IMG/VR virus record: IMGVR_UViG_3300010403_000705 | Location: 124,001-188,000 of that record | Direction: 5' to 3' (one strand) | Length of the DNA: 64,000 bases | Shown here: piece after piece, positions 1 to 64,000 of the stretch | Layout of the letters: every line of letters starts with the position of its first letter | Numbering within the stretch: the first letter of the stretch is position 1 | Notes under the pieces: generated by a model | Told to the model about the DNA's origin: nothing | Databases searched by the model: none | The model's input: only the letters and a program-made list of their open reading frames with translations | Program-made: the position numbers and the translations under genes

Positions 1-2
1 AA

Positions 3-329
3 ACATTTGCTGAATTTTTAGGAGAATTATTTAAAGATAAATTCATAGAAATTTATTTCGGAGAATCATATGAAGAAGTAAGCACAGAACAAGTCTCTAC
101 TTCTTATCCAGCCGTTTTTTGTGGAAAAGTAATAGCAGCTTATAAAACATGCTTGATTGTTAATGGGGCATATGTAAATAATAAAAAAATGCAGATTGGC
201 AACATAATTTTTATAAACGAAAGTGCTATTAAAGCTGTAACAGAGATTGACGGTAAAGGCATTTTAGAAGAGTTATTATTAAGAAGCAAAGAATCTTTAA
301 ATGTAAAAACAAATTTTATAAATAAATAA
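3..329 (+). CDS. hypothetical protein, 3' part (runs off window start)
   Basis: Manual translation: open frame from position 3 (TFAEFLGELFKDKFIEIYFG...) to TAA 327-329; not in the supplied track. Confidence 0.7.
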   Translation, partial: TFAEFLGELFKDKFIEIYFGESYEEVSTEQVSTSYPAVFCGKVIAAYKTCLIVNGAYVNNKKMQIGNIIFINESAIKAVTEIDGKGILEELLLRSKESLNVKTNFINK

Positions 330-333
330 TAAC

Positions 334-1074
334 ATGTATAACCTAGATCAAATTACGAAGATGGCGTATATGTATGAAAATGTATGCTTATCTTTTACTA
401 AAGAAAGTCGTATTGTAAAATTACCTAACGATAAGTACCGTGTACTTTCTGAAAAAGGTAAAAATCTAGGTACTTCTAATTCAAAAGCCGAGGCTAAAAC
501 AAGATTAAAACAAATAGAATATTTTAAGCATAAAGATGATAATAAGGCAGAAGATAGTCAACATTTAGACTTAACTAAAACAGATGAATTTTCTTACTCA
601 GCTATTATGCGATGTTTAAGACAACAAGCTTCAAAAGAACAAGTGGTGGATTTTTTGAAACTCTTTAAGAAAGAGTTTGATAGAGCTGTGAAAAATAAGT
701 TACAAAGACCAGAAAAAATAGCTCTACAAAATTCTTTAATAAAATTAAACAAGATTCATCCAATAAAAATAAATAGAAAATTAGTTAAAACAGCGGCTAT
801 TAGTGAATTAGGAGATCCTATATGGGTTGGAAAATATCTAGCGGATATTATTAGATTTAGTTTAAATAGAATATCTGCTGACAAACGTCCTCTGGCATTG
901 AATAGATTAAGAAATAAAATTTATAATATGAATGAAAATGAGATTGGATCCAAGAATATGCCAGCCACCTCTTCTATGGGGCAATCCATTACTTTCGTCA
1001 AACATGTGCTATTTAATCATGATCCACAATATGTACGAGCTGTGTTAAATAACATAACTAGGAATTTGGTATGA
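334..1074 (+). CDS. putative head-associated protein
   Basis: 246 aa; small basic module IVKLPNDKYRVLSEKGKNLG...RLKQIEYFKH; NKAED and VKTAA motifs like neighbouring head-region proteins. Confidence 0.55.
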   Translation: MYNLDQITKMAYMYENVCLSFTKESRIVKLPNDKYRVLSEKGKNLGTSNSKAEAKTRLKQIEYFKHKDDNKAEDSQHLDLTKTDEFSYSAIMRCLRQQASKEQVVDFLKLFKKEFDRAVKNKLQRPEKIALQNSLIKLNKIHPIKINRKLVKTAAISELGDPIWVGKYLADIIRFSLNRISADKRPLALNRLRNKIYNMNENEIGSKNMPATSSMGQSITFVKHVLFNHDPQYVRAVLNNITRNLV

Positions 1075-1802
1075 TTCAAAAGCTACAAAAAGTTACTAAC
1101 GGTTTATATCGAGGTGGCGCCCCAACTCCTAAAGATGTGCTATGGCTCAAAGAGAATTTACATATTAATAAAATAATAAGTTTAGATCAAATGGCAGGTA
1201 CTAAAATTAATCGTGTATGTGAGATGTTACATATACAACATATTAATTTACCTATTGATAGCTCTCGCCAATCATTATTAAATGTGCTACAACATGATTT
1301 AAAAAAATTATTATTAAACAATGGACCTACTTATATCCATTGTCAAGCAGGCAAAGATCGCACAGGTTTAATTATCGCTTTATTCAAATGTAAATATATG
1401 AATGTTGATCCAGAAGTATCTATCAAAGAAGCTAAATCTTTAGGTTTTGGAATTGGAATTGATCCTCGTATTACTCAATTATATGAAAAGATAATTAGAA
1501 AATGCAAACCATCTAGAGATATAAATAATTCAGATATAGTCTCTAATGAAAGAGAATATAAAAACGATAACCAGGATTCTTTCTTAGAAACAACGTATCA
1601 AGGATCTTTTTCAACATATTTAGATACCACTATACAAAATTCTATGGATGATGCATATAATTATATGAACGTACAAGTCTATGAGCCAATAAAAATGCAT
1701 CAATCTAAGAATAATATACCGCAAGTAGGAATATTTAATAACGATGCTGGAGTAAAAGGTTTTGGTCCTACTGAAAATTATGGTGGGTTTTTTTATGATT
1801 AA
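1071..1802 (+). CDS. protein tyrosine / dual-specificity phosphatase (CX5R family)
   Basis: Intact P-loop YIHCQAGKDRTG (HCxxGxxRT) and N-terminal LYRGGAP segment typical of DSP/PTP domains; low-complexity C-terminal tail. Confidence 0.88.
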   Translation: MIQKLQKVTNGLYRGGAPTPKDVLWLKENLHINKIISLDQMAGTKINRVCEMLHIQHINLPIDSSRQSLLNVLQHDLKKLLLNNGPTYIHCQAGKDRTGLIIALFKCKYMNVDPEVSIKEAKSLGFGIGIDPRITQLYEKIIRKCKPSRDINNSDIVSNEREYKNDNQDSFLETTYQGSFSTYLDTTIQNSMDDAYNYMNVQVYEPIKMHQSKNNIPQVGIFNNDAGVKGFGPTENYGGFFYD

Positions 1803-2445
1803 AAAATCTTATTCAGTTCAAATGACATATGATGTGTCAGATTCAGAGAAGCTACAAGCAGAGCGCGCCTTATTATGTTTTAATCATGTATTAAAATTAT
1901 TGGACATTGCTTCTAATCATTTAGATATTATGAAAACGCCATTCAAAAATAATCCAGAGATGTCTCCCGAAGAAGTAATGAAAGCTCGTGCGGCTATTAG
2001 AAGATTTAGGGATAAATCTATTGAAAATTTTAATGAATTTAAAATAGCTTCTTTTAAGTGTGTGAATGTAATGCAAATTTTTTCATCAGATACTCAAACA
2101 CTAAAATTAATGAAATCATTTATTTCTTCTATTGATGACTTAGAAGTAAAAGTCAATGATTTTGCAGACTTATTTAATGATTTGGAAGATAAAGATTTTC
2201 CAAAAAATGTTATTACTTGTATTGAAGGTATTCAAAAGCAATGTGAAGAGATTGACGAAATAGTAGATGAAAGAGTGAAATCACATATTCAATCTAATAT
2301 CTTAGCTAAAAATTGGGTAGATACAGTTAGTGATGATTTGCAGATGAGAGTGCAAAAAAAAACTCCGTTAATACTAGATCTTTTTAATAAAAGACAAGAT
2401 CAACTAAATAACATAATAAAAGAGAAATCACAATTAGGTAATTAA
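1795..2445 (+). CDS. hypothetical helical protein
   Basis: Track ORF 1762..2445; ATG 1795 overlapping the upstream stop (ATGATTAA) preferred. Confidence 0.7.
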   Translation: MIKKSYSVQMTYDVSDSEKLQAERALLCFNHVLKLLDIASNHLDIMKTPFKNNPEMSPEEVMKARAAIRRFRDKSIENFNEFKIASFKCVNVMQIFSSDTQTLKLMKSFISSIDDLEVKVNDFADLFNDLEDKDFPKNVITCIEGIQKQCEEIDEIVDERVKSHIQSNILAKNWVDTVSDDLQMRVQKKTPLILDLFNKRQDQLNNIIKEKSQLGN

Positions 2446-2558
2446 ATTGGTAATAATATCATATACGGATAGGACCATACTATATTTTAGTAAATTGTAG
2501 TAATAATTCCCTATAATAATTGATACTTATTGTGATTCTCTCAAATGGAGAGTATATA

Positions 2559-2720
2559 ATGTTTATAAAACATGGTGATGGAAAAATAATGACTGTTATT
2601 GACGAAGAAGAATTAACTGATAAACAAAAAAAAGCAGTTGATGATTTATCTAAAAAATTAGTAAAACAATCTTATAATGATCGGGCTGATTCTTCAACAG
2701 AGAAGAATTCAGGGAGATAA
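2559..2720 (+). CDS. small hypothetical protein (53 aa)
   Basis: GGAG SD at 2547-2550 then ATG 2559 (MFIKHGDGKIM...), in frame with the track ORF. Confidence 0.65.
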   Translation: MFIKHGDGKIMTVIDEEELTDKQKKAVDDLSKKLVKQSYNDRADSSTEKNSGR

Positions 2721-2726
2721 TATAAT

Positions 2727-5700
2727 ATGACATTTATTAAATTAGGTGAATTTATTGAAATTAACAGAGTAGAAAATACTGAATCTTGTATTCCTGCCGT
2801 TAGTGCTGAAGTATTAGAAAATTTTAAAAAAATTGCAATGAACTTAAAAAAAGTTGCTCCAAGAGCAGAAGATTTTTTATATTTTTCTGCAGTTATGATG
2901 CACGCCGCTGAAGCTTCTGGACTTAATGATGATGGCACGCCTAAATTAAATTCTAAAGGTGAAGAAGTTCAAGTTGGCTGGGATAAAAAAAATGGTACTT
3001 GGCGATGGACAACTAACGATCCTAATATTAGACCATATAAAAATTCTAATGGTGATATTTTTCCAGAGGAAGAATTAGTTAAAGCATATAAAAAATGGAT
3101 ACATAAGCCTTTATGTGTTGATCACAAATCTAGTTCAGTTGATCATACAAGAGGATTTATTGTTGATACATACTATGATAGGAATTTAAAAAGAGTTATT
3201 GCGTTATGCGCTTTAGATAAAGCTAATTATCCAGATTTAGCAAGAAAAATTTCAACAGGAATGCAAACTTGCGTATCTATGGGAACTGCTGTAGGACGAG
3301 CTATTTGTACAGAAGAAGGTTGTCATCGTGTAGCTCGTGCTGAATCAGATTTTTGTGAGCACATGAAGCGTAAGACATGCTATGGTGAAATTAACATTGA
3401 TTTAAATCCTATTGAATTATCAATTGTTGTTAATGGCGCTGATCCAAAAGCAAATATTAAGCACATTATCGCTTCTGCTCATACACTTAATAGTTATATT
3501 GAAACTAAACAAAAAGAACTTAATAAATTAGCAGAACAAGAATTTATAGCTAATTTAACATTCAATAATGATAGTGATAGTAATAATACAATAACTAATA
3601 TTAGTGTTAGGTCTGGTTCTTTGGATAGTTTTAAAAAAGATTTAGAAAAAGCTATTGATGATTATCAATCATTAAATTCTTCAATACAAGAAGAAAATAT
3701 TAATTTAGATACTAATGATCTTGCATTTAATCAATCATCTGGCACTGTTGCGATGGACGAATCTCAAATTTCTAACACTGATTCTGGATTAGCACCACCT
3801 CATGCAAGATATGCATCACAAAAGATATTAGATGCAAATTCTATTAAAGAATTACGTGAAATAACAGCCACCATTGAATATAAATTAAATTATATGAAAG
3901 ATAGTTTAAATAAGTTAGCAAATTCTATAAATATACACGAGGAAATCATGCCTTCAAAAGAAATAAATAAAAAGGGTTATTACCTAGGAACGGAAGAGCC
4001 CACCCCTGGTCAGCCTAAATATCCAGTAGATAAAGGTCACATGACTTATGAAGAGGATAAGCATTTACATGGTCAAAAACCATTTCCTGACACGGGTCCA
4101 ATAGATGGAATGCATCCTGGTGTAGAAAGCGCAGGCGTTTCTGAATTAGAACGTAAAAAAATGTTAGCTCGTGCTGAGGCAGAAGAAAGAGCAATCCGCC
4201 GCCAAGCAATAGTTAATCTTGCTAAACAAGCTTTAGAAGATAAAAAAGCACAAGCTTTAGAAGATAAAAAAGCTTATTACGGTAATGGAGATGAAAAAAA
4301 TCCTGGCTTCCCAACTCCCGGCAAACCTAAATATCCAGTAGATAAAGGTCACATGACTTATGAAGAGGATAAGCATTTACATGGTCAAAAACCATTTCCA
4401 GGTGTTGGCGCAGTAGATGGATTACATCCAAGTCCAGAATCAGCTGAAGTATCTGATGAGTTAAAACGTAAAGAATTACTGCATAGAGCAAATACACTAC
4501 ATGGTAGATTTGTAAGAGCAGCTAAGAATGATGGTACTAGAGACTTAGATAATAGTGCTTGGGAAATCCGCTTAGGTGATAAGTTATTGTTAACTGCATC
4601 TGTAAAAGATCTTTCTGGTGGACGATCAGAAATGATGTATGATAGTATCAATACTGCTGAATTTGGGCAAAGACTACTAGAAAAAGTAAAAGTATATGGA
4701 GCTGACAGAGTGCGTTCCTTGGTAAAAAGTGGTCAAGAAACACCGGCGCCTGCTGCACCTCCGGCTGATGCTGCTCCAGCCGTTCCGCCAGAAACAACAC
4801 CTCCAACTGAAACTCCTACCCCTAATGGAGAAGATACTGGTAAAAGTGGAGATCCAAAAGAATCAGCCATAGAATTATCTGAGAAAGTTAGAGATGTAAG
4901 TTCAGATTTAGTTGAAGCTGTAAGAGCTTTAACTGGTGAACAAGCCGAAATGGGTGCTGATATGGGTGCAGCACCTGAGATGGCAGCCACAGCTTCTGAT
5001 TTCAATACCGAACACATGAATGCTTTAAGAGGTGAACTTAATGAATCTCTTACAAGTGCTATGAAAGAAGTTATTGCAGAACTTAATGACCACCAACAAG
5101 AATTAGACATGATAGTTGGTATGTATGATAAGGGCGCAGTAGTTGCTTCAAATGAAGATTTTATTAATACTATTGTAAATGACGCTTTTAATGAAGCTAA
5201 AACTGCAGTTGCCAATGGTTTCAGATTAATGACTGCCTTTGTTAAATACGCTCGTGGCACCAAAGCCATTGTCAAACGTGCAGAAATAGAAGCAGAGCTA
5301 CAGGCATTAGCAGAGGGAGGAGATACTTCGATGAATTCAGAGATTGGTAGTGATGAAGATTTAATGAATCTTATACAAGATACAAATTCAGATTTAAATT
5401 CTGTCCAAGAATTAATGTTTGAGGACACAGATGATGATACAGGTACTGATTTAGAAGGTGGAGATGATTCATTAGAGTCTTTAGAAGAACAGTCGCTTGA
5501 GTTACCTGAAGAAGAACTTACAAATAGTGAAGATCCTCTTGATTTAGAATCTTTACCTACTGATGATAATGATTTAATGGCAAAACCAGAAGAATTAAAA
5601 GATCTACAAGTTAAACCAGGTACTACTGTTCAAATAACAGCAAACTTGCAAACAAAACAAGGACGCGCTGTCCTTCGTGCCAAATTAGCGGCAGATGCTT

Positions 5701-6407
5701 TAGGTAAACCAGATGACGGTCAACTTCAAGACATGTCGAAAGCTAAGTTTAGTGATATGCTAGATGAAGCAGATAGTTTAACCAATGGACAAATTAAAGG
5801 ATTAGACACTAAGCCTTCAGATAATATGGCTTATGTAGAAACTTTACCAGAAGTTAATAAAGCCATGATGGATCTAGCCAAGGCTCCACCAAAAGTACGT
5901 AAAGAGGCGGAAGCAATTCACAGATTAGTCAGCGAAGGCAAACTTGATCCATCAGATTTAGAAGCTTTAGTGGCAGAAGGTCTGGATAAAGATGCTGTGT
6001 CATACTATAAAAAATATTATGGACAAACTGATGGAGGTAGTGAATTTGCAAGTGAGTTAGTTAAAGAGCATGTAAAAGCTCAATTAGAGGATGAGTTAAA
6101 TAAATATAGAATTAAATTAGCTAGGGCTTATGAAGTAGCATATGATATGGTTGAACGCGGATTATGTCATAATGATAAAATAGCTATCTCTTCACAAGTA
6201 GATGAGATTATGAAATTTAACGATGATAGTTTTGATACTCTTAAAAGAGTTGTCGCAAGACATGCTCCTATATTACGTAAAGAAGCTGGACGTATGCCAC
6301 AAGTTGGAATAATTGGATCTGGTGAAAGTAACACATCAGTAACCCCAGAAGACGATTGGTCGCTATTATCAGCAGCATTTGCTAAGACTTCTACAAGGAT
6401 GTTTTAA
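2727..6407 (+). CDS. prohead (capsid maturation) serine protease fused to scaffolding protein
   Basis: N-terminal ~250 aa has clan-SH / HK97-type protease motifs PLCVDH, CVSMG and ELSIVVNGADPKA plus a C-x4-C...CEH insert; remainder acidic, helical, repeat-containing; upstream of capsid gene. Confidence 0.8.
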   Translation: MTFIKLGEFIEINRVENTESCIPAVSAEVLENFKKIAMNLKKVAPRAEDFLYFSAVMMHAAEASGLNDDGTPKLNSKGEEVQVGWDKKNGTWRWTTNDPNIRPYKNSNGDIFPEEELVKAYKKWIHKPLCVDHKSSSVDHTRGFIVDTYYDRNLKRVIALCALDKANYPDLARKISTGMQTCVSMGTAVGRAICTEEGCHRVARAESDFCEHMKRKTCYGEINIDLNPIELSIVVNGADPKANIKHIIASAHTLNSYIETKQKELNKLAEQEFIANLTFNNDSDSNNTITNISVRSGSLDSFKKDLEKAIDDYQSLNSSIQEENINLDTNDLAFNQSSGTVAMDESQISNTDSGLAPPHARYASQKILDANSIKELREITATIEYKLNYMKDSLNKLANSINIHEEIMPSKEINKKGYYLGTEEPTPGQPKYPVDKGHMTYEEDKHLHGQKPFPDTGPIDGMHPGVESAGVSELERKKMLARAEAEERAIRRQAIVNLAKQALEDKKAQALEDKKAYYGNGDEKNPGFPTPGKPKYPVDKGHMTYEEDKHLHGQKPFPGVGAVDGLHPSPESAEVSDELKRKELLHRANTLHGRFVRAAKNDGTRDLDNSAWEIRLGDKLLLTASVKDLSGGRSEMMYDSINTAEFGQRLLEKVKVYGADRVRSLVKSGQETPAPAAPPADAAPAVPPETTPPTETPTPNGEDTGKSGDPKESAIELSEKVRDVSSDLVEAVRALTGEQAEMGADMGAAPEMAATASDFNTEHMNALRGELNESLTSAMKEVIAELNDHQQELDMIVGMYDKGAVVASNEDFINTIVNDAFNEAKTAVANGFRLMTAFVKYARGTKAIVKRAEIEAELQALAEGGDTSMNSEIGSDEDLMNLIQDTNSDLNSVQELMFEDTDDDTGTDLEGGDDSLESLEEQSLELPEEELTNSEDPLDLESLPTDDNDLMAKPEELKDLQVKPGTTVQITANLQTKQGRAVLRAKLAADALGKPDDGQLQDMSKAKFSDMLDEADSLTNGQIKGLDTKPSDNMAYVETLPEVNKAMMDLAKAPPKVRKEAEAIHRLVSEGKLDPSDLEALVAEGLDKDAVSYYKKYYGQTDGGSEFASELVKEHVKAQLEDELNKYRIKLARAYEVAYDMVERGLCHNDKIAISSQVDEIMKFNDDSFDTLKRVVARHAPILRKEAGRMPQVGIIGSGESNTSVTPEDDWSLLSAAFAKTSTRMF
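3948..6407 (+). CDS. putative nested in-frame scaffolding protein (819 aa) from internal Met408
   Basis: GAGGA 3939-3943 then AATC then in-frame ATG 3948; repeat region starts just after this Met. Confidence 0.5.
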   Translation: MPSKEINKKGYYLGTEEPTPGQPKYPVDKGHMTYEEDKHLHGQKPFPDTGPIDGMHPGVESAGVSELERKKMLARAEAEERAIRRQAIVNLAKQALEDKKAQALEDKKAYYGNGDEKNPGFPTPGKPKYPVDKGHMTYEEDKHLHGQKPFPGVGAVDGLHPSPESAEVSDELKRKELLHRANTLHGRFVRAAKNDGTRDLDNSAWEIRLGDKLLLTASVKDLSGGRSEMMYDSINTAEFGQRLLEKVKVYGADRVRSLVKSGQETPAPAAPPADAAPAVPPETTPPTETPTPNGEDTGKSGDPKESAIELSEKVRDVSSDLVEAVRALTGEQAEMGADMGAAPEMAATASDFNTEHMNALRGELNESLTSAMKEVIAELNDHQQELDMIVGMYDKGAVVASNEDFINTIVNDAFNEAKTAVANGFRLMTAFVKYARGTKAIVKRAEIEAELQALAEGGDTSMNSEIGSDEDLMNLIQDTNSDLNSVQELMFEDTDDDTGTDLEGGDDSLESLEEQSLELPEEELTNSEDPLDLESLPTDDNDLMAKPEELKDLQVKPGTTVQITANLQTKQGRAVLRAKLAADALGKPDDGQLQDMSKAKFSDMLDEADSLTNGQIKGLDTKPSDNMAYVETLPEVNKAMMDLAKAPPKVRKEAEAIHRLVSEGKLDPSDLEALVAEGLDKDAVSYYKKYYGQTDGGSEFASELVKEHVKAQLEDELNKYRIKLARAYEVAYDMVERGLCHNDKIAISSQVDEIMKFNDDSFDTLKRVVARHAPILRKEAGRMPQVGIIGSGESNTSVTPEDDWSLLSAAFAKTSTRMF
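4014..4399 (+). repeat. 74-bp perfect direct repeat (4014-4087 and 4326-4399)
   Basis: Both copies read cctaaatatccagtagataaaggtcacatgacttatgaagaggataagcatttacatggtcaaaaaccatttcc (PKYPVDKGHMTYEEDKHLHGQKPFP). Confidence 0.97.
4226..4273 (+). repeat. 24-bp perfect tandem duplication
   Basis: acaagctttagaagataaaaaagc x2, encoding QALEDKKA twice. Confidence 0.95.
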
Positions 6408-6424
6408 GTTATAAAGGAAACAAA

Positions 6425-7129
6425 ATGAGAAATAAAAGTGTATCAGATTTTGTCGCTGCCTCTATGGATGCAGTATTAAAGAGTGCGACACACCAATCTA
6501 TGTTTAACAACACATATAAATTTGCATCACAGCAATGTGAAAAATGTCATAAAACTATGGAAGAATGTTCATGTGATAGTAATAGCGCAGATGATAATGA
6601 TGTGAAAAAGAATTCAGATTCATCTAGTGATAGTAGCTCTAGTGATTCTAGCAGTGCTTTTGATGGCATACTAGATACAAATGACGTATCAGATAAAGAA
6701 GAAGATTGCACTGAAGAAATGGAATCATCTGCTCTTGATGTAGCAATAGATAGTTTACTTACAGCGTCCGCTGCTCTCGATCGTGCAGGATTAGAAAGAG
6801 GATCTTCTCTCAGTTTGAAACTAGCATCATTGGTAGTAGAAGCTAAGAAAAAAGAAGATAGCAAAAAGAAAGATTCTAAAAAAAGTAACAGTGATTCTAA
6901 AAAGAAAAGCGATTCTAATGATGCTAGAGCCAAGAAAAAGAAAGAAGAAGATATGAAGAAAAAGAAGGAAGAAGCGGCAAAAGCTAAGAAATTAAAAGAT
7001 TCTAATGACGCTAGAGCCAAGAAAAAGAAAGAAGAAGATTCTAAAAAATCTTCCTCAAGATCATCTTCATCGTCCTCTAGTTCCAGCTCTAGTAAAAGAC
7101 CTAATCCATTTCTAAAAAAAAGTAAATAG
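6425..7129 (+). CDS. low-complexity acidic/basic head-region protein
   Basis: 234 aa; Ser/Asp-rich middle, helical AALDRAGL motif, Lys/Ser-rich tail; AAGGA SD. Confidence 0.7.
   Translation: MRNKSVSDFVAASMDAVLKSATHQSMFNNTYKFASQQCEKCHKTMEECSCDSNSADDNDVKKNSDSSSDSSSSDSSSAFDGILDTNDVSDKEEDCTEEMESSALDVAIDSLLTASAALDRAGLERGSSLSLKLASLVVEAKKKEDSKKKDSKKSNSDSKKKSDSNDARAKKKKEEDMKKKKEEAAKAKKLKDSNDARAKKKKEEDSKKSSSRSSSSSSSSSSSKRPNPFLKKSK
6911..7039 (+). repeat. 42-bp direct repeat (6911-6952, 6998-7039), one mismatch
   Basis: gattctaatga(t/c)gctagagccaagaaaaagaaagaagaagat = DSNDARAKKKKEED twice. Confidence 0.9.
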
Positions 7130-7173
7130 TACTAGTTAAAAATATTGTTAAGTTTTTATAATGGATAAATTAT

Positions 7174-7395
7174 ATGTTTAAAATTAGCAGCTCCGAAGAA
7201 GAACTTTATCGTTCTATGCAAAATAAAATGTGTTCTAACCAATTAGAAAATAAATACAGTTTTGATAAAATTTCTAGAGCTGCTGATTATCTAAATTCTG
7301 CTGCTTCAATTTTTGATCAAGCTGGAATGAAAAAAGAAGCAGCAGAAATAACTGAAGTATTATCAGATTTAGCTAAACAAATATCTTCTAAGTAA
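7174..7395 (+). CDS. small helical protein, paralog of the N-terminus of 7403..8059
   Basis: 73 aa; RAADYLNSAASIFDQAGMKKEA vs KAADYINSAIEIFEDMGMYKHA. Confidence 0.8.
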   Translation: MFKISSSEEELYRSMQNKMCSNQLENKYSFDKISRAADYLNSAASIFDQAGMKKEAAEITEVLSDLAKQISSK

Positions 7396-7402
7396 GGCAA
7401 TA

Positions 7403-8059
7403 ATGATTAAAAAAAGTGTATTTGAAAATGAGTTAATTACTGGTATGCACAATCAGTTACTGAAGCAAGCCAAGCATCAAGATGATGAGCATCTTGAAAA
7501 GGCGGCAGATTATATTAATTCAGCAATTGAAATTTTTGAAGATATGGGTATGTATAAGCATGCTGATAAATTATTATATATATTAACCAAAATTGCCACT
7601 CATGATACTAAGGTTAAAAAATTGCCCTCCGAAGAAGCCTTAAAAGAAGAGGGAGCATCATATAATGATTTTGGTGCCATGAAATATAGTACATATGCTA
7701 AGGCTAAAGTTAATAATGCGCTTAGAAGATTAGGGTATACTGATAGAGAAATTAAAGAGCTAATTGGTGACCATAATTTTATTTCTTTCGAGGAACAAGA
7801 AAAATTACTAGACATGCCGCCATCATTTAAAGTCAGATTGCAGAATATCAGAGAAAATGTAAGAGCTTCTCATTTATCAGATCGTCATACAAAAGGATTA
7901 ACATCTGAAAAAATGATATCAAATTTAAAAGACCATGGTACAGTCTTCAATTTATCTGATGATGGTAAAATAGGAGATTTAGATATTGGTGAAGATACAT
8001 TAGAAGTATCTGATAATACTATTACTGAAATTCAAGATTTTGAAGATGAAATAGATTAA
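7403..8059 (+). CDS. putative internal head protein
   Basis: 218 aa; N-terminal ~65 aa paralogous to 7174..7395; acidic C-terminus. Confidence 0.65.
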   Translation: MIKKSVFENELITGMHNQLLKQAKHQDDEHLEKAADYINSAIEIFEDMGMYKHADKLLYILTKIATHDTKVKKLPSEEALKEEGASYNDFGAMKYSTYAKAKVNNALRRLGYTDREIKELIGDHNFISFEEQEKLLDMPPSFKVRLQNIRENVRASHLSDRHTKGLTSEKMISNLKDHGTVFNLSDDGKIGDLDIGEDTLEVSDNTITEIQDFEDEID

Positions 8060-8113
8060 TATAATTGTTATATAAGTATGAGAGTTTATAATATTGATTA
8101 ACAAGGATGTCTC

Positions 8114-8803
8114 ATGCTTAGATTAGTACAAGTTGGAAACACATTACCTGGTAGTTTTATCGTCGATCCTTCGGCAGAATTTCAACCTGGACAAATTGCT
8201 GAATTAACTGTTTTAGGAAACCAAGTAATGGTAACAGTGAGTAATGGAACTGCACCACTTGGCATCATTGATGATATTAAAACTAGAGCATTTACTAATG
8301 TATCTTGGAACGAGGAAGTACGAGTTCCTGCAGTTGGTGTACCTGGACCTAACAATGTTTTAGTAACTCCTATTGATATTAAAGCTGAATTAAGAAGACC
8401 TAATATAATACGTTCTAGTTTTTCTTCTACTATTAAAGCAGAATTAAATCCCGTTAATGGTGTTATTACTTTTTTAGCAGGTACACCTCTTAACATCGAT
8501 TTAATAGGTGCGGGTCAACCTAATGGCATTAAAGCTATTGTTAATTACACATATCAAGTAGCAAATATCCCAGGTGATGATAGTACACAAGGATCTGGTA
8601 GAGTTACTGTATGGTTTAATAGAATGTTTTTTCAAACCGATCAATATGAGACTAATCAACAATATCCTGTCAAAGCTAATTTATATGTTAGTGAAGTTGG
8701 ATTTTTAACTACTAGAAGACCTAGTACTATACATCCCGCAGTTGCTATGGTAACTGCACCACCTACTCCAATTAATCCCATGATAGAATGTCTTTGGTAC
8801 TAG
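8114..8803 (+). CDS. capsid decoration/cement-like protein, paralog 1
   Basis: 229 aa, beta-rich; MLRLVQVG and GSGRVTVW match MALKLLQPG and GSGKVTLW of the gene directly upstream of the capsid gene. Confidence 0.55.
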   Translation: MLRLVQVGNTLPGSFIVDPSAEFQPGQIAELTVLGNQVMVTVSNGTAPLGIIDDIKTRAFTNVSWNEEVRVPAVGVPGPNNVLVTPIDIKAELRRPNIIRSSFSSTIKAELNPVNGVITFLAGTPLNIDLIGAGQPNGIKAIVNYTYQVANIPGDDSTQGSGRVTVWFNRMFFQTDQYETNQQYPVKANLYVSEVGFLTTRRPSTIHPAVAMVTAPPTPINPMIECLWY

Positions 8804-8840
8804 AGGTAAAAGTTGATATATATAGTAGTGTGGAGAAATT

Positions 8841-9547
8841 ATGCACTATTTATATAAAATTACAAATGTTATTAACAACAAAGTTTACATAGGACAAACT
8901 AATAGTCCAAATTATAGGTGGTATCAGCATTGTTCTTACGCAAAAAAGAAAACAAACACAAACAATATATACATTATGCCATGGCAAAATATGGTGTTGA
9001 AAATTTTACATTTACAATAATTGCGTCTTGTATTGTAAATGATCAAATTGATATTGATAATATAGAAAATATTATAATTAATCAATACAATAGCAGAAAT
9101 AAAGAATTTGGTTATAATTTAAGAGTTGGCGGTAGTCGCGGTTTTCATTCTGAAAAAACAAAACAAAAAATAAGACAAGCTACTTTAAAATAAATCGCAG
9201 AAAAAGGTCATCCTGCTTTAGGTCATAAATGGACACAAGAACAAAAAGATAAATTAAGTATTGCTTTAAAATCTTTAGATAAAGAAAAAATATATACTTC
9301 TGAAGTTAGACAGCATATGTCAGAGGCTCATCTTGGTCATCAAGATTCCAAGGAAACCAAAGAAAATAAATCAGAAAGTGCCAAGCGAGTATGGGTGCAA
9401 AGAATTGATTATTCTGAAATAAAATGTCAAGCAACAAATTGCTCCATTACGGGGAAGGCAAAATATAAAATTGTTGATAACATTAGATATTGTAATAAAC
9501 ATGGCTTAAGAATGTTACGTCATGGAAAATTAGAAAGATTAAAATGA
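8841..9547 (+). pseudogene. GIY-YIG homing endonuclease with NUMOD3-like repeats, disrupted
   Basis: GGAG SD, ATG 8841: MHYLYKITNVINNKVYIGQT; frame break in the A-tract at 8942-8948; continues ...YGVENF...GYNL...GG; in-frame TAA 9191-9193; then HxxExKxK-type repeats to 9547. Confidence 0.9.
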
Positions 9548-9703
9548 AGTTTATAAATGTTTGAGATGTGATTCACTAATATCTCTGGCTGAGTGGAATA
9601 AAATTTATAGATTTTCTATTATCACACAATATATTTTATTAATTAGTTATACTGCATATATTTTCATATAATATAGATTATACTATATATTTGAGGCTTA
9701 CCT

Positions 9704-10810
9704 ATGACTTTTAAGCATATAAAATTTGAAGATTCCTCTACAATGCGTTCTTTAGAAAAAGTAGCGCGAGATAAAGGTTGGATTAGTAACACACCAATAT
9801 CTAAAATTGCCTCTATAAGTAAAGTTGATTTATCAATCTCAACTAATTTAACAGAAAATATTATGAAACTATGTGCGGGATTGAGATCATCCGGATTAGA
9901 TAAATATGCAAATGAAGTTGAGTCAAAATTCATGAATTATAAAAAAGCTCAAACTTTGTATGAAACATCAAAAGAAGTTGGTGAGGATCTAATTGATAAC
10001 GCTCATCCTAAAGGATCTCATAAGTTAAGTGGTATTGAAGGTGATAATATTATTGAAACTATTATTGATCAACATCTTGCAACTATTAAATTAACAGAAA
10101 AAAAACCAACTGGTAAACTATCTTCTCAAGATATTTTGCGATCAGTTAAAATAGTACTTTCACAAGCTGCTAGCAACCCTACTATTGTACAAGCTCTTAC
10201 TTCAGCGTTAAATGCCATGAAGACTATATTCAGTCTTCATAGCGAGCAATCTTTTTTAACACGTCCAATTGCATGGGGCGAAGATACATTGATAGAAAAT
10301 ATTAATTATGCTTTAAACAATACACATGATGTAAATGTACTAGAGAGAATTTATCCTAAAATTAAATTAGGTGTAGACAATTTTTATCTTGCCTACAAAC
10401 CAGGTACTGTTATTGGAGGTTCTAGCGCAGAAGTGTGGGCAGGTATGTTACCACTGTTTAATAAAGTATATGCTGCATTAACTACTATAAAACAAACAAT
10501 GGAAAATTCAAATAGTAAGATTCAACCAAAAACTTCAGTAGATGTATTAACTCAATGGTTACATAATGCTAATTCTACCTTAAAAGGTTTTCAAGCTAAG
10601 ATAAGTACAGATCCAGATCTAACTGAAAGTGAGAAACAAGAAGCTAGCACTTGGATAGTTAAAAAGATGAATAATGTCGCTAATGTAGAATCTCAGTTTC
10701 AATCTATGGACGATGACGAGAAAATACAAAATGCTGAATTACTATTATCTAATTTAAAAAAAATAACAACTCCTAGTTTCGGACAATTTAAAAAAGCATG
10801 GATAGATTAA
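9704..10810 (+). CDS. putative internal head/ejection protein, paralogous N-terminus with 14653..15888
   Basis: 368 aa; SLEKVARDKGWI, LYE...DLIDNAHP, KKPTGKL align by eye with FFKIAQEQGLI, LYG...NIIEDAHP, KVPNGHL. Confidence 0.55.
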   Translation: MTFKHIKFEDSSTMRSLEKVARDKGWISNTPISKIASISKVDLSISTNLTENIMKLCAGLRSSGLDKYANEVESKFMNYKKAQTLYETSKEVGEDLIDNAHPKGSHKLSGIEGDNIIETIIDQHLATIKLTEKKPTGKLSSQDILRSVKIVLSQAASNPTIVQALTSALNAMKTIFSLHSEQSFLTRPIAWGEDTLIENINYALNNTHDVNVLERIYPKIKLGVDNFYLAYKPGTVIGGSSAEVWAGMLPLFNKVYAALTTIKQTMENSNSKIQPKTSVDVLTQWLHNANSTLKGFQAKISTDPDLTESEKQEASTWIVKKMNNVANVESQFQSMDDDEKIQNAELLLSNLKKITTPSFGQFKKAWID

Positions 10811-10818
10811 AAGGGTTT

Positions 10819-11973
10819 ATGTCTGATAAATTAAATTTAATTAAAAAATACGCACAACAAACTGAAGATATACCTATTCCAACTAGAAAATCTCCTAAAA
10901 CTAAACAAGTCTCACAACAGAATGTAGATTCCAATATACCAGTAGCAAAAAAAATGGGACCAACTATTAAGGAACGTCTTCAAAATATAGTACCAGGATT
11001 TGCTTCCAAAAAAAATGCGCCAGGTAACTCTGCGCAGCAAATGGCAGATGCTATTAGTGCAGTTAAAGAAATGCAAACTGCAATGCAAAACTTAGCACAA
11101 ACAGTAATTACAGATGCGGAGTCTGGCACTATGGCATATAAACCAAAAGATGCCACTCAACCAGGAGCTAGTGATGAAGTAAAAACATCTAAAAAAAGTT
11201 TTAATGATTTTATTGCTGAGCAATATTTAGGTGGTTTAGACGAAGATAAGAAAGGTGTAGAATGGACCAAAGATACGCATGTAGTAACTTTACCAGGCAA
11301 GCAAAAAACACAAACAGACATTTATGAATTAGATGTTGTTATGGATACTTTGCGTAGAGTAGGTGCAAGTACTAAAGAATTTACAGTAGACGGTAAATGG
11401 GATTTTAGAACAGATAATGCATTAAGAAATATAATGGGTTTTGCTTATGCTTTATTACAATTAGAAGGTGATTTTGGACTAGAAAATAATATTTATACTT
11501 TTGATCACTGGAAAAATTTTAATAAAGCTTTATCTGAGTATAAAATAGAAAATGGAATAGTAAAACTTTCAGCGGCACATAAAATAACAAGAGCCAACGC
11601 TATCACTAAACATTTGAGAGCAATTAGTAAATTATATAATCATTTTAGACAACAAGTATTGGCTAGACCAGAATTTAGACCCACTATAGAAGGAAAAAGA
11701 CCTTTTGATAGGTATACGACACAAGGTTCTAATAAAAATGTTTTAACAGCACCAGAGGAACAAATGTCAAAATCAGATGCTATCAAAATTCCGCTTAACA
11801 CACCTTATTCTGCGCCTAATTTACCTAATAAAAAATTAGATTATATTCCAATTAAAGCACTACTTAATAGAAGCGAGTACATAAAATGGATGGTTAATTA
11901 CGCTGGTAATACAGAAGTTGCTGCTATGGATATTTTCAATAAAATTATAAAACCTAAAATTGAATTAATGTGA
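10819..11973 (+). CDS. putative internal head protein
   Basis: Track ORF 10798..11973; ATG 10819 after AAGGG preferred; begins MSDKLNLIKKYAQQ. Confidence 0.55.
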   Translation: MSDKLNLIKKYAQQTEDIPIPTRKSPKTKQVSQQNVDSNIPVAKKMGPTIKERLQNIVPGFASKKNAPGNSAQQMADAISAVKEMQTAMQNLAQTVITDAESGTMAYKPKDATQPGASDEVKTSKKSFNDFIAEQYLGGLDEDKKGVEWTKDTHVVTLPGKQKTQTDIYELDVVMDTLRRVGASTKEFTVDGKWDFRTDNALRNIMGFAYALLQLEGDFGLENNIYTFDHWKNFNKALSEYKIENGIVKLSAAHKITRANAITKHLRAISKLYNHFRQQVLARPEFRPTIEGKRPFDRYTTQGSNKNVLTAPEEQMSKSDAIKIPLNTPYSAPNLPNKKLDYIPIKALLNRSEYIKWMVNYAGNTEVAAMDIFNKIIKPKIELM

Positions 11974-11981
11974 AGGATACT

Positions 11982-13517
11982 ATGTCTTTTTTATATGATT
12001 TATATAATGAGTCTATGAATGATTTTCTTTTTAAAAAAACTGCTCAAAACATACCACCTATATCTCCTAATGAAGTTGCTAAAAAATTAGTTAGTAGACT
12101 AGAAAGAGAAATATCGGGTATACCAGAATCATTAAATATTTCTTCTGAAAATTCTAGTTCTGTTGATTTAGGAGTTAATCAATTACAAAATTTAGGAAAA
12201 TTACTTCAGTTCATGTCAGCTAATAAAATAAAAGTTGATAATATAAGAGTAGTATTTCCAGAGGCTGAAGCTAGTTCTTTACCAGAAGAAGAAAGACATA
12301 AACTATCTCCTGTTAGTGTCAATATGTCTAGAGATGCTGTTAGTAGAAAATGGAACACTGCCGATTTTTACACAAATCTTCCTTTATTAATAAAATATGT
12401 TACTTATCTACAAAATAAAGCTCAGGAATTAAAAAGAAATGGGGATGTCCAGGGCAGAATATTAGAAGTAATGATTGGTAAATTAATAGATTCTGTAAAT
12501 AATATCAAACCTGATTCTGGACTTTCTAGATCTCCTAAATCTAAACCAGATTTGCCTAATGAAATGCCGCAAGAAACAGTGGTAGATAATTTCGGAACAA
12601 AAATTTTCGACATTAATAATCCATATACTGATAAAGGACCACTAGTTCTAACTGGTAAAGATTTATTTAGCAAAGAATCTTTAAATGCTTGGATGAAACA
12701 GGCTCCAGAAGCACAAATTTTAGATGGACAATCATCAATAAAATTTACGGATCCTTCAGCGAATCATTGTAATATAATTAATGTGTTACACAAACGTGCT
12801 TCTAATTTAGTTAGAATTTCTTCTTCACCAGAAGATACAAAAAAATATAATTTTTATTTGAATAAGATAACCCAATTAGGACCCGCATTTACAGATCCTC
12901 AAGGGAAAGCTTGTAGTATTGGAGGGTCAACTTCACCTTCAGCAGGTCTATATAATAAACATAATTTTTTGGGACAGCCGGGGGGAGATGGTACTGGTGG
13001 TACTGGCATTTCTACACAAATTCTAGAACAACTTGTTCAAAGCCTTCCTCTTGATCCGCAAGATATAGATTTTAATCGTATTAGAAACTTTTTTAATTTA
13101 TATACTAGAGTAACATCTAGTGATAATGCACAATCTGCTATTACTTCTATGGGAACCGCTTTATATGCTATGACCACTGTTTCTGGATTAACACTAACAG
13201 GAAACCAACAAAATTTTAGGATAACTAGAAACGTACAAGAATTAATTACATGGTTAAAATCACCTGCCGGTAATAATGCTCTTCAATTTTTATATGCATT
13301 ACAGCAAATTATAACAGAGACTGGTAAAGTATTAAGAATGTTCTATAATGAATTTGTTAGAACTACTTATTCTGGAGATAGACAAACTTTAAATAGTGAG
13401 CAAAAAGCTTTAGTAGAGTCACAGATTCTGGGAGCTAATTCTATTTACTCGCAAAACCTTAGAGATATACAATCTTTAATAGCAAATTTTAAAAATACTG
13501 TGAGTACACAAAAATGA
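11982..13517 (+). CDS. putative internal head protein
   Basis: Track ORF 11970..13517; AAGGA SD then ATG 11982; FKKTAQ near the N-terminus. Confidence 0.55.
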   Translation: MSFLYDLYNESMNDFLFKKTAQNIPPISPNEVAKKLVSRLEREISGIPESLNISSENSSSVDLGVNQLQNLGKLLQFMSANKIKVDNIRVVFPEAEASSLPEEERHKLSPVSVNMSRDAVSRKWNTADFYTNLPLLIKYVTYLQNKAQELKRNGDVQGRILEVMIGKLIDSVNNIKPDSGLSRSPKSKPDLPNEMPQETVVDNFGTKIFDINNPYTDKGPLVLTGKDLFSKESLNAWMKQAPEAQILDGQSSIKFTDPSANHCNIINVLHKRASNLVRISSSPEDTKKYNFYLNKITQLGPAFTDPQGKACSIGGSTSPSAGLYNKHNFLGQPGGDGTGGTGISTQILEQLVQSLPLDPQDIDFNRIRNFFNLYTRVTSSDNAQSAITSMGTALYAMTTVSGLTLTGNQQNFRITRNVQELITWLKSPAGNNALQFLYALQQIITETGKVLRMFYNEFVRTTYSGDRQTLNSEQKALVESQILGANSIYSQNLRDIQSLIANFKNTVSTQK

Positions 13518-14599
13518 AGCGAAACTGTAATAGTGAAATAGATTTTTATGTAGATAGTATTATAGTAGAAACTATTTTAAGAGATGAAAAAATAACTAAA
13601 TATGCTGATACGACTAGTAGCGGATTAGTATTATCATTAATTGATAAAGTTAAAAATTATGTAAGTAATCATATTGATCCTGACGATAAGTCTGGCAGTC
13701 TTATTAGCATATTAGGACCTGGTGCTATATCAGTTGCTTTTAGCGCCATGGGACTGAGTTGGTTAGGCACGTTAATTGGTTTAGCTATGAGAGTATTTAA
13801 TATTAATGTAAAAGACATTATCAGTTCTATTTGGGACAAACTTAAATCTGCGATAGCTGGAGATAAACCAGTATCTTCCGCACAAGTAGATTCTTTTGTT
13901 CAAAGTGCGATACAAGAACATTCTCAGCCAGCTACACAAGAAGAAGCAGAAAAAGCTGCAAAAAATATGGAAAGCAAATCATTTTCAAAACTTGTTAGAG
14001 ATGCACAATTTGTTAAGTTAGCTATGATAAATTATGAAAATGATTCTTTTAGAAAAGAAGCTGGATTTTTTGAAATGTTCAGTAGCAGAAAATCTAAAAC
14101 TGTTTCGATTTTAACAAGAGTGCTTAGTTGGATTTTTAAGATTGCTCTAGCATCTGCTGGGCTCATGGTAGCAGGAGATGTTGTAAACAAATTTGTAGGT
14201 AGACCTAATGCCATTGATAATACTATTCAAAAAGGTAAGCCTATTGAACAACCCATAGTTCCCGCTAATATATCTAAACAAAAAAAATTTTTAGTTAAAC
14301 CTACCTATAATGCTAACGAAAAATACAACACCAGAGATTCTAATTGGATAGAAAGAATATCTAATGATCCATCTTCTATTGAAAACATGTTAATATCTTT
14401 TGTTAAAGAAGTATATGAAGGATTAAACGGCAAAGAGAATATTATTAAAAGCTCACCAGCTTTTCAAATGGTTAAAAATAGAATTATTTGGTATAATCAT
14501 ACTAGTCCTAATTCACCTATGATATGGATTCCAAAATATTTTTCTTCCAAAAAACAAATTGTCGATTATTTCATTGATGATGTAGCAGAAAGGGCATAA
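13514..14599 (+). CDS. putative internal/ejection protein with hydrophobic helices
   Basis: 361 aa; TKYAD and RKEAG motifs, each upstream of an apolar segment (GSLISILGPGAISVAFSAMGLSWLGTLIGLAM; VLSWIFKIALASAGLMVAG). Confidence 0.55.
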   Translation: MKRNCNSEIDFYVDSIIVETILRDEKITKYADTTSSGLVLSLIDKVKNYVSNHIDPDDKSGSLISILGPGAISVAFSAMGLSWLGTLIGLAMRVFNINVKDIISSIWDKLKSAIAGDKPVSSAQVDSFVQSAIQEHSQPATQEEAEKAAKNMESKSFSKLVRDAQFVKLAMINYENDSFRKEAGFFEMFSSRKSKTVSILTRVLSWIFKIALASAGLMVAGDVVNKFVGRPNAIDNTIQKGKPIEQPIVPANISKQKKFLVKPTYNANEKYNTRDSNWIERISNDPSSIENMLISFVKEVYEGLNGKENIIKSSPAFQMVKNRIIWYNHTSPNSPMIWIPKYFSSKKQIVDYFIDDVAERA

Positions 14600-14652
14600 T
14601 AAAATTGTGCATATGCTGACATATCTTTGTAATTTTGCCTGTGAGATAATCA

Positions 14653-15888
14653 ATGAATAAACGTAGAAGCGATGTTTTAGATAATTTCTTTAAAATAGCA
14701 CAAGAACAAGGTTTAATTTCAAATAAAAATACAACAGAAAAAACTAAACGAAAATTAGAAAAAACACACCGAGCTGATTCGTTAAGTGCCAAAGATATTG
14801 AAGAACTTTATGGAATCAAACCAGAAATGTCTAAAGGTAATCAATATACAAGAAATATTATTGAAGACGCTCATCCTACATCATATATCGCTGCTCCTTC
14901 ATATGATAAACTAAATGGTTTAGTGGAAAACGAAAATGAAAGACAAGATATTACATTACATATTTTAAATAAAGTTCCTAATGGACATCTGACTGGTCAT
15001 AAATATGCTGCAAAAGATTTAATATTATCACTAGTAAGAGTGGGTAATGATTTAGATCATAAAAATAATGATCGATTACGAATATTAGCAGATACTTGTT
15101 TGCTACAAGTTAGCCAACCAATGAAAAAAAATGCAGCTGCCGTATTGATAGCAATTCCGGTATTACTTGGATCCTTATATCTGCAACAACATTTATCATT
15201 CGTTAATGAAGGGTTTGAAAAAAATCATCAAAAAATAATTGCTGAAATAGACGATTTATTACAATCTAGTTCTTCGTGGGGAATAGGATATGATTATAAA
15301 TCAGATTTCAAAAATATGGTGCAAGATTTTAAAACTAAACTAATGAATTTTTATACACTATATAAAAAAATAGAACCTATAATTACTGATTTAGAAAAAC
15401 CAAGAACAGCAAAAGATTTAATAGAATTATCAAAACAACCACAAACAGATACAGTGGTAAAAGCTTACGGTGCCCTTAAATCCGCAGCAGACAATATGTT
15501 ACCTTATATTATTACTATTGAAAAAAACTTTGCTTCAGAAACTTATAAAACTAGACAAATAGAAGATAAAGGATTTATGTCTTCTCTAGTTGATAATCTA
15601 CAAGTTTTTCATGGAGGAAAAGGACTAGTAGCTGATGATTTTGAGGATATTGTAAGAGCTATTGATCCATACAAAAAATCTATAAATGATTTAGTTAATA
15701 TATTAAAAAATGCTGAATCTATTGAGAAATCAGCACAGCAGAAAATACAGGAAGCATCTGCATCAGAAACAAATACTCCTAATGAATTTGATTCTACAAC
15801 TCAAAAAGTTGAACCAACAATGGAAAAATCAGATGTTGATCAACAAGTGGAAGATTTAGAAAAAGATCTTGCCGGTGGACTATTATAA
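14653..15888 (+). CDS. putative internal/ejection protein
   Basis: 411 aa; N-terminus paralogous to 9704..10810; KKNA followed directly by hydrophobic AAVLIAIPVLLGSLYL. Confidence 0.55.
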   Translation: MNKRRSDVLDNFFKIAQEQGLISNKNTTEKTKRKLEKTHRADSLSAKDIEELYGIKPEMSKGNQYTRNIIEDAHPTSYIAAPSYDKLNGLVENENERQDITLHILNKVPNGHLTGHKYAAKDLILSLVRVGNDLDHKNNDRLRILADTCLLQVSQPMKKNAAAVLIAIPVLLGSLYLQQHLSFVNEGFEKNHQKIIAEIDDLLQSSSSWGIGYDYKSDFKNMVQDFKTKLMNFYTLYKKIEPIITDLEKPRTAKDLIELSKQPQTDTVVKAYGALKSAADNMLPYIITIEKNFASETYKTRQIEDKGFMSSLVDNLQVFHGGKGLVADDFEDIVRAIDPYKKSINDLVNILKNAESIEKSAQQKIQEASASETNTPNEFDSTTQKVEPTMEKSDVDQQVEDLEKDLAGGLL

Positions 15889-15926
15889 CAAAATAAATTA
15901 TTATTACTACAATTTGTTAATAATAT

Positions 15927-15951
15927 ATCAATAACAAAATATGTTATTGAT
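15927..15951. repeat. 10-bp perfect inverted repeat, 5-nt spacer
   Basis: atcaataaca-aaata-tgttattgat between 14653..15888 and the decoration gene. Confidence 0.75.
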
Positions 15952-15977
15952 TTAGTAAGTTAAGATGTAAGTATAGC

Positions 15978-16004
15978 GTGCCGAATTGTAAATTTATACG
16001 GCAT
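15978..16004 (+). promoter_or_regulatory. GC-rich hairpin in the leader of the decoration gene
   Basis: gtgccg (15978-83) pairs with cggcat (15999-16004), about 22 nt before ATG 16027. Confidence 0.45.
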
Positions 16005-16026
16005 TAAAAGATTATAGGAAAATGAA

Positions 16027-16725
16027 ATGGCTTTAAAATTATTACAACCAGGCGTACAACCTTTAGGTCAGTATGATGGTCTCGATACAGAATTTTTAAC
16101 ATTAAAAGGTGGAGAAATTGTTAGTTTCACTTCAGTTCCTGTTTCTGGATCTGATAAAGCGGCTAGAGACGTACTTGATGGATATGTAAATCCAGGTTCT
16201 GTTCAAAAAAGAGTAGCAGTAACCAGAAACGTTCCCACTACAAAAAGACCTCTTATGTTATCTGATGATGGTATTACTGGATATGGAACTTTATTTGGTT
16301 CCATAATTGGTGGTAGTTTAGGTGGACAAGTAGTTGGAGTTACTATAGGACCACACACTTCTTTAGGTTCAGGTAAAGTAACATTATGGGAAAAACCTGG
16401 TATCTATGCTGTATCTTTAGATGCATGTGATACATCATCTACTGATGGATTACAGCCTACTAATACAACTTTAGATACAGGAGCGGCATTAACTTGGGTT
16501 CCAGCTAGTACTTCTGGGGGTCGGCTAACTCCAGTTGGTAGTGCAGCGGCTGCTGGTAACACAGTGGTTGTGGGTCGCTTTATTGATTTTGAAAGTAATG
16601 GTTCTCTTGTTACTACTCCAAGTAGTTTAGTAGCGGCACTTAATGCACCAGATGGCACATTAGGGGGAGCACTTCCAAAACAATTTGCTTTTGCTACTTT
16701 CTATTTTAATCCTCCATCTGCTTAA
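16027..16725 (+). CDS. capsid decoration/cement-like protein, paralog 2
   Basis: 232 aa, Gly/Thr/Val-rich, immediately upstream of the major capsid gene (position of lambda gpD-type genes). Confidence 0.7.
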   Translation: MALKLLQPGVQPLGQYDGLDTEFLTLKGGEIVSFTSVPVSGSDKAARDVLDGYVNPGSVQKRVAVTRNVPTTKRPLMLSDDGITGYGTLFGSIIGGSLGGQVVGVTIGPHTSLGSGKVTLWEKPGIYAVSLDACDTSSTDGLQPTNTTLDTGAALTWVPASTSGGRLTPVGSAAAAGNTVVVGRFIDFESNGSLVTTPSSLVAALNAPDGTLGGALPKQFAFATFYFNPPSA

Positions 16726-16737
16726 TTAATTTATATT

Positions 16738-16822
16738 CTAGCCGAGGGGCTGGAATAATTCTCTTCGGGGAAACCCCTCAACTTTTAATAATGTTTAGCT
16801 GGTAAAACTGGCAAAAATTCCA
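16738..16822 (+). ncRNA. candidate structured cis-regulatory RNA in the capsid gene leader
   Basis: GC-rich island with gagggg/cccctc stem, cUUCGg hairpin, alternative GGG-GAAA-CCC hairpin and further stems with G-U pairs, ending just before the AGGAG SD. Confidence 0.55.
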
Positions 16823-16839
16823 TTTAGGAGAAAATTTAT

Positions 16840-17853
16840 ATGAATATGTTCAATAATCAAAACACAATGAACGCCTCCTCTTTAAAAGATATGTTGCAAC
16901 AACTAGTAAAATATGCAGCAGTTTTAGAAGAGAATCAACCAGCCAATATGGGTCTAGCTGGTCAAGTTTCATTAAGTGATGATAAAAGAGATGAGTTAAT
17001 TTCACGTGCTATTGTTACTCAAGATGGTAAAATTGCTTTAGCACAAGCTATGGCAAATCCAATTAGAAGAAACTTAGATTATCATGGTATTGCACGACGT
17101 GCACTTGTTGTAGATCCTTTACCTCAAGCAGCTACACCAAGTTACGATAGAGATATTGATGTCGCAGCTGTTGTTATTTCATCCAATGGTACTGGACCAG
17201 AATCTAGGGTGTTTGGTGATAGAGTAGTTGTTCCTACATTTGAAATATATGCAAATCCTACTGTTAGAATTTCTGAAGTAAGACGTCGTAGATTTAATGT
17301 TATTGATAGAGCTGTACAAAAAGCCCGTCAAGAAATTATGGCTCAAGAAGATGCAAATATCTTTGCAGCTATGGATGCCGCTGCTTCAGTAGAAAATACT
17401 TTAACTGATATTGCAGATGCAGGTCTTCTAAAAAGAGATCTTGTAGAAATAAAACAACAAATTGATCGTTGGGATTTAGTAACCACTAAATATTTTATGA
17501 ATATCAATGAATTCACTGATATGCTAAAATGGGGTTCCGGTGGTGGTCAAGGTGTTGGCGGTGGAGATTTTGATCCTGTGACTATGAGAGAAGTATTACA
17601 AACTGGTTTATATGCTCATATTTGGGGTACAGATATTATGGTAAGTAAAATTGTACCACCAGGCACAATTTATGGAGCAGCAGATCCTGAATTCGTGGGA
17701 GTAATGCCAATTAGACAAGATATCGAAGTTCTTCCTGCAGACGAACCAAAACAACTAAAACTTGGTTGGGTAGTTTCAGAAGAAATTGGAATCGGAATTG
17801 TAAATCCAAGAGGCGTCGCTGCCGGTAGAAAGAGTGTTGTTCTAGGCGCTTAA
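16840..17853 (+). CDS. major capsid protein (HK97-like fold)
   Basis: 337 aa; strong SD; downstream of protease/scaffold and decoration genes, followed by a terminator; LVVDPLPQ E-loop-like segment and terminal GWVVSEEIGIGIVNPRGV strand typical of HK97-fold capsids. Confidence 0.88.
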   Translation: MNMFNNQNTMNASSLKDMLQQLVKYAAVLEENQPANMGLAGQVSLSDDKRDELISRAIVTQDGKIALAQAMANPIRRNLDYHGIARRALVVDPLPQAATPSYDRDIDVAAVVISSNGTGPESRVFGDRVVVPTFEIYANPTVRISEVRRRRFNVIDRAVQKARQEIMAQEDANIFAAMDAAASVENTLTDIADAGLLKRDLVEIKQQIDRWDLVTTKYFMNINEFTDMLKWGSGGGQGVGGGDFDPVTMREVLQTGLYAHIWGTDIMVSKIVPPGTIYGAADPEFVGVMPIRQDIEVLPADEPKQLKLGWVVSEEIGIGIVNPRGVAAGRKSVVLGA

Positions 17854-17886
17854 TTAAAGTATATACACTTGCACATTAAAAAAACT

Positions 17887-17915
17887 AAAAGGCATATTTT
17901 TATATGCCTTTTTTT
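17887..17915 (+). terminator. Rho-independent terminator after capsid gene
   Basis: aaaa-ggcatat-tttt-atatgcc-ttttttt. Confidence 0.9.
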
Positions 17916-17986
17916 AATTTCTAACAAATAAAATACTATTAATATAATATGTTAAGTATACATCTTTAATGGATTAAATAAATAAT

Positions 17987-19639
17987 ATGAATATTTTTGC
18001 TACTGGAATAAGTGACAATGTTTTATTTGTTGTAAAGAATGTTACAATTTCACCAAAAAAAATAATTAAAGTATTTAATACTCCAATGTATCCTGGTACT
18101 ACATTAGATGTTATGCAAATTCCTGGTATTTCTGAAGAAGATATTAGAACATCTTTGATTAAGGGTGATTTAAAAAATAAATTGAAGACAGGTCAATTAC
18201 AAGTTGTATCATCTACGGTAGCTTTTCCGGAATCTGATACAGCTTTTATTAAGGAACTAGGTATAATGGGCTTATCTAATAATATTATCAATCCCGATGT
18301 TATTGCTGATATTTCTACTCAGGGAGATGGTTTGCCGGATGGAACGGTAAAATTTACCTCTCCTCCCCGTGCCGCTATGTGGACTTTAAATAAAAATATT
18401 GATTCATCTAAGGCTGATGGTATTAAATATATAGCTGCCCGAGGTGGAGGAGTATGGATCAGAAATATGGCTAATGGCTCACCAGGTGCTAATTTACAAG
18501 ATACCTGGTATGTAAATTTTGATACAGGCAATAATAATGCAGATGGTTTAACTCCATCCACTGCTGTTAAAAATGTAGATGAAATACAAGCTAGGTGGGG
18601 TAACCAAATCATTGATGGATATTTTACTCCATCTGTATTTATTCATATCTCTGGAAATGATTCAAAGCCACATACTTTTTCTCCATGTATGTCAAATTTC
18701 GTATTAATATATTTCAAAGGTACTAGAATAAATACTCCAGGATTATCCGGAACATTAACAACCTACCAAAATTGGAATGGTAATACTAAAACTCAATGTG
18801 AATTTTCTTGGTCATCTTTAATAGGAACATGGACACCTGGTCAATTTTTATCTTTGCCTTCATTAGGAAATGTCAGTGTAGTCGTTGGTAGAGATATTGG
18901 TTCAAAAACAGCAGTTTCTTGTGATGCAGTAGATTTAGATAATATTGCTTCTGTAGATGGTGCTGCTGTTACATTTCAAGGATATAGTTTTAATAAATTA
19001 AATGGAAAAATCTCTTTATCACCATCTGGAGAAGGTACTTTGATCTTTCAAGATATTCAACTTGGCGACCCTGATAATATAGATTTACATTGGGTTAATA
19101 TTACGGGTACAAATGGTGGTGGCGGACAAGTTTTATTTATTGGCTGTAGTATTTATGGAGTAGATAATTATAATGATACGTTAGCTGCTGCGGTGGGATG
19201 TTACATTGTGGGATGGCGTAATTATGGCAGAGATTTAATGCTAGGTAATATACATGATTCTGTAGGTGGCGCTATTTACAGAGTTCATGAACAAGGATTT
19301 TCTGATATCATTTCTAATGTTCTGTTATTGGGTGTACCATCTATAGATCCTTCTGGAGCACTTCTTATCGAATCTAATTGTTCTTGCTATAATGCATTTC
19401 AAGGTTGGTTAGTAAAAGGAGAAATAGAAATTGACGGATCTTTTTGGGTAAAAAATGCAAACATAAATGGGAGCGTATTACAAGTAACAGCCGGGGCAAA
19501 AGTAACATACACAGATGCTGCTAAAATTGGAAGTACTGGTACATCACCTACTAATCGTTATGTCGTTCCAGGTGCTAGTTCTAATACACTACCTTTAGTA
19601 TCACCTAATAGTCTTTGTGGAATTATCAAATTAATTTAA
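17987..19639 (+). CDS. putative spike/fibre protein with beta-helix (depolymerase-like)
   Basis: 550 aa; ~80-aa N-terminal domain, GGGVWIR segment, WYVNFDTGNNNADG...AVKNVDEI motif typical of the start of parallel beta-helix proteins; Gly/Asn/Ser-rich body. Confidence 0.5.
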   Translation: MNIFATGISDNVLFVVKNVTISPKKIIKVFNTPMYPGTTLDVMQIPGISEEDIRTSLIKGDLKNKLKTGQLQVVSSTVAFPESDTAFIKELGIMGLSNNIINPDVIADISTQGDGLPDGTVKFTSPPRAAMWTLNKNIDSSKADGIKYIAARGGGVWIRNMANGSPGANLQDTWYVNFDTGNNNADGLTPSTAVKNVDEIQARWGNQIIDGYFTPSVFIHISGNDSKPHTFSPCMSNFVLIYFKGTRINTPGLSGTLTTYQNWNGNTKTQCEFSWSSLIGTWTPGQFLSLPSLGNVSVVVGRDIGSKTAVSCDAVDLDNIASVDGAAVTFQGYSFNKLNGKISLSPSGEGTLIFQDIQLGDPDNIDLHWVNITGTNGGGGQVLFIGCSIYGVDNYNDTLAAAVGCYIVGWRNYGRDLMLGNIHDSVGGAIYRVHEQGFSDIISNVLLLGVPSIDPSGALLIESNCSCYNAFQGWLVKGEIEIDGSFWVKNANINGSVLQVTAGAKVTYTDAAKIGSTGTSPTNRYVVPGASSNTLPLVSPNSLCGIIKLI

Positions 19640-19651
19640 TATTGGAGTTTT

Positions 19652-19786
19652 ATGCGTGATGAAAAAGCTAAAAATGATTTGCGTCGTATTGCTGAGATTT
19701 TAAAAGAAGAAAAAATTAGAAGAGAAAAAGAAATTATAAAAGATTCATCCAGTAAAAAAGAAGGATCTAAACAAAAAAAACAATAA
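19652..19786 (+). CDS. small basic hypothetical protein (44 aa)
   Basis: Manual translation MRDEKAKNDLRRIAEILKEEK...; GGAG SD 19644-19647; fills the gap. Confidence 0.6.
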   Translation: MRDEKAKNDLRRIAEILKEEKIRREKEIIKDSSSKKEGSKQKKQ

Positions 19787-19790
19787 TTTA

Positions 19791-20387
19791 ATGAACTCAT
19801 TTTTTAACATATTAAAAATAGCTAAAAAGTTTGATAGTAAAAATTCGAACAAAAATCAATATATTTATCATATAAAAAATAAATCATTTAGAGGTAAATA
19901 CATTTATCCACTTTCAGAATTAAAAGAAATATATCCAGATATTTACAAAAAAGAAATTAAAAAATACGAAACAAGAAAACAACATCCTAAAATAAAAATA
20001 GACATTATCAATACAACTTGGGAAGATTGTGTTAATTTTTCTACTCTTAATCCAATTAAAATATTTCAATTAGAAGAATTATTAGGTACTCCAGGCTATA
20101 AAAATATTAAAGATATTGACGTATTTAGATTCAACATTAAAGATTTAAAAAATTTTGATATGTGTTTATACGACGATAGTAAATCTCCTAAAAATGATGA
20201 GGCTTACAAAAAAATTAATCCAAATACTTATAAAGAAACTCAATTTATACCAAATGAGACAACTAAATATTTTATTAAAAGCAAAGATAATCAAGAATAT
20301 CCATTACTTTTTGGATACATTACTCATCTATTAGTAAAAGGTAAGGTGCCAGTAAGTAAAGCAGATATAATTAATTTTGAAGATTAA
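19791..20387 (+). CDS. hypothetical protein
   Basis: 198 aa; YIYH...YIYPLSELK...W..C pattern recalls an uncharacterised bacterial family (from memory, unverified); LKIAK near the N-terminus. Confidence 0.6.
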   Translation: MNSFFNILKIAKKFDSKNSNKNQYIYHIKNKSFRGKYIYPLSELKEIYPDIYKKEIKKYETRKQHPKIKIDIINTTWEDCVNFSTLNPIKIFQLEELLGTPGYKNIKDIDVFRFNIKDLKNFDMCLYDDSKSPKNDEAYKKINPNTYKETQFIPNETTKYFIKSKDNQEYPLLFGYITHLLVKGKVPVSKADIINFED

Positions 20388-20469
20388 TTTGATATTTGTA
20401 AAATAAAATAAATATCACTTATTATTAAAGTATATAATAAACACTATCTTATAATTTGAGGTGCTAATT

Positions 20470-23277
20470 ATGTCTGGATTTGGAATACCTGGAACTGTTG
20501 GTGGCGGAGGGGGTGGTGGAGGAGGCGGAGATGCTTCGTCCGCAAATCAATTAACCCAAATTAATTTAGCCAATAGTACTAATAATTTACTAAATGCTGG
20601 TTTGCCATCATCTCTAGGAGTAGGTGGTGGATTAAAAATTGATGGATCAGGTTCCGCATTACCAATATCTGGAACTATTACTGCTAACATTGGTTCATCT
20701 GGCTCCCTAGCCCTTGATAGTTCAATTACATCATTATCACAAAAATTTAGTTCTTTGGGTCAGAAAACTTCAATTAATTCTACACCAGTTGTATTAGCAT
20801 CTGATCAGTCTATTATTGCTATATCTGCTGTATCTTTACCTTTGCCTACTGGAGCGGCTACAGCTACCCTACAAAATACAGGTATCAATTTATTAACTTC
20901 TCTTGATACTAAAGCTCCAACTTTAATTGGCGGAAGATTACCTGTGGATGGCTCTGGAGTTACTCAACCAATTTCTGGTTCAGTCACTGCTAATATTGGA
21001 TCAACCAATGGCTTAGCTTTAGATTCTAGTATTACATCATTAAACAATAAATTTGCAACTTTGGGTCAAAAATTATCTACTGGATCTACTCCTGTTGTAA
21101 TAGCATCTGATCAATCCGCTATTCCTATTTCTGGAAATATATCAATTTCAAATTTTCCATCTACACAAAATATTTCAGGAACTGTGACTGCTAATATAGG
21201 TACTACTAATGGAATAGCTTTAGATACAACACTGTTATCATTGTCTGCTAAATTTAATTCTTTAGGTCAGAAAACTTCAGCTAATTCAAGTCCAGTAGTA
21301 ATTGCTTCTGATCAGTCATCAATATCCGTAAATGCAAGTAGTCTTCCACTTCCAACTGGAGCATCTACTTCGGCTCTTCAATCTTCTACCAATTCTTTAC
21401 TTACTTCTATTGATAATAAAATAACTACAGTTAATACTGGGGCTGTAGTAGTAACTTCTTCTACTTTACCAACTGGAGCTTCAACTTCATCCCTACAAAC
21501 CACAGGAAATAATTCTTTATCTTCTATTGATACTAAAGTTCCTGCTTTAGTATCAGGTCGTGTACCAGTAGATGGTAGTGCTGTAGTTCAACCAGTTTCT
21601 GGTAACGTTGCAATTTCTAATTTTCCAGCTTCGCAGCCAGTAACTTTTTCTGGTTCTTTACCAGCTGGAACTAATCAGATTGGTCATGTTATTACTGATA
21701 TTGGTTCTACTGTTGCTGTAAGTAATTTTCCTGCTACACAGCCTATTTCAGGCACAGTTACTGCTAACATTGGTACAACTAATGGTTTAGCATTAGACAC
21801 TTCAGTAAATAATATTAACTCTAAATTAGGTTCTTTGGGTCAAAAAAATTCTGCCGGCTCAGCACCAGTAGTAATTGCTTCTGATCAGTCTACTCTACCT
21901 ATCTCTGCTAGCTCGTTACCTTTGCCAACAGGTGCCGCTACTTCAGCTTTGCAAACCAGCGGCAATGCTTCTTTAACATCAATTGCATCTTCTGTAACAT
22001 CTTTAGATAACAAATCACCTATTTTAATTTCTGGTAGAATACCAGTAGATGGAAGCGGAGTCACACAACCTATTTCAGGAACTATCACTGCCAATATTGG
22101 TACTACTAACGGTCTGGCATTGGATACTACTTTAGCTAAACTTAGTGTTTCTCAAGGTGTGGCTTTAGGTGCAAATACTCAAACTTTGATTGGAGGATCT
22201 GTAACCACTGCGGCTCCTACTTATATTACTGGTAATATCAATCCATTATCTTTAACTACCGCAGGAGCGCTAAGAGTAGACAATAGTGGTAACACACAAC
22301 CAGTGGCTGGTACGATTACTGCTAATATAGGTACCACTAATGGATTAGCCTTAGATTCTACATTATCCTCTTTGAATTCTAAATTTAATACTTTAGGACA
22401 GAAGACATCTGCTAATTCTACTCCAGTTGTTATTTCTTCTGATCAATCTTCTTTGTCTGTTACAGTAGGTAATTTTCCAGCTACACAAGCTATTTCAGCA
22501 ATTTCATTACCATTGCCGACAAATGCAGCCACTTCTGCTTTACAAACCACGGCAAATAATTCATTATCATCTATTGATGGAAAAATTATTGCTGTTAATA
22601 CAGGTGCAGTAACTGTTTCTTCTTCTGTTTTACCTACTGGAGCATCTACTGCTACTTTACAAACTTCAGGAAATGCATCTCTAACATCTATTGACTCTAA
22701 AACAGCTGCTTTAGTATCTGGAAGAGTTCCAGTTGATGGATCTGCGGTAATACAACCTATTTCTGGCACTATAACAGCTAATATTGGGACTACTAATGGA
22801 TTAGCATTAGATTCTAATTTAACGAGCTTAAGAAATCAGATCCCTACTACTTTAGGACAAAAAACTTCTGCTAACTCTTTGGCAGTAGTTATTGCATCAG
22901 ATCAATCTGTTGTATCTATTACCGGATCTGTGAACGCAGCTGCTCCAGTTTGGAATCGTACTGCTACTGGATCTATTACTGCTACATCTACAGGCACTAT
23001 TAAAAATAGTGCTGGCAGATTAAGAACAATAAGAATCTTATATAGTGGAGGTGGAACTAATTATTTTCAAATACATGATAAATTAACCGCTACTGCTTTC
23101 AGTAATGCAACTTTGGTTGGATTTGGATATGAAATTTCAAATACATTAGATTCCTTATTATTAGATTTTTCTGAGGAATTAGTAATGTCAGTCGGTATTT
23201 GCTGGGGCATCTCTTCGACTCAAGGGACATACACTGCTGCAGCTCAAAATGCAATTGTTTTTGCGGAATTCATTTAA
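20470..23277 (+). CDS. long repeat-rich fibre-like virion protein
   Basis: GAGGT SD then ATG 20470; poly-Gly N-terminus; 6x LGQK..S..VV(I/L)(A/S)SDQS, 7x TANIG....(L/I)ALD, 6x LPT(G/N)A.T..LQ. Confidence 0.7.
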   Translation: MSGFGIPGTVGGGGGGGGGGDASSANQLTQINLANSTNNLLNAGLPSSLGVGGGLKIDGSGSALPISGTITANIGSSGSLALDSSITSLSQKFSSLGQKTSINSTPVVLASDQSIIAISAVSLPLPTGAATATLQNTGINLLTSLDTKAPTLIGGRLPVDGSGVTQPISGSVTANIGSTNGLALDSSITSLNNKFATLGQKLSTGSTPVVIASDQSAIPISGNISISNFPSTQNISGTVTANIGTTNGIALDTTLLSLSAKFNSLGQKTSANSSPVVIASDQSSISVNASSLPLPTGASTSALQSSTNSLLTSIDNKITTVNTGAVVVTSSTLPTGASTSSLQTTGNNSLSSIDTKVPALVSGRVPVDGSAVVQPVSGNVAISNFPASQPVTFSGSLPAGTNQIGHVITDIGSTVAVSNFPATQPISGTVTANIGTTNGLALDTSVNNINSKLGSLGQKNSAGSAPVVIASDQSTLPISASSLPLPTGAATSALQTSGNASLTSIASSVTSLDNKSPILISGRIPVDGSGVTQPISGTITANIGTTNGLALDTTLAKLSVSQGVALGANTQTLIGGSVTTAAPTYITGNINPLSLTTAGALRVDNSGNTQPVAGTITANIGTTNGLALDSTLSSLNSKFNTLGQKTSANSTPVVISSDQSSLSVTVGNFPATQAISAISLPLPTNAATSALQTTANNSLSSIDGKIIAVNTGAVTVSSSVLPTGASTATLQTSGNASLTSIDSKTAALVSGRVPVDGSAVIQPISGTITANIGTTNGLALDSNLTSLRNQIPTTLGQKTSANSLAVVIASDQSVVSITGSVNAAAPVWNRTATGSITATSTGTIKNSAGRLRTIRILYSGGGTNYFQIHDKLTATAFSNATLVGFGYEISNTLDSLLLDFSEELVMSVGICWGISSTQGTYTAAAQNAIVFAEFI

Positions 23278-23293
23278 AAATAGGAGTTATAAT

Positions 23294-23710
23294 ATGCAGA
23301 TATCTTATGGCAGACCAGCCCAAGAATTATACGTTTTTTTTGGTGCTAATACTATTGGTAATAATACTACTGTTCGTTTTCTGATGCCTGGGTATGTAGG
23401 TACTTTAGCTCCTACAACTCCCAAAGGTCTTAGAATAACAGATTCAAGAAGAATTAATAGAATTTCTGTTTATGCTAACACAGCTGGCACAGGAACAGGA
23501 TCATATACTTTTACCTTGGTTAAAATTGTTGCTGGTGTTGCTAATGCGACCAGCCTATTACTTACTATTTTATCTACAGCTTCCTCAGGCACTGCAATTG
23601 GATCTGTTGATTTAGTAGAAGGAGATATTATTGGGATACAAATCACTCCTACTGGTACTATTTCTAGTGGGAATGATTATTTTGTTTCATTAGGATCAAC
23701 AGATAAATAA
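23294..23710 (+). CDS. small beta-rich protein (putative fibre accessory)
   Basis: AGGAG SD then ATG 23294 inside track ORF 23249..23710; Gly/Thr/Ser-rich. Confidence 0.65.
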   Translation: MQISYGRPAQELYVFFGANTIGNNTTVRFLMPGYVGTLAPTTPKGLRITDSRRINRISVYANTAGTGTGSYTFTLVKIVAGVANATSLLLTILSTASSGTAIGSVDLVEGDIIGIQITPTGTISSGNDYFVSLGSTDK

Positions 23711-23721
23711 GGAAATTATAC

Positions 23722-24345
23722 ATGCCTACATATAGATATAAAACCATTGGTGTAACACAATCACAAATTCAAAATATTCTATCAGTTGGAACAACTGTTT
23801 CAGTCAGCTCAACTATGCCAGAATCTTTTCAAGATGTAACTATTAATGATAGTAATGAATTAAGTAATCTAACAGATTATATGTCATCTGTAGGTTATTC
23901 TTTTTCAGAAAGTAGTCCGGAAGTTTCAGCAGCCAAATCTATTTTACAAATTCAATCTAATAGATTAACTTCAAATTTAGCTACCATTAATGTTGGTGCG
24001 GGTTTCGTTGATGTACTTTCATTAGATATTAAGTCTAAAGGAAATTCTGCTTTTGGTATTGTTGCTTCTCTTAGTGCGACAGTTTTAGTAGGTGGTTCTA
24101 TAAGAATAACTATTAATGGTGGTACTTTTTCTAACCAAGTATTAATGGGTCAAGCATTACCAGTTCTTGGTGGAGGAGGAGCTTCATTTACTGTGCCTTT
24201 GATCATCCCGTCATCTACATCATATACTACTTACACGGTAAAACTTCAAGCACAAGCTATTGGTTTATTAGCTTCTGTTAGTGTGGATGCTGCTACAAAT
24301 CCAGGATCTTCTGGAGCCACCTTAGTAGTTTTTGAATACGCATAA
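23722..24345 (+). CDS. beta-rich hypothetical virion protein
   Basis: 207 aa; AAGGA SD; Ser/Gly/Val-rich. Confidence 0.65.
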   Translation: MPTYRYKTIGVTQSQIQNILSVGTTVSVSSTMPESFQDVTINDSNELSNLTDYMSSVGYSFSESSPEVSAAKSILQIQSNRLTSNLATINVGAGFVDVLSLDIKSKGNSAFGIVASLSATVLVGGSIRITINGGTFSNQVLMGQALPVLGGGGASFTVPLIIPSSTSYTTYTVKLQAQAIGLLASVSVDAATNPGSSGATLVVFEYA

Positions 24346-24354
24346 TTAAATCAT

Positions 24355-24386
24355 ACCTGGTAGAGTACCGTACTCTACCAGGTTTT
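24355..24386 (+). terminator. putative terminator (13-bp perfect stem)
   Basis: acctggtagagta-ccg-tactctaccaggt followed by ttt, 10 nt after the stop of 23722..24345. Confidence 0.7.
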
Positions 24387-24496
24387 CTGATATTAAAATA
24401 ATATAGATATTTTGTGTGGCTATGGAATAATTTAGTATAGTATCAATATAATAGAAACTCTTAAGAGGATAAAATATACTATTAAAATTTACTTTT

Positions 24497-24850
24497 ATGC
24501 TAACTAATAAATTTCCTAACATAGGTAAAATAACTCGTGGAAGAGATTTTAATTTTCATCAAAAGATGATTGTAACTGCTAGCGATTTTGGTAGTAATTC
24601 CATTGATGGTTATCAACCAGACATGATTATTACTTTTTCCACGCAAGGCGTAATGTTTTTTAATGAATCTGGTGCTGGGGTAGTAGAATATAGTTTTAAT
24701 GGAACCACTGTACATGGCGAGTTAGATCCTACTTTACCTAGTAGAGCTTTATCTTTTGATAATAGAGTCATTTCTTTAATTTGGTTTAGAATTAAACCTG
24801 GTAGTTTTGGTCCTGTAGTAGTAAGAGTGGATGCGTGGGCAATCAGATAG
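24497..24850 (+). CDS. small beta-sandwich-like hypothetical protein
   Basis: 117 aa ORF with alternating hydrophobic strands. Confidence 0.65.
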   Translation: MLTNKFPNIGKITRGRDFNFHQKMIVTASDFGSNSIDGYQPDMIITFSTQGVMFFNESGAGVVEYSFNGTTVHGELDPTLPSRALSFDNRVISLIWFRIKPGSFGPVVVRVDAWAIR

Positions 24851-24856
24851 GCTATC

Positions 24857-25183
24857 GTGAAAAACAAGCAAAAATTAATTAAAGATAAATGCGAAATAGA
24901 AGATTGTAATGTAAATACACCACAAGCCTTACATCTTCATCATATCATAGAAAAAACAGAAATTAATACTACAAATCATATTTATAATTTGGCTATTATT
25001 TGCGCTACTCATCATGCCTATGTACATTGTGGTAGATTAAAAATTATTGGAGTTTATCCATCTACTAAGTTGCCAAATAAAAGAGTTTTGATATATGAAT
25101 TAGATGGCAAGAAGAATTTAAATATTGACGTTCCCTACACAAATTTCAAAAATAAATCATTTAAAATACAAGGTAAGAAATGA
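24857..25183 (+). CDS. HNH endonuclease
   Basis: CEIEDC...HLHHII...NHIYNLAIICATHHAYVH: HNH core with flanking Cys/His zinc ligands. Confidence 0.8.
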   Translation: MKNKQKLIKDKCEIEDCNVNTPQALHLHHIIEKTEINTTNHIYNLAIICATHHAYVHCGRLKIIGVYPSTKLPNKRVLIYELDGKKNLNIDVPYTNFKNKSFKIQGKK

Positions 25184-25461
25184 TGAGCTACAAGATTGAT
25201 GCAAGCGATCCAAATAATTTAAGTGATAAAATCTTATCAGAACGAGAAACCAGACGTCGTTTATTAACACATGCAAGGTTATTAGGTTTTGAAAAAGATA
25301 TGTTGTTGTTATTTTTAAAATATGATAAATTGCTTAGGAATTGTAGTAATGAAAAAGAGAGATTAGATATCTCTAAATTAGGAGCAGTAGAGACATATAG
25401 ATTACTTGGTGGGGGTGGTGAATTGTATATTGATGGAAAATTAATTATGAAGGAAGATTAA
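25180..25461 (+). CDS. hypothetical protein
   Basis: 93 aa ORF overlapping the HNH stop. Confidence 0.65.
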   Translation: MMSYKIDASDPNNLSDKILSERETRRRLLTHARLLGFEKDMLLLFLKYDKLLRNCSNEKERLDISKLGAVETYRLLGGGGELYIDGKLIMKED

Positions 25462-25462
25462 A

Positions 25463-25687
25463 ATGAATGATAAATTTAATGGTGAAGTATTATGGTTTGA
25501 TCCTAAACGTGGATATGGTTTTATTGGTTGGGAACAGCTAGGTTTACAACAAAAAGACTTGTTCGTGCATTTTTCTGATGTTTTATGTGAAGGTTTTAAA
25601 ACTCTTTATAAAGGTCAAAAAGTAACCTTTGGAGTAGGTGTTAATAAACATGGCACTCCAAAGGCTACTGAAGTAAAAACACTGTAA
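25463..25687 (+). CDS. csp: cold-shock domain protein
   Basis: GEVLWFDPKRGYGFI (RNP1) and DLFVHFS (RNP2), EGFKTL..GQKVTF. Confidence 0.95.
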   Translation: MNDKFNGEVLWFDPKRGYGFIGWEQLGLQQKDLFVHFSDVLCEGFKTLYKGQKVTFGVGVNKHGTPKATEVKTL

Positions 25688-25846
25688 TTATTTAGGAGGA
25701 TCTGGTGGACTATTTGGTCCTAAAGATACTTCTAGTTCCTCAGTTGTAATCATTGTATATAAAGTATGTAAGCTTATATACTCCTCTTTATCAATAGTAG
25801 TTAATTTTTTCTCTAATGCATTTCTCAATTGTAAATAAGTTAACAT
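25688..25846 (-). CDS. small hypothetical protein (52 aa)
   Basis: Manual translation MLTYLQLRNALEKKLTTIDKEEYISLHTLYTMITTEELEVSLGPNSPPDPPK; exactly fills the gap between flanking genes; no clear SD. Confidence 0.4.
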   Translation of the reverse strand: MLTYLQLRNALEKKLTTIDKEEYISLHTLYTMITTEELEVSLGPNSPPDPPK

Positions 25847-26461
25847 ATGGATCCTTTAATTATATTGTTATATGTGTTAGAATTAACTACTGCTATAGTA
25901 GCTATTCGTCAACATTTTAAATGGACAGCGTGCTTTTTATCTTTTTCCTTTTTATTAGATATTATCAATTTATTAATAACCCAGTACAACAATCATTATT
26001 CCAGCAAACCATATGCTGGAATTAATTTTTTATTGTGGATTATTAGTATGGCATGTTATTTAGGTATTTGTAACTTACTTTGTTTCATTACTAGTATCGT
26101 TTATAAAAACAAAAAATGGGCTTGTATCAATATTTTTGTTTATTTTATATCTATTTTTTATTTAACTATATATTATTTATCATTATCTGATATTGTAACC
26201 TCAAAACTTATAAATATATATTATATTATATTTATGTTTATTAATAGTTTAATATTAATTAGTAAAATTAAAGCAGGTTTTGGCATGGATAAATTTGTTT
26301 TGTTATTATGCTCTATTGGTGGACTAACAGAATTTCTAATTATTCAACAATATTCTTTTTCCAAATATTATCTATTAAATATTAGTAATGCTATTTTTTA
26401 TCTGATGGTGATTGCGATAATATGGATGCACGGGAAGTTAAATCGTTTAATTCCTGTATAA
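25847..26461 (+). CDS. polytopic membrane protein
   Basis: 204 aa with about 6-7 long hydrophobic segments. Confidence 0.75.
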   Translation: MDPLIILLYVLELTTAIVAIRQHFKWTACFLSFSFLLDIINLLITQYNNHYSSKPYAGINFLLWIISMACYLGICNLLCFITSIVYKNKKWACINIFVYFISIFYLTIYYLSLSDIVTSKLINIYYIIFMFINSLILISKIKAGFGMDKFVLLLCSIGGLTEFLIIQQYSFSKYYLLNISNAIFYLMVIAIIWMHGKLNRLIPV

Positions 26462-26690
26462 GAGTAATTGATTTATTTTGTACTTGTATTGATATTTTAG
26501 TTAGTTCAATTAATTTTATTTCTTCTTCTTTTAATTGATGTCTAATTATTTTATTACGGTAGAACAAATATTTCATTTCTGCAACTAAATAAAAAAAAAG
26601 GCAACCCGCAATTAATAAGATAGATATAGTAATATACAGAAAAAAAATTCCTAATTTATATATTAGGTTTAGCAGGATTAGATAAAACAT
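26391..26690 (-). CDS. single-TM protein with coiled-coil tail
   Basis: 99 aa; N-terminal hydrophobic stretch then charged heptads; overlaps both neighbours, start uncertain. Confidence 0.5.
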   Translation of the reverse strand: MFYLILLNLIYKLGIFFLYITISILLIAGCLFFYLVAEMKYLFYRNKIIRHQLKEEEIKLIELTKISIQVQNKSITLIQELNDLTSRASILSQSPSDKK

Positions 26691-27171
26691 CTTTTTTGGC
26701 TCCTGCTGTCTTTAAATCAAACTCATTAGTATATAACCGTCTTGCTTCAAGCGTAAAATTAGGATTGCTTTTATCTCTTTCTTTGTTAAGCACTAATGTT
26801 AGTTGATCAATTTTATTATTTCTTATCTCTTCTCTAATTTCTTCCATTTCCTGATCTATTTTACTAGTTAATCTTGCTTCAACCATAAATAAACCTTCTT
26901 TAAAAGAAACTATTGCTTCAGATACTCTTTCTAAAGCTCGAGATGAGTTTTCATATAAACTAAAATATCTTTCATTTATTTTGATTAGTTCGTCTGTTTT
27001 GCGATCTAGTGCTACATTACGGGCATCAAAATAAATTTTAATTCCATTTATTAACGCGTCTCGTTTAAACCAAAAAACCAAAAGCACAAATGTTAATACT
27101 AGCGCTAAAGAATGATTAATAGCTGCTTGTAAAATAGAGTCAAAACTAATGATTATATCTTGATTTGGCAT
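26656..27171 (-). CDS. single-TM coiled-coil protein (holin-like topology, unproven)
   Basis: 171 aa; SLALVLTFVLLVFWF then a charged helical tail. Confidence 0.55.
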   Translation of the reverse strand: MPNQDIIISFDSILQAAINHSLALVLTFVLLVFWFKRDALINGIKIYFDARNVALDRKTDELIKINERYFSLYENSSRALERVSEAIVSFKEGLFMVEARLTSKIDQEMEEIREEIRNNKIDQLTLVLNKERDKSNPNFTLEARRLYTNEFDLKTAGAKKDVLSNPAKPNI

Positions 27172-27178
27172 TCTATTA

Positions 27179-27574
27179 TTATCCTTTTTTAATAAGTGGC
27201 TGTGTATCCATTTCTGCTAATTCTGCGTTTTCAGAAGCAAAATCTACATCACTTAAATTAAGTTCTTCATATTTTTCATTCTTAATTATGTATATAGATT
27301 TCTCTCTTGATGGAATCATATTTTCACGCTTGAATGGTACATTATTTGTTGTATTATTTATTTCAGGATTAACTTTCCTTATAAATATTTTATTACGTTT
27401 TTTAAACAAAGATCCTTGAGAAGCTGATTGTATTAACTGATTTTTAGTAAAAGAATAATGCTTATCGTCTAATAAATTAACAGAAGAGAATGCTCTAATA
27501 GTTAAGTTAAGATCTGACAAGCTGACATTCATATTAGAAATATTAGTGACCCAAAAAGATTCTTTGTATTTCAT
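27179..27574 (-). CDS. hypothetical protein, possible homolog of the N-terminal domain of 17987..19639
   Basis: FWVTNIS...VNLL...QLIQSASQGSLFKK resembles FVVKNVT...LDVM...DIRTSLIKGDLKNK. Confidence 0.6.
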   Translation of the reverse strand: MKYKESFWVTNISNMNVSLSDLNLTIRAFSSVNLLDDKHYSFTKNQLIQSASQGSLFKKRNKIFIRKVNPEINNTTNNVPFKRENMIPSREKSIYIIKNEKYEELNLSDVDFASENAELAEMDTQPLIKKG

Positions 27575-27644
27575 TATGTTTATAATGTGTATATATTCAT
27601 AATTTTTAGTTGATATTAAGATATTATCATATAGTGAATTAAAT

Positions 27645-27980
27645 ATGCAAATACTTTCTTATTTCCCAGGACAAAAAGTAGTTATTTTTTTGGAAACTGT
27701 GAACAATAATAATGTTCGTACTGATAGTGTAACTTTACCAATAGTTGATAGAGTCATTTTTCCAGGATTAACTTTAGCTTCAGGATATCCTCAGACTATG
27801 ACACAATTAGACATAGGTTTATATTACTATCAGTTTATCTTACCATCTGGGGCTTCTTCTGTAGGAAATTATTTGATAGATGTTTCATTTGTTAATCCGG
27901 TCAATGGATTTAGTAATAATGAAATATATCAAATTATAGTTAATGCGCCTTTTGGTAATTTTGGCACAACAATAGGATAA
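27645..27980 (+). CDS. Ig-like virion structural protein
   Basis: 111 aa; GLYYYQF...GNYLIDV strands resemble the N-terminal part of the next gene (GKYSFIY...GVFNDIW). Confidence 0.55.
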   Translation: MQILSYFPGQKVVIFLETVNNNNVRTDSVTLPIVDRVIFPGLTLASGYPQTMTQLDIGLYYYQFILPSGASSVGNYLIDVSFVNPVNGFSNNEIYQIIVNAPFGNFGTTIG

Positions 27981-27982
27981 TT

Positions 27983-28882
27983 ATGTTAATTAAAGCTAGA
28001 GGAGAATTAATTGATGTTACTGATCAGGTAAATCTAACAGTACAATTTAAAGACACTTCTGGTGTGGCAATTGATACTGATTCATTTCCACAAATATCTA
28101 TTATTCAGCCAAGTGGTTTAGTTGCTTTAGCTCCTACTTCTGCTGGTGTCAGTAAAATCGCACCAGGGAAATATTCCTTCATTTACACTGTTCCTATAAA
28201 CGGTCCTTATGGAGTTTTTAATGATATATGGACTGGGTTTATTAATGGTTTTAGGATAGAGGCTACTTTTTCTTTTGTAGTCGCGCATACACAGTTGCCA
28301 GCTATAAATACTGATGGATATGTACATTTGGGCGATGATCCAGGTTTTAACTATTCACAATGTGCTACAAAAAATATTGATAAATTAATCAAGGCTCTTA
28401 GAGCAAGATTAAATAGTGCTGGAAAAGCTAAATCAACTGATTCTTTCGGAAATGTAGTATATGTAGATTGTGATATTTTTTCTATAGATATGTTAGTAAC
28501 TTTTTTAGCCACAGCTCTTTGGGATTTTAATCAGGTTCCATTTTTTACTTTTTTTACTTTTGATGATGATGGTTTTGTTGAACAATTTGGTGAAATCTTA
28601 GTAGAAGGTGCTACTTTATATTCATTATCCTCTAAGGCTTTGATAGAAAGAGGTAGAGAATTTCAATTCACTGATAATGGATTAAATTTTAATCCACCTA
28701 CAATAAGTGAATTAATGAGCACTCAATACAGTACTCTTCTCAGTCATTATTGGGAAAAATTAAAATATATTAAAAATAGTTTAAGACCAGCGCCTAGAGG
28801 TTTAGGAGTATTTAGTATGACAAGTGCTATAAATCCTGCTTTTGCTCGACTTAGACATCTTAGAGCTCGTAGATTAATATAA
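27983..28882 (+). CDS. putative head-tail adaptor (neck) protein
   Basis: 299 aa; Ig-like N-terminus plus helical C-terminal domain; lies between capsid and tail genes. Confidence 0.5.
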   Translation: MLIKARGELIDVTDQVNLTVQFKDTSGVAIDTDSFPQISIIQPSGLVALAPTSAGVSKIAPGKYSFIYTVPINGPYGVFNDIWTGFINGFRIEATFSFVVAHTQLPAINTDGYVHLGDDPGFNYSQCATKNIDKLIKALRARLNSAGKAKSTDSFGNVVYVDCDIFSIDMLVTFLATALWDFNQVPFFTFFTFDDDGFVEQFGEILVEGATLYSLSSKALIERGREFQFTDNGLNFNPPTISELMSTQYSTLLSHYWEKLKYIKNSLRPAPRGLGVFSMTSAINPAFARLRHLRARRLI

Positions 28883-28885
28883 TTA

Positions 28886-29677
28886 TTATGAATGTTGAAC
28901 TTTAAGAATTAAAGTTTGAACTAAATCAGGATTAGTATCTATACCTCCCCATGGATTTAATATCTTAGCTAATGGAGTAATATTTTGGTGTGTGATTTTT
29001 TTCCATTTATCCTCAAAATAAGGTATTTTTAGTTCCTCAAAAATAATTGGACATTTTTTTAAATTCCATTGATCAATTTTATTAGTTAAATTTGAGTTTA
29101 AATTTCCTATATGTTTATAGCTATAACCATTATGAAACTCTCCCATTAATTTACAAATAATATGTACTGATAAATTAGATACATTAATATCTAATAAAAT
29201 ACTTAATCTATAGAAATATTGTTTTTCTGTTATTGATTTTATTATAGGAATCTTATATAATTCTTCTATTGTATTAAAATAGTTTATGTGACGATTATAT
29301 TCTTCAGTTATTAACTTATATTTTTTTGATAATAAATTACAGCCACATGATGTAACAAGATTATCACGTAATTTATAAGTTGCGGTAATTATATTTTTTC
29401 CACAATCACATTGACACATCCAATATTTTCTGCCCTTAGAATAATCGGGTCCGATAACAAATAAATTTCCAAATCTTTTTCCAATAAGATTTGGAGAATG
29501 ATTACATCCACATGAAGTACTGTTACCAGTTCTTAAAGAATTTGAAGTAATAATTTTTTGTATACCACATTCACATTGACATAGCCATTGTGTTTTTCCA
29601 CATTTATTTTTATTTTGCTGATTAATAACTTGCCAAAATCCAAATCTTTGATTAGTTAAATCTATAAATTTCCCCAT
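28886..29677 (-). CDS. homing-endonuclease-associated Cys-repeat protein, nuclease domain not recognised
   Basis: Two tandem (D/N)L.(N/G).RFG...W.CQC(E/D)CG...(T)SCGC modules as in phage HNH/AP2 endonucleases; C-terminal ~145 aa has no clear HNH or GIY-YIG motif. Confidence 0.65.
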   Translation of the reverse strand: MGKFIDLTNQRFGFWQVINQQNKNKCGKTQWLCQCECGIQKIITSNSLRTGNSTSCGCNHSPNLIGKRFGNLFVIGPDYSKGRKYWMCQCDCGKNIITATYKLRDNLVTSCGCNLLSKKYKLITEEYNRHINYFNTIEELYKIPIIKSITEKQYFYRLSILLDINVSNLSVHIICKLMGEFHNGYSYKHIGNLNSNLTNKIDQWNLKKCPIIFEELKIPYFEDKWKKITHQNITPLAKILNPWGGIDTNPDLVQTLILKVQHS

Positions 29678-29692
29678 TTTAACCCCTTTATA

Positions 29693-29734
29693 TGTTGAAA
29701 TAAGTTTGAGTTTAAACTCAAACTTATTTCAACA
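29693..29734. repeat. perfect 42-bp palindrome
   Basis: tgttgaaataagtttgagttt|aaactcaaacttatttcaaca; second half is the exact reverse complement of the first. Confidence 0.97.
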
Positions 29735-29762
29735 ACTATTCAAATTGCTATAGATATAAAAA

Positions 29763-30749
29763 TTACACAGGTATTACTGGAGCAACACCTCTAGCAAAAT
29801 AAGCAGCCAATTGAGCTTCAGCTTTTGTAGCTTTATCACGTAAACGATCTGTTTCTATTCTATTAATAATATCTCTTGTATGAGAATTTTCAACTTGAAT
29901 TTTTTCTTTTAGATCATTATAACGATCTGAAACTTCTTTAGATAATTGTGCAGCAAGTTTTTCTGACAATAATGTTTGATCTTTAAATTGTAATAAGTTT
30001 TGCATTTGGTTAGTGTATGCGGTTTTCTCAGTTTCTGCATGTAATTTTAGTGTAAGAATTGCTTGATCTTTAAAAGCAAGAGCATTATCTCTAAAACCTT
30101 CAAATGATAATATTTGTATTTCTTTGCGCGCATCTTGAATTTTGTTTCCTAAATCATCAAATTTTTCACAGTTATTCATTAATATTTCTCTAAAATTTGA
30201 TGCTAACATTTCTCTAGTTCTAGTTTCTGCTTTTAAATTTTCTAATTCTGAATCTTTTATTTCTTGAACAATTTTTGCTTTAGTTTTTTCAGTTATGAAT
30301 TGAGATTCTTTAACATCTTCAATAGTTTTAATAAACCTATCAGCAGATGATCTATCTAATCTTGCTTCAGCATCTTTAATATCTTTAATAGTATGCATGA
30401 ATCTATTACTTGATGCTCTATCTAATTCTGCTTCAGAATCTTTTATTGTTTTTACAATATCAGCATACTGTAAACCGCCTGATCTTTCTAAATCTGCTTG
30501 TGCATCTTTTACGGTACATAATACATCAGCCTCAGCATCTTTAATAGTACATACTACATTGCCATACCTAGTACCTTCGTTATTACTTAAATCAGTAATA
30601 GCTGATAATACATGTTCAGAAGGACTATATCTATTACAGTCTTCTTTTGTTGCAATAATAGTTTTTACACTCACACTTTTTTCTTTATTATTTGTGCCAT
30701 CTTCTGCTACCACTGTATTATTTCCTGTTGGAATAAGTTCTACTACCAT
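29763..30749 (-). CDS. 11/22-residue repeat coiled-coil protein
   Basis: 328 aa; AGGAG SD; repeats TIKDAEAD, TVKDAQAD, TIKDSEAE, DIKDAEAR, DVKESQ, EIKDSELE. Confidence 0.75.
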   Translation of the reverse strand: MVVELIPTGNNTVVAEDGTNNKEKSVSVKTIIATKEDCNRYSPSEHVLSAITDLSNNEGTRYGNVVCTIKDAEADVLCTVKDAQADLERSGGLQYADIVKTIKDSEAELDRASSNRFMHTIKDIKDAEARLDRSSADRFIKTIEDVKESQFITEKTKAKIVQEIKDSELENLKAETRTREMLASNFREILMNNCEKFDDLGNKIQDARKEIQILSFEGFRDNALAFKDQAILTLKLHAETEKTAYTNQMQNLLQFKDQTLLSEKLAAQLSKEVSDRYNDLKEKIQVENSHTRDIINRIETDRLRDKATKAEAQLAAYFARGVAPVIPV

Positions 30750-30882
30750 TTTATTCTCCTTCTTTATATTGGTAAATTATTTTGAATTACCAAATAACTG
30801 ATTAAATAGTAAAAGAATAGCAGAAAGTCGCATGTACATACATCACTTTTAAATCACATTATAGAGTGGTATCAAGCTAACA

Positions 30883-31458
30883 ATGAATATACCATCAGTT
30901 AAATATAATTATAATATGTCGTTATTTTACTATAAAAGTATGTCTAAAAATAAAAAACTACCATTATCACAAGTGAAAAAATTACCTTATCAGTCTCTTA
31001 ATCGCATGTTAAAAAAATTAAGAGAATTCTTAAAAAATGATGAAGTAGTAAAAAAGATGTTTAAAGAATATGAAGTGGATATTGCAGAAATAGATTATAT
31101 TCCCATGAAGTTTGGTAATCTTGATGTATCCGCGAAAACAGATCACGGAGTGATAATTTATAATTATAGATTGTTAACGGATGGAGATTTTTTTAAAGAT
31201 TTTTCTTATGGTGTACATGAGATGACGCACTGGTTACAGCAAACAACTGGAACAAAACCAACACAAAGTTCTGATGATGGTAATTATTTAGATAATCCAT
31301 ATGAACAAGAAGGTTTTCAAAATCAAGTAAATTATATTGCACAGCATTTCGGGGATGATGAAGCTGAAGAATATGTAGATCAATTATTAGAACATCATGA
31401 AGTAGAGGACAAAGAAGAAAAAGAAGATAAAAAAGAAACGTTAATGGCTAAAGTATAA
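30883..31458 (+). CDS. putative zinc metallopeptidase (HExxH)
   Basis: VHEMTHWLQ followed by YLDNPYEQEGF supplying a likely third ligand; true start may be a later ATG. Confidence 0.7.
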   Translation: MNIPSVKYNYNMSLFYYKSMSKNKKLPLSQVKKLPYQSLNRMLKKLREFLKNDEVVKKMFKEYEVDIAEIDYIPMKFGNLDVSAKTDHGVIIYNYRLLTDGDFFKDFSYGVHEMTHWLQQTTGTKPTQSSDDGNYLDNPYEQEGFQNQVNYIAQHFGDDEAEEYVDQLLEHHEVEDKEEKEDKKETLMAKV

Positions 31459-31555
31459 TTTACTCACATATAAATAACTACTTCCCCTATTATATAGTCC
31501 CCAACTTTTTGTCGAGAGTCTTTGGATAATCAAATCAATAAAAAAGAATAATAAT

Positions 31556-33133
31556 ATGCCATACTATTTAAATCCAATTAGAGCGGGTCTAGATGCAGTA
31601 TCATCTTTGGGTGACGGATATAGTATAAACATAAGATGGTTCCAAGCTTATCCCAGCATCAAAACAAATAAAATAGCTTATCATATATATTTTTCTACTG
31701 CAAAAGAAAATGTATTTTCAGAAGGGATTAAATATGTTTCTATAGATGATTCATTAGAAGCAAATATTATAGATTTAACTCCTGGTCAAGAATATTTTTT
31801 TAGTGTACGTCCAGTTGAATATAATTTTAACATGTTTAATTTGAATTTGCTTCCTATTGCTTATGATAATATTAGAGTTTATCCTATTAGTATGCTTAGA
31901 CAAAACATTTCAGAAACAGATTTAGTAATTCCTTTATTAGATGTAATAGGATTTCCTAATACTGGCGTAATAAAAATTGGTGTAGAACTAATACAATATT
32001 CCTCAATAGATAACTTGAATAACAATTTATTATTAACAAATTTAAATCAACGTGGTCTATTTAAGAGTAAGATAAGTTTACATACTTCAAATGGTTTTGA
32101 TGGATACAAGTTAAGAGATCCAATAGTTACATTATTTACGGAAGAAGAATCTAATTTATTTGATAGAATTTTTGTCTGTCAGTGTCGTTTTGAATATCCA
32201 AACTATGCTTTTACTATTGTAGACGGATATCATCAAGTTACTAAAGATTTACTGTCAACTGATTTAGAAGCTTCTGATGCTGCTAACACTAATTTTCCTT
32301 CATATGATTATGCCGGATATCACCGCACAGATCCCGTTCAACTTTTAAATGGTACATGTGTAGGTAGTTATATTGGTGGTGAAATGGGCTGCATAGACGG
32401 CTATGGTAATTATAATATATTAAGAGGGCTTAATTTACAAGATCAGAATACGCAAAGACAAGAAATGGAATTGTCTGTTACCGGTAGACCTGCTGTATTA
32501 ATAAGAAGAGTTCAAACAGGTATTACTTGTGCATGTTATTTAGCTTCCAGTGAGTACCCCGATGATCGTTGCCCTCTTTGTTATGGTACCAAGTTTGTAT
32601 TTGGATATGAACAATATTTTAATCCAAAAAGATCAGATGGTAGAATCATGGTTCGTCCAGGACCCACAGATGAAAATACAAAAATGTATGAAGCAGGACT
32701 AGAATCTGAATTTCCATTAAGTTTATGGACATTAACAGTCCCAACAATTAAAACTAGAGATATAATAATTTTATTTGATTTAGCGGGAAATGAAGAATTT
32801 AGATATGAAGTTATTACAGTAACTCGAAATAATACTATTTTAGGTCAACAAGGTGGACAATTACTTAAGGTCATGAGAATAAGAAAATTTGACCCAGCTT
32901 ATCAGATTAGAGTGTTTAGAGATACTTCTATGTTTCCTTCAAAATTATCTACTAGTATTAGTTTTGTACCTGGAATACCACCTCATTTACATGAGATTGT
33001 AATCAACGAAAAAATTATTTCTATAACTCAAATAAATGAGACTACAGCTCTTAGTCAGGGTCATAATCACCCTATTGTAAATGGAAAAATAATGGAAGTA
33101 TTAGGACATACTCATCAAATTATTCTTATTTGA
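31556..33133 (+). CDS. putative neck/head-closure protein with extra domains
   Basis: 525 aa; FN3/Ig-like N-terminus, CxC...CPLCYGT motif, C-terminal HxH repeats; precedes tail genes. Confidence 0.55.
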   Translation: MPYYLNPIRAGLDAVSSLGDGYSINIRWFQAYPSIKTNKIAYHIYFSTAKENVFSEGIKYVSIDDSLEANIIDLTPGQEYFFSVRPVEYNFNMFNLNLLPIAYDNIRVYPISMLRQNISETDLVIPLLDVIGFPNTGVIKIGVELIQYSSIDNLNNNLLLTNLNQRGLFKSKISLHTSNGFDGYKLRDPIVTLFTEEESNLFDRIFVCQCRFEYPNYAFTIVDGYHQVTKDLLSTDLEASDAANTNFPSYDYAGYHRTDPVQLLNGTCVGSYIGGEMGCIDGYGNYNILRGLNLQDQNTQRQEMELSVTGRPAVLIRRVQTGITCACYLASSEYPDDRCPLCYGTKFVFGYEQYFNPKRSDGRIMVRPGPTDENTKMYEAGLESEFPLSLWTLTVPTIKTRDIIILFDLAGNEEFRYEVITVTRNNTILGQQGGQLLKVMRIRKFDPAYQIRVFRDTSMFPSKLSTSISFVPGIPPHLHEIVINEKIISITQINETTALSQGHNHPIVNGKIMEVLGHTHQIILI

Positions 33134-33251
33134 TTATTAATATTTCTATATTATGAGTACAACCAATTAGATTATTTTTAAATATAATTCTATAGTTAAG
33201 ATAATAAGATCACATAAATGATACAAATTCATGAAATTGATATGAGGAACG

Positions 33252-36200
33252 ATGAGTAATTTTCCGATTGATTATGACGATGATACAACTTTACCACCTA
33301 TTAATGATAATATTCAGGATTTAGGGGGCGAAGCTATAAATTCACTTCGAGATGCTGTATTTAATATTGAACAGTATTTAGGTATTGGAGGGGCTGGCAC
33401 AACTGATTCTATATCTGCTAGAATTGGTATATCATTGAATCCTGACGGAGATATAAAACCATCTGCTATTGCAGGTTTAGGTTTAGTTACTTTACCAATA
33501 ACTAATGATCAAATTTCTAACACAGCTGAAATACCAGAATCTAAATTGAAATTAGATCATAGAACACAAGATTTATTTAATTATACACAAGATTTAATTA
33601 ATGATATTAATTTATCTTTAGGTTGGATTTCCTTAACTGGTATAAAATTAGAGCCACATTTAATTGGCGCACTCTATAGACATACTTTAAGACAAATTAA
33701 TGTAAGTGACAATCCAATTCAATATTTAAAAAATAAATTCAATGTCTTGAGAGATAATCATGACGGTTATACATTAATCAACAGTATAAATAATGAATTA
33801 CTAACACATCAATTTACTGATGGCTCTATAATTGATAATATACAACCTATAATTACATTTAGTGGATTAAGTTATCCATCTAATTATGGACATACGGCTA
33901 GTGGTATTTTTTTAAATACTTCTAGATTCACAGTTATTCCTCAAACTGCTGAAGACTTGCAGCAATTAGCAGAATTTATAGATAGTTCAAGTATTTTCAC
34001 TTTTGGTGGTAGAATTCAAAATTTATATACGAATGGAATTTCTAGAAGCTCCAGATCAGTAAATCTATTAACAGATGGATATGGTTCTAATATTATTCCA
34101 CCTACTCATGTTATTACTTATTTGCTGAATACGGGTGGTGCAAGCGCACCTTTTGATGATATTAATACTGGTGATGATATTATAGAATTCTTGCCACCTG
34201 CTGATCAAATGATATCTAATTCATTCGACGAGAAATTTGCTTTGGTAAAAATTGGAGATATAATTAGAGTTAATTATGGAACAGTAGAAGCTCAATATAT
34301 AATTAAAGAAAAAAAATATATTCAAAACTCTGGTAATAAAAAATATATAATCAGAATATCTGGTAAAAATTTATTTTACTCTACAAATGCTTCTGCTAGA
34401 ATAGACAAATCTCTTTTTAATAATAACAAGTATGGTGTGTTATCCGTTGCAGCAGCAAACAATACTTTTTCTGAAATACCAAGTTTAATTATTGGTCAAC
34501 CACGTGGGGCGCAATGTTTAGGAGCGGGTTTTAATCCAAATCAATTAGATAATTCTCATTATCTGCTTTATTTAGTTTTATATCCTACTGGTAATCCAAT
34601 TGAAGGATATACGATATTACCAGGTATTGATGTAACAGGTAATGAAGGAACTACGCCAGGACAATATACATTAAATAAAATAGTAGAATCAACAAATAAT
34701 GCATTTAGAAAAGCTGGATATAATTATAGATTCATTGCATTTTCATATAATGGTGAATTTGGAATTATGTTAGCAGATCCATACAACAATGTTGGTTTTT
34801 CTATTATAAGTGCGTTAATGGATAGTGTAGGATTTTACGATAAAACATTAACACTTGCTACTTTTCCTAATAATGTAATCGATGTTTTTACATCGATTAC
34901 AGGATCAGGTCCAGTTGATGCTTTAGGTTTTGGACCACAACATGCTAATGTAGCTAGTCCACCATTTTTGTCATCCTATCCATCTGCCGAAACTTCTCAA
35001 GTTCCTACTAAAATATTTTTACCTTTGAGAAGAAATAACTACTATGTTGATGGTATTGAAAAAGAAAGACTTATATTAGAATTTGAACAAATACCAGACA
35101 AATATGGAGATGGTTATTGGACAGCCATTGTTTCTAATAAACAAATTTTTCCAGGACCTTCTGGCAGAGTAGAGATTACATATAGCATTCCTATAGATTT
35201 ATCTCAGACTAATTTAAAAATTGGTAAAACTATAGTAGTACAACCATTAAATAATATTTCCCAAGCAGGATTAATTAATTATGGTCGCTTTATAATAAAA
35301 GGAATTAATATTATTGGATGCTCACCAAATGCTCATACGGAAATTACTGTGTATGATGCTATTCATGCCACAGCTATTTCCCCCTCTGTCTCTTTAAATA
35401 TTGGAAGTGCAGTAGCTTTATATTTTAATGCTGATTCTGTATCTTTTAATAAAGAATCAGCTACAGATGAAGATATATTAAATGTTTTTAAAAGACATTT
35501 TGAAGTTTATACTGATCCGTTAGGTAATACTTTTACCCATGAAAGGGGCAGAATTAATATTAGCAATTCTGATAAAATTGTAAATGGTGTTGTTTTACAT
35601 ACAGGCTCTGAAATAAGTAAACTTAGTATTATAAAAATATCTAACAAGTTAAGAGGATATCAATTTGGTAGTATAAATAAAATAACTTTAAACATTATAA
35701 GTTATGATATTAACACCGAATTATTTTCTGGCAGATTAGCTTACTATGATGGCATTAGTTATCAAAAAATGGGACCTATAATTAATGGTAAAAAAGGAGA
35801 AATTACTAGATTCTATGATGAAACTAATATAGATTATATTGATATAATTTTCGATTTTGAAGATACAGTATCAAGTTTTAATAATTCTAATATTGATTTT
35901 CAATTATTTCCAACTTTATCATTAAACGAAGAAATTATGTTGATTGCTAGTTGTCAATTTAATGATATTTCAAAATTGATTAATTATGTAAAAGATGAAA
36001 GACAATTTGGTAATACTAGTGAGAAAGATTTAAGTTCTTCTGCGCTTAATTTTGTTTCTTTGCCGGAAAAATTGTTACACAGTAATGGAGTAGTTAATGG
36101 TTTTGATATATCAGATGGCTATAATTTAGTTGGTAATCAAATTTATCTATCTGGAGGTACAGTATTAGTAAATGGTAAATTTATACAAAAAAATAATGAT

Positions 36201-38624
36201 ACTGTTTCCATGCCTGTAGTTAAAGAAATATTTGGAGCCACTTTATTTGACATTGAGTGGGCAGTTTGTATAAACGATAGAGGTGAGTATCAAACTATAC
36301 CATTATTGGATTTCGATCCTTCAATAAATAATCCAACAGATATTTTTAGAAGATTTGTAGTTCATAATCCATTAATTGGAAATAATTATTCATTGGATGC
36401 TGTTACATTTTCAGATTTAGTTGGTAAAAGAAAAGACTTAACTGTTTTATATATTGTTTTAACAGTAGTTGATCATACAGTAGATCCTGCTACCATTACA
36501 TTATTCATTAGAGATGCAAGAAAATATTTAGTTGATGGAGAGTCTAATGATCCTTTAATTTTAACTTCAGATAATTCACAAGGTAATTTTAAATCTTTTG
36601 AGTCATTATCAACCTGGTTGAACAAAAATACTTCTTATAATACACACGTTCTAATCAGAGGTGAAATAGATTTATTTTCTATACAGTCATTACATTTTGC
36701 TAATAAGAAAAAGCAGATAACTTTTGAAGGAGACGGCGGGACGATTAATATCCATTCTAGTATCGGATTTTTTATAAACTCTTATGTTAAATTTAAAAAT
36801 ATTAATTTTGTATATAAACATACACCTACACCAGCCCTTACTTCAAGTGATTTTGTAAATACTGGACAAGGTTTAATATATATTGTGCCAGATGTAGACT
36901 TAATTATAAAAGATATCACAATTGAAGATTGTATATTTTCTGTAGAAAATATAAGCGGAGAAAAATATCCATATATTAATGTCGACATTAAAGATGCATC
37001 GGCTAAAATTAATAATGTTATTATTAAAAATAACCAATTTAAAGTACAAAAAAATAATGATTTCAGTTCTGCAATTGCTATTGTGAATACAGATACAGAT
37101 GTAAGTGGTAATATAAATAAAGCATGTGTAATACAAAATTTGTTGATAGATAATAATATATTGGATAGTGAACAGAGTATTATATTAACTACAGCCAAAA
37201 ATACTAATACTGGCTTTTTTGAATTACCTGGTATTGCATGTATTAATTGCAAAATTTCCAATAATTTATGCGGGGCTATTGGCGTACTAACTACATTAGT
37301 TTTAGGAGCTGATGGTTATTCTGAATTTAATAATGAATTATGTATTGATCATAATTCTTGTAAATATATAGCAAACCTTGATGAAAAAGGAAAATTTATT
37401 GAAGTTTATAATATAAATACAAATACTGTAAATATACAAGGAATTATTGGACCTACTACAATTGCTAATAATAATTGTTCTTTTATACATCATGGTTTTA
37501 TAAATGCTAATAACAGTAATTTAAGAATTACAAAAAATAATTTGTGTTCTAATATAACAGAATTGACAGCACATGGTTTGGATTATTTAAGTAATTTTAA
37601 CTATCCTTTTAATAATAAAAGATATGCTATATATGTAAGCTCTCCGTTTAATTTTAATAAAAATATGAATGTTTTTATAACTGAAAATATAACTTATGGT
37701 ATAGAGACATTAATCAATTTAGCAACAAATAATGCAAATACTGTATATGAATCTTATATACGATCAAATACTTCAAGTATTATTAGTAATAATACCTTAA
37801 GTGGAATAGCGCCTGCTATTAATATTTCTGATTTTGAATATTCTGGAATAATTTTTGATGGATACAATGGTATTATCACTCATAATTCTATAAATACAAA
37901 TAGCATTGCCATTTACTCATATTTAACAACTAGATTTAATTTATCTGTCATAAAAACTTTTGTACAAGCAACTGATAATTTTTTTGATACTCCTTCTGCT
38001 GATAATATTACAACACAAGTAGGAAAGGATAGTTCTGGTAATCCATTATCACAATATTGGTTATTTGAAAGAAATATTAATCAAACAGAAAGTGCATCTA
38101 TAAGAGCACAAACTGGTTTACATTCCTATGGAGGTACTCTATTCCCAGTTGGTGGCAGATACACTATAATTGGTAATACTCAACCTGGCTTAGAAGTAAC
38201 GGTAACAAATAATAATTCAATTGCCGATGACAATATTCGAATTCTTTATACAGCGGCTAATTCTAATTTAGTATATTATCAATGGTGTGTTAAATTAAGA
38301 GATGTTTTACCAGATAATGTATTGGTATTAAGTGTAAATACTAGTACTAGATGTTCTGTACAAGCATCAAATATCAGTTCAGCCTGCAGATTTGTATTTT
38401 TCAAAAAAGACGTCTTAGTACATGAACAGACTGTAAATTTCTCTTCGCCATACATACCTAATACCTCATCTACTGTACCTCTTTTAAATTTTGCATTAAC
38501 TCTTGATCGCAATTTAGAAAATACTGTCATTAATGATTTAACATATCTTGTTGAGGCTGCTATTGGTCACACTGATCCAGCAGCGTTAGTAATAGAAAAT
38601 ATAGATATAACCTATCGTTGGTAA
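33252..38624 (+). CDS. very large virion structural/fibre protein with C-terminal beta-helix-like region
   Basis: 1790 aa; GAGGA SD; Asn-ladder repeats (IKNNQF, IDNNIL, ISNNLC, IDHNSC, IANNNC, ITKNNL) in the C-terminal third. Confidence 0.6.
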   Translation: MSNFPIDYDDDTTLPPINDNIQDLGGEAINSLRDAVFNIEQYLGIGGAGTTDSISARIGISLNPDGDIKPSAIAGLGLVTLPITNDQISNTAEIPESKLKLDHRTQDLFNYTQDLINDINLSLGWISLTGIKLEPHLIGALYRHTLRQINVSDNPIQYLKNKFNVLRDNHDGYTLINSINNELLTHQFTDGSIIDNIQPIITFSGLSYPSNYGHTASGIFLNTSRFTVIPQTAEDLQQLAEFIDSSSIFTFGGRIQNLYTNGISRSSRSVNLLTDGYGSNIIPPTHVITYLLNTGGASAPFDDINTGDDIIEFLPPADQMISNSFDEKFALVKIGDIIRVNYGTVEAQYIIKEKKYIQNSGNKKYIIRISGKNLFYSTNASARIDKSLFNNNKYGVLSVAAANNTFSEIPSLIIGQPRGAQCLGAGFNPNQLDNSHYLLYLVLYPTGNPIEGYTILPGIDVTGNEGTTPGQYTLNKIVESTNNAFRKAGYNYRFIAFSYNGEFGIMLADPYNNVGFSIISALMDSVGFYDKTLTLATFPNNVIDVFTSITGSGPVDALGFGPQHANVASPPFLSSYPSAETSQVPTKIFLPLRRNNYYVDGIEKERLILEFEQIPDKYGDGYWTAIVSNKQIFPGPSGRVEITYSIPIDLSQTNLKIGKTIVVQPLNNISQAGLINYGRFIIKGINIIGCSPNAHTEITVYDAIHATAISPSVSLNIGSAVALYFNADSVSFNKESATDEDILNVFKRHFEVYTDPLGNTFTHERGRINISNSDKIVNGVVLHTGSEISKLSIIKISNKLRGYQFGSINKITLNIISYDINTELFSGRLAYYDGISYQKMGPIINGKKGEITRFYDETNIDYIDIIFDFEDTVSSFNNSNIDFQLFPTLSLNEEIMLIASCQFNDISKLINYVKDERQFGNTSEKDLSSSALNFVSLPEKLLHSNGVVNGFDISDGYNLVGNQIYLSGGTVLVNGKFIQKNNDTVSMPVVKEIFGATLFDIEWAVCINDRGEYQTIPLLDFDPSINNPTDIFRRFVVHNPLIGNNYSLDAVTFSDLVGKRKDLTVLYIVLTVVDHTVDPATITLFIRDARKYLVDGESNDPLILTSDNSQGNFKSFESLSTWLNKNTSYNTHVLIRGEIDLFSIQSLHFANKKKQITFEGDGGTINIHSSIGFFINSYVKFKNINFVYKHTPTPALTSSDFVNTGQGLIYIVPDVDLIIKDITIEDCIFSVENISGEKYPYINVDIKDASAKINNVIIKNNQFKVQKNNDFSSAIAIVNTDTDVSGNINKACVIQNLLIDNNILDSEQSIILTTAKNTNTGFFELPGIACINCKISNNLCGAIGVLTTLVLGADGYSEFNNELCIDHNSCKYIANLDEKGKFIEVYNINTNTVNIQGIIGPTTIANNNCSFIHHGFINANNSNLRITKNNLCSNITELTAHGLDYLSNFNYPFNNKRYAIYVSSPFNFNKNMNVFITENITYGIETLINLATNNANTVYESYIRSNTSSIISNNTLSGIAPAINISDFEYSGIIFDGYNGIITHNSINTNSIAIYSYLTTRFNLSVIKTFVQATDNFFDTPSADNITTQVGKDSSGNPLSQYWLFERNINQTESASIRAQTGLHSYGGTLFPVGGRYTIIGNTQPGLEVTVTNNNSIADDNIRILYTAANSNLVYYQWCVKLRDVLPDNVLVLSVNTSTRCSVQASNISSACRFVFFKKDVLVHEQTVNFSSPYIPNTSSTVPLLNFALTLDRNLENTVINDLTYLVEAAIGHTDPAALVIENIDITYRW

Positions 38625-38626
38625 AT

Positions 38627-39454
38627 ATGAGTTCCAATAATTTTTTTAAATCTGATTTATTTCCAATACATAATGTTATACAAGCATCTATGCTTGTATA
38701 TCCAAAAGAAATTATTATTTCTACTTTAAGAGATTTTTTTTCTAAAGATAGTTATTATCATTATTCTAAAGATCAATGGGGATACGCTAATACTACAGAT
38801 CATACAGATTTACCACCAGGAGCAGATTTACCTTCAGGTCCAGGAGCTCAACCTTTATTAAGTAATACATTAAATTTAAGTACACGTGTATTTATTGGTG
38901 AAAACTATAGGTATGATGGTATTTATTATCCAGCTATTTTAGTAAAAAGTGGAGGCAGTAGATATGTTCCTATTTCGATAAATAGGGACCAGGGTGGTAT
39001 TCAATATGAAAGTATTATTTTTGAAGATGGCTATGGGAATCAGAGTGTTGTCAACAGACCTAAAACGCTTATCACTGCTGGAGCCTGGGAAGGGTCTATA
39101 ATTATTGACGTGTTAACTAGAAGCTTACGATCGCGAGATGACTTGGTAGAATTAATAGCAATGTGTTTTACAGAAATTAATTTCGATACTCTAGTAGATA
39201 TTGGAGTAGTTATTAAACCAATTAATATTGGAGCATCTTCCGAAACTGATGATAGAAATGATAAGTTATTTAGGCAAAGTTTAACATTAGATATAAGAAC
39301 GGAATGGAGAAGAGAAATTCCAATTGAAAATATTATTGATACTATTCTTTTCACTGTTGAATTTGTAAATTTATCTAAACCAGATAATCCAGTAGCTGCC
39401 AATTTGACTATAAATACAGAAACTAGTATAACAGATATGTTATTAAATATATAA
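38627..39454 (+). CDS. tail terminator / tail completion protein
   Basis: Directly upstream of sheath; YPAILV...IIIDVLTRS...RDDLVELI...LTLDIRTEW pattern of terminator-fold proteins; ATG 38627 preferred over TTG 38618. Confidence 0.6.
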   Translation: MSSNNFFKSDLFPIHNVIQASMLVYPKEIIISTLRDFFSKDSYYHYSKDQWGYANTTDHTDLPPGADLPSGPGAQPLLSNTLNLSTRVFIGENYRYDGIYYPAILVKSGGSRYVPISINRDQGGIQYESIIFEDGYGNQSVVNRPKTLITAGAWEGSIIIDVLTRSLRSRDDLVELIAMCFTEINFDTLVDIGVVIKPINIGASSETDDRNDKLFRQSLTLDIRTEWRREIPIENIIDTILFTVEFVNLSKPDNPVAANLTINTETSITDMLLNI

Positions 39455-39476
39455 TTTAATTGTAAATTAACAAAAT

Positions 39477-39510
39477 TATTAATATATCTTACCGAATAGG
39501 AATATTAATA
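39477..39510. promoter_or_regulatory. AT-rich 14-bp hairpin upstream of the sheath gene
   Basis: tattaatat-a-tctta-ccgaa-tagga-atattaata (one bulge, one G-U). Confidence 0.4.
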
Positions 39511-39602
39511 CATTTTAATGATAATCGTAAAAGTATATTGTATGAGGATTCAATTATCTTGAGCAACTCTACAAAAACAAAAATTCTTAGAGGAGAAAAA
39601 TA

Positions 39603-42377
39603 ATGGCAAATCAACCTGGAGGAGCTGGTCTATTACCAGGAGTTACATCGGTTACTGACGTAATTAGTCGTGGAGTAGCAATTCCTGGAGGTTCCCGTAT
39701 TGCAGCTATGATTGGTGAAGGTTCAACAGATGAAGTAATCATTTCACAAGCTAATGGCAAAGGCGCAGATGGTTTAAATGTATCTTATTCATCTACTTCA
39801 GGAGCTGATGGCAGGCATTTTCAATTGTCTAATTTTCCATTAATATCTAATAGAACTACATTATTTAAAAATGGTGTTCCACTTGTAGGTCTAGAATCAT
39901 TAATTGATTCTAATCCATTTAATAATAAATATGATTATAGAATTGATATTTCTACTGGAAGAATAGAATTACAGACAGCTCACTTGGTTGATCAGGGCGG
40001 GGCTTTTTATGTCCCATTATCTACTAATATAGGCTTAGGAACTTTGAATACATTAATCTTACAGGATGCAAATGCTCCTCCAGAAACTTGGACTATTAGA
40101 TGTGTATCTGTACAAAGAAATGTTTTGAATCAACCTATCGCTGGGACCGCGAAATTTCTAGCCTTTGGTTCCGTATCTGGTGCCAAACTTGATGCAAATG
40201 GAAACCCAATTGTATGGGCTGCTAACAATCAAGTTATAACAAATGGTATAATAAGTTTTTCTATTCAAGAAACACAAGTAATGTCCGTAGTGGTGTCTTC
40301 TTTTAGAGAAGGAGATGCTTTTACAATAAAAGTAGCTAGTGGAGTTTTAGTAAGAAGTGATTCTTTAACAGCAAATTATATACCATCATTATTTTTGAAT
40401 GATCCTATTTTAACACAAGGTTTAGGTGATGTAGTAAACAGACATGGATTTCCAAGTCTAACTAACAATTTATCACTTGGCGCACAGTTAGCTTATGCTA
40501 ACAATGCTCCTAATTTAATTACTGTTCAAGCTGCTCCCGCCATGCCAAGAAGATTATCTTTTATATTGGAAAATGGCGTTAATTCACTATCTACAAATGA
40601 CGATGATTTTATTTTTCCGTTGCCTTTAGGAATAACTCCAGATTTCAATTCTAATATTCATTTTTTTATTAAGAATAATGCGACTAATGTAGAGACACAG
40701 GTTCTTCCAAATAAATTAGATTATTATTTATTAGATACAGCGGGACACCCAACGACGCATCAATTTATTATTGATAACACGCCCGCACCTGCTGGTTTTT
40801 CATATTTTTACACAGTTAAACAAAGCTTAGCAACTATATCTACTGGAGAAGATGGATACATTGGAAGAGACTTAGCATTTACCACTAAAGGTGTTTTCGG
40901 AGCTCCATCAGTAACATTTGATTCAACATACATTGGAAAAAAATTAAAAATCATTGACTCTTCTAATAAAGCTAATGGCGGAATATATACTGTCAATGCT
41001 GTAAGTGCAGGTCAATTATATGTAACACATGATACATTTACCGATTTTACTAATGAGTCTCCCGTTACTTTTGAAATTATTGATGTATCAACAAACTTGC
41101 CATTAGCTGGAGGATCTGCTACTGATGGCAATCTTATATCTTTGATTGCTACGGCAACTGCCACTCTAAATAGTAGCACTACTACAGGTGTAGATTTTGG
41201 AGCTATTAATAATTTGCTAACTCGTCGATTGCAAATCAATGGTTCTATTATTAACGATGGCTTATACGATATTATTGGCTATGACAATTTGACTAACACT
41301 ATTACTATTCAAAAGACCATAGTAAATGAAAGTAATATGAGATATGAAGTATTAGATGCTGATGATGTAAGTAATTATATTGTAATTAACAGAAATGTTG
41401 TTCCAACTGGATTCGCTTTAAGAGTGACAATAATTGATAATAAAGAAGCTTCGTTTTATGATGCTGGATGGATCAATGCGCTAACATCTCTAGAAACTGT
41501 AGAGTGTGATATTCTTGTTCCTTTGCCAAAACAAACTACTTCCATAATTTTTCAAAATGCACTATCTCACTGTAAAGCAATGAGTAATATTCGTAATAAA
41601 AAAGAAAGAATATTATTTATTGGTGCAATAAATGGTTTGAAACCTGAAAATTTAACGGGAATTAAACCTGCTGCCGTAGAAGATATTGGTATACTAGAAG
41701 GAATTCAGGGAGAAACTATTACTGATATTTTAGCTGGAAACATAGAAGATTTATCAAATTATTCTGTACCAGATGCTTTTGGCAATACATTCAGATGTGT
41801 ATATTTCTATCCAGATCAAATTGTAGTACAAGCAGGTTCTGATAATGTTTTAATAGATGGATTCTATATTGCTGCAGCTGCGGCAGGATATGAATCAGCT
41901 GATGTAAGAATTGAAAATCCACTGACTAACAAAGTCTTAACTGGTTTCACAATTCTTAGAAATAAACAATTCTCTACTTCAATTTTAGAACAACTAGCAG
42001 CAGCTGGAATTACAACATTACAACCAGTAGCTGGTGGTGGCAGAGTTATTTGGGGCTTAACTACTTCACAAAGTGGCTTTATAGAAGAACAAGAAATTTC
42101 TATAGTATTCATAAGAGATAGAGTTGCTAAAACATTAAGAGCAGGATTTATAGGATTTATTGGTCAACCACAAACCAAAGACACGGGCGCAATTCTAAAT
42201 ACACGCGCAGTAATATTATTGAACTCTTTGGTATCTCAAGGTCTTATTACAACTTATAAAGATTTAAGTGTGATACAAGATGATGTAGATCCAACACAAT
42301 GGAATATTTCAGTAAGAGTTCAACCAACATATCCAGTAAACTTTATTTTTATTAAAGTAAATCTTGGTCAACTATAA
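39603..42377 (+). CDS. contractile tail sheath protein with large insertion domains
   Basis: 924 aa; N-terminal PGV...AMIGEG and C-terminal GGRVIWGLTT...EISIVFIRD...ISVRVQPTYPVNFIFI sheath signature; followed by tube gene. Confidence 0.92.
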   Translation: MANQPGGAGLLPGVTSVTDVISRGVAIPGGSRIAAMIGEGSTDEVIISQANGKGADGLNVSYSSTSGADGRHFQLSNFPLISNRTTLFKNGVPLVGLESLIDSNPFNNKYDYRIDISTGRIELQTAHLVDQGGAFYVPLSTNIGLGTLNTLILQDANAPPETWTIRCVSVQRNVLNQPIAGTAKFLAFGSVSGAKLDANGNPIVWAANNQVITNGIISFSIQETQVMSVVVSSFREGDAFTIKVASGVLVRSDSLTANYIPSLFLNDPILTQGLGDVVNRHGFPSLTNNLSLGAQLAYANNAPNLITVQAAPAMPRRLSFILENGVNSLSTNDDDFIFPLPLGITPDFNSNIHFFIKNNATNVETQVLPNKLDYYLLDTAGHPTTHQFIIDNTPAPAGFSYFYTVKQSLATISTGEDGYIGRDLAFTTKGVFGAPSVTFDSTYIGKKLKIIDSSNKANGGIYTVNAVSAGQLYVTHDTFTDFTNESPVTFEIIDVSTNLPLAGGSATDGNLISLIATATATLNSSTTTGVDFGAINNLLTRRLQINGSIINDGLYDIIGYDNLTNTITIQKTIVNESNMRYEVLDADDVSNYIVINRNVVPTGFALRVTIIDNKEASFYDAGWINALTSLETVECDILVPLPKQTTSIIFQNALSHCKAMSNIRNKKERILFIGAINGLKPENLTGIKPAAVEDIGILEGIQGETITDILAGNIEDLSNYSVPDAFGNTFRCVYFYPDQIVVQAGSDNVLIDGFYIAAAAAGYESADVRIENPLTNKVLTGFTILRNKQFSTSILEQLAAAGITTLQPVAGGGRVIWGLTTSQSGFIEEQEISIVFIRDRVAKTLRAGFIGFIGQPQTKDTGAILNTRAVILLNSLVSQGLITTYKDLSVIQDDVDPTQWNISVRVQPTYPVNFIFIKVNLGQL

Positions 42378-42391
42378 TTAGGGAGATATAA

Positions 42392-43090
42392 ATGGCTACC
42401 GCACCAAATACTCAGTCTACGTTAACATTACCAAATGGTGTAAATAAGACAAGTACAGCATTATCGACTAATATAATCATTTTAGTTAACAACACTGCCG
42501 TAGGTGCTGTTCAATCAATGGCTATATCAGAAAAAAGACAAATTAAAATGATAGATGAAGTAGGAACTGATGGTCATGTAGACTCTGTTCCAGTTTCTTC
42601 AACTAATATTACTGGAACTTGTCAGAGAATTAGATTTGACAGGTTAAGAATAACTGAAGCTTTTAGTAGAGGTTTCTTGCATGCTGCTGCTCAAGTTTAT
42701 CCTTTTGATATTGTTATTTTAGATAAACAAAAAAGAGATCAAGGAAGTCAAATATCTACGGTAATAAAAAATGTATGGATATCTGGATTAGATTATACGT
42801 TTCAAGCCAATGATTGGATAATTACAGACTCTATGCAATGGGAAGCAGAAACTATATTTAGCGTTCTGAATGGCGGTTCGTCACCAATTGCTGGTGGAGT
42901 TCCTGCCGCTGTAGGTGGTGAAAGAGGTATTCCACATATGGGTGCTGGTCCTAATGGTATTGTTAATATTACAAGTGGAGATGGTATTGTTAACATTGAA
43001 CAATTGGTTGATACTGGCTCTGCTGGTCGAAGAGGTTCTCTAGATGCTGCTGGATTGATTGATATTGGATCGGCAGGAGACTTATTCTAA
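42392..43090 (+). CDS. tail tube protein
   Basis: 232 aa directly after sheath; VGAVQS...EVG...FDIVI...IKNVWISG..YT strands typical of tube proteins; Gly-rich C-terminal extension. Confidence 0.85.
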   Translation: MATAPNTQSTLTLPNGVNKTSTALSTNIIILVNNTAVGAVQSMAISEKRQIKMIDEVGTDGHVDSVPVSSTNITGTCQRIRFDRLRITEAFSRGFLHAAAQVYPFDIVILDKQKRDQGSQISTVIKNVWISGLDYTFQANDWIITDSMQWEAETIFSVLNGGSSPIAGGVPAAVGGERGIPHMGAGPNGIVNITSGDGIVNIEQLVDTGSAGRRGSLDAAGLIDIGSAGDLF

Positions 43091-43117
43091 GAATAATAGC
43101 TAAAGTAAACTACAATT

Positions 43118-43161
43118 AAAAATATCCTACAATTGATATATTCCAATTGTAGGATATTTTT
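43118..43161. terminator. 18-bp perfect inverted repeat, probable terminator after tube gene
   Basis: aaaaatatcctacaattg-atatattc-caattgtaggatattttt. Confidence 0.75.
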
Positions 43162-43177
43162 ATATAAGGAGTTATAA

Positions 43178-43843
43178 ATGCCTAGTTTTGAGAGCCCTTT
43201 AGGAAATAAAAAATTTGGAACTACTTCACCTTTGAGAGAGTTGGATATTCCAGATGAAACTGAGTTTAACCAAGACAATATAGTAAACCCAATAATGAGA
43301 AGAAAAGCTGCTATGCCAATCTTAGACGATCAGGCTATGCAAAATTTTCAGAATAGATTGCAAGAGAAAGATCCAGCAGAAATAGAAAGAGAATTTAGAG
43401 AGGCAAGAAGAGTCAAAGTCTCTGGTAAAGAAAGATTAAATGAAGGAGCAAAAAGAAGATTAGAAATGCTTCTTAACATGACTCGCACAACACATGAAGT
43501 AAATATTGGTGAAAATATTTTTGTGCTACAAACCATACCTTCAAAATCTATGAGAGAAGCAATTATGGTAGCTTCTGAATATGATGGAACCGTGCAAGCT
43601 CCTTTTGAAGCAAGAAGGCAGTTTCTAGCACGTTCTATAGTACAAATTGCTGGGGTAGAATTTGGTCAGTTCGTCGGCTCAGATTCCTTACAATCTAAAT
43701 TATCTTTCATTGATGAATTAGATGAACCTTTACTAAATACACTATATGGTGAGTATTTAAAAATGTCTGAAATAGCTAAAAATAAATACTCGGTTAAAAA
43801 TAACATAGAGGCAAAGGAGATTGTTGAAGATTTAAAAAAATAA
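43178..43843 (+). CDS. tail assembly chaperone (gpG-like)
   Basis: 221 aa between tube and tape measure; AGGAG SD; ends in slippery GAT TTA AAA AAA TAA. Confidence 0.8.
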   Translation: MPSFESPLGNKKFGTTSPLRELDIPDETEFNQDNIVNPIMRRKAAMPILDDQAMQNFQNRLQEKDPAEIEREFREARRVKVSGKERLNEGAKRRLEMLLNMTRTTHEVNIGENIFVLQTIPSKSMREAIMVASEYDGTVQAPFEARRQFLARSIVQIAGVEFGQFVGSDSLQSKLSFIDELDEPLLNTLYGEYLKMSEIAKNKYSVKNNIEAKEIVEDLKK

Positions 43844-44190
43844 TATATGAATCGGATCATCGATTCATATGGTTTTTATGTAAAGAAATTTACAAAACTA
43901 CTCCTGATGATTTAAGGATAATGAATATGGATCCGGTTCAAAAAATGTGGATGTACGAACATTGGCTTGCTGACCAAAATGAGCAGGCTGAATTATTTAA
44001 AAATCATGCTTATTTATTAGGTTCATTTTGGAATCCAGAAGCAGTGAAACAATTAGTAGGTGAGGGAAATGTACACACTTCAACAGATGAAGAATTCGAA
44101 GAATCCACAAAGATGGTCAAGCAAATAAATGAACAATTAGCTCAAAGTAATCCTCTTAAGTTAAAAAGAAGAAAACGCCGTTCATCATAA
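43178..44190 (+). CDS. frameshifted tail chaperone (gpGT-like, about 337 aa) via -1 shift
   Basis: -1 frame is open from the slippery site (IIYESDHRFIWFLCKEIYKTTPDD...) into track ORF 43921..44190. Confidence 0.8.
43831..43870 (+). promoter_or_regulatory. -1 programmed ribosomal frameshift signal
   Basis: In-phase T_TTA_AAA (43831-37) / A_AAA_AAA (43834-40), then perfect 10-bp hairpin atatgaatcg-gatcat-cgattcatat (43845-43870). Confidence 0.85.
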
Positions 44191-44200
44191 GGAATAATTA

Positions 44201-46357
44201 ATGCCAGATAATGTACCTACAACAACAGAACTAGCAGCCACCGCAGATGCTGCTACCAAAACAGCACAAGCCTTAGATGCATTATCTATATCTTCTGCCC
44301 AATCTGGTGATAGTTTAAATAATTTAGGAGAATTCACTAGTAATACTAAAAACGCTTTTAATGCATTTAATACTACTTTGTCTGCCTATGGTGTATCACT
44401 TAATAATTCCATGGCATTAACAGAAAAACAAACTACTCAATTTGGATTGTTAAGTGCTGCTGTATTAGGAGCTAGAACTTCTTTTAATACTTTACATAAT
44501 ATTGATGTAGGTGGTTTAAATACATTTGTTGATCAGATAGGATATCTAACAGAGACATTTACGGATGCGAAAAGTGGAATTGGTCAATTAGTAAATTTTG
44601 CTCAACAAGCTTTTGGAAGAATGGTCCCACAAACTATAATTTCACAAGGCTTAAGTGCTGTCAAAAATTTTGTGATAAATTTGGCTCAAAGTGCTGATAA
44701 TGCTTTAAGATTACAGAATGCGTATATTCAATTATCTGCTAGAACAGGTAATTTATCAGAAGTATATGCAGCAGCGGGTCCCAATCTTGAAAATTTAAAT
44801 ACGTTATTAGAAAAACAAACTGCACTTGTTGCAAATGCAATAAAAACTACCGGACTAGGACCAGAAGTTGTGCAAAGTTATTATGCACAATTAGGAACAA
44901 TACCTAAAGCATTGGAAGCAACAGTGACTAGTAGTGATAGTGCTTCAGAAACAATTAGTTTACTTACTGCTAGTATTAAAATAGCAAGTGGTACAGGACG
45001 CAATTATGTTGATATCATAGAAGACATGAAAGTTGCATTTAAGGATTATAATTTGACTGGTGAAGAAGCCTTGAAATTTACTTCTCGTATGACTGAAATT
45101 AGTAATAAATTTGGCACTAACCTTGATGTAGTAAGAGATTCTTTAAGAGGCACTGCTGGTGTTTTCAAAATGTTTGGCAATGAAGCTGAAGCATCATCTA
45201 GAATATTGAATAATTATGTTGGAGCATTACAATCAACTGGGTTAAGTGGTGATGCTGCAGTAGAAGTAGTTACTGATATGACACGTGCTATAGGGAATTT
45301 AGGTATAGCCCAAAAGGCATTTCTGTCTGCTCAAACTGGTGGTCCAGGTGGTTTAATGGGAGCATTCCAAATAGAAAAAATGATGCGTGAAGGTAAGATA
45401 GATGAAGTATTTGAAAAAGTAAGAACACAAATGCAAAAGCAATTTGGACAAATAGTTACTCTAGATGATGCCTCATCAAATCCAGCAGCAGCAGCTCAAA
45501 TGACCAAACAAATGATGATTTTAAGACAGGGACCATTAGGGCAATTTGCAAAATCTGATCAAGAAGCTATAAGGATATTAGAAGGTTTTAAAAATAGACA
45601 AGAAAGAAAAACAGTCACTGATCTTTCTAGTAGAATTGTACAAGACAATATGAGTAAAGGTACTCTACTACAAGAAAAATCATATACAGAACTAAGTAGA
45701 ATACGTGGTATTTTAGAAGGAGCGAGAGGTGTGGCTGATATTAGTAATTTAGGGTTTATGCAAAAAAGTTTAACAGCTGGTATGGGTATAGAAGGTCAAT
45801 TATCAGAAGCACAAAGAAAATCTAAGGATAACTTATCTTTATTTATGACTAGTAGTGGTGTTGCTGGCGGCGCTACAGCACAGGATTATGCCAGAGATAT
45901 TAAAACTAGAGCGCCAATTGCAGATGCAGGTAAAAGAGCCGCCTCTTCTATTACAGAATTTTATAAATTATTTGGTGATATTCCAGAAAGTATGAAAGCG
46001 CCTTTGGACGCCTTAACACAAGCAATGGAATCTGGTAAAATCATTAACAAATCTACCGAATTACAGTTAAAAGAAGATGTAGAAAAAATAAAAACAGACT
46101 CCAAAAAATTACCAGGAGATTATGCATCCTCAAGATCTGTAGGTGCTGCAGTAAGTCGAGCTACTAATATATCTAGTTTGCAAAGAATTAATTTAGCTCC
46201 CTCTAATTCTTTTGTGACCCCAAGTAATGGAAATAACTTAGAAAAACTAGGTGATATTAATGTACATGTTACAGGATATTGTATAAAATGTAAACAAGAA
46301 ATTGAGGGCGGACAACAAGCTGCTGCTGTAAATCCAGCAGGCGTAAGAAATTATTAA
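44201..46357 (+). CDS. tape measure protein
   Basis: 718 aa, Ala/Gly/Thr-rich helical, directly after the chaperone pair. Confidence 0.85.
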   Translation: MPDNVPTTTELAATADAATKTAQALDALSISSAQSGDSLNNLGEFTSNTKNAFNAFNTTLSAYGVSLNNSMALTEKQTTQFGLLSAAVLGARTSFNTLHNIDVGGLNTFVDQIGYLTETFTDAKSGIGQLVNFAQQAFGRMVPQTIISQGLSAVKNFVINLAQSADNALRLQNAYIQLSARTGNLSEVYAAAGPNLENLNTLLEKQTALVANAIKTTGLGPEVVQSYYAQLGTIPKALEATVTSSDSASETISLLTASIKIASGTGRNYVDIIEDMKVAFKDYNLTGEEALKFTSRMTEISNKFGTNLDVVRDSLRGTAGVFKMFGNEAEASSRILNNYVGALQSTGLSGDAAVEVVTDMTRAIGNLGIAQKAFLSAQTGGPGGLMGAFQIEKMMREGKIDEVFEKVRTQMQKQFGQIVTLDDASSNPAAAAQMTKQMMILRQGPLGQFAKSDQEAIRILEGFKNRQERKTVTDLSSRIVQDNMSKGTLLQEKSYTELSRIRGILEGARGVADISNLGFMQKSLTAGMGIEGQLSEAQRKSKDNLSLFMTSSGVAGGATAQDYARDIKTRAPIADAGKRAASSITEFYKLFGDIPESMKAPLDALTQAMESGKIINKSTELQLKEDVEKIKTDSKKLPGDYASSRSVGAAVSRATNISSLQRINLAPSNSFVTPSNGNNLEKLGDINVHVTGYCIKCKQEIEGGQQAAAVNPAGVRNY

Positions 46358-46369
46358 GGACCAATTGTT

Positions 46370-47230
46370 ATGGCAATAGATGATATTACTACAATTATTA
46401 AAGATATAAATTCTGTACAAAATGCATTAAATGGCGATTCGTTGTTAAGTGAAGATCAAGTTCAGCAATTTAAATCGGATGGTTTTTTATTGCCCGCTAC
46501 CTTCTCCGCTGACGGGACTGGTTTACCTTCAAATAAAATTACTTCATATAGAGATGGACAGCTCAGAAGAAATATTATAACATGGTTTGTTCCACAATTT
46601 GGTATAATAAGAATGTATGTAAATCCAAACTCTATTAGTTATAATCATAAAAAATTAATTAATAAAGATAGAACCAAAGGAGGATATACTTTACAATATT
46701 GGGGGGAAGAATTAGACACCATTAATATTTCTGGTACTACTGGTGCTGCTGGTATTGAAGGAATTAATGTATTATACGAAATATATAGAGCTGAACAATA
46801 TGCGTTTGATGGTTCAGCATTAACTTTGTCTGCTAATAATACTTCAACTTCTTTATCTAGTACTTTTTCTAATGTAGGTCAATCTATAGGTGGATCTGTA
46901 GGAGGGGTAATAGGAAACGTTATTGGAAGTGTTTTAGGTATAGATCCTATAAATAGTAATTTAGCTGTACAAAATATTCCATCACTAGCTCAACTAGCAT
47001 TTACTGTTGAAATGTATTATAATGGTTGGGTATATAGAGGATATTTTGATAATATGACCATAAATGAAAAAGCTGATAATTTTCTAATGGAATATCAAAT
47101 AACATTTATAGCCACACAAAGAAGAGGTTATAGAATCAATTATTTTCCTTGGGCAAAAAGTGCAACTAATGGTCCAAGTCAATACAATTCTCCACAATCA
47201 TTTTCAGGCAATGTAAATTCAGGATTTTAA
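46370..47230 (+). CDS. tail tube initiator / baseplate tube-like protein
   Basis: 286 aa after TMP; MYVNPNSISY...LQYWGEELDTINISGTTG...YRGYF...YQITF tube-fold pattern. Confidence 0.65.
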   Translation: MAIDDITTIIKDINSVQNALNGDSLLSEDQVQQFKSDGFLLPATFSADGTGLPSNKITSYRDGQLRRNIITWFVPQFGIIRMYVNPNSISYNHKKLINKDRTKGGYTLQYWGEELDTINISGTTGAAGIEGINVLYEIYRAEQYAFDGSALTLSANNTSTSLSSTFSNVGQSIGGSVGGVIGNVIGSVLGIDPINSNLAVQNIPSLAQLAFTVEMYYNGWVYRGYFDNMTINEKADNFLMEYQITFIATQRRGYRINYFPWAKSATNGPSQYNSPQSFSGNVNSGF

Positions 47231-50200
47231 ATGAGTTTTTTAGGTAATTTAGCAGGACAAATAGATAGTCAATTTTTAACTGGTGAAAACAACAATCATG
47301 TTTTGGACTCCATAGTAGGTGGGCAAAATATTAAATATGGATCCTTAGGAGATTTTGCGTCTAAGTTTGATCAGTCTGCACAACGTAAATATGTAGAAGA
47401 AGGTTATTTAAGGAGAGATCCTTATAATGTGGATCCAAAACAATTCGAAGTTTTATTCCAAGAACCCAATGCTAGCATTTTAATTAAAAAAAGAATGTTT
47501 TCATCCATAGCTGAAAATTTCAGACCAGACTTCATGGATCAGGATGAAAAATTATATTATAGAGCTATGAAATTTCTATTTCAAAATAAATGTAGAGTAA
47601 TAGCTGCATTGGAAAAATTATCTAAAATACAGAAAGTAACTTCTAGTATTGGTACAATTAGTGATCAATTAATTCCTATTATTGCCACCTTATCAGATGT
47701 CATCAATAACAATTCTGGAAATTTTTTTAGCTCGCTTAGTGGTGGTGGATTGGGCGGAACTACAGATGCTAGTCAATTAGCAAAAGTCATGGATAAAGTA
47801 AGAAGATTATATGGATTTAATAATGGCAACAATGTTACTACATGGATAACTGATAGTACTAATTTATTTCAGTCTCAATTTGGTCAGGGTACGGGTGTTA
47901 TAGAAATTACTAATTTTATGAATTTAAATACCAACGTCTCTGTAGAGGGTATTAAAAACCCTGGATCATTTAGTGTATCCATCAGTGACCCGTATGAATC
48001 TATGTTAATAACAGATTGGGATATAGAAAAAGCTATCAGTGATGCTACTAATATGTTTTTCAATCACGGTATTTTTCAATTTGGAAAACAAGAAATAGAA
48101 CAATCAATTAATGATTTGCAAAATAAATTAAATACAATGAGATCATTACGAGGTGTAAGCAGTATATCTTTTAATATAAGTCCTGATACATTATTAGGAA
48201 AAAGAGTAACGGCTATTATAGATCGTATAGGTATAGAATTAATTTTTGATTATAATTCTGGTTTTGGTGGTTTAGGTAATAGTGTAGAAGTAGGAGTAGA
48301 TTATTTACAAGGAGGCGCTATTGCGGGTGTAGATGGATTGAGTACTAAATTTGGAATTACAAATAATAATGTTAAGCAACTAATTCCTGATACAGAATTA
48401 TCAGTTTTTAGAAATTTAGTTTCTTCTATTTATACTAAAATTCAATTAGATGCTAATTCTAAGAACTCTTTTCAAATTGCTAATAAAAATACCAACTACG
48501 CTAGAAAAAAAATGAGATTTAACTTCTCCGGACATTTAATTATTGAATCTATGGATGTGATTCATGTATACATTAATAGTAAAAGCAGATTTGATAACAA
48601 ATTACTCTCTGGCTTGCAAACTATGTTCACTGGTGTAGGTGTCTTGCAAAATTTAAACAATACCGTAACAAATTTAAATAATGCAGTAGGTGCATTATTT
48701 AATCCGTCTAGTAATATTAATTTGCAGGCTGAAAAATCTGCTTTTGTTGGCGAAGATTTTCCTAACTATTTATGGTTATCACTAAGAGGACAATTTATAA
48801 ATGAGAAAGAAGGAACACACGTTTTTGCTGGCTTGGTAGATAATGCTACTGATTCATGGTCTGATGGAAAATTCACAGTTGATGTTAGGGGTCGAGATAA
48901 TACTGCTTATTTTGATCAAGGCAAAGTTAATTTTAAACCTGGAGTTGATTCTTTTAATGGCGCTATTTTTGATCCTCTGACGCCATTTAAATCCAATTTT
49001 GATACTATCACTAGTAATGCTAAAGATGATAGACCACAATTGTTAGATGAAAATATAGCAATCCTTGGTACTTCTCAAGATAAAAAAGGTTTATTAAAAT
49101 CTAAAGCCGGACCTAATGCAGGACAGAAAATAACTAGTGATTCTTTTTTTCAAGGAATATTAGTCGATCCCAATACCGGAAATGTAAGCAAAGAAGTTTT
49201 CGCTCCTGATGGATTAGTGTATAAATGGAAAGAAGGCATTGGAGTATTTGTACAATTTGGTAATTCATTAGATTTAAATGATCCAAATAAAGTTGGTAAT
49301 CCAAATATTGCTAAAGAACCCTTCGCTGGTCAAGATATAATGAATGTTATTTCATTACTAATAACTGGTCAACCATATAATTACGCTAATTATTGGAAAG
49401 CTGCATCTAACATAGATGGCATTGGAAGAGACTTGCAAAGTCAACAAGATGCCGCTTATTCATATACCGCTTCCTTAAAAAATGATTTGGTTAAAAACAA
49501 CACATTATGGGGTAATTTTATTCCGTTCAAGAATTTAGTAATTGATGAACAGAGCTTTGCTCTCGCTATGCAGTCACAGTTTAGAATAATTCAAAAGAAT
49601 AGAGAATTAGATGCTAAGATACAAAAATTAGCAGATTTAAATAGAGAGGCATCTTTGTTTGGGGCGGTGACCGCATTTTCAAATATTAACAATGGATTTA
49701 ATCCTCAATTATTAGAAGTAAGAGCACAATTAAATAGTCTAGAAGAATCAATTCAAAATGATATTAATAGTATCCAAAAAGAAGATTCTGATTTTAATCA
49801 ATTAGCTGCTGCGTCTGGACCAGACGCCACATTTGATTTTTCTAACACAGACAATTCTAACAAAATTAATATATCTTCTTCTGATCCAAATATTAGAAGA
49901 GAGCTTAGAAGGAAACTTAATTTCTTAACTAGACGTATGTCATATAATATTAGATCAAATGAAGATAAGAATTTATTTATAGTAGATGATTTTTATGATA
50001 AAGATTATGACATTTTAGCATACGAACAATCATTAACTGATGGTATTAGATTATATAATAGTGAGTTTACATCTATTAGAGAAAAAATAATCAATACCTC
50101 TGACTTATTAAACTTAGAAGTTTTTGCAGACACTCAGGGACACATAAGAGTGCGTCCACCTCAATATAATAGAATGCCAAGTTCCGTTTTTTATAGAATG

Positions 50201-52171
50201 ATGTATCTGAAACAAGCTTATGGAATTCAGATTTTTCCTGAATTTTTATCAGATTTATTTGGCAATCAAATAGATACCCTAAGAAAAAGAATAGAGATAT
50301 TAGAAGACTTGGTAAGGCTGGACTGTGCCATTCTTAATCATACTACTGATGACGATGCTACTAAATTTATTTTATCTGGAGGCATAACTGATGGTACAGG
50401 CGCTTCATTTAGTTTTATTTCTGATGATAGCGGGCTTATAACAGATATCAATCAATTAATAAATTCTTCCAAAGAAAATCCAGACACTTCTGTACAAGAC
50501 TTTATCTCTTTGTTAGAAGGACAAGTAAAATCTACTAAAAATGTATTTAGCAATTCTCAAAAATATTCTGAAATAGTTAAACAGCTAATGGCACAAGGAT
50601 TGGGCTTACAAGGATACTCAGTACAAGATATTTTTACGCCTAGCAATGATACATATATTCAAAAACTAATAAATAGAATTCAAACAAAATCAGGTCAAAG
50701 AATAGATAAAAGAGATTATATATCTAATAATACAGATGGATTAAAAGATGTTGTTGTGCCACTTGCACAAACTATAGATGTTTTTAAAGTAACCAAAGAA
50801 TTACAGGAAAAATTACAGGAAAGACAAAAAGTAATTAAATTATTTTATTCAGCTATAAAAAATACCACAGAATTTAAATCTTTAGACGAACAAAGTGATG
50901 TTACAGGTAATCAATTATTAGCTCCTGGAATCTTCGGAAATTCTAATGTACCAGAAATTTATGAACATATGATTGAAGATGAAACATATGATGATTATGG
51001 TCCAGGTTCTGGAGCTAGGTTTATAATTAAAAGATCACAAATAAGAAATATACAAGTTACCATAAATCCCCCAGATTTTACTATGGTAGAAGTACAAGGA
51101 GTACTAAATCCTTTTGCTCCTAATGCATTACCAGAAGGTTTAAATTCTTTTCCAGATAATGGAAATGGATTAGTTACTGCTGTAGCAGTAGATTATGATT
51201 CATGGAGAAACTATGGATTCAAAAACGCTTCTACAATTAGAGTGCCATTTTTAAGTGATCCTAATTCGCAGTGTGCGCCTTATGCTAGTATGATTTTAAG
51301 TAGAAATAGAAAAAATATTATAAGAGCAACGGTTACCATATCTGGGAACGAATTTATGCAACCAGGAGAAGTAGTTTATTTACAGGATAGACAATTATTA
51401 TTTTATGTCTCGTCTGTTAAACATAATTTTGGATTTGGAAGTGGTTTTACTACTACATTAGATTTATCTTATGGACATTCCCCTGGAGAATACATACCAA
51501 CTACAATGGATGTCATTGGAAAAATGATTTATAATAATAAAGATGTAGCCGGCTATACCATACAAAGACAAAGTAATTCTGGGAATGAAAATAATTTAGG
51601 AGTTATTATTAAAGATACAAATGGGAATGCATCTTTATCATTAGATAATGCTAAAACTCCCCCTAATTCTTTTAGCACATTTAATAGTCAAACTTTAAAT
51701 AATATATTATATACAGCTGCTTATACAATTAATTCTAATAACACTAAAGGTAATAATATTATTGCCAATGTAGAATTAAGAATATATCATGATAATTCTA
51801 GTACTTTGAATAATGATTTAAACAAATTTGCCGACGAGATTAGAAACATTTTGACGGACCAAAGAAATTCTCCTGATAATCCAGTAAATAATCAAAAATT
51901 TCCAAAAGAAAATGTAAAAATAGTTATTGTTAATTTAGATAGTGAAATAGATAGAAGATCGCCGTCTCAAAAAGCTATTGATGCTGCACGCAATCAGATA
52001 GCTCTCAATAGCACAACTTCTGATTTATCTTTTGGTTCAGATACTACTACTCCAACTGCGGGAGTCGATAAAATTAGAAAATCTTTATTTAGTTATATAG
52101 TTGATTGTTGGTTAATTTTTCAACAAGTAGATGCCAATATTTCTACCTCCGAAAATAGTAGTGGGTCCTAA
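47231..52171 (+). CDS. baseplate hub protein (gp27/gpD-like) with large insertions
   Basis: 1646 aa; VFAGLVD...TVDVRGRD, LEVFADTQGHIRVRPP, ATVTISGNEFMQPGEVVYL...YVSSVKHNF...FTTTLDL hub motifs. Confidence 0.7.
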   Translation: MSFLGNLAGQIDSQFLTGENNNHVLDSIVGGQNIKYGSLGDFASKFDQSAQRKYVEEGYLRRDPYNVDPKQFEVLFQEPNASILIKKRMFSSIAENFRPDFMDQDEKLYYRAMKFLFQNKCRVIAALEKLSKIQKVTSSIGTISDQLIPIIATLSDVINNNSGNFFSSLSGGGLGGTTDASQLAKVMDKVRRLYGFNNGNNVTTWITDSTNLFQSQFGQGTGVIEITNFMNLNTNVSVEGIKNPGSFSVSISDPYESMLITDWDIEKAISDATNMFFNHGIFQFGKQEIEQSINDLQNKLNTMRSLRGVSSISFNISPDTLLGKRVTAIIDRIGIELIFDYNSGFGGLGNSVEVGVDYLQGGAIAGVDGLSTKFGITNNNVKQLIPDTELSVFRNLVSSIYTKIQLDANSKNSFQIANKNTNYARKKMRFNFSGHLIIESMDVIHVYINSKSRFDNKLLSGLQTMFTGVGVLQNLNNTVTNLNNAVGALFNPSSNINLQAEKSAFVGEDFPNYLWLSLRGQFINEKEGTHVFAGLVDNATDSWSDGKFTVDVRGRDNTAYFDQGKVNFKPGVDSFNGAIFDPLTPFKSNFDTITSNAKDDRPQLLDENIAILGTSQDKKGLLKSKAGPNAGQKITSDSFFQGILVDPNTGNVSKEVFAPDGLVYKWKEGIGVFVQFGNSLDLNDPNKVGNPNIAKEPFAGQDIMNVISLLITGQPYNYANYWKAASNIDGIGRDLQSQQDAAYSYTASLKNDLVKNNTLWGNFIPFKNLVIDEQSFALAMQSQFRIIQKNRELDAKIQKLADLNREASLFGAVTAFSNINNGFNPQLLEVRAQLNSLEESIQNDINSIQKEDSDFNQLAAASGPDATFDFSNTDNSNKINISSSDPNIRRELRRKLNFLTRRMSYNIRSNEDKNLFIVDDFYDKDYDILAYEQSLTDGIRLYNSEFTSIREKIINTSDLLNLEVFADTQGHIRVRPPQYNRMPSSVFYRMMYLKQAYGIQIFPEFLSDLFGNQIDTLRKRIEILEDLVRLDCAILNHTTDDDATKFILSGGITDGTGASFSFISDDSGLITDINQLINSSKENPDTSVQDFISLLEGQVKSTKNVFSNSQKYSEIVKQLMAQGLGLQGYSVQDIFTPSNDTYIQKLINRIQTKSGQRIDKRDYISNNTDGLKDVVVPLAQTIDVFKVTKELQEKLQERQKVIKLFYSAIKNTTEFKSLDEQSDVTGNQLLAPGIFGNSNVPEIYEHMIEDETYDDYGPGSGARFIIKRSQIRNIQVTINPPDFTMVEVQGVLNPFAPNALPEGLNSFPDNGNGLVTAVAVDYDSWRNYGFKNASTIRVPFLSDPNSQCAPYASMILSRNRKNIIRATVTISGNEFMQPGEVVYLQDRQLLFYVSSVKHNFGFGSGFTTTLDLSYGHSPGEYIPTTMDVIGKMIYNNKDVAGYTIQRQSNSGNENNLGVIIKDTNGNASLSLDNAKTPPNSFSTFNSQTLNNILYTAAYTINSNNTKGNNIIANVELRIYHDNSSTLNNDLNKFADEIRNILTDQRNSPDNPVNNQKFPKENVKIVIVNLDSEIDRRSPSQKAIDAARNQIALNSTTSDLSFGSDTTTPTAGVDKIRKSLFSYIVDCWLIFQQVDANISTSENSSGS

Positions 52172-52174
52172 ATC

Positions 52175-54187
52175 ATGGTTAATAATCATATATTTGATGA
52201 ACAAGTAGGTCTTTTAAAAACAGGGGCTATTGTTGGATATGACTCTGCCAAAGGTGTACTTAAAGTTAGATTAAATAACGTTATTTCTATTAAAGGACAA
52301 GCACAACCTATAGATGTCCCAGCTCCTCATTCTTTATTTTATAACAATGGATTATTCATTGGTAGTTACCCAGTTTCTGGCACCCCTATTGTTGTAGGTC
52401 AAGGTAGTGGTGGTCAATATTATTTTGTGTCATTCTTGGCTGAAAATTTACCAGAGGTGCCAGAATTACATATCGGTGAGTTGCTAATTAAAACAAACAC
52501 TAATACACAGATATCACTTAATTTAAATAATGATATTAGTATTGGATCATCTGATAACAAAATACATATAAATACAAAATCTAATTTAATTACTACCAAT
52601 TTTTATAATGAAAATCATTTTACACAAGCTAGCAGAAAAATTGAAGGTTTAGTTAAAAGAGATTTAAAGATTAATTCTAATTTTGATCAGGAATCAAAAT
52701 TAGAAAATGATACGTATGATTCTAGGTTTTATCTTATTGGATTAGATCCTACGGTAAGTCCAAATCCAATAATAACAGGTTCTGGTAAAAATCCTCCATT
52801 AGTAGAACAAAGAGAATTAATTTATGAATTTCAATATTCATCAGAAGTTAATGATGATCTATCAGAATCGACTCTATATGGAAATACTAAACCGCCTGCT
52901 ACTTCTTTTACTTTCCCGAATCGTAGAAAAAGTAGATCGGATACATTGAGTTTAACTTTAGCTGCCCCAAATTATTTAATGGAAACCATTAAAGGCACTG
53001 TGGTAGATATTTTCGGTAACATTCTAGATATAAATAGAACTCCTTTATCTGTAGGCAAAGATCAAAATACTTTACGAGCTACTACAAGTATAGACAAAGT
53101 TAAATCATATCAATTAATAAAAGAATTAGAAAGGAAAAGTATAGCATTTCATTTTGAATTGAATGCTAGAAAAGATTTAACTGGTTTAGATGGTAAGATA
53201 TCCCTGCCAGATATTAATTCTAACGCTGATTATGCACGAAATAGAAGTCGTTTTTTCTTTGATATTGACAAAGAAGGTGTGTTTAAATTAAATGGTCCCG
53301 CTTCCAGTGAAAAAGGTAATATACCATTACTAACAAGATATGAAAATTATTCTACTTTTGGAACAGAAGATAATAATAATCCTAACAAACTAATTTTTAG
53401 AGATGATAATTTAGACATATTTCAAGACTCTTTTGCAGCCCCAAATTTTAATATTAGTAATGGTTTATTTTCTGAGAATAAAGGCTCGATAAATTTAGAT
53501 AATAATGGTGCGAACGGCGCTCCTTTAGATAGAATAACTAATGCTCATATAAAACACGGCACTGCTTATCATGATATTTTAGCAACTTGTTATGCTCATC
53601 AAAAATCAGATTTTTTAAAGTATGTTGGTGATGATCAAAATCCAGTTTTCAGTAAAAATGCAATTGATAAAATTCCAGTTATCAATCATATTGCTAAGGA
53701 AACAATCACAATTAGTGGTGATAATGCAAATGCTGGAGGACGTAGTGGCTCTGTGAGTTTTGATGGCTCTATAGATTTTAATATAGGTGCTAATACTTCT
53801 GATAGACATTCATTATGGATTGATACTGCTGGTGCAGTAGTTGCTAATGTAGGACGAGATATTAATAACATGAGCGCCGCATTATCTATGAATGGAGATA
53901 CGTTTGTGCAAGTTGGTGGTATAGGAGTATCTACTGATAGTAGATTTACAAAACAGAATAATGGTCATATTGGTGCAGTTTTAGATATTAGGGTGTTTAA
54001 TTCTGGATTAAGAGTAACTATGATAAGAATAGATGATGAAGGGATAAAAATTTTAACACCAGGTAATTTATCGATTCATGCTGGACAAAACATGCGCATA
54101 TCAGCGGATGCTGATATCACTATGGAATGTGAAACATTAACTGTACAAGGTAGAATGGTTTTGAAAGAGTTCGGAGGATCTATATGA
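52175..54187 (+). CDS. baseplate central spike (gp5/gpV-like)
   Basis: 670 aa after hub; N-terminal OB-fold-like GAIVGYD..KGVLKVRL; C-terminal beta-helix-like NLSIHAGQNMRISADADITMECETLTVQG. Confidence 0.65.
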   Translation: MVNNHIFDEQVGLLKTGAIVGYDSAKGVLKVRLNNVISIKGQAQPIDVPAPHSLFYNNGLFIGSYPVSGTPIVVGQGSGGQYYFVSFLAENLPEVPELHIGELLIKTNTNTQISLNLNNDISIGSSDNKIHINTKSNLITTNFYNENHFTQASRKIEGLVKRDLKINSNFDQESKLENDTYDSRFYLIGLDPTVSPNPIITGSGKNPPLVEQRELIYEFQYSSEVNDDLSESTLYGNTKPPATSFTFPNRRKSRSDTLSLTLAAPNYLMETIKGTVVDIFGNILDINRTPLSVGKDQNTLRATTSIDKVKSYQLIKELERKSIAFHFELNARKDLTGLDGKISLPDINSNADYARNRSRFFFDIDKEGVFKLNGPASSEKGNIPLLTRYENYSTFGTEDNNNPNKLIFRDDNLDIFQDSFAAPNFNISNGLFSENKGSINLDNNGANGAPLDRITNAHIKHGTAYHDILATCYAHQKSDFLKYVGDDQNPVFSKNAIDKIPVINHIAKETITISGDNANAGGRSGSVSFDGSIDFNIGANTSDRHSLWIDTAGAVVANVGRDINNMSAALSMNGDTFVQVGGIGVSTDSRFTKQNNGHIGAVLDIRVFNSGLRVTMIRIDDEGIKILTPGNLSIHAGQNMRISADADITMECETLTVQGRMVLKEFGGSI

Positions 54188-54540
54188 TTAAATTAAATAA
54201 TACTATTTATAATAAAATGCAATTGCAGTCTGAAGAGGCTAAAGAGCAAGGTCTATTGAAATTGGCTGAATCAGTTAAAAATGCTATAGGTGATTCATAT
54301 AATATGGATCATAAATTAGAGTATTCATCTGAAGATTTAGATAAACAAATACATCGATATCTATGGAAGATTGCTACTACTTTAACAGCATTTCATAATT
54401 TAGAAAGTATAGATATAGAGAAAGTTGATAAAACTTTAATTTCTTGGGCAGATAAAATAGTAAATGATTTAGAAAAAACATTACAAATACCAAATACAAT
54501 AAAAGGTCCTTTGGAACCTAAGTTACCGGGTGAAGAATAA
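54184..54540 (+). CDS. small helical hypothetical protein
   Basis: 118 aa; EEAKEQGLLKLAESV resembles the helical motif of head-region proteins. Confidence 0.65.
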   Translation: MIKLNNTIYNKMQLQSEEAKEQGLLKLAESVKNAIGDSYNMDHKLEYSSEDLDKQIHRYLWKIATTLTAFHNLESIDIEKVDKTLISWADKIVNDLEKTLQIPNTIKGPLEPKLPGEE

Positions 54541-54564
54541 GTTGATATATAACAAATTACCAAT

Positions 54565-56748
54565 ATGTCACCCTGTAGCCCTAGCGATGTTTCTATAAAT
54601 GTTCCAGATGGTCCAACCGGTCCTTCTATACCAGGTTTTGGAAATCCTTCTTCCATTAACTTACCGAATATAAATCCTTTTCCAGAAGGTTTTCCGGAAG
54701 ATTTGTTGAATTTATTAGATACATTACAATTATTAATTCCTCCTGGAGCTTTAAAACCCGCATTGAACCTTAATTTTGGTAAAGATGTATTTGATGCTAT
54801 TATGAAGTTATTGGATCAGTTTTTACCATTCCTAATGATGTATAAATTTTTCTTACCCGTATTAAATATTATTATTTGTATTATAGAAGTAATTTGCGCT
54901 ATTGCAAATCCTTTCAAATTAATTCCAGCAATTATTAAGCTATTTAAAGAATGCATACCAGCATTCTTATCACTATTTCCTGTATTCGCATTAGTGATTA
55001 TGGTTATTTCATTATTGCTATTATTATTGGCATTAGTTGAATATATAGTGTCACAAATTTTAAAGTTTATCAATACAATATTAAAAAATATTGCTATGCT
55101 AACTAATGCATTCCAAGAGGCTAATGCTAATTCTGTATTAGCAATAGCAAAAAAGATAGGTGCTTTGTTATGCGTTTTTCAAAATTTATTTGTTTTATTG
55201 GCTGTATTCGGAATAATTATTCAAGTAATAAAAGACATTTTAGCTATAGCTTTTGCTATACCTCCCTGTGATGATAATGGTGATTGTTGTACTCCAGACG
55301 TGTGTCCAGCTTTTATTAAATCATCCCCATATACTAGTGTCACAGGTACTTTGCAATATCTAAATGGGGTAGGAGTAAGTACAAATGTAGAGATACCGCT
55401 GCCACCTCCAGCTAACCCTATTTTTCTTACTTATCCTATTAGAACTGAGAGTTGGCAACTATATGATGTAAATCAAACTATTATTCAACAATTTATTAAT
55501 ATCATTAATGCTTTTGATGTGCCTACTTCCACTGACAATTCACCTCCTTTTTTTAAACCAATATTTTTTCCAACTGATAGTGTATATTCTAAAAATACTT
55601 CTCCCAAACAAGCTGCATATACTGTGGATTTAAGAGTTTTTTATAATCCTCAGGAATGGGGGCGTGCAGGCGTACCACGTTTTATAAGGTTTAAAGATTG
55701 TATAGTGACTTCAATTCCATCTCTAAATCTAAATAAATATGATAATTCTACTTCTTCTACATCTACTGGTGTTCTAAATTTGGCTGGTGGTAGAGGATAT
55801 GAAGATGATGGCATACAAGAAATTCATGGTTATGAAATAGATGCTATTACTAGTATTTCTAGTCAAGCAACCTTAGAAAATTTTCTACATAAACCAGATG
55901 TTAATTCAACTGCTCCAGTTTTTTTGCCAAGTGATGGATATTCTTTTAATAATATTGAATACACCTTCAAACCTAATATGTCGGTTCTTTTATCAAAAGA
56001 ACTAGTAACTGCGGGATGCATGCCAGACTTGTCTTTTGCTAAAAATTTCATTAATAATGCATTAGCAGGAGATGTGGCATTAAAAACACAATCATTAAAA
56101 AACATAATCAATAGCGTTAATTTTCCAAATCCTGATGCCGCACAGCAATGCTTATCAACAGCTTTATCTGCATTAAGAGTTAACTTGACGGCACAAGGAG
56201 TATCAGAATTTCAAACTACTGCTACATTATGTTTACAAAAATTAAAGGATGATACTATGACAGCACTTTCAACTTTAATTGGATTAGGATTTGATCCATG
56301 CAAATCAACATTTACAATAAGTCCAGCAGTACAATTTACTAGTAAACCAATTGTCATCAATGTAAATTTAAATGAAAATAATAATATTTCTTTAACAAAT
56401 AATATTCCCATAGAAGTAGCTGATAGTTTGGCACAAAAAATTAAAGGACATGTCACGTTCGGAAATATATCAAATTTCACTTATGATGGATACCAGGCAT
56501 TCACCGCAACTCTCACAAGTACAAATACTGGTAAAGGTCAGATAATGATTTCTTTTGATAATAATATATTTTGTAATAATAATATAGATACATTGAGTCA
56601 TACATTACAAACATTAGATTATCAATTTGTTTATACTCCTAACCAAGGCTCTACAGTACCAGTAGGAGATCAATCTGACGGCACTCAACCAAGAAGAGAT
56701 AATAATGACTTAGCAAATACAGGTCATAATGAAGGTTATAATGGTTGA
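54565..56748 (+). CDS. baseplate-region protein with long hydrophobic Cys-rich domain and C-terminal Ig-like domain
   Basis: 727 aa; residues ~75-235 strongly apolar; FTATLTSTNTGKGQIMISFD resembles Big_1 Ig strands. Confidence 0.6.
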   Translation: MSPCSPSDVSINVPDGPTGPSIPGFGNPSSINLPNINPFPEGFPEDLLNLLDTLQLLIPPGALKPALNLNFGKDVFDAIMKLLDQFLPFLMMYKFFLPVLNIIICIIEVICAIANPFKLIPAIIKLFKECIPAFLSLFPVFALVIMVISLLLLLLALVEYIVSQILKFINTILKNIAMLTNAFQEANANSVLAIAKKIGALLCVFQNLFVLLAVFGIIIQVIKDILAIAFAIPPCDDNGDCCTPDVCPAFIKSSPYTSVTGTLQYLNGVGVSTNVEIPLPPPANPIFLTYPIRTESWQLYDVNQTIIQQFINIINAFDVPTSTDNSPPFFKPIFFPTDSVYSKNTSPKQAAYTVDLRVFYNPQEWGRAGVPRFIRFKDCIVTSIPSLNLNKYDNSTSSTSTGVLNLAGGRGYEDDGIQEIHGYEIDAITSISSQATLENFLHKPDVNSTAPVFLPSDGYSFNNIEYTFKPNMSVLLSKELVTAGCMPDLSFAKNFINNALAGDVALKTQSLKNIINSVNFPNPDAAQQCLSTALSALRVNLTAQGVSEFQTTATLCLQKLKDDTMTALSTLIGLGFDPCKSTFTISPAVQFTSKPIVINVNLNENNNISLTNNIPIEVADSLAQKIKGHVTFGNISNFTYDGYQAFTATLTSTNTGKGQIMISFDNNIFCNNNIDTLSHTLQTLDYQFVYTPNQGSTVPVGDQSDGTQPRRDNNDLANTGHNEGYNG

Positions 56749-58405
56749 TCAAATACCTAATCAAGCTAATTATCAAGATGCACAAAATTTTGATATTGAT
56801 ATTGATAAAATATATAATGATTTTATCTTAGCTATTGATAGAGTTAGAAGCTATACTAACTGTTCTGCTATTAGTAATCAAAGTGCTATAAATATTTTTC
56901 AATCAGGAGATTTAACTTTATCTAAATTAAAATCTCAAGGTTTTATCAGTTTAAAACCACAGGAAAGTAGATGTCACGCTTTTTTTAGAATTATAGGATT
57001 TCCAGTGGTATCGAATGCTTATAAAATATATAATCCTGGGCATGATATAATTTATGATAGTTCCAGGACCATTGGTGCTGCGGTTAGTTCTGCTAAACTA
57101 AGTATTGCTGGAAACCCTATTGCTAAATTTAGAGAGTTATCATTACAAAGAGAAAATTATGTATCTAGTATATTAAACACATTTAATTTAACAAGAACAA
57201 TAGATGCATCTGTGTTAGCATTATCATCTGGTTTTAAAATAAGACAATTTGCCACACCATTAATTAATAATTCAGAAGCTTTTGATATGGAAACTAAAAA
57301 TCAACAATATAAAATAGATTTAAGTAGTTTAGTAGGACTAAATGAAAAAAAATTAACTGAATATGTTGATATTTTTGGTAATTTACCAACTAAATTACAA
57401 TCACAAAGAACACATATTATAAAACCTTTTATAGTGGATCCAGTAATAGATTTTACAGTTAACGACGCAACAAAATTGATTAGCGTACCATTTGTACAAA
57501 ATAAAATTCAATTAATGGTAAAAGACAATGTATTCGTTAATAGACCTATTATAGAACAAGTGATTAGGGATAGATTTACTGTAATTAACCAGCAGTCTAG
57601 CGTAGGCACAGCAGATAAATCAGTTATAGATTATATAAAAAGTATTCCAGCTATTCAAAATGAGGCTATTATAAATAGTATTAGCAGTGGAGATGTTTAT
57701 AAATTAGGAGAGCAAACCCAGTTCGTTAAATTCATTAATATCATTAGGGCTATGGTATCAAAATTAGTAGAATCTCAGTTAATAATTTTTTCCGCACAAT
57801 CTAAATACTATTGGGTTCCTGTGCCATCATTATCAGGACCAGAAGATGGATGTAGTACTCAAGGAGTATTTTTATCCACTAAAGTACCTAGTGATTTTAT
57901 TACTACACGAGATCAAGCAATTATAGAAGCCAAAATTAGAACAACTATTAATCAAGTAAATGCTCAAACATCGAATATACAAGGAGTGCCAGATGTAGGC
58001 GGCTTTTCTTTTGATAGTTTTAAAACTACTTTTGGTCCTGACACTAGCAATGCTTTAGGAGATATTGGTACACAATCTTTAAAAGAATTAACTAAAAAAA
58101 GATCTAGTGAATTACAGAAGGCTAATGATGCTTTAAGAAGCATAGAGATAATTATGGGAGAGTTTAGTGGCTTAGGATTGTGTGACATAATTGCAATTAT
58201 GGGCGCCTTATATATTATGCCTAAGCAAGATTTATTGGGATTTTTGGATGATGATGCTGTAAAAAGAATGAATATATCCCTAAAATTAAATGAATCTAAA
58301 ACAGATATTCAAACAACTATGAAATCTTTTACTAGTTCTGTAAAAGATTATTATAATTTAATGGATAAAATATACCAAGATCAATCACAAAATAATGGAT
58401 TGTAA
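56741..58405 (+). CDS. hypothetical baseplate-region protein
   Basis: Track ORF 56729..58405; GAAGG SD then ATG 56741. Confidence 0.6.
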   Translation: MVDQIPNQANYQDAQNFDIDIDKIYNDFILAIDRVRSYTNCSAISNQSAINIFQSGDLTLSKLKSQGFISLKPQESRCHAFFRIIGFPVVSNAYKIYNPGHDIIYDSSRTIGAAVSSAKLSIAGNPIAKFRELSLQRENYVSSILNTFNLTRTIDASVLALSSGFKIRQFATPLINNSEAFDMETKNQQYKIDLSSLVGLNEKKLTEYVDIFGNLPTKLQSQRTHIIKPFIVDPVIDFTVNDATKLISVPFVQNKIQLMVKDNVFVNRPIIEQVIRDRFTVINQQSSVGTADKSVIDYIKSIPAIQNEAIINSISSGDVYKLGEQTQFVKFINIIRAMVSKLVESQLIIFSAQSKYYWVPVPSLSGPEDGCSTQGVFLSTKVPSDFITTRDQAIIEAKIRTTINQVNAQTSNIQGVPDVGGFSFDSFKTTFGPDTSNALGDIGTQSLKELTKKRSSELQKANDALRSIEIIMGEFSGLGLCDIIAIMGALYIMPKQDLLGFLDDDAVKRMNISLKLNESKTDIQTTMKSFTSSVKDYYNLMDKIYQDQSQNNGL

Positions 58406-58458
58406 ACTCCTTATTGATAATTTATCTATAATTGCGCATTAAGAAGAGAGTTACATAT

Positions 58459-58890
58459 ATGTCATTTGATCTTAAAATAAAAAATAAAGATTTAGTTATT
58501 ATTAATGGTGCTTTACAAACAGTAGTGGATAGTGAAAAACTAATACAAGACATATTAAAAATGTGTTTAACTACTACTGGATCTAACGTATATCAACCGT
58601 GGTATGGATCTTTTCTATCACGAACAATTGTTGGAAATCCTCTTCATACATCTATATTAGTACAAGTTGCTAAATCACAGTTAAATACTGCATTGGATAA
58701 TTTGAAAAATCTACAAAATGCACAAGTACAATCATTTCAAAGAGTTAGCGCTGACGAACAAATTAATGCTATTATAGATATATCTATAATAAGAAATCAA
58801 ATTGATCCTAGGTTATTTGATGTACGTATTCAAGCTACAACCAAGGGATTAAAACCTATTACTACAGCATTTAGGGTTTCTTCAATATAA
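58459..58890 (+). CDS. baseplate wedge protein, gp25/gpW-like (sheath initiator)
   Basis: MSFDLKI...DLVI...EKLIQDI..L.T..GS..YQPWYGS.L: gp25/GP46-type pattern; directly before J-like gene. Confidence 0.85.
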   Translation: MSFDLKIKNKDLVIINGALQTVVDSEKLIQDILKMCLTTTGSNVYQPWYGSFLSRTIVGNPLHTSILVQVAKSQLNTALDNLKNLQNAQVQSFQRVSADEQINAIIDISIIRNQIDPRLFDVRIQATTKGLKPITTAFRVSSI

Positions 58891-58909
58891 AATTGCTGAA
58901 GGATAACAC

Positions 58910-61900
58910 ATGGTTACAATACGTCACGCAAATGAAATTATTCAAAGTTTAGTAGATTTTTTTAGACTAGCACAACCTGATCTAGATACTAAACCGGGTA
59001 CAGTTGCTAGAGATTTATTTATTGAAGCTCCCTCTAGTCAATTGGCTATATTATATGATGAATTAGCCAGTATTTCAAGTAAACAATCTTTGAGATTGGT
59101 TATCGGATCTGATTTAGATAAGTTAGCTAAAAATTTTGGTATTGTTAGAAAACAATCTACTCCTGCTGTTGGGACAGTGTTATTAACATTTTCAGCCATT
59201 AATTCTCCTATCAATATAAATAAAGGAGATACTATAATTGCCACTAATGGAATATCTTATTCTATTACAGCTGGTGTGTCTGTTTCTCCTAGTAATTCTA
59301 ATTTCTATAAATCTTTAGCAAGTAAATTCAGAGATCAATTGGATACGATTGGTATAAGTGATGAATTCGCGGTGCAAGTCACTGTGATTGCTGTATCAGC
59401 TGGCTCTGCTGGAAATATAGGTACTTTTTCTTTATCACGCACTACTATACCAGGTGTCTCAAATGTTACTAATATAAATTCTTTTTCTGGGGGAACAGAT
59501 CAAGAAAGTGATGCTTCTTTTAGAAATCGCGTCTTAGCTTCATTTAGTGGATCTAGTGTTGGCACGGCTTTAGGTTACTTAAATATTGCGTTAAGTACAA
59601 CAGGAGTAGCTGATGCTTATGTGGCGTCTCCTGGAGATGTATTAATGACCAGAGATGGTACTACTGTAAAAATTAATACAGATGGTTCCAGAACTGTTAT
59701 TTCAGAAGGTTCAGGTGGTAAAGTTGATATTATTGTACTAGGAAATAATCTAATAGAAAATAAAGATAGTTTTATTTATAGAGATAAAAGTAATAACAAT
59801 GATCCAACTAATGTAAAAAATAATATTGTTTTAGGACAAATTGTAGGAGATGAGAATAAAACAATTAATAGGAAACGCATAGACAATATTAAAAATGGTA
59901 CGCTACCAGCCCAACCAGTTAATTCTATTTTAGAAGTCACAGGATCTATTAGTGGATCCAATTTTATACCTAAATCAACAGATACCTTAGGCAGAGTATC
60001 AGGTAATTATGAATTAATTAAAGACAATGGAGTGTACGGAGGTAGTCCATGGGGATTTGATACATTTAAATGGGTTTCTAATAAGATATCATTATTTAAT
60101 GAAGATCGAATTAAAGGTCAATTTAATGGACAAGATGCAGTTACTTTTACCGACGTATTAGAAATACCTAAAATACAACAAAGTATCTCGATTACTAACG
60201 AGAACAGTATAGTAACTAATGATAGATCCATTATACAACTTTTACATACTCCCTCTATTAATGTAACTAGAGTGTTTAATGTTCACACCGGTGAAAGATA
60301 TATTATAACAAATCAAAACTTAGATGGATCTAGCACATTTAATAATACAGGAAGAATACAAATTTCTGGAAACACATTACCTTCACCAAGTGATCAATTG
60401 CAAGTTGATTATAATTGGATAGTAAATTATGATCAATATGCAGATTATGATGGTTTATCCAATACTATAAATGCAAGACCGGTCACTGATAGTATCGATT
60501 GGGGATTTGCATCTATTGTAAATAATGAAAATATATTATTTACAAAGGATATTTCTAATGGATTTTTTTCTGGTATTTCGTCGCATCCGATTAGCGTAGT
60601 TTTATCAGCTAAATCATTTGTAGAAGTTAATGGAATAGTAAAAAAAGTTAATTCAGGTATATTTGTTAATAGATTATCTGTAACAATAAATAATTTGTTC
60701 AAACCTACCACATCGATTGATGAAGTTACTTGGAAAAATAATAATACAGAATTGTATATAACCGCACAAAATAATGGTAGTTTTAGTAACAATACAGTTG
60801 TGTCTGGAATTAATATATTGTATAATACTATTATTATATTACCAAGTGATACAGTAGCAATTGATGGAGATAAAGTATCTGTCATCTTAAATAGCTTTGA
60901 TGTTTTTCATGGAATAGATATTAATGGAAGTAGTACTAACACACAGATTACTATACCAAGCTCTCTTTTAACTACACTTGCAAATGCAATTATGTTAAGA
61001 GTAACTTATATTGCTAATATTTCTGATTTATTTTCTTTGTCTACTACGTCATTACCTAGTAGTAGAGTAGGTAATGGTTTTATACCTAACACAAATATTG
61101 GATTTAATAATTTTAGTCAAGTAAATATTTCAAGAAGAGAACATCAAATTGTACAAAAAAACAATAGTAACCAACTATATATTGATTTAAATTCTTCTGC
61201 CGTAGATTTTTCTTTAACTACATCACAAGTAGTTTCTATAGTTAGGTTGTCTGATAATCTAGAGCTTTGGAATTCGGATAATATTGGGAATATTATTGTT
61301 AGTAACACAGGAAACTACCAAATAGTTTTAAATGGTGTTAATACTCCTAGTACGGGAGATAGGGTTTTAATCATATATTACACATACGATATTCGTAGAT
61401 TTCAACCTTTTAGTTATTCCAATAGTTTAATTAAAAATAAAATAAATACCTTACAAGTTGATCCAAATACAAATAGATTAGCGATACCACTAAATAATTT
61501 TGTTTCACAATCCAACATTGCATTTAGTATAGTAGAGCCGAATACTGATATTGTTTTATTTAATGCTACAGATGGTAATTTAACAGATAATAATACTAAT
61601 GCATTATTAACAAGCGCTAGTATTAATTTTGCCACATTAACTGATTTATTAAATAAAAAGATTAAAATTACTGGGTCGTCTGGTAATTTTAATAATGGCG
61701 TATATGATATTATTAATTATAATACTACAACAAATACATTAACCATCACTAATATTTTAGATAAAATAACTACTGATCAAATTTGTGTGATAAGAATTTC
61801 TGATGGACAAGAAATATGGAATTATGGAGGTATTATAGATAACGGTAATAATAAAATATTATTACCTACTAGTAATTTTGCGCATGCCGGTGATAAAGTG

Positions 61901-63004
61901 TATGTTCTATTATTCAATTTTAATGTACTAAGAAAAGCAGCTACTAAAATATCTGGTACTATCGTAGATCAAGTTGTTAATACAGGAGTATTAACAATAA
62001 ATGGTACAACTTTATTTAAAGCAGAAGATGTAATTTTTACAGTTACTAATACTGGTCTAAAATTAAATATCACTGAAGCAGTTAGAAAAGTTCTTGGTAT
62101 TTCTTCTGCAATTTCCATACCTAATAACATAAAAATTGTTAGAGTTACTAAAATGGAAAAAGTAGTAACAGTCAGCGCAAGTAATGATGAAGTACTACAA
62201 GTGTTAACAGTGTATGATTTAAAAAATGCGATAGTGCAAAATAATTTATTATATCCAAATGAATTATTAGCAAATCCTACATTATCAAACTTAGATATTA
62301 TATTGCCTAGTACCACAAATAATATGTTGAATAATAATACACATAATTTACCTACTTTAGGTGATAAAATTAAAATAACTTTTTATTATATTATTGAAAA
62401 TGATTCGGAAAATTTGTCATATACCAGAAATGGCACACTATATACTAATAAAAAATTCGCTTTTATCAATAAAACTTATATATCTAGCGGTTTCAAATCT
62501 TCTCAATCTACTAAATTTACCGCTACCTCTTTTACTCAGCCTAGTTTGGGATCTCGATATAAAACATTCTATGATTATTTAGCTCCAAAACCAAACGAAA
62601 GAATCGTGGTTCGTTATAACTATAATAAAATAATCTCCGATGTTACTTTTAATTTAGAAAATACAAGACCCATTAATGCAGATGTTATTGCTCGTGAAGC
62701 AAAACAAGTGCTTATAGATTTAACTATGAATGTAGTAATAAACGAAACTGCACAATCGTCTACAACAACAATTTTGCAAAACTTACGAGATCAATTAATT
62801 TCTGCCATGACTACTACTAAATTAGGAGATATAGTTGATACATTTAGTTTGATTAATGTGGCTCAAGCTGTAAAAGGTATCGCTCGTGCTAGAATACTTT
62901 ATTTTAATAAGAGTGGCAAATTAGGGCAAGTATTAAATGTTCAAGCCCAACAAGACGAATATCTAACACCTAATAATGTGATTATTAATACAGAGACCAG
63001 ATAA
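58910..63004 (+). CDS. baseplate wedge J-like (gp6-like) protein, greatly extended
   Basis: 1364 aa; LDTKPG.VARDLF, LDKLA.NFGI.RK, AGSAGNI, VTN...FSGGTDQESDA.FRNR baseplate-J motifs. Confidence 0.88.
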   Translation: MVTIRHANEIIQSLVDFFRLAQPDLDTKPGTVARDLFIEAPSSQLAILYDELASISSKQSLRLVIGSDLDKLAKNFGIVRKQSTPAVGTVLLTFSAINSPININKGDTIIATNGISYSITAGVSVSPSNSNFYKSLASKFRDQLDTIGISDEFAVQVTVIAVSAGSAGNIGTFSLSRTTIPGVSNVTNINSFSGGTDQESDASFRNRVLASFSGSSVGTALGYLNIALSTTGVADAYVASPGDVLMTRDGTTVKINTDGSRTVISEGSGGKVDIIVLGNNLIENKDSFIYRDKSNNNDPTNVKNNIVLGQIVGDENKTINRKRIDNIKNGTLPAQPVNSILEVTGSISGSNFIPKSTDTLGRVSGNYELIKDNGVYGGSPWGFDTFKWVSNKISLFNEDRIKGQFNGQDAVTFTDVLEIPKIQQSISITNENSIVTNDRSIIQLLHTPSINVTRVFNVHTGERYIITNQNLDGSSTFNNTGRIQISGNTLPSPSDQLQVDYNWIVNYDQYADYDGLSNTINARPVTDSIDWGFASIVNNENILFTKDISNGFFSGISSHPISVVLSAKSFVEVNGIVKKVNSGIFVNRLSVTINNLFKPTTSIDEVTWKNNNTELYITAQNNGSFSNNTVVSGINILYNTIIILPSDTVAIDGDKVSVILNSFDVFHGIDINGSSTNTQITIPSSLLTTLANAIMLRVTYIANISDLFSLSTTSLPSSRVGNGFIPNTNIGFNNFSQVNISRREHQIVQKNNSNQLYIDLNSSAVDFSLTTSQVVSIVRLSDNLELWNSDNIGNIIVSNTGNYQIVLNGVNTPSTGDRVLIIYYTYDIRRFQPFSYSNSLIKNKINTLQVDPNTNRLAIPLNNFVSQSNIAFSIVEPNTDIVLFNATDGNLTDNNTNALLTSASINFATLTDLLNKKIKITGSSGNFNNGVYDIINYNTTTNTLTITNILDKITTDQICVIRISDGQEIWNYGGIIDNGNNKILLPTSNFAHAGDKVYVLLFNFNVLRKAATKISGTIVDQVVNTGVLTINGTTLFKAEDVIFTVTNTGLKLNITEAVRKVLGISSAISIPNNIKIVRVTKMEKVVTVSASNDEVLQVLTVYDLKNAIVQNNLLYPNELLANPTLSNLDIILPSTTNNMLNNNTHNLPTLGDKIKITFYYIIENDSENLSYTRNGTLYTNKKFAFINKTYISSGFKSSQSTKFTATSFTQPSLGSRYKTFYDYLAPKPNERIVVRYNYNKIISDVTFNLENTRPINADVIAREAKQVLIDLTMNVVINETAQSSTTTILQNLRDQLISAMTTTKLGDIVDTFSLINVAQAVKGIARARILYFNKSGKLGQVLNVQAQQDEYLTPNNVIINTETR

Positions 63005-63007
63005 ATC

Positions 63008-64000
63008 ATGCAAAATTTAAGAATCATTAATGTACAAGTAAACAATAGTTCAAATATTGATGTTATTTTTACAGACAACTTAACTAGTAATCTTACAACA
63101 TCAAATGTAGTTATTATAACAGATACGCCAGACGTACCTTCTTCTGAGGTGTTAGAAATAAAAGTAATAGGTAATACGCTAAGCATTATTTGTCAACCAT
63201 TAACTCCATTAGCCGCTTATTTTGTTAAATTTGAATCTACAACTTTACACCCATTTATTTCTTTAAATGGAGAAGCTAAAATATCTGAAGATGGCGTTTC
63301 AAATAAATATTTAATACTTGGACCATTAGCTCCAGATAATGCTGTCAAAAATTATTTTCTTTCTTATTTTAAAGATAATGTTTATGATATTAACGATGAT
63401 AATGCTCTTGTCACAAAATATATAAACTCTTTATCTATAGCTTTATCTAGAGCCTTATATGATATTGGTCAATTGAAAAATGAAAATTATCTTTCTTTTA
63501 CTGTTACTGATGAACAAAAAACAAGAGGTGAAGGACCATTTGATAGATTAAATGAAGAGGGAGCATATGATATCATTAGAGTAGGCAGAAATGTAAGTAC
63601 TGCTAATGCAAAAATGATATTTTCTATAGATAATTTTCCTACTTTCCCGATTACCTTACAACAACAGAGTAATATAGAATATTTAAAGACTAATTCTATA
63701 GACGAGGCGGGTTATTTTAACATCAATAATCTAATTTTAAATTTAAATACTTCTCCCATAACAAAAATTAAAAGTATCATTTTTACGTTAACTACTAACA
63801 ATCCAATTTACGTATATGATATAGAAAAATTAGGTTATCAGATAAGAAATTCTAGATATGATCAAGAGTTCGCTTTTGATTATATTTTGTTAAATGATAA
63901 TCAGGTGAAAATTAGTGATAAAATTTTAGAGGATGCTAATTTTTCTTTAAATAATATTTTTAACATAGAAGTTAATTATGAATCAAAGGATTTAGGTAGA
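63008..64000 (+). CDS. putative baseplate wedge partner protein, 5' part (runs off window end)
   Basis: Manual translation from ATG 63008 (MQNLRIINVQVNNSSNIDVIF...), appears open to 64000; follows the J-like gene; absent from track because it has no stop. Confidence 0.65.
   Translation, partial: MQNLRIINVQVNNSSNIDVIFTDNLTSNLTTSNVVIITDTPDVPSSEVLEIKVIGNTLSIICQPLTPLAAYFVKFESTTLHPFISLNGEAKISEDGVSNKYLILGPLAPDNAVKNYFLSYFKDNVYDINDDNALVTKYINSLSIALSRALYDIGQLKNENYLSFTVTDEQKTRGEGPFDRLNEEGAYDIIRVGRNVSTANAKMIFSIDNFPTFPITLQQQSNIEYLKTNSIDEAGYFNINNLILNLNTSPITKIKSIIFTLTTNNPIYVYDIEKLGYQIRNSRYDQEFAFDYILLNDNQVKISDKILEDANFSLNNIFNIEVNYESKDLGR

What the first reader, a model, noticed from the sequence alone, without database searches (positions are those of the whole stretch)
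9704..15888. Five-gene block of 360-515-aa proteins with a duplicated leader and hydrophobic helices behind K-x-A motifs
Seen: 9704 and 14653 share a ~140-aa N-terminal region (KxA..xG.I; LY...I..AHP; K.P.G.L) then diverge. In 14653 KKNA is followed directly by AAVLIAIPVLLGSLYL; in 13514 both KYA and KEA precede apolar segments. Inference: ejection proteins whose membrane-inserting helices are exposed by maturation cleavage and form a trans-envelope DNA conduit, functionally like T7 gp14-16 but in a myovirus.
Basis: inference. Interest (0 to 1): 0.62.

Follow-up and report, generated by a model that had tools for sequence, protein, structure and literature searches.

The report
Protease-tagged internal head proteins, megaphage
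Five fast-evolving genes between the head protease and the capsid gene of an uncultured 433-kb contractile-tailed phage all carry the short N-terminal tag that the capsid protein and the protease carry; two also have conserved membrane-type helices behind internal copies of it, so they are most likely protease-processed proteins packed inside the head, some acting on membranes after ejection.

Summary
The window is part of a 432,844-bp phage-G-like myovirus. The five ORFs lie between a 1226-aa prohead-protease fusion protein and the major capsid protein, in an order conserved in every relative fetched.

- **Shared N-terminus.** The products of 9704 and 14653 share a remote but real N-terminal domain (profile-profile probability 89%, E 2e-6; controls below 1%).
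- **Shared tag.** All five start with a short helix ending in hydrophobic-x-K-x-A/G. The capsid protein and the protease have the same tag. It is conserved in 10 of 14 genes of this module against 14 of 268 elsewhere (p 2e-9).
- **Internal copies.** These sit in low-confidence linkers of the AlphaFold models. In the 14653 product, 92% of 120 homologues keep one directly before a conserved hydrophobic helix. The 13514 product has two conserved hydrophobic segments.
- **No relatives of known function.** No Pfam, PHROG, PDB or fold match was found, and no homologue in 50,697 GenBank phages, phage G included.

Best reading: protease-processed internal head proteins, like T4 internal proteins or phiKZ ejection proteins, with a new motif and new families. 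Two probably become membrane-active. Cleavage, presence in virions and a T7-like conduit are untested, and nothing resembles T7 gp14-16.

The parts
2727..6407 (+). 1226-aa protein. Residues about 35-250 are the prohead (head maturation) protease. The roughly 950-aa C-terminal extension is probably scaffold-like.
   Evidence: phrog_18299 head maturation protease E 1.2e-11. 34% identity to phage G gp19. NF045541 protease part E 1.5e-7, far below its curated cut-off. Two tandem leader motifs at A37 and A44 are kept in relatives. Further conserved motifs lie at 669, 804, 842, 852, 1061, 1090 and 1187.
6425..8059 (+). Three small head-module ORFs (234, 73 and 218 aa). The 234- and 218-aa products carry N-terminal copies of the leader motif.
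   Evidence: The 73-aa product and the N-terminus of the 218-aa product cross-hit in tblastn.
8114..8803 (+). Conserved 229-aa protein without the motif, directly upstream of the block. Function unknown.
   Evidence: 72-89% identical in relatives. No family hit. Not similar to the 232-aa protein at 16027.
9704..10810 (+). P1, 368 aa. Leader helix ends at A21, with further conserved motifs at A36 and A69. The N-terminal domain is paralogous to that of P5. The helical C-terminal part is divergent. No hydrophobic segment.
   Evidence: 338 homologues, all unnamed.
9734..10129 (+). P1 residues 11-142: the region aligned to P5 residues 6-117.
   Evidence: hhalign probability 89%, E 2.2e-6.
10819..11973 (+). 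P2, 384 aa from the likely start (the ORF opens at 10798). A 12-aa leader ends in K-Y-A, then a Pro-rich linker, then a basic body (pI 9.3).
11982..13517 (+). P3, 511 aa from the likely start (the ORF opens at 11970). A 21-aa leader ends in K-T-A, then a linker, then a large body of unknown fold.
13514..14599 (+). P4, 361 aa. Leader to A31, hydrophobic region 1, amphipathic helices, a linker with motifs at A170 and A183, hydrophobic region 2, and a C-terminal globular domain.
   Evidence: AlphaFold mean pLDDT is 80, low at 27-33, 163-182 and 230-236.
13697..13801 (+). P4 residues 62-96: conserved Gly/Ala-rich hydrophobic region 1.
   Evidence: KD19 is 1.79 in the window and the family median is 1.65.
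14048..14062 (+). P4 residues 179-183: internal motif F-R-K-E-A.
   Evidence: Kept in 73% of 121 sequences. Lies in a segment with pLDDT below 50.
14102..14185 (+). P4 residues 197-224: conserved small-residue-rich hydrophobic region 2.
   Evidence: KD19 is 1.76 in the window and the family median is 1.79, with 98% of members at or above 1.6.
14653..15888 (+). P5, 411 aa. Leader to A16, N-domain, internal motif at A161, hydrophobic helix, four-helix-bundle C-domain, acidic tail.
   Evidence: The family has 566 clusters at 50% identity.
14668..15003 (+). P5 residues 6-117: the N-terminal domain shared with P1.
15121..15135 (+). P5 residues 157-161: internal motif M-K-K-N-A.
   Evidence: Kept in 92% of 120 homologues. 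K159 is invariant in 65 sequences.
15136..15192 (+). P5 residues 162-180: hydrophobic helix.
   Evidence: KD19 is 1.71 in the window and the family median is 2.03. pLDDT is below 50, so it is not packed into the model. Distant members have a Gly-rich hydrophobic stretch at the same place.
16027..16725 (+). 232-aa protein in the position of the phage G capsid decoration protein. No motif.
   Evidence: Position relative to phage G gp26 and gp27. 55-79% identical in relatives.
16840..17853 (+). Major capsid protein, 337 aa, with a 26-aa leader ending in K-Y-A.
   Evidence: phrog_2522 E 8e-76. 53% identity to phage G gp27, which lacks the first 40 or so residues. The leader is conserved.
16734..16757 (+). 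Terminator-like hairpin, the first on the + strand after the block.
   Evidence: There is none inside 9704-15888, which suggests co-transcription.
39603..42377 (+). Tail sheath protein, showing a contractile tail.
   Evidence: phrog_2839 E 2e-10 and phrog_23.

Best explanation
The five genes encode internal head (prohead-core) proteins of a phage-G-like megaphage.

**Proposed mechanism**
1. Each protein begins with a 12-31-residue helix ending in hydrophobic-x-K-x-A/G. The capsid protein and the prohead protease have the same ending.
2. This leader most likely does two jobs: it brings the protein into the assembling prohead, and it marks where the prohead protease cuts. That is the logic of the T4 capsid-targeting sequence.
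3. P2 and P3 would lose only the leader and stay in the head as large basic proteins.
4. P1 would be trimmed at two or three sites near its N-terminus.
5. P4 and P5 would also be cut at internal copies of the motif that lie in flexible linkers. P5 would give a fragment of about 250 aa that begins with a hydrophobic helix. P4 would give two fragments, each holding a Gly/Ala-rich hydrophobic segment.
6. These pieces would be stored in the head and leave with the DNA. The hydrophobic ones would insert into the host cytoplasmic membrane, to help the genome cross it or to act on the membrane.

**Shown here**
- Gene position and conserved gene order.
- The motif, its conservation and its enrichment in the head module.
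- The shared P1/P5 N-terminal domain.
- Conserved hydrophobic segments.
- Motif sites falling in low-confidence linkers of the models.

**Inferred only**
- Cleavage at the motif.
- Packaging in the head.
- Ejection.
- Membrane insertion.
For: **Context**
- The protease is at 2727-6407 and the capsid protein at 16840.
- The same gene order is found in all related loci.
- There is no + strand terminator-like hairpin inside the block.

**Motif**
- All five proteins, the capsid protein and the protease have it at residues 12-44.
- Conservation in deep families is 76-98% at the leader sites and 92% at P5 A161.
- K14 and K159 of P5 and K29 of P4 are invariant in 65-sequence alignments.
- 10 of 14 module genes carry it against 14 of 268 elsewhere, p 2.2e-9.
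- The protease's C-terminal extension carries seven more conserved copies.
- Motif sites coincide with pLDDT below 50 in both models.

**Other**
- The block evolves far faster than the capsid protein: 23-70% against 87-95% identity. This is usual for internal, scaffold or ejected proteins.
- Hydrophobic segments are conserved, even in distant P5 relatives whose C-termini differ.
- P2, P3 and P4 are basic, pI 8.7-9.4.
Against: - No virion proteomics or N-terminal data exist. No cultured phage has a homologue.
- The scissile bond is unknown, and the motif could be a binding element rather than a cut site.
- The motif was defined after the fact.
- P4's hydrophobic segments are modelled with high confidence, so they may be part of a stable soluble fold.
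- About 11% of this genome's ORFs reach the same hydrophobicity threshold.
- Fold searches gave only generic helical matches.
- The one complex prediction (protease domain with the P5 leader) gave no verdict and counts neither way.
Confidence: 0.5

Rival explanations
1. The processed proteins assemble into a channel that spans the host envelope and carries the DNA, as T7 gp14, gp15 and gp16 do, but in a myovirus.
For: - This shares all the evidence for head-internal, processed proteins.
- P4 and P5 have conserved Gly/Ala-rich hydrophobic helices of a kind common in channel formers.
- A genome of about 430 kb has to cross the inner membrane somehow.
- There are weak structural echoes of membrane proteins and alpha-pore-forming toxins: TAP Z 6.8; AhlB 8.3; AhlC 7.7; YaxB 7.4; NheA 7.2; cyanophage A4 pre-ejectosome chain 5.6. 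All are below the level expected by chance for helical models.
Against: - There is no sequence or fold similarity to T7 or P22 ejection proteins and no lytic transglycosylase domain.
- Only two of the five proteins have hydrophobic segments.
- The phage has a contractile tail. By established knowledge of T4-type infection, the tail tube itself crosses the outer layers.
- A tail-module protein at 54565-56748 has a much stronger hydrophobic segment, KD19 3.35, and could serve membrane passage.
Confidence: 0.17
2. They are scaffold or core proteins. They build the inside of the very large prohead, are cut by the protease, and leave before or during DNA packaging, so they are absent from the mature virion.
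For: - The position is right for scaffolds: upstream of the capsid gene, downstream of the protease.
- They are mostly helical, evolve fast, and carry the protease motif.
Against: - P2 and P3 have only one conserved site, at the leader, so they would stay as 42- and 54-kDa bodies rather than be broken into small peptides.
- Scaffolds do not normally carry conserved membrane-type helices.
- The protease's own 950-aa extension, with seven conserved motifs, is a better scaffold candidate.
Confidence: 0.2
3. P4 and P5 are membrane-anchored assembly factors that start or hold prohead assembly at the host inner membrane, in the manner of T4 gp40 with the portal. They are not packaged.
For: - They have conserved hydrophobic segments flanked by Lys residues, as in ordinary membrane anchors.
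- They sit in the head module.
Against: - This does not explain why soluble P1-P3 and the capsid protein share the same leader.
- It does not explain why a motif copy sits exactly at the start of the P5 helix in 92% of homologues.
Confidence: 0.08
4. The block is not head-related, for example lysis or other membrane functions lodged in the head module as the endolysin genes are in phage G, and the motif is a coincidence of composition.
For: - In phage G, endolysin genes lie between the protease and the capsid gene.
- The genome is AT-rich and Lys is common.
Against: - Motif enrichment has p 2e-9, with conservation across orthologues only 25-70% identical.
- The sizes (361-515 aa) and architectures do not resemble holins or spanins.
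- There is no endolysin or other enzyme domain.
Confidence: 0.05

Closest known systems
T4 internal proteins and prohead core proteins (IPI, IPII, IPIII, Alt, gp67, gp68), processed by the gp21 protease
   Same: A myovirus. A set of non-essential-looking, fast-evolving proteins carries a short N-terminal targeting leader. The leader ends in the same short motif at which the capsid protein is cut, and the mature proteins are stored in the head and injected. This rests on established knowledge and on the review PMC9026906.
   Different: The T4 motif is L/I-x-E and here it is hydrophobic-x-K-x-A/G. There is no sequence similarity. The proteins here are 3-5 times larger, two have membrane-type helices and internal motif copies, and the protease here is fused to a 950-aa extension.
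Inner-body and ejection proteins of phiKZ-like giant phages (phiKZ, 201phi2-1, SPN3US), processed by gp175 or gp245
   Same: Giant myoviruses whose heads hold many protease-processed proteins, some of them paralogous, which are ejected into the host. The cut sites follow a short motif (PMC5694885, PMC7411985, PMC10052503).
   Different: The motif there is (S/A/G)-x-E. No homology was found. Membrane-type helices placed behind cut sites are, to my knowledge, not a described feature there.
T7 gp14, gp15 and gp16, and P22 gp7, gp20 and gp16 ejection proteins
   Same: Head-stored proteins that leave before the DNA and insert in the host envelope. Some have hydrophobic segments.
   Different: Those are podoviruses with no tail long enough to span the envelope. 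No sequence or fold match was found and there is no transglycosylase domain. The T7 core proteins are, by my knowledge, not processed by a prohead protease.
Head module of Bacillus phage G (portal gp14, protease gp19, decoration gp26, capsid gp27)
   Same: The capsid protein is 53% identical and the protease about 34%. The gene order from protease to decoration to capsid is the same (PMC12484599).
   Different: Phage G has no homologue of any of the five proteins by HMM search. Its capsid protein lacks the 26-aa leader. Endolysin genes occupy the interval instead.
Soluble-to-membrane alpha-helical pore formers (ClyA, AhlB, YaxB and NheA family)
   Same: P5's C-domain is a long four-helix bundle next to a hydrophobic helix. 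Four family members appear among the top 50 structural matches.
   Different: Z is 7.2-8.3, below what unrelated helical bundles reach, and there is no sequence signal. This is a lead only.

Membership tests
Protease-processed internal head proteins (T4 internal-protein / capsid-targeting-sequence type) | Encoded in the head morphogenesis module, co-oriented with the protease and capsid genes | tested here: met
   The block lies between the protease (2727) and the capsid gene (16840), and the order is conserved in all relatives.
Protease-processed internal head proteins (T4 internal-protein / capsid-targeting-sequence type) | A short N-terminal leader ends in the same motif that precedes the mature capsid protein | tested here: met
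   Hydrophobic-x-K-x-A/G lies at residues 12-31 of all five proteins, at A26 of the capsid protein, and at A37 and A44 of the protease. Enrichment p is 2.2e-9.
Protease-processed internal head proteins (T4 internal-protein / capsid-targeting-sequence type) | Actual cleavage by the prohead protease, and presence of the mature form in virions | not testable with these tools
   There is no cultured relative. The complex prediction gave no verdict.
Protease-processed internal head proteins (T4 internal-protein / capsid-targeting-sequence type) | Sequence homology to T4 or phiKZ internal proteins, or use of their motif (L/I-x-E; A/S/G-x-E) | tested here: not met
   No PHROG or Pfam hit. The motif is different.
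T7-type ejection / core proteins (gp14, gp15, gp16) | Sequence or fold similarity to gp14, gp15 or gp16; a lytic transglycosylase domain in the gp16 counterpart | tested here: not met
   Pfam, PHROGs, NCBIfam and PDB sequence and fold searches show none. P1-P3 were not folded.
T7-type ejection / core proteins (gp14, gp15, gp16) | Short non-contractile tail that needs an extension built from ejected proteins | tested here: not met
   A tail sheath gene lies at 39603-42377.
T7-type ejection / core proteins (gp14, gp15, gp16) | Forms a trans-envelope channel after ejection | not testable with these tools
   Only hydrophobic segments can be shown.
Integral membrane / membrane-inserting proteins (P4 and P5 only) | At least one conserved segment of about 19 residues with Kyte-Doolittle mean of 1.6 or more | tested here: met
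   P5 family median 2.03; P4 segment 2 median 1.79; P4 segment 1 median 1.65, which is borderline.
Integral membrane / membrane-inserting proteins (P4 and P5 only) | The segment is not buried in a soluble fold | tested here: inconclusive
   The P5 helix is unpacked, pLDDT below 50. The P4 segments are modelled with pLDDT 85-95. Coordinates could not be inspected.
Phage scaffolding proteins | Helical, upstream of the capsid gene, removed or degraded at maturation | tested here: inconclusive
   Position and helicity fit. P2 and P3 have a single conserved site, which argues against degradation. Removal cannot be tested.
HK97-type prohead protease (for the upstream 2727 gene) | Match to a prohead protease model over the catalytic domain | tested here: met
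   phrog_18299 E 1.2e-11. NF045541 positions 52-159 E 1.5e-7, but at 30 bits against a curated cut-off of 525 for the whole fusion model. 34% identity to phage G gp19. Pfam gave no protease family.

The most novel reading that the evidence does not exclude
In this megaphage clade, capsid maturation doubles as an arming step. The prohead protease cuts P5, and probably P4, exactly in front of a Gly/Ala-rich hydrophobic helix. The head then stores fragments with a free membrane-inserting N-terminus, much as viral fusion proteins are primed by cleavage. On ejection through a contractile tail these fragments assemble in the host inner membrane into the channel that lets a genome of more than 430 kb in. 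That would be a head-borne, protease-primed membrane-entry device in a myovirus, using a previously undescribed cleavage motif (hydrophobic-x-K-x-A/G).
Probability: 0.18. Interest if true: 0.75.

Novelty: new variant of a known kind. Interest (0 to 1): 0.5.

Why it matters
How giant phages build and load heads that hold 400-500 kb, and how such genomes cross the host membrane, is largely unknown. The only cultured megaphage, phage G, has none of these genes.

What the finding offers:
- The leader motif gives a simple, testable rule for predicting the head-internal proteome of a widespread uncultured clade. The P5 family alone has 566 clusters at 50% identity.
- The motif already flags further candidates elsewhere in the genome.
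- If cleavage at the motif is real, it defines a new specificity for a prohead protease.
- If the hydrophobic fragments insert into membranes, it would be a case of protease-primed membrane-active cargo in a contractile-tailed phage.

If instead the proteins are scaffolds, the finding is an ordinary though unannotated head-assembly module.

Tried and rejected
**Searches that found nothing useful**
- Pfam, PHROGs and NCBIfam on all five proteins gave no credible hit.
- PDB sequence-profile searches for four of the families gave nothing below E 0.01. The DotI hit for P2 (E 0.018, 17 bits) aligns a generic helix and was dropped.
- I suspected a peptidoglycan-binding motif in P2 (D-G-x-W-D-x-x-T). 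No member hits PG_binding families, so it was rejected.
- Foldseek against PDB and BFVD, VIA-align wide and the ESM Atlas, for the P4 and P5 models, returned only orthologues or generic helical matches.
- blastn and tblastn against 50,697 GenBank phages found no match for the block, P4 or P5.
- HMMs of all five families against the phage G head region found nothing.

**Tests of the shared P1/P5 N-terminus that failed before the deep profiles**
- BLASTP and a single-family HMM fail to link them.
- Shallow profiles gave only 13% probability.

**Other**
- The complex prediction of the protease domain (44-262) with the P5 leader (1-40) scored 0.01 against a mark of 0.32: no verdict, and evidence in neither direction.
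- The 229-aa and 232-aa proteins flanking the block are not detectably related.
- The promoter scan was not above shuffled background.

**Not used or not met**
- No alternative genetic code was needed.

Full report
**What the window is**

The window is bases 124001-188000 of a single 432,844-bp IMG/VR virus record with 33% G+C.
- The ORF at 16840-17853 is the major capsid protein: phrog_2522, E 8e-76, 53% identical to gp27 of Bacillus phage G.
- The ORF at 39603-42377 is a tail sheath, so this is a phage-G-like megaphage with a contractile tail.
- The 1226-aa ORF at 2727-6407 carries a prohead protease domain at residues about 35-250. Evidence: phrog_18299 E 1.2e-11; 34% identity to phage G gp19; the protease part of NF045541 at E 1.5e-7.

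The five genes of the finding fill most of the space between this protease and the capsid gene. A 229-aa protein lies before them, and a 232-aa protein lies after them in the position of the phage G decoration protein.

**The observation**

The five ORFs are as described. Ortholog N-termini, SD-like sequences and an independent gene call put the real starts of genes 2 and 3 at 10819 and 11982. I call the products P1 to P5.

The claimed N-terminal similarity of P1 and P5:
- It is invisible to BLASTP.
- It is invisible to an HMM of 120 P5 homologues searched against all ORFs of the genome.
- It is weak with shallow profiles: 13% probability.
- With 120 homologues on each side, hhalign gives 89% probability and E 2.2e-6 over P1 11-142 and P5 6-117. 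The same test against the P4 family gives 0.07% and 0.8%.

So the duplication is real but old.

The hydrophobic helices are also real.
- P5 residues 162-180 follow K-N-A directly.
- P4 has two hydrophobic regions, at about 62-96 and 197-224. They start about 30 and 13 residues after K-Y-A and K-E-A.

**Conservation and relatives**

Gene order in relatives:
- Every related locus keeps the same order: protease fusion, three small ORFs, the 229-aa protein, P1 to P5, the 232-aa protein, capsid. These loci came from viral contigs and metagenome assemblies, mostly contigs of 200-490 kb.
- One relative is a complete 451,956-bp genome with terminal repeats.
- The capsid protein stays 87-95% identical while P1-P5 fall to 23-70%.

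Family sizes and distribution:
- P5 has more than 388 homologues by word search and 566 clusters at 50% identity by exhaustive profile search. P4 has 232 homologues and P1 has 338. All are unnamed.
- None occurs in 50,697 GenBank phage records or in the head region of phage G.

**The shared leader motif**

All five proteins begin with a short helix ending in hydrophobic-x-K-x-A.

| Protein | Motif ends at |
|---|---|
| P1 | A21 |
| P2 | A12 (from the likely start) |
| P3 | A21 (from the likely start) |
| P4 | A31 |
| P5 | A16 |
| Capsid protein | A26 |
| Protease | A37 and A44 (tandem) |

The 234- and 218-aa small proteins carry it too.

Conservation:
- In the deep families the strict motif is kept at 76-98% of leader sites.
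- The Lys is invariant in the 65-sequence alignments: K14 and K159 of P5, K29 of P4.
- In P2 and P3 the motif is followed by Gln and a Pro-rich linker.

Genome-wide control. I compared the genome with the complete relative.
- Of 282 orthologous pairs whose alignment reaches the N-terminus, 24 have a conserved motif in the first 60 residues.
- 10 of the 14 genes from protease to capsid have it, against 14 of 268 elsewhere. Odds ratio 45, Fisher p 2.2e-9.
- The motif was defined from these proteins, so this p-value is not fully independent.
- Its presence on the capsid protein and on the protease itself, the two classic substrates of a prohead protease, is the stronger argument.
- Phage G's capsid protein starts about 40 residues later and lacks the leader.

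**Internal motif copies and structure**

Conserved internal copies:
- P1 A36 (94%) and A69 (76%).
- P4 A170 (62%) and A183 (73%).
- P5 A161 (92%).
- Seven sites in the protease's C-terminal extension.

AlphaFold models from 65-sequence alignments:

| Protein | Mean pLDDT | Confident parts | Low-confidence parts |
|---|---|---|---|
| P5 | 73.5 | four-helix bundle, 185-370 | hydrophobic helix and the motif before it (157-182), below 50 |
| P4 | 80.2 | 40-155, 185-225, 255-361 | 27-33, 163-182 and 230-236; the first two hold the motifs |

So the motif copies outside folded domains lie in predicted flexible linkers, where a protease could reach them.

Hydrophobic segments in the families:
- The median best 19-residue Kyte-Doolittle value is 2.03 for P5, 1.65 for P4 region 1 and 1.79 for P4 region 2.
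- Distant P5 relatives that share only the N-domain still have a motif near residue 150-165, followed by a Gly-rich hydrophobic stretch.

Fold searches returned only orthologues from uncultured Caudovirales or generic helical matches. The best were Z 6.8 for P4 and 9.9 for P5, both below the level that helical models reach by chance.

**Interpretation**

The best-supported reading is that these are internal head proteins, targeted and processed through a common leader. This is the logic known from T4 internal proteins and from the ejection proteins of phiKZ-like phages (PMC9026906, PMC5694885, PMC7411985, PMC10052503). Here the motif and the protein families are new.
- P2 and P3 have one conserved site each, so they would persist as 42- and 54-kDa basic proteins. 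This fits stored cargo better than a scaffold that is degraded.
- The protease's own extension, with its many sites, is the better scaffold candidate.
- Cutting P5 at A161 would leave a 28-kDa acidic fragment that starts with the hydrophobic helix.
- Cutting P4 at A31 and at A170 or A183 would give two fragments, each with one hydrophobic region.
- That arrangement, kept over hundreds of diverged homologues, is the most interesting feature. It suggests that maturation primes membrane-active cargo.

All of cleavage, packaging, ejection and membrane insertion are inferences.

The general idea, processed head proteins with helices exposed by cleavage, is compatible with everything found. The T7 gp14-16 analogy has no direct support.
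- There is no homology and no transglycosylase domain.
- Only two of the five proteins are hydrophobic.
- The phage has a contractile tail.
- A tail-module protein at 54565-56748 has a far stronger hydrophobic segment.

I give the conduit version about 0.17, the broader processed-internal-protein reading 0.5, scaffold-only 0.2, membrane-anchored assembly factors 0.08, and an unrelated function 0.05.

**Limits**
- Model coordinates could not be inspected, so whether P4's hydrophobic helices are buried is open.
- P1-P3 were not folded.
- The single complex prediction gave no verdict.

Noticed in passing
window 8803-9700 (ORFs 8918-9193 and 9317-9547): The gap between the 229-aa gene and P1 is a hotspot for homing endonucleases. 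Relatives carry a full GIY-YIG gene (231-257 aa), a LAGLIDADG/HTH gene, a DUF723-like gene, or nothing there. The window has two short ORFs that match pieces of the GIY-YIG type, so it is probably a split or decaying copy.
   Followed up: partly
L019:12181-16876: In one relative (a 442-kb ENA contig) no full-length capsid gene was called where the others have it. That interval holds several short ORFs and three LAGLIDADG_2 ORFs, which suggests introns or inteins in the capsid gene. The pieces were not checked against the capsid protein.
   Followed up: no
window 2727-6407: The prohead protease is fused to a C-terminal region of about 950 aa with at least seven conserved copies of the hydrophobic-x-K/R-x-A/G motif. 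This may be a self-processing protease-scaffold polyprotein.
   Followed up: partly
G000:C1:53698-54231, 225745-226239, 107779-108234, 116553-117206, 239699-240409 (outside the window): Other genes of the same genome keep the same kind of N-terminal leader in the complete relative. The first has the leader, then Gln and a Pro-rich linker, just as in P2 and P3. They are candidates for further head-internal proteins encoded away from the head module.
   Followed up: partly
window 54565-56748: A 727-aa protein in the tail region has the most hydrophobic 19-residue segment of the whole genome (Kyte-Doolittle 3.35). It has no PHROG hit and may be a membrane-penetrating tail or tape-measure-like component.
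   Followed up: no
window 1071-1802: A tyrosine / dual-specificity phosphatase gene (Y_phosphatase2, E 8e-13) lies just upstream of the head protease gene. It may be a packaged or early effector.
   Followed up: no
P0285 (homologue of the 9704 product): One homologue sits on a 26.8-kb NCBI contig binned as Candidatus Berkiella sp., a Legionellales bacterium that lives in amoebae. This is either a host hint or a binning artefact. BFVD orthologues come from 'uncultured Caudovirales phage' records.
   Followed up: no
window 7174-7395 and 7403-8059: The 73-aa protein and the N-terminus of the 218-aa protein hit the same places in relatives, so they are paralogues. The middle of the 218-aa protein is missing in several relatives.
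   Followed up: no
window 10798-10819 and 11970-11982: The longest ORFs of genes 2 and 3 overlap the preceding genes. Ortholog N-termini and SD-like AAGGG and GAAGGA sequences point to starts at 10819 and 11982, each leaving 8-nt gaps. P3 and P4 overlap by 4 nt.
   Followed up: yes

What the first reader, a model, noticed from the sequence alone, without database searches (positions are those of the whole stretch)
16738..16822. GC-rich, potentially switchable or pseudoknotted RNA directly upstream of the capsid SD
Seen: in a ~30% GC genome this 85-nt intergenic stretch supports two mutually exclusive folds. Fold A: GAGGGG(16744-49)/CCCCUC(16774-79) enclosing UUCUC-UUCG-GGGAA (cUUCGg tetraloop), leaving CUGGAAUAA unpaired. 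Fold B: CUAGCC-GAGG-GGCUGG (16738-53) plus GGG-GAAA-CCC (16767-76, GNRA loop). A third hairpin GCUGGU-AAA-ACUGGC (16798-812) has two G-U pairs. UGGAAU (16751-56) can pair with AUUCCA (16817-22) next to the AGGAG SD, making a pseudoknot in fold A. Inference: a cis-regulatory RNA (translational autoregulation, stabiliser or processing site) setting capsid/decoration stoichiometry. I do not recognise it as a known family.
Basis: partly seen in the sequence, partly recalled or inferred. Interest (0 to 1): 0.72.

Follow-up and report, generated by a model that had tools for sequence, protein, structure and literature searches.

The report
Conserved pseudoknotted capsid-gene mRNA leader
The spacer before the major capsid gene of this ~430-kb soil phage encodes a real, evolutionarily conserved RNA structure, a pseudoknot plus a hairpin shared by all relatives, that is in no RNA family database and most likely shapes how the capsid message is cut, stabilised or translated.

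Summary
Comparison with 60+ homologous capsid-gene leaders from IMG/VR sorts them.

Supported by compensatory changes:
- the long-range helix GAGGGG/CCCCUC (S2, 100% paired, 5 of 6 pairs covary)
- the inner UUCG hairpin (P4)
- the core of the CUAG/CUGG hairpin (S1)
- the hairpin GCUGGU-AAA-ACUGGC (P5)

Not supported:
- the GGG-GAAA-CCC hairpin
- the proposed UGGAAU/AUUCCA pseudoknot

S1 and S2 cross, so "fold A" and "fold B" are largely two stems of one H-type pseudoknot. Only two G residues are contested between them.

P5 and its 3' flank AAAUAAUUC occur in all 59 distinct leaders. They are single-copy in five 430-480-kb genomes and strand-specific (conserved tandem G·U).

The pseudoknot is one of three interchangeable upstream modules. 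The others are a terminator plus promoter-like box, or a long hairpin. The modules are scattered over the capsid-gene tree.

There is no Rfam membership; the best hit, freshwater-2, is sub-threshold and was shown to be unrelated.

My best reading is an intercistronic boundary, stability or processing module plus a recognised 5'-proximal hairpin for the capsid mRNA. The structure is solid. The mechanism is inferred, because no transcript-end data exist. This is a new member of a known kind, of moderate interest.

The parts
16027..16725 (+). Upstream gene (232 aa), a probable capsid decoration/cement protein. Its stop codon TAA is at 16723-25.
   Evidence: ORF listed. No PHROG or Pfam match. Conserved in relatives at 44-79% aa identity. 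AF2 model pLDDT 73. The top five VIA-align matches are all phage capsid decoration proteins (Z 6.3-9.8; four at Z 8.0-9.8), although Foldseek E >= 0.59. No detectable similarity to phage G gp26.
16736..16741 (+). S1 5' strand (UUCUAG). In this window it extends to 16734.
   Evidence: Pairs with 16750-55. Compensatory changes in relatives (A3 columns 4-8 with 17-21; outer pair A2 columns 29-48).
16742..16743 (+). L1 (CC), a two-base loop crossing S2. Alternatively pairs with G16748-49 in the extended hairpin.
   Evidence: C is 90% or more conserved at the second position. The 9-16 and 10-15 pairs are possible in most sequences but broken where S2 has A-U.
16744..16749 (+). S2 5' strand (GAGGGG), lying inside the S1 loop.
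   Evidence: Pairs with 16774-79. 100% paired in 30 sequences, with 5 of 6 pairs changed on both sides.
16750..16755 (+). S1 3' strand (CUGGAA). Extends to 16757 in this window.
   Evidence: Immediately follows the S2 5' strand (L2 = 0), giving H-type topology.
16759..16772 (+). P4 hairpin UUCUC-UUCG-GGGAA, lying within loop 3 of the pseudoknot.
   Evidence: A3 columns 59-62 with 69-72: 89% paired, 3 covarying pairs. This window's row is offset by one column in the alignment. The extra hairpin P3 of most relatives is absent here.
16774..16779 (+). S2 3' strand (CCCCUC).
   Evidence: The covariance model R2 finds this module once per genome, and only in pseudoknot-type genomes.
16780..16797 (+). 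A/U-rich unstructured linker (AACUUUUAAUAAUGUUUA). Relatives keep the motif YCUUUUAA(C)GUAAG here.
   Evidence: The 26 nt before P5 have no stable fold (0 to -2.0 kcal/mol, none at -4 or below) in 24 of 24 pseudoknot-type leaders, whereas 32 of 36 other leaders have a stable hairpin there. Two T columns are invariant.
16798..16812 (+). P5 hairpin GCUGGU-AAA-ACUGGC with a tandem U·G/G·U.
   Evidence: Present in all 59 distinct leaders: 98.3% paired, with compensatory changes at 3 of 6 pairs. Still a hairpin in a relative with a 77%-identical capsid protein. Model R1 finds one significant hit per genome in five genomes. Unique in the phage's own genome by regex.
16813..16822 (+). Conserved 3' flank ('tail') AAAAAUUCCA; family consensus AAAUAAUUC(C).
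   Evidence: Invariant or nearly invariant A, A, U, C columns in A1. No covarying partner established.
16826..16842 (+). Shine-Dalgarno AGGAG (16826-30) and the start codon ATG (16840-42) of the major capsid gene.
   Evidence: The GGAG columns are conserved.
16840..17853 (+). Major capsid protein gene (337 aa).
   Evidence: phrog_2522 at 8e-76. 53% identical to Bacillus phage G gp27. 346 relatives in IMG/VR.
17887..17912 (.). Canonical bidirectional intrinsic terminator after the capsid gene; it ends the transcription unit.
   Evidence: 11-bp stem flanked by an A-run and a T-run.

Best explanation
The spacer is a modular, structured stretch of the + strand mRNA.

Shown:
1. An H-type pseudoknot is made of S1 (16736-41 / 16750-55) and S2 (16744-49 / 16774-79). 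The UUCG hairpin P4 sits in its third loop.
2. An 18-nt unstructured A/U-rich linker follows.
3. Hairpin P5 (16798-812) and a conserved flank lie 13 nt before the Shine-Dalgarno sequence. They occur in every relative and only at the capsid gene.
4. The pseudoknot sits where close relatives instead carry a canonical terminator plus a promoter-like box, or a plain long hairpin.

Inferred:
- The decoration-like gene and the capsid gene are co-transcribed here.
- The pseudoknot is a compact structure that marks and protects the 3' side of the upstream cistron's RNA. It may also act as a roadblock to exonucleases or a weak stop for polymerase.
- The A/U-rich linker is where the RNA is cut, or where a new 5' end arises.
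- P5 becomes the 5'-proximal hairpin of the capsid message. There it stabilises that message and, because its stem sequence and flank are conserved beyond what pairing needs, is probably recognised by a protein or the ribosome that sets the very high capsid-protein output.

My confidence that the structure is real and conserved is about 0.9. My confidence in this mechanism is about 0.35-0.4.
For: - Covariation supports S1, S2, P3 and P4. 94.9% of cells are paired, 13 pairs change on both sides, 0 of 500 shuffles reach the observed score, and slid controls are paired in 60% of cells or fewer.
- RNAalifold independently recovers S1, P4 and P5.
- P5 is universal and covarying, with conserved G·U pairs that would be C·A mismatches on the other strand.
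- Both modules are single-copy and locus-specific.
- Architecture is dichotomous. 24 of 24 pseudoknot leaders have an unstructured linker before P5. 32 of 36 others have a sequence-variable hairpin abutting P5.
- Many of those others show a canonical terminator followed by a conserved GGTAATAAT box.
- Leader types are scattered on the capsid-gene tree, with at least 9 forced changes for the pseudoknot type. The modules are therefore functionally interchangeable.
- Homing-endonuclease insertions at the same site leave the box, hairpin and P5 unit intact.
- Relatives of both genes are present in soil and peat metatranscriptomes at similar depth.
- Three ~2-kb contigs of pseudoknot type span exactly the two genes.
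- Phage G, which has a 25-nt spacer, lacks the element.
Against: - There are no transcript 5' or 3' end data. No RNA contig aligns over 16681-16822.
- A pseudoknot with conserved loop residues (CC in L1, A-rich joints) is more elaborate than an exonuclease block requires.
- Nested-fold predictions do not show a more accessible ribosome-binding site than shuffled leaders do.
- No factor that recognises P5 was identified.
- Promoter-like -10 matches lie inside the spacer (TTTATA-18-AATAAT at 16730-59; TAATAAT at 16786-92). The capsid message could therefore start downstream of the pseudoknot.
- The host, and hence its RNases, is unknown. The only genome-collection hits are in MAGs of unrelated taxa.
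Confidence: 0.38

Rival explanations
1. P5 and its flank, with or without the pseudoknot, form a translational operator. A phage protein (the capsid protein itself, the decoration protein or a dedicated RNA-binding regulator) binds it to repress or activate capsid translation. This would resemble the T4 gene 32 and regA circuits or the coat-protein operators of RNA phages.
For: The P5 stem sequence, its tandem G·U and the 3' flank are conserved far more than the adjacent hairpin, whose sequence drifts freely. The element is unique to the capsid gene. It lies 13 nt upstream of the Shine-Dalgarno sequence.
Against: No binding protein is known or predicted. The P5 loop is not conserved (3-9 nt). 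The hairpin does not include the Shine-Dalgarno sequence or the start codon. No covariation links the upstream elements to the Shine-Dalgarno flank (p = 0.23-0.75).
Confidence: 0.2
2. The pseudoknot is a leaky intrinsic terminator or attenuator between the two genes. S2 closes a branched hairpin followed by a U-run, lowering capsid-gene read-through or defining the 3' end of the upstream transcript.
For: The conserved YCUUUU run lies 3-4 nt after the S2 3' strand. The consensus scan flags the S1 hairpin 16734-57 as terminator-like. Relatives have a genuine terminator at this position.
Against: The U-run is short (3-4 U) and separated from the stem. The stem closes a 24-60-nt branched loop. Genuine terminators of this phage look quite different: perfect stems flanked by long A and T runs (17887-912). 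Termination here would starve the most abundant virion protein unless a promoter follows, and none is convincing.
Confidence: 0.12
3. The element is a conformational switch (ligand-, protein-, Mg2+- or temperature-responsive). It toggles between the extended 10-bp hairpin 16734-57 (S2 open) and the pseudoknot, changing capsid expression.
For: G16748-49 can pair with either C16742-43 or C16774-75. Nested alternatives score -24.4 (extended hairpin plus small hairpins) and -18.0 kcal/mol (S2+P4+P5), and the pseudoknot is not scorable. L1 and joint residues are conserved, as in small pseudoknot riboswitches.
Against: There is no match to any pseudoknot riboswitch family, even at E <= 10. The module is dispensable in sister phages. 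The two contested pairs fail in the sequences where S2 carries A-U. No covariation supports an anti-Shine-Dalgarno pairing.
Confidence: 0.08
4. The conservation is at the DNA level: a promoter, an operator, a sigma-54-like or Chi-like site, or a homing-endonuclease target.
For: Promoter-like hexamers overlap the region. CTGGCA-N-TTC loosely resembles a sigma-54 -24/-12 element, and GCTGGT resembles 6 of 8 bases of E. coli Chi (both from memory). Homing endonucleases insert nearby.
Against: Conserved G·U pairs and compensatory changes (GCUAA/UUGGC, GCCGAUAU/AUAUCGGC, GAGUGG/CCACUC and others) preserve pairing on the + strand only. The sigma-54 spacing and the GC dinucleotide are not met. A start site 12 nt after the TTC would remove the Shine-Dalgarno sequence.
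Confidence: 0.04

Closest known systems
T4 gene 32 mRNA leader pseudoknot (autogenous translational control)
   Same: It is an H-type pseudoknot at the 5' side of a phage mRNA leader. An unstructured A/U-rich stretch follows, running towards the ribosome-binding site.
   Different: The regulated gene here is a capsid protein, not a single-strand-binding protein. A further conserved hairpin (P5) lies between the pseudoknot and the ribosome-binding site. There is no sequence similarity. The pseudoknot is replaceable by a terminator in sister phages.
T7 gene 10 (capsid) leader, and 5'-stabiliser hairpins of bacterial and phage mRNAs (ompA, aprE, SP82 RNase III sites). This comparison comes from my own knowledge.
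   Same: A stable hairpin close to the 5' end, plus an A/U-rich enhancer-like tract before a strong Shine-Dalgarno sequence, on the most highly expressed late gene.
   Different: The 5' end has not been mapped here. The P5 sequence is conserved, which suggests recognition, whereas generic stabilisers need only structure.
Rfam freshwater-2 RNA (RF02980), a candidate cis-regulatory phage leader
   Same: Overall layout: a promoter-like box, two or three small hairpins, a pyrimidine-rich tail, a Shine-Dalgarno sequence and ATG. It is abundant in uncultured phage contigs.
   Different: The score is 21.9 bits against a gathering score of 49.9, and relatives give no hit. Genuine instances have a different conserved sequence and precede 117-319-aa proteins unrelated to this capsid protein.
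Candidate structured RNAs upstream of phage structural genes (PMC10690425, 10,006 motifs including five upstream of a capsid family)
   Same: The same kind of object: a covariation-supported motif directly upstream of a phage capsid gene in metagenomic viral contigs.
   Different: Whether this motif is among them could not be checked, because no supplementary files are held. The capsid family named there (PHA00201) is a different annotation.
Intercistronic processing and stability elements of polycistronic mRNAs (T7 RNase III sites, B. subtilis cggR-gapA, E. coli papBA). This comparison comes from my own knowledge.
   Same: A structured element, an A/U-rich single strand and a second structured element lie between two co-transcribed genes that need defined relative output.
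   Different: Cleavage has not been shown. The upstream element is a pseudoknot rather than a long duplex.

Membership tests
Rfam freshwater-2 (RF02980) | Covariance-model score at or above the curated gathering score (49.9 bits) | tested here: not met
   21.9 bits, E = 0.16 in a 181-nt search. No hit at gathering threshold in 20 relatives, nor at E <= 1 in 8 relatives.
Rfam freshwater-2 (RF02980) | Conserved core GUAGYGGC-UAGAAC-...-AUCGGACUUCU before AAGGAGAAAACAAAUG, and the same downstream gene family | tested here: not met
   Genuine instances were fetched from IMG/VR. Their core differs from GCUGG..CUGGCAAAUAAUUC. Their downstream ORFs (117-319 aa) give no BLASTP match to the capsid protein.
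H-type RNA pseudoknot (structural class) | Two helices in which the loop of the first pairs with sequence 3' of it, each helix supported independently | tested here: met
   S1 (93% paired; covarying pairs) and S2 (100% paired; 5 of 6 covarying pairs) cross.
H-type RNA pseudoknot (structural class) | Both helices form at the same time, with loop lengths that span the grooves | not testable with these tools
   L1 = 2 nt over a 6-bp S2, L2 = 0, and L3 is at least 16 nt including a hairpin. These lengths are geometrically plausible by comparison with known pseudoknots (inference). No probing or 3-D modelling was done.
Known pseudoknot riboswitches (preQ1-I/II/III, SAM-II/V, guanidine-III, fluoride) | A match to the family covariance model | tested here: not met
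   None was listed even at E <= 10 on the 181-nt region.
Intrinsic (Rho-independent) terminator | A G+C-rich hairpin immediately followed by a run of U | tested here: inconclusive
   The scan flags 16734-57 followed by AUUCUCUU in this window only. Across the family, S2 is followed after 3-4 nt by only 3-4 U. This is unlike the phage's clear terminator at 17887-912.
5'-terminal mRNA stabiliser hairpin | A hairpin within a few nucleotides of the transcript's 5' end | not testable with these tools
   No transcription start or processing site is known. RNA contigs do not cover the leader.
T4 gene 32-type autoregulatory leader | The regulated product is a nucleic-acid-binding protein that binds its own leader next to the pseudoknot | not tested
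   The product is a capsid protein. No binding test was possible.
Sigma-54 promoter | TGGCAC-N5-TTGC, with GG and GC 10 nt apart and a start site about 12 nt downstream | tested here: not met
   The consensus here is CTGGCAAATAATTCC. It has no GC dinucleotide, the spacing is off by one, and the predicted start site would remove the Shine-Dalgarno sequence.

The most novel reading that the evidence does not exclude
The pseudoknot is a sensor: a small riboswitch-like or protein-responsive fold. It toggles between the extended hairpin and the S1 x S2 pseudoknot. In this way it couples capsid-protein output, or the decoration-to-capsid ratio, to a cellular or assembly signal in ~450-kb megaphages. 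P5 would be the docking site of a so far unknown phage RNA-binding regulator.
Probability: 0.08. Interest if true: 0.8.

Novelty: new member of a known kind. Interest (0 to 1): 0.5.

Why it matters
Phages with ~450-kb genomes build very large capsids and need thousands of capsid subunits per particle. How they secure that output is unknown, because almost none are cultured.

This leader offers:
- a covariation-supported pseudoknot of about 45-90 nt, small enough for structure work;
- a universally conserved hairpin with a tandem G·U that looks like a recognition site;
- a natural experiment in which three different upstream modules have been swapped repeatedly at one intergenic site.

It can serve as a marker for this clade's capsid locus in metagenomes. 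It is also a concrete test case for post-transcriptional control of late genes in megaphages.

Tried and rejected
- **Rfam membership.** There were no gathering hits in the window or in 20 relatives. The sub-threshold freshwater-2 lead was followed to genuine instances and rejected.
Rejected by pair counts.
Rejected by pair counts and a permutation test.
- **Anti-Shine-Dalgarno sequestration by S1, P4 or the neighbouring hairpin.** Duplex energies of true pairs are no better than permuted pairs (p = 0.23-0.75).
- **A partner for the conserved tail.** Signals were weak (p = 0.007 and 0.02) but had no consistent partner, so this is left open.
- **'Insulator keeps the ribosome-binding site open'.** Shine-Dalgarno accessibility is not above shuffles.
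- **General late-promoter motif.** GTAAGT, GGTAATAAT and TGAATAA gave no consistent genome-wide signal.
- **Read-through or frameshift stimulator for the upstream gene.** There is an in-frame stop at 16756-58, spacer lengths are not a multiple of three, and the pseudoknot is absent in sister phages.
- **tRNA or tmRNA-like element.** None found.
- **Extra copies elsewhere in the genome.** None found.
- **Transcript ends from public RNA runs.** Only diverged relatives' contigs were found, and none lies over the leader.
- **Host identification through genome collections.** Only mis-binned MAG contigs were found.
- **Homology of the upstream protein to phage G gp26.** None by BLASTP or hhalign.
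- **A wider pattern scan for the pseudoknot core.** It mostly hit GC-rich coding DNA and added one new leader.
- **Checking the 2023 catalogue of phage structured RNAs.** No supplementary files are held.

Full report
**Context.** The window is bases 124,001-188,000 of a 432,844-bp IMG/VR virus record, at about 30% GC. The finding lies in the 114-nt spacer (16726-16839) between a 232-aa ORF (16027-16725) and a 337-aa ORF (16840-17853). The downstream ORF is the major capsid protein: phrog_2522 at E = 8e-76, and 53% identical to gp27 of Bacillus phage G. Phage G itself has only a 25-nt spacer after its decoration gene and nothing resembling this leader.

The upstream protein has no PHROG or Pfam match. 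An AlphaFold model built from 42 homologues (pLDDT 73) aligns best to capsid stabilising or decoration proteins of phages BB1, TW1, Pam3 and T1 (Z 8.0-9.8, covering most of each chain). Foldseek E-values are not significant. 'Decoration gene then capsid gene' is therefore plausible but only moderately supported.

**Observation.** The 42 nt at 16738-79 are 57% GC. The 117-nt spacer folds to -29.9 kcal/mol, z = -2.45 against dinucleotide shuffles.

**Relatives.** A back-translated scan of IMG/VR found 346 contigs encoding a relative of the capsid protein. The best 80, at 87-95% aa identity, were fetched. They gave 60 distinct 150-nt leaders. Two further pattern scans added seven pseudoknot-type leaders. 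A genome-collection scan added a relative with a 77%-identical capsid protein.

**The universal part.** The third hairpin, P5 (window 16798-16812), with the flank AAAUAAUUC, aligns in all 59 distinct sequences.
- Its six pairs are formed in 98.3% of cells.
- Three pairs show changes on both sides, for example G-C to A-U and U-A to C-G. Whole-stem replacements such as GCCGAUAU/AUAUCGGC also occur.
- Slid controls are paired in at most 62% of cells.
- The tandem U·G/G·U is kept in most sequences (58 and 44 of 59). On the complementary strand these would be C·A mismatches, so the selected object is the + strand RNA.
- The loop is free to vary (3-9 nt).
- In the 77% relative the hairpin persists with Watson-Crick pairs and the flank AGUAAUUC.
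- A covariance model of this part finds exactly one significant match, at the capsid leader, in each of five 430-480-kb genomes (E = 1e-7 to 2e-11; next-best hits at E >= 0.17). A regular-expression scan of the phage's own genome agrees.

**The GC-rich part.** Pair counts give:

| Helix | Window coordinates | Cells paired | Covarying pairs |
|---|---|---|---|
| S2 | 16744-49 / 16774-79 | 100% | 5 of 6 |
| S1 | 16737-41 / 16750-54 | 93% | 2 |
| P4 | 16759-72 | 89% | 3 |
| P3 | absent in this window | 95% | 3 |

- S2 pair types include GAGGGG/CCCCUC, GAGUGG/CCACUC, GAGAGG/CCUCUC, GGGAGG/CCUCCC, GAGGGA/UCCCUC and AAGGGG/CCCCUU.
- S1 has a further covarying outer pair in the RNAalifold output.
- Overall 94.9% of cells are paired and 80 cells change on both sides. 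None of 500 shuffles reaches the observed covariation score, and slid controls give 59% or less.
- The 5' strand of S2 lies inside the S1 loop, so S1 and S2 cross. This is an H-type pseudoknot with L1 = CC and no L2. The third loop carries P4, and P3 as well in most relatives.

- The GGG-GAAA-CCC hairpin is paired in 38.8% of cells.
- The two innermost pairs of the fold-B hairpin (C16742-43 with G16748-49) are possible in most sequences. They fail where S2 carries A-U at that position, so S2 has priority.
Across the family it reduces to purine-rich against pyrimidine-rich complementarity without compensatory change (75.7% pairable, one-sided changes only; permutation p = 0.56).

A covariance model of the nested part (S2, P3, P4) hits once in each of the three pseudoknot-type genomes. 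It does not hit in two genomes with other leader types.

**Modularity.** Among the 60 leaders, the region upstream of P5 takes three forms:
- 24 are pseudoknot type.
- 21 have a conserved GGTAATAAT box, and many of these show a canonical terminator directly after the upstream gene.
- 11 have a long perfect hairpin with a conserved loop.
- 4 are other.

In 32 of 36 non-pseudoknot leaders, a stable hairpin of freely varying sequence ends 0-5 nt before P5 (mean z = -3.4). In all 24 pseudoknot leaders the 26 nt before P5 have no stable fold and keep the motif YCUUUUAA(C)GUAAG.

On a maximum-likelihood tree of the capsid gene the types are interspersed. The pseudoknot type needs 14 changes by parsimony, and at least 9 are forced by well-supported branches. 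Sister phages therefore use different modules.

In several relatives, 0.8-1.4 kb carrying a minus-strand GIY-YIG or unknown ORF is inserted at the same site, leaving the box, hairpin and P5 unit next to the capsid gene.

**Known families.**
- Rfam gives no gathering-level hit in the window or in 20 relatives.
- The best sub-threshold hit is freshwater-2 (21.9 against 49.9 bits). I retrieved genuine freshwater-2 instances from IMG/VR. They share only a general layout, have a different conserved core, and precede unrelated 117-319-aa proteins. Membership is rejected.
- No pseudoknot riboswitch family appears even at E <= 10.
- A 2023 survey reports 10,006 candidate structured RNAs in viral contigs, five of them upstream of a capsid family (PMC10690425). 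Whether this motif is among them could not be checked.

**Mechanism.** No RNA evidence resolves transcript ends.
- Only one DNA run holds the sequence.
- Metatranscriptome contigs of relatives cover both genes at comparable depth, but none aligns across 16681-16822.
- Tests for anti-Shine-Dalgarno pairing were negative.
- Tests for a covarying partner of the tail were inconclusive.
- Tests for enhanced accessibility of the ribosome-binding site were negative.

The best-supported inference comes from the architecture. A pseudoknot, a terminator plus promoter-like box, and a long hairpin are interchangeable at one position. All of them lie upstream of an invariant hairpin and flank that exist only at the capsid gene. 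I therefore read the pseudoknot as a boundary and stability element for the upstream cistron. I read the A/U-rich linker as the place where a new 5' end arises, by cleavage or initiation. I read P5 with its flank as the 5'-proximal hairpin of the capsid message, probably recognised by a protein or the ribosome.

The rival readings, in order of my confidence, are:
- a protein-bound translational operator
- a leaky terminator
- a conformational sensor
- a DNA-level site

The last is contradicted by the strand-specific covariation. The others cannot be excluded.

**Verdict.** Its anatomy needs correcting:
- The two 'alternative folds' are mostly one pseudoknot.
- The least-emphasised third hairpin is the universal core.

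It is a new, uncurated RNA motif of a known kind (a structured phage mRNA leader). Its function is inferred, not shown.

Noticed in passing
L056:2121-2864 (-), L021:1698-2849 (-), L047:781-1944 (-); also L009, L024, L035, L065, L069, L075: In about a dozen relatives, 0.8-1.4 kb is inserted between the decoration-like gene and the capsid gene. One insert encodes a GIY-YIG endonuclease (PF01541, 1.7e-11). Two encode 383-387-aa proteins with no Pfam match. This intergenic site looks like a hot spot for homing-endonuclease-type insertions.
   Followed up: partly
Own genome G000:C1:248000-350000 (outside the window): About 100 kb has 35-50% GC, against 29-32% elsewhere. The intergenic 8-mers T[CA]CCCATC are about 10-fold enriched upstream of genes; many of the copies seen lie in this GC-richer part. 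This may be a distinct genome module with its own promoter or regulatory motif, or a chimeric assembly.
   Followed up: no
It is preceded by [CG]ATAAATAC, which resembles the T4 late-promoter box, and followed by 117-319-aa ORFs. L110 carries two copies. It looks like a late-gene leader of uncultured freshwater phages.
   Followed up: partly
window 15978-16004: The leader of the decoration-like gene has its own hairpin (GUGCCG...CGGCAU) about 25 nt before its ribosome-binding site. A hairpin of different sequence sits at the same position in L012, L034 and L037.
   Followed up: no
L012, L034, L037 (whole contigs of about 2.0 kb): Three independent contigs start 60-140 nt upstream of the decoration-like gene and end at the capsid gene's stop codon. 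They span exactly the two genes. This would fit transcript-derived assemblies of a bicistronic unit, but their origin could not be checked.
   Followed up: no
window 16840-16975: The capsid protein has about 40 N-terminal residues with no counterpart in phage G gp27; the alignment starts at residue 45 against residue 4. This may be a propeptide or an annotation difference.
   Followed up: no
window 2449-2560: A GGTAATAAT-ATCATAT box and a second AGTAATAAT box precede a gene start (GGAGAG...ATG). They resemble the box found upstream of the capsid leader in 'promoter-type' relatives and may be the same promoter class.
   Followed up: no
window 17887-17912: A perfect 11-bp hairpin flanked by an A-run and a T-run lies directly after the capsid gene. 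It is a bidirectional intrinsic terminator and shows what genuine terminators look like in this phage.
   Followed up: partly
L245:186-2911: In a MAG contig labelled Chitinophagales, only residues 94-247 of the capsid protein match, and the region is split into several ORFs. The capsid gene there may be interrupted or degraded.
   Followed up: no
Long-hairpin leaders such as L015, L017, L025, L029, L044, L049 (about 45-70 nt upstream of P5): The loop of the long hairpin is conserved in sequence (GGAUUGAGUUU) while its stem varies. It is partly complementary to the conserved tail AAUUCC(AC), which hints at a loop-tail contact that I could not establish.
   Followed up: partly
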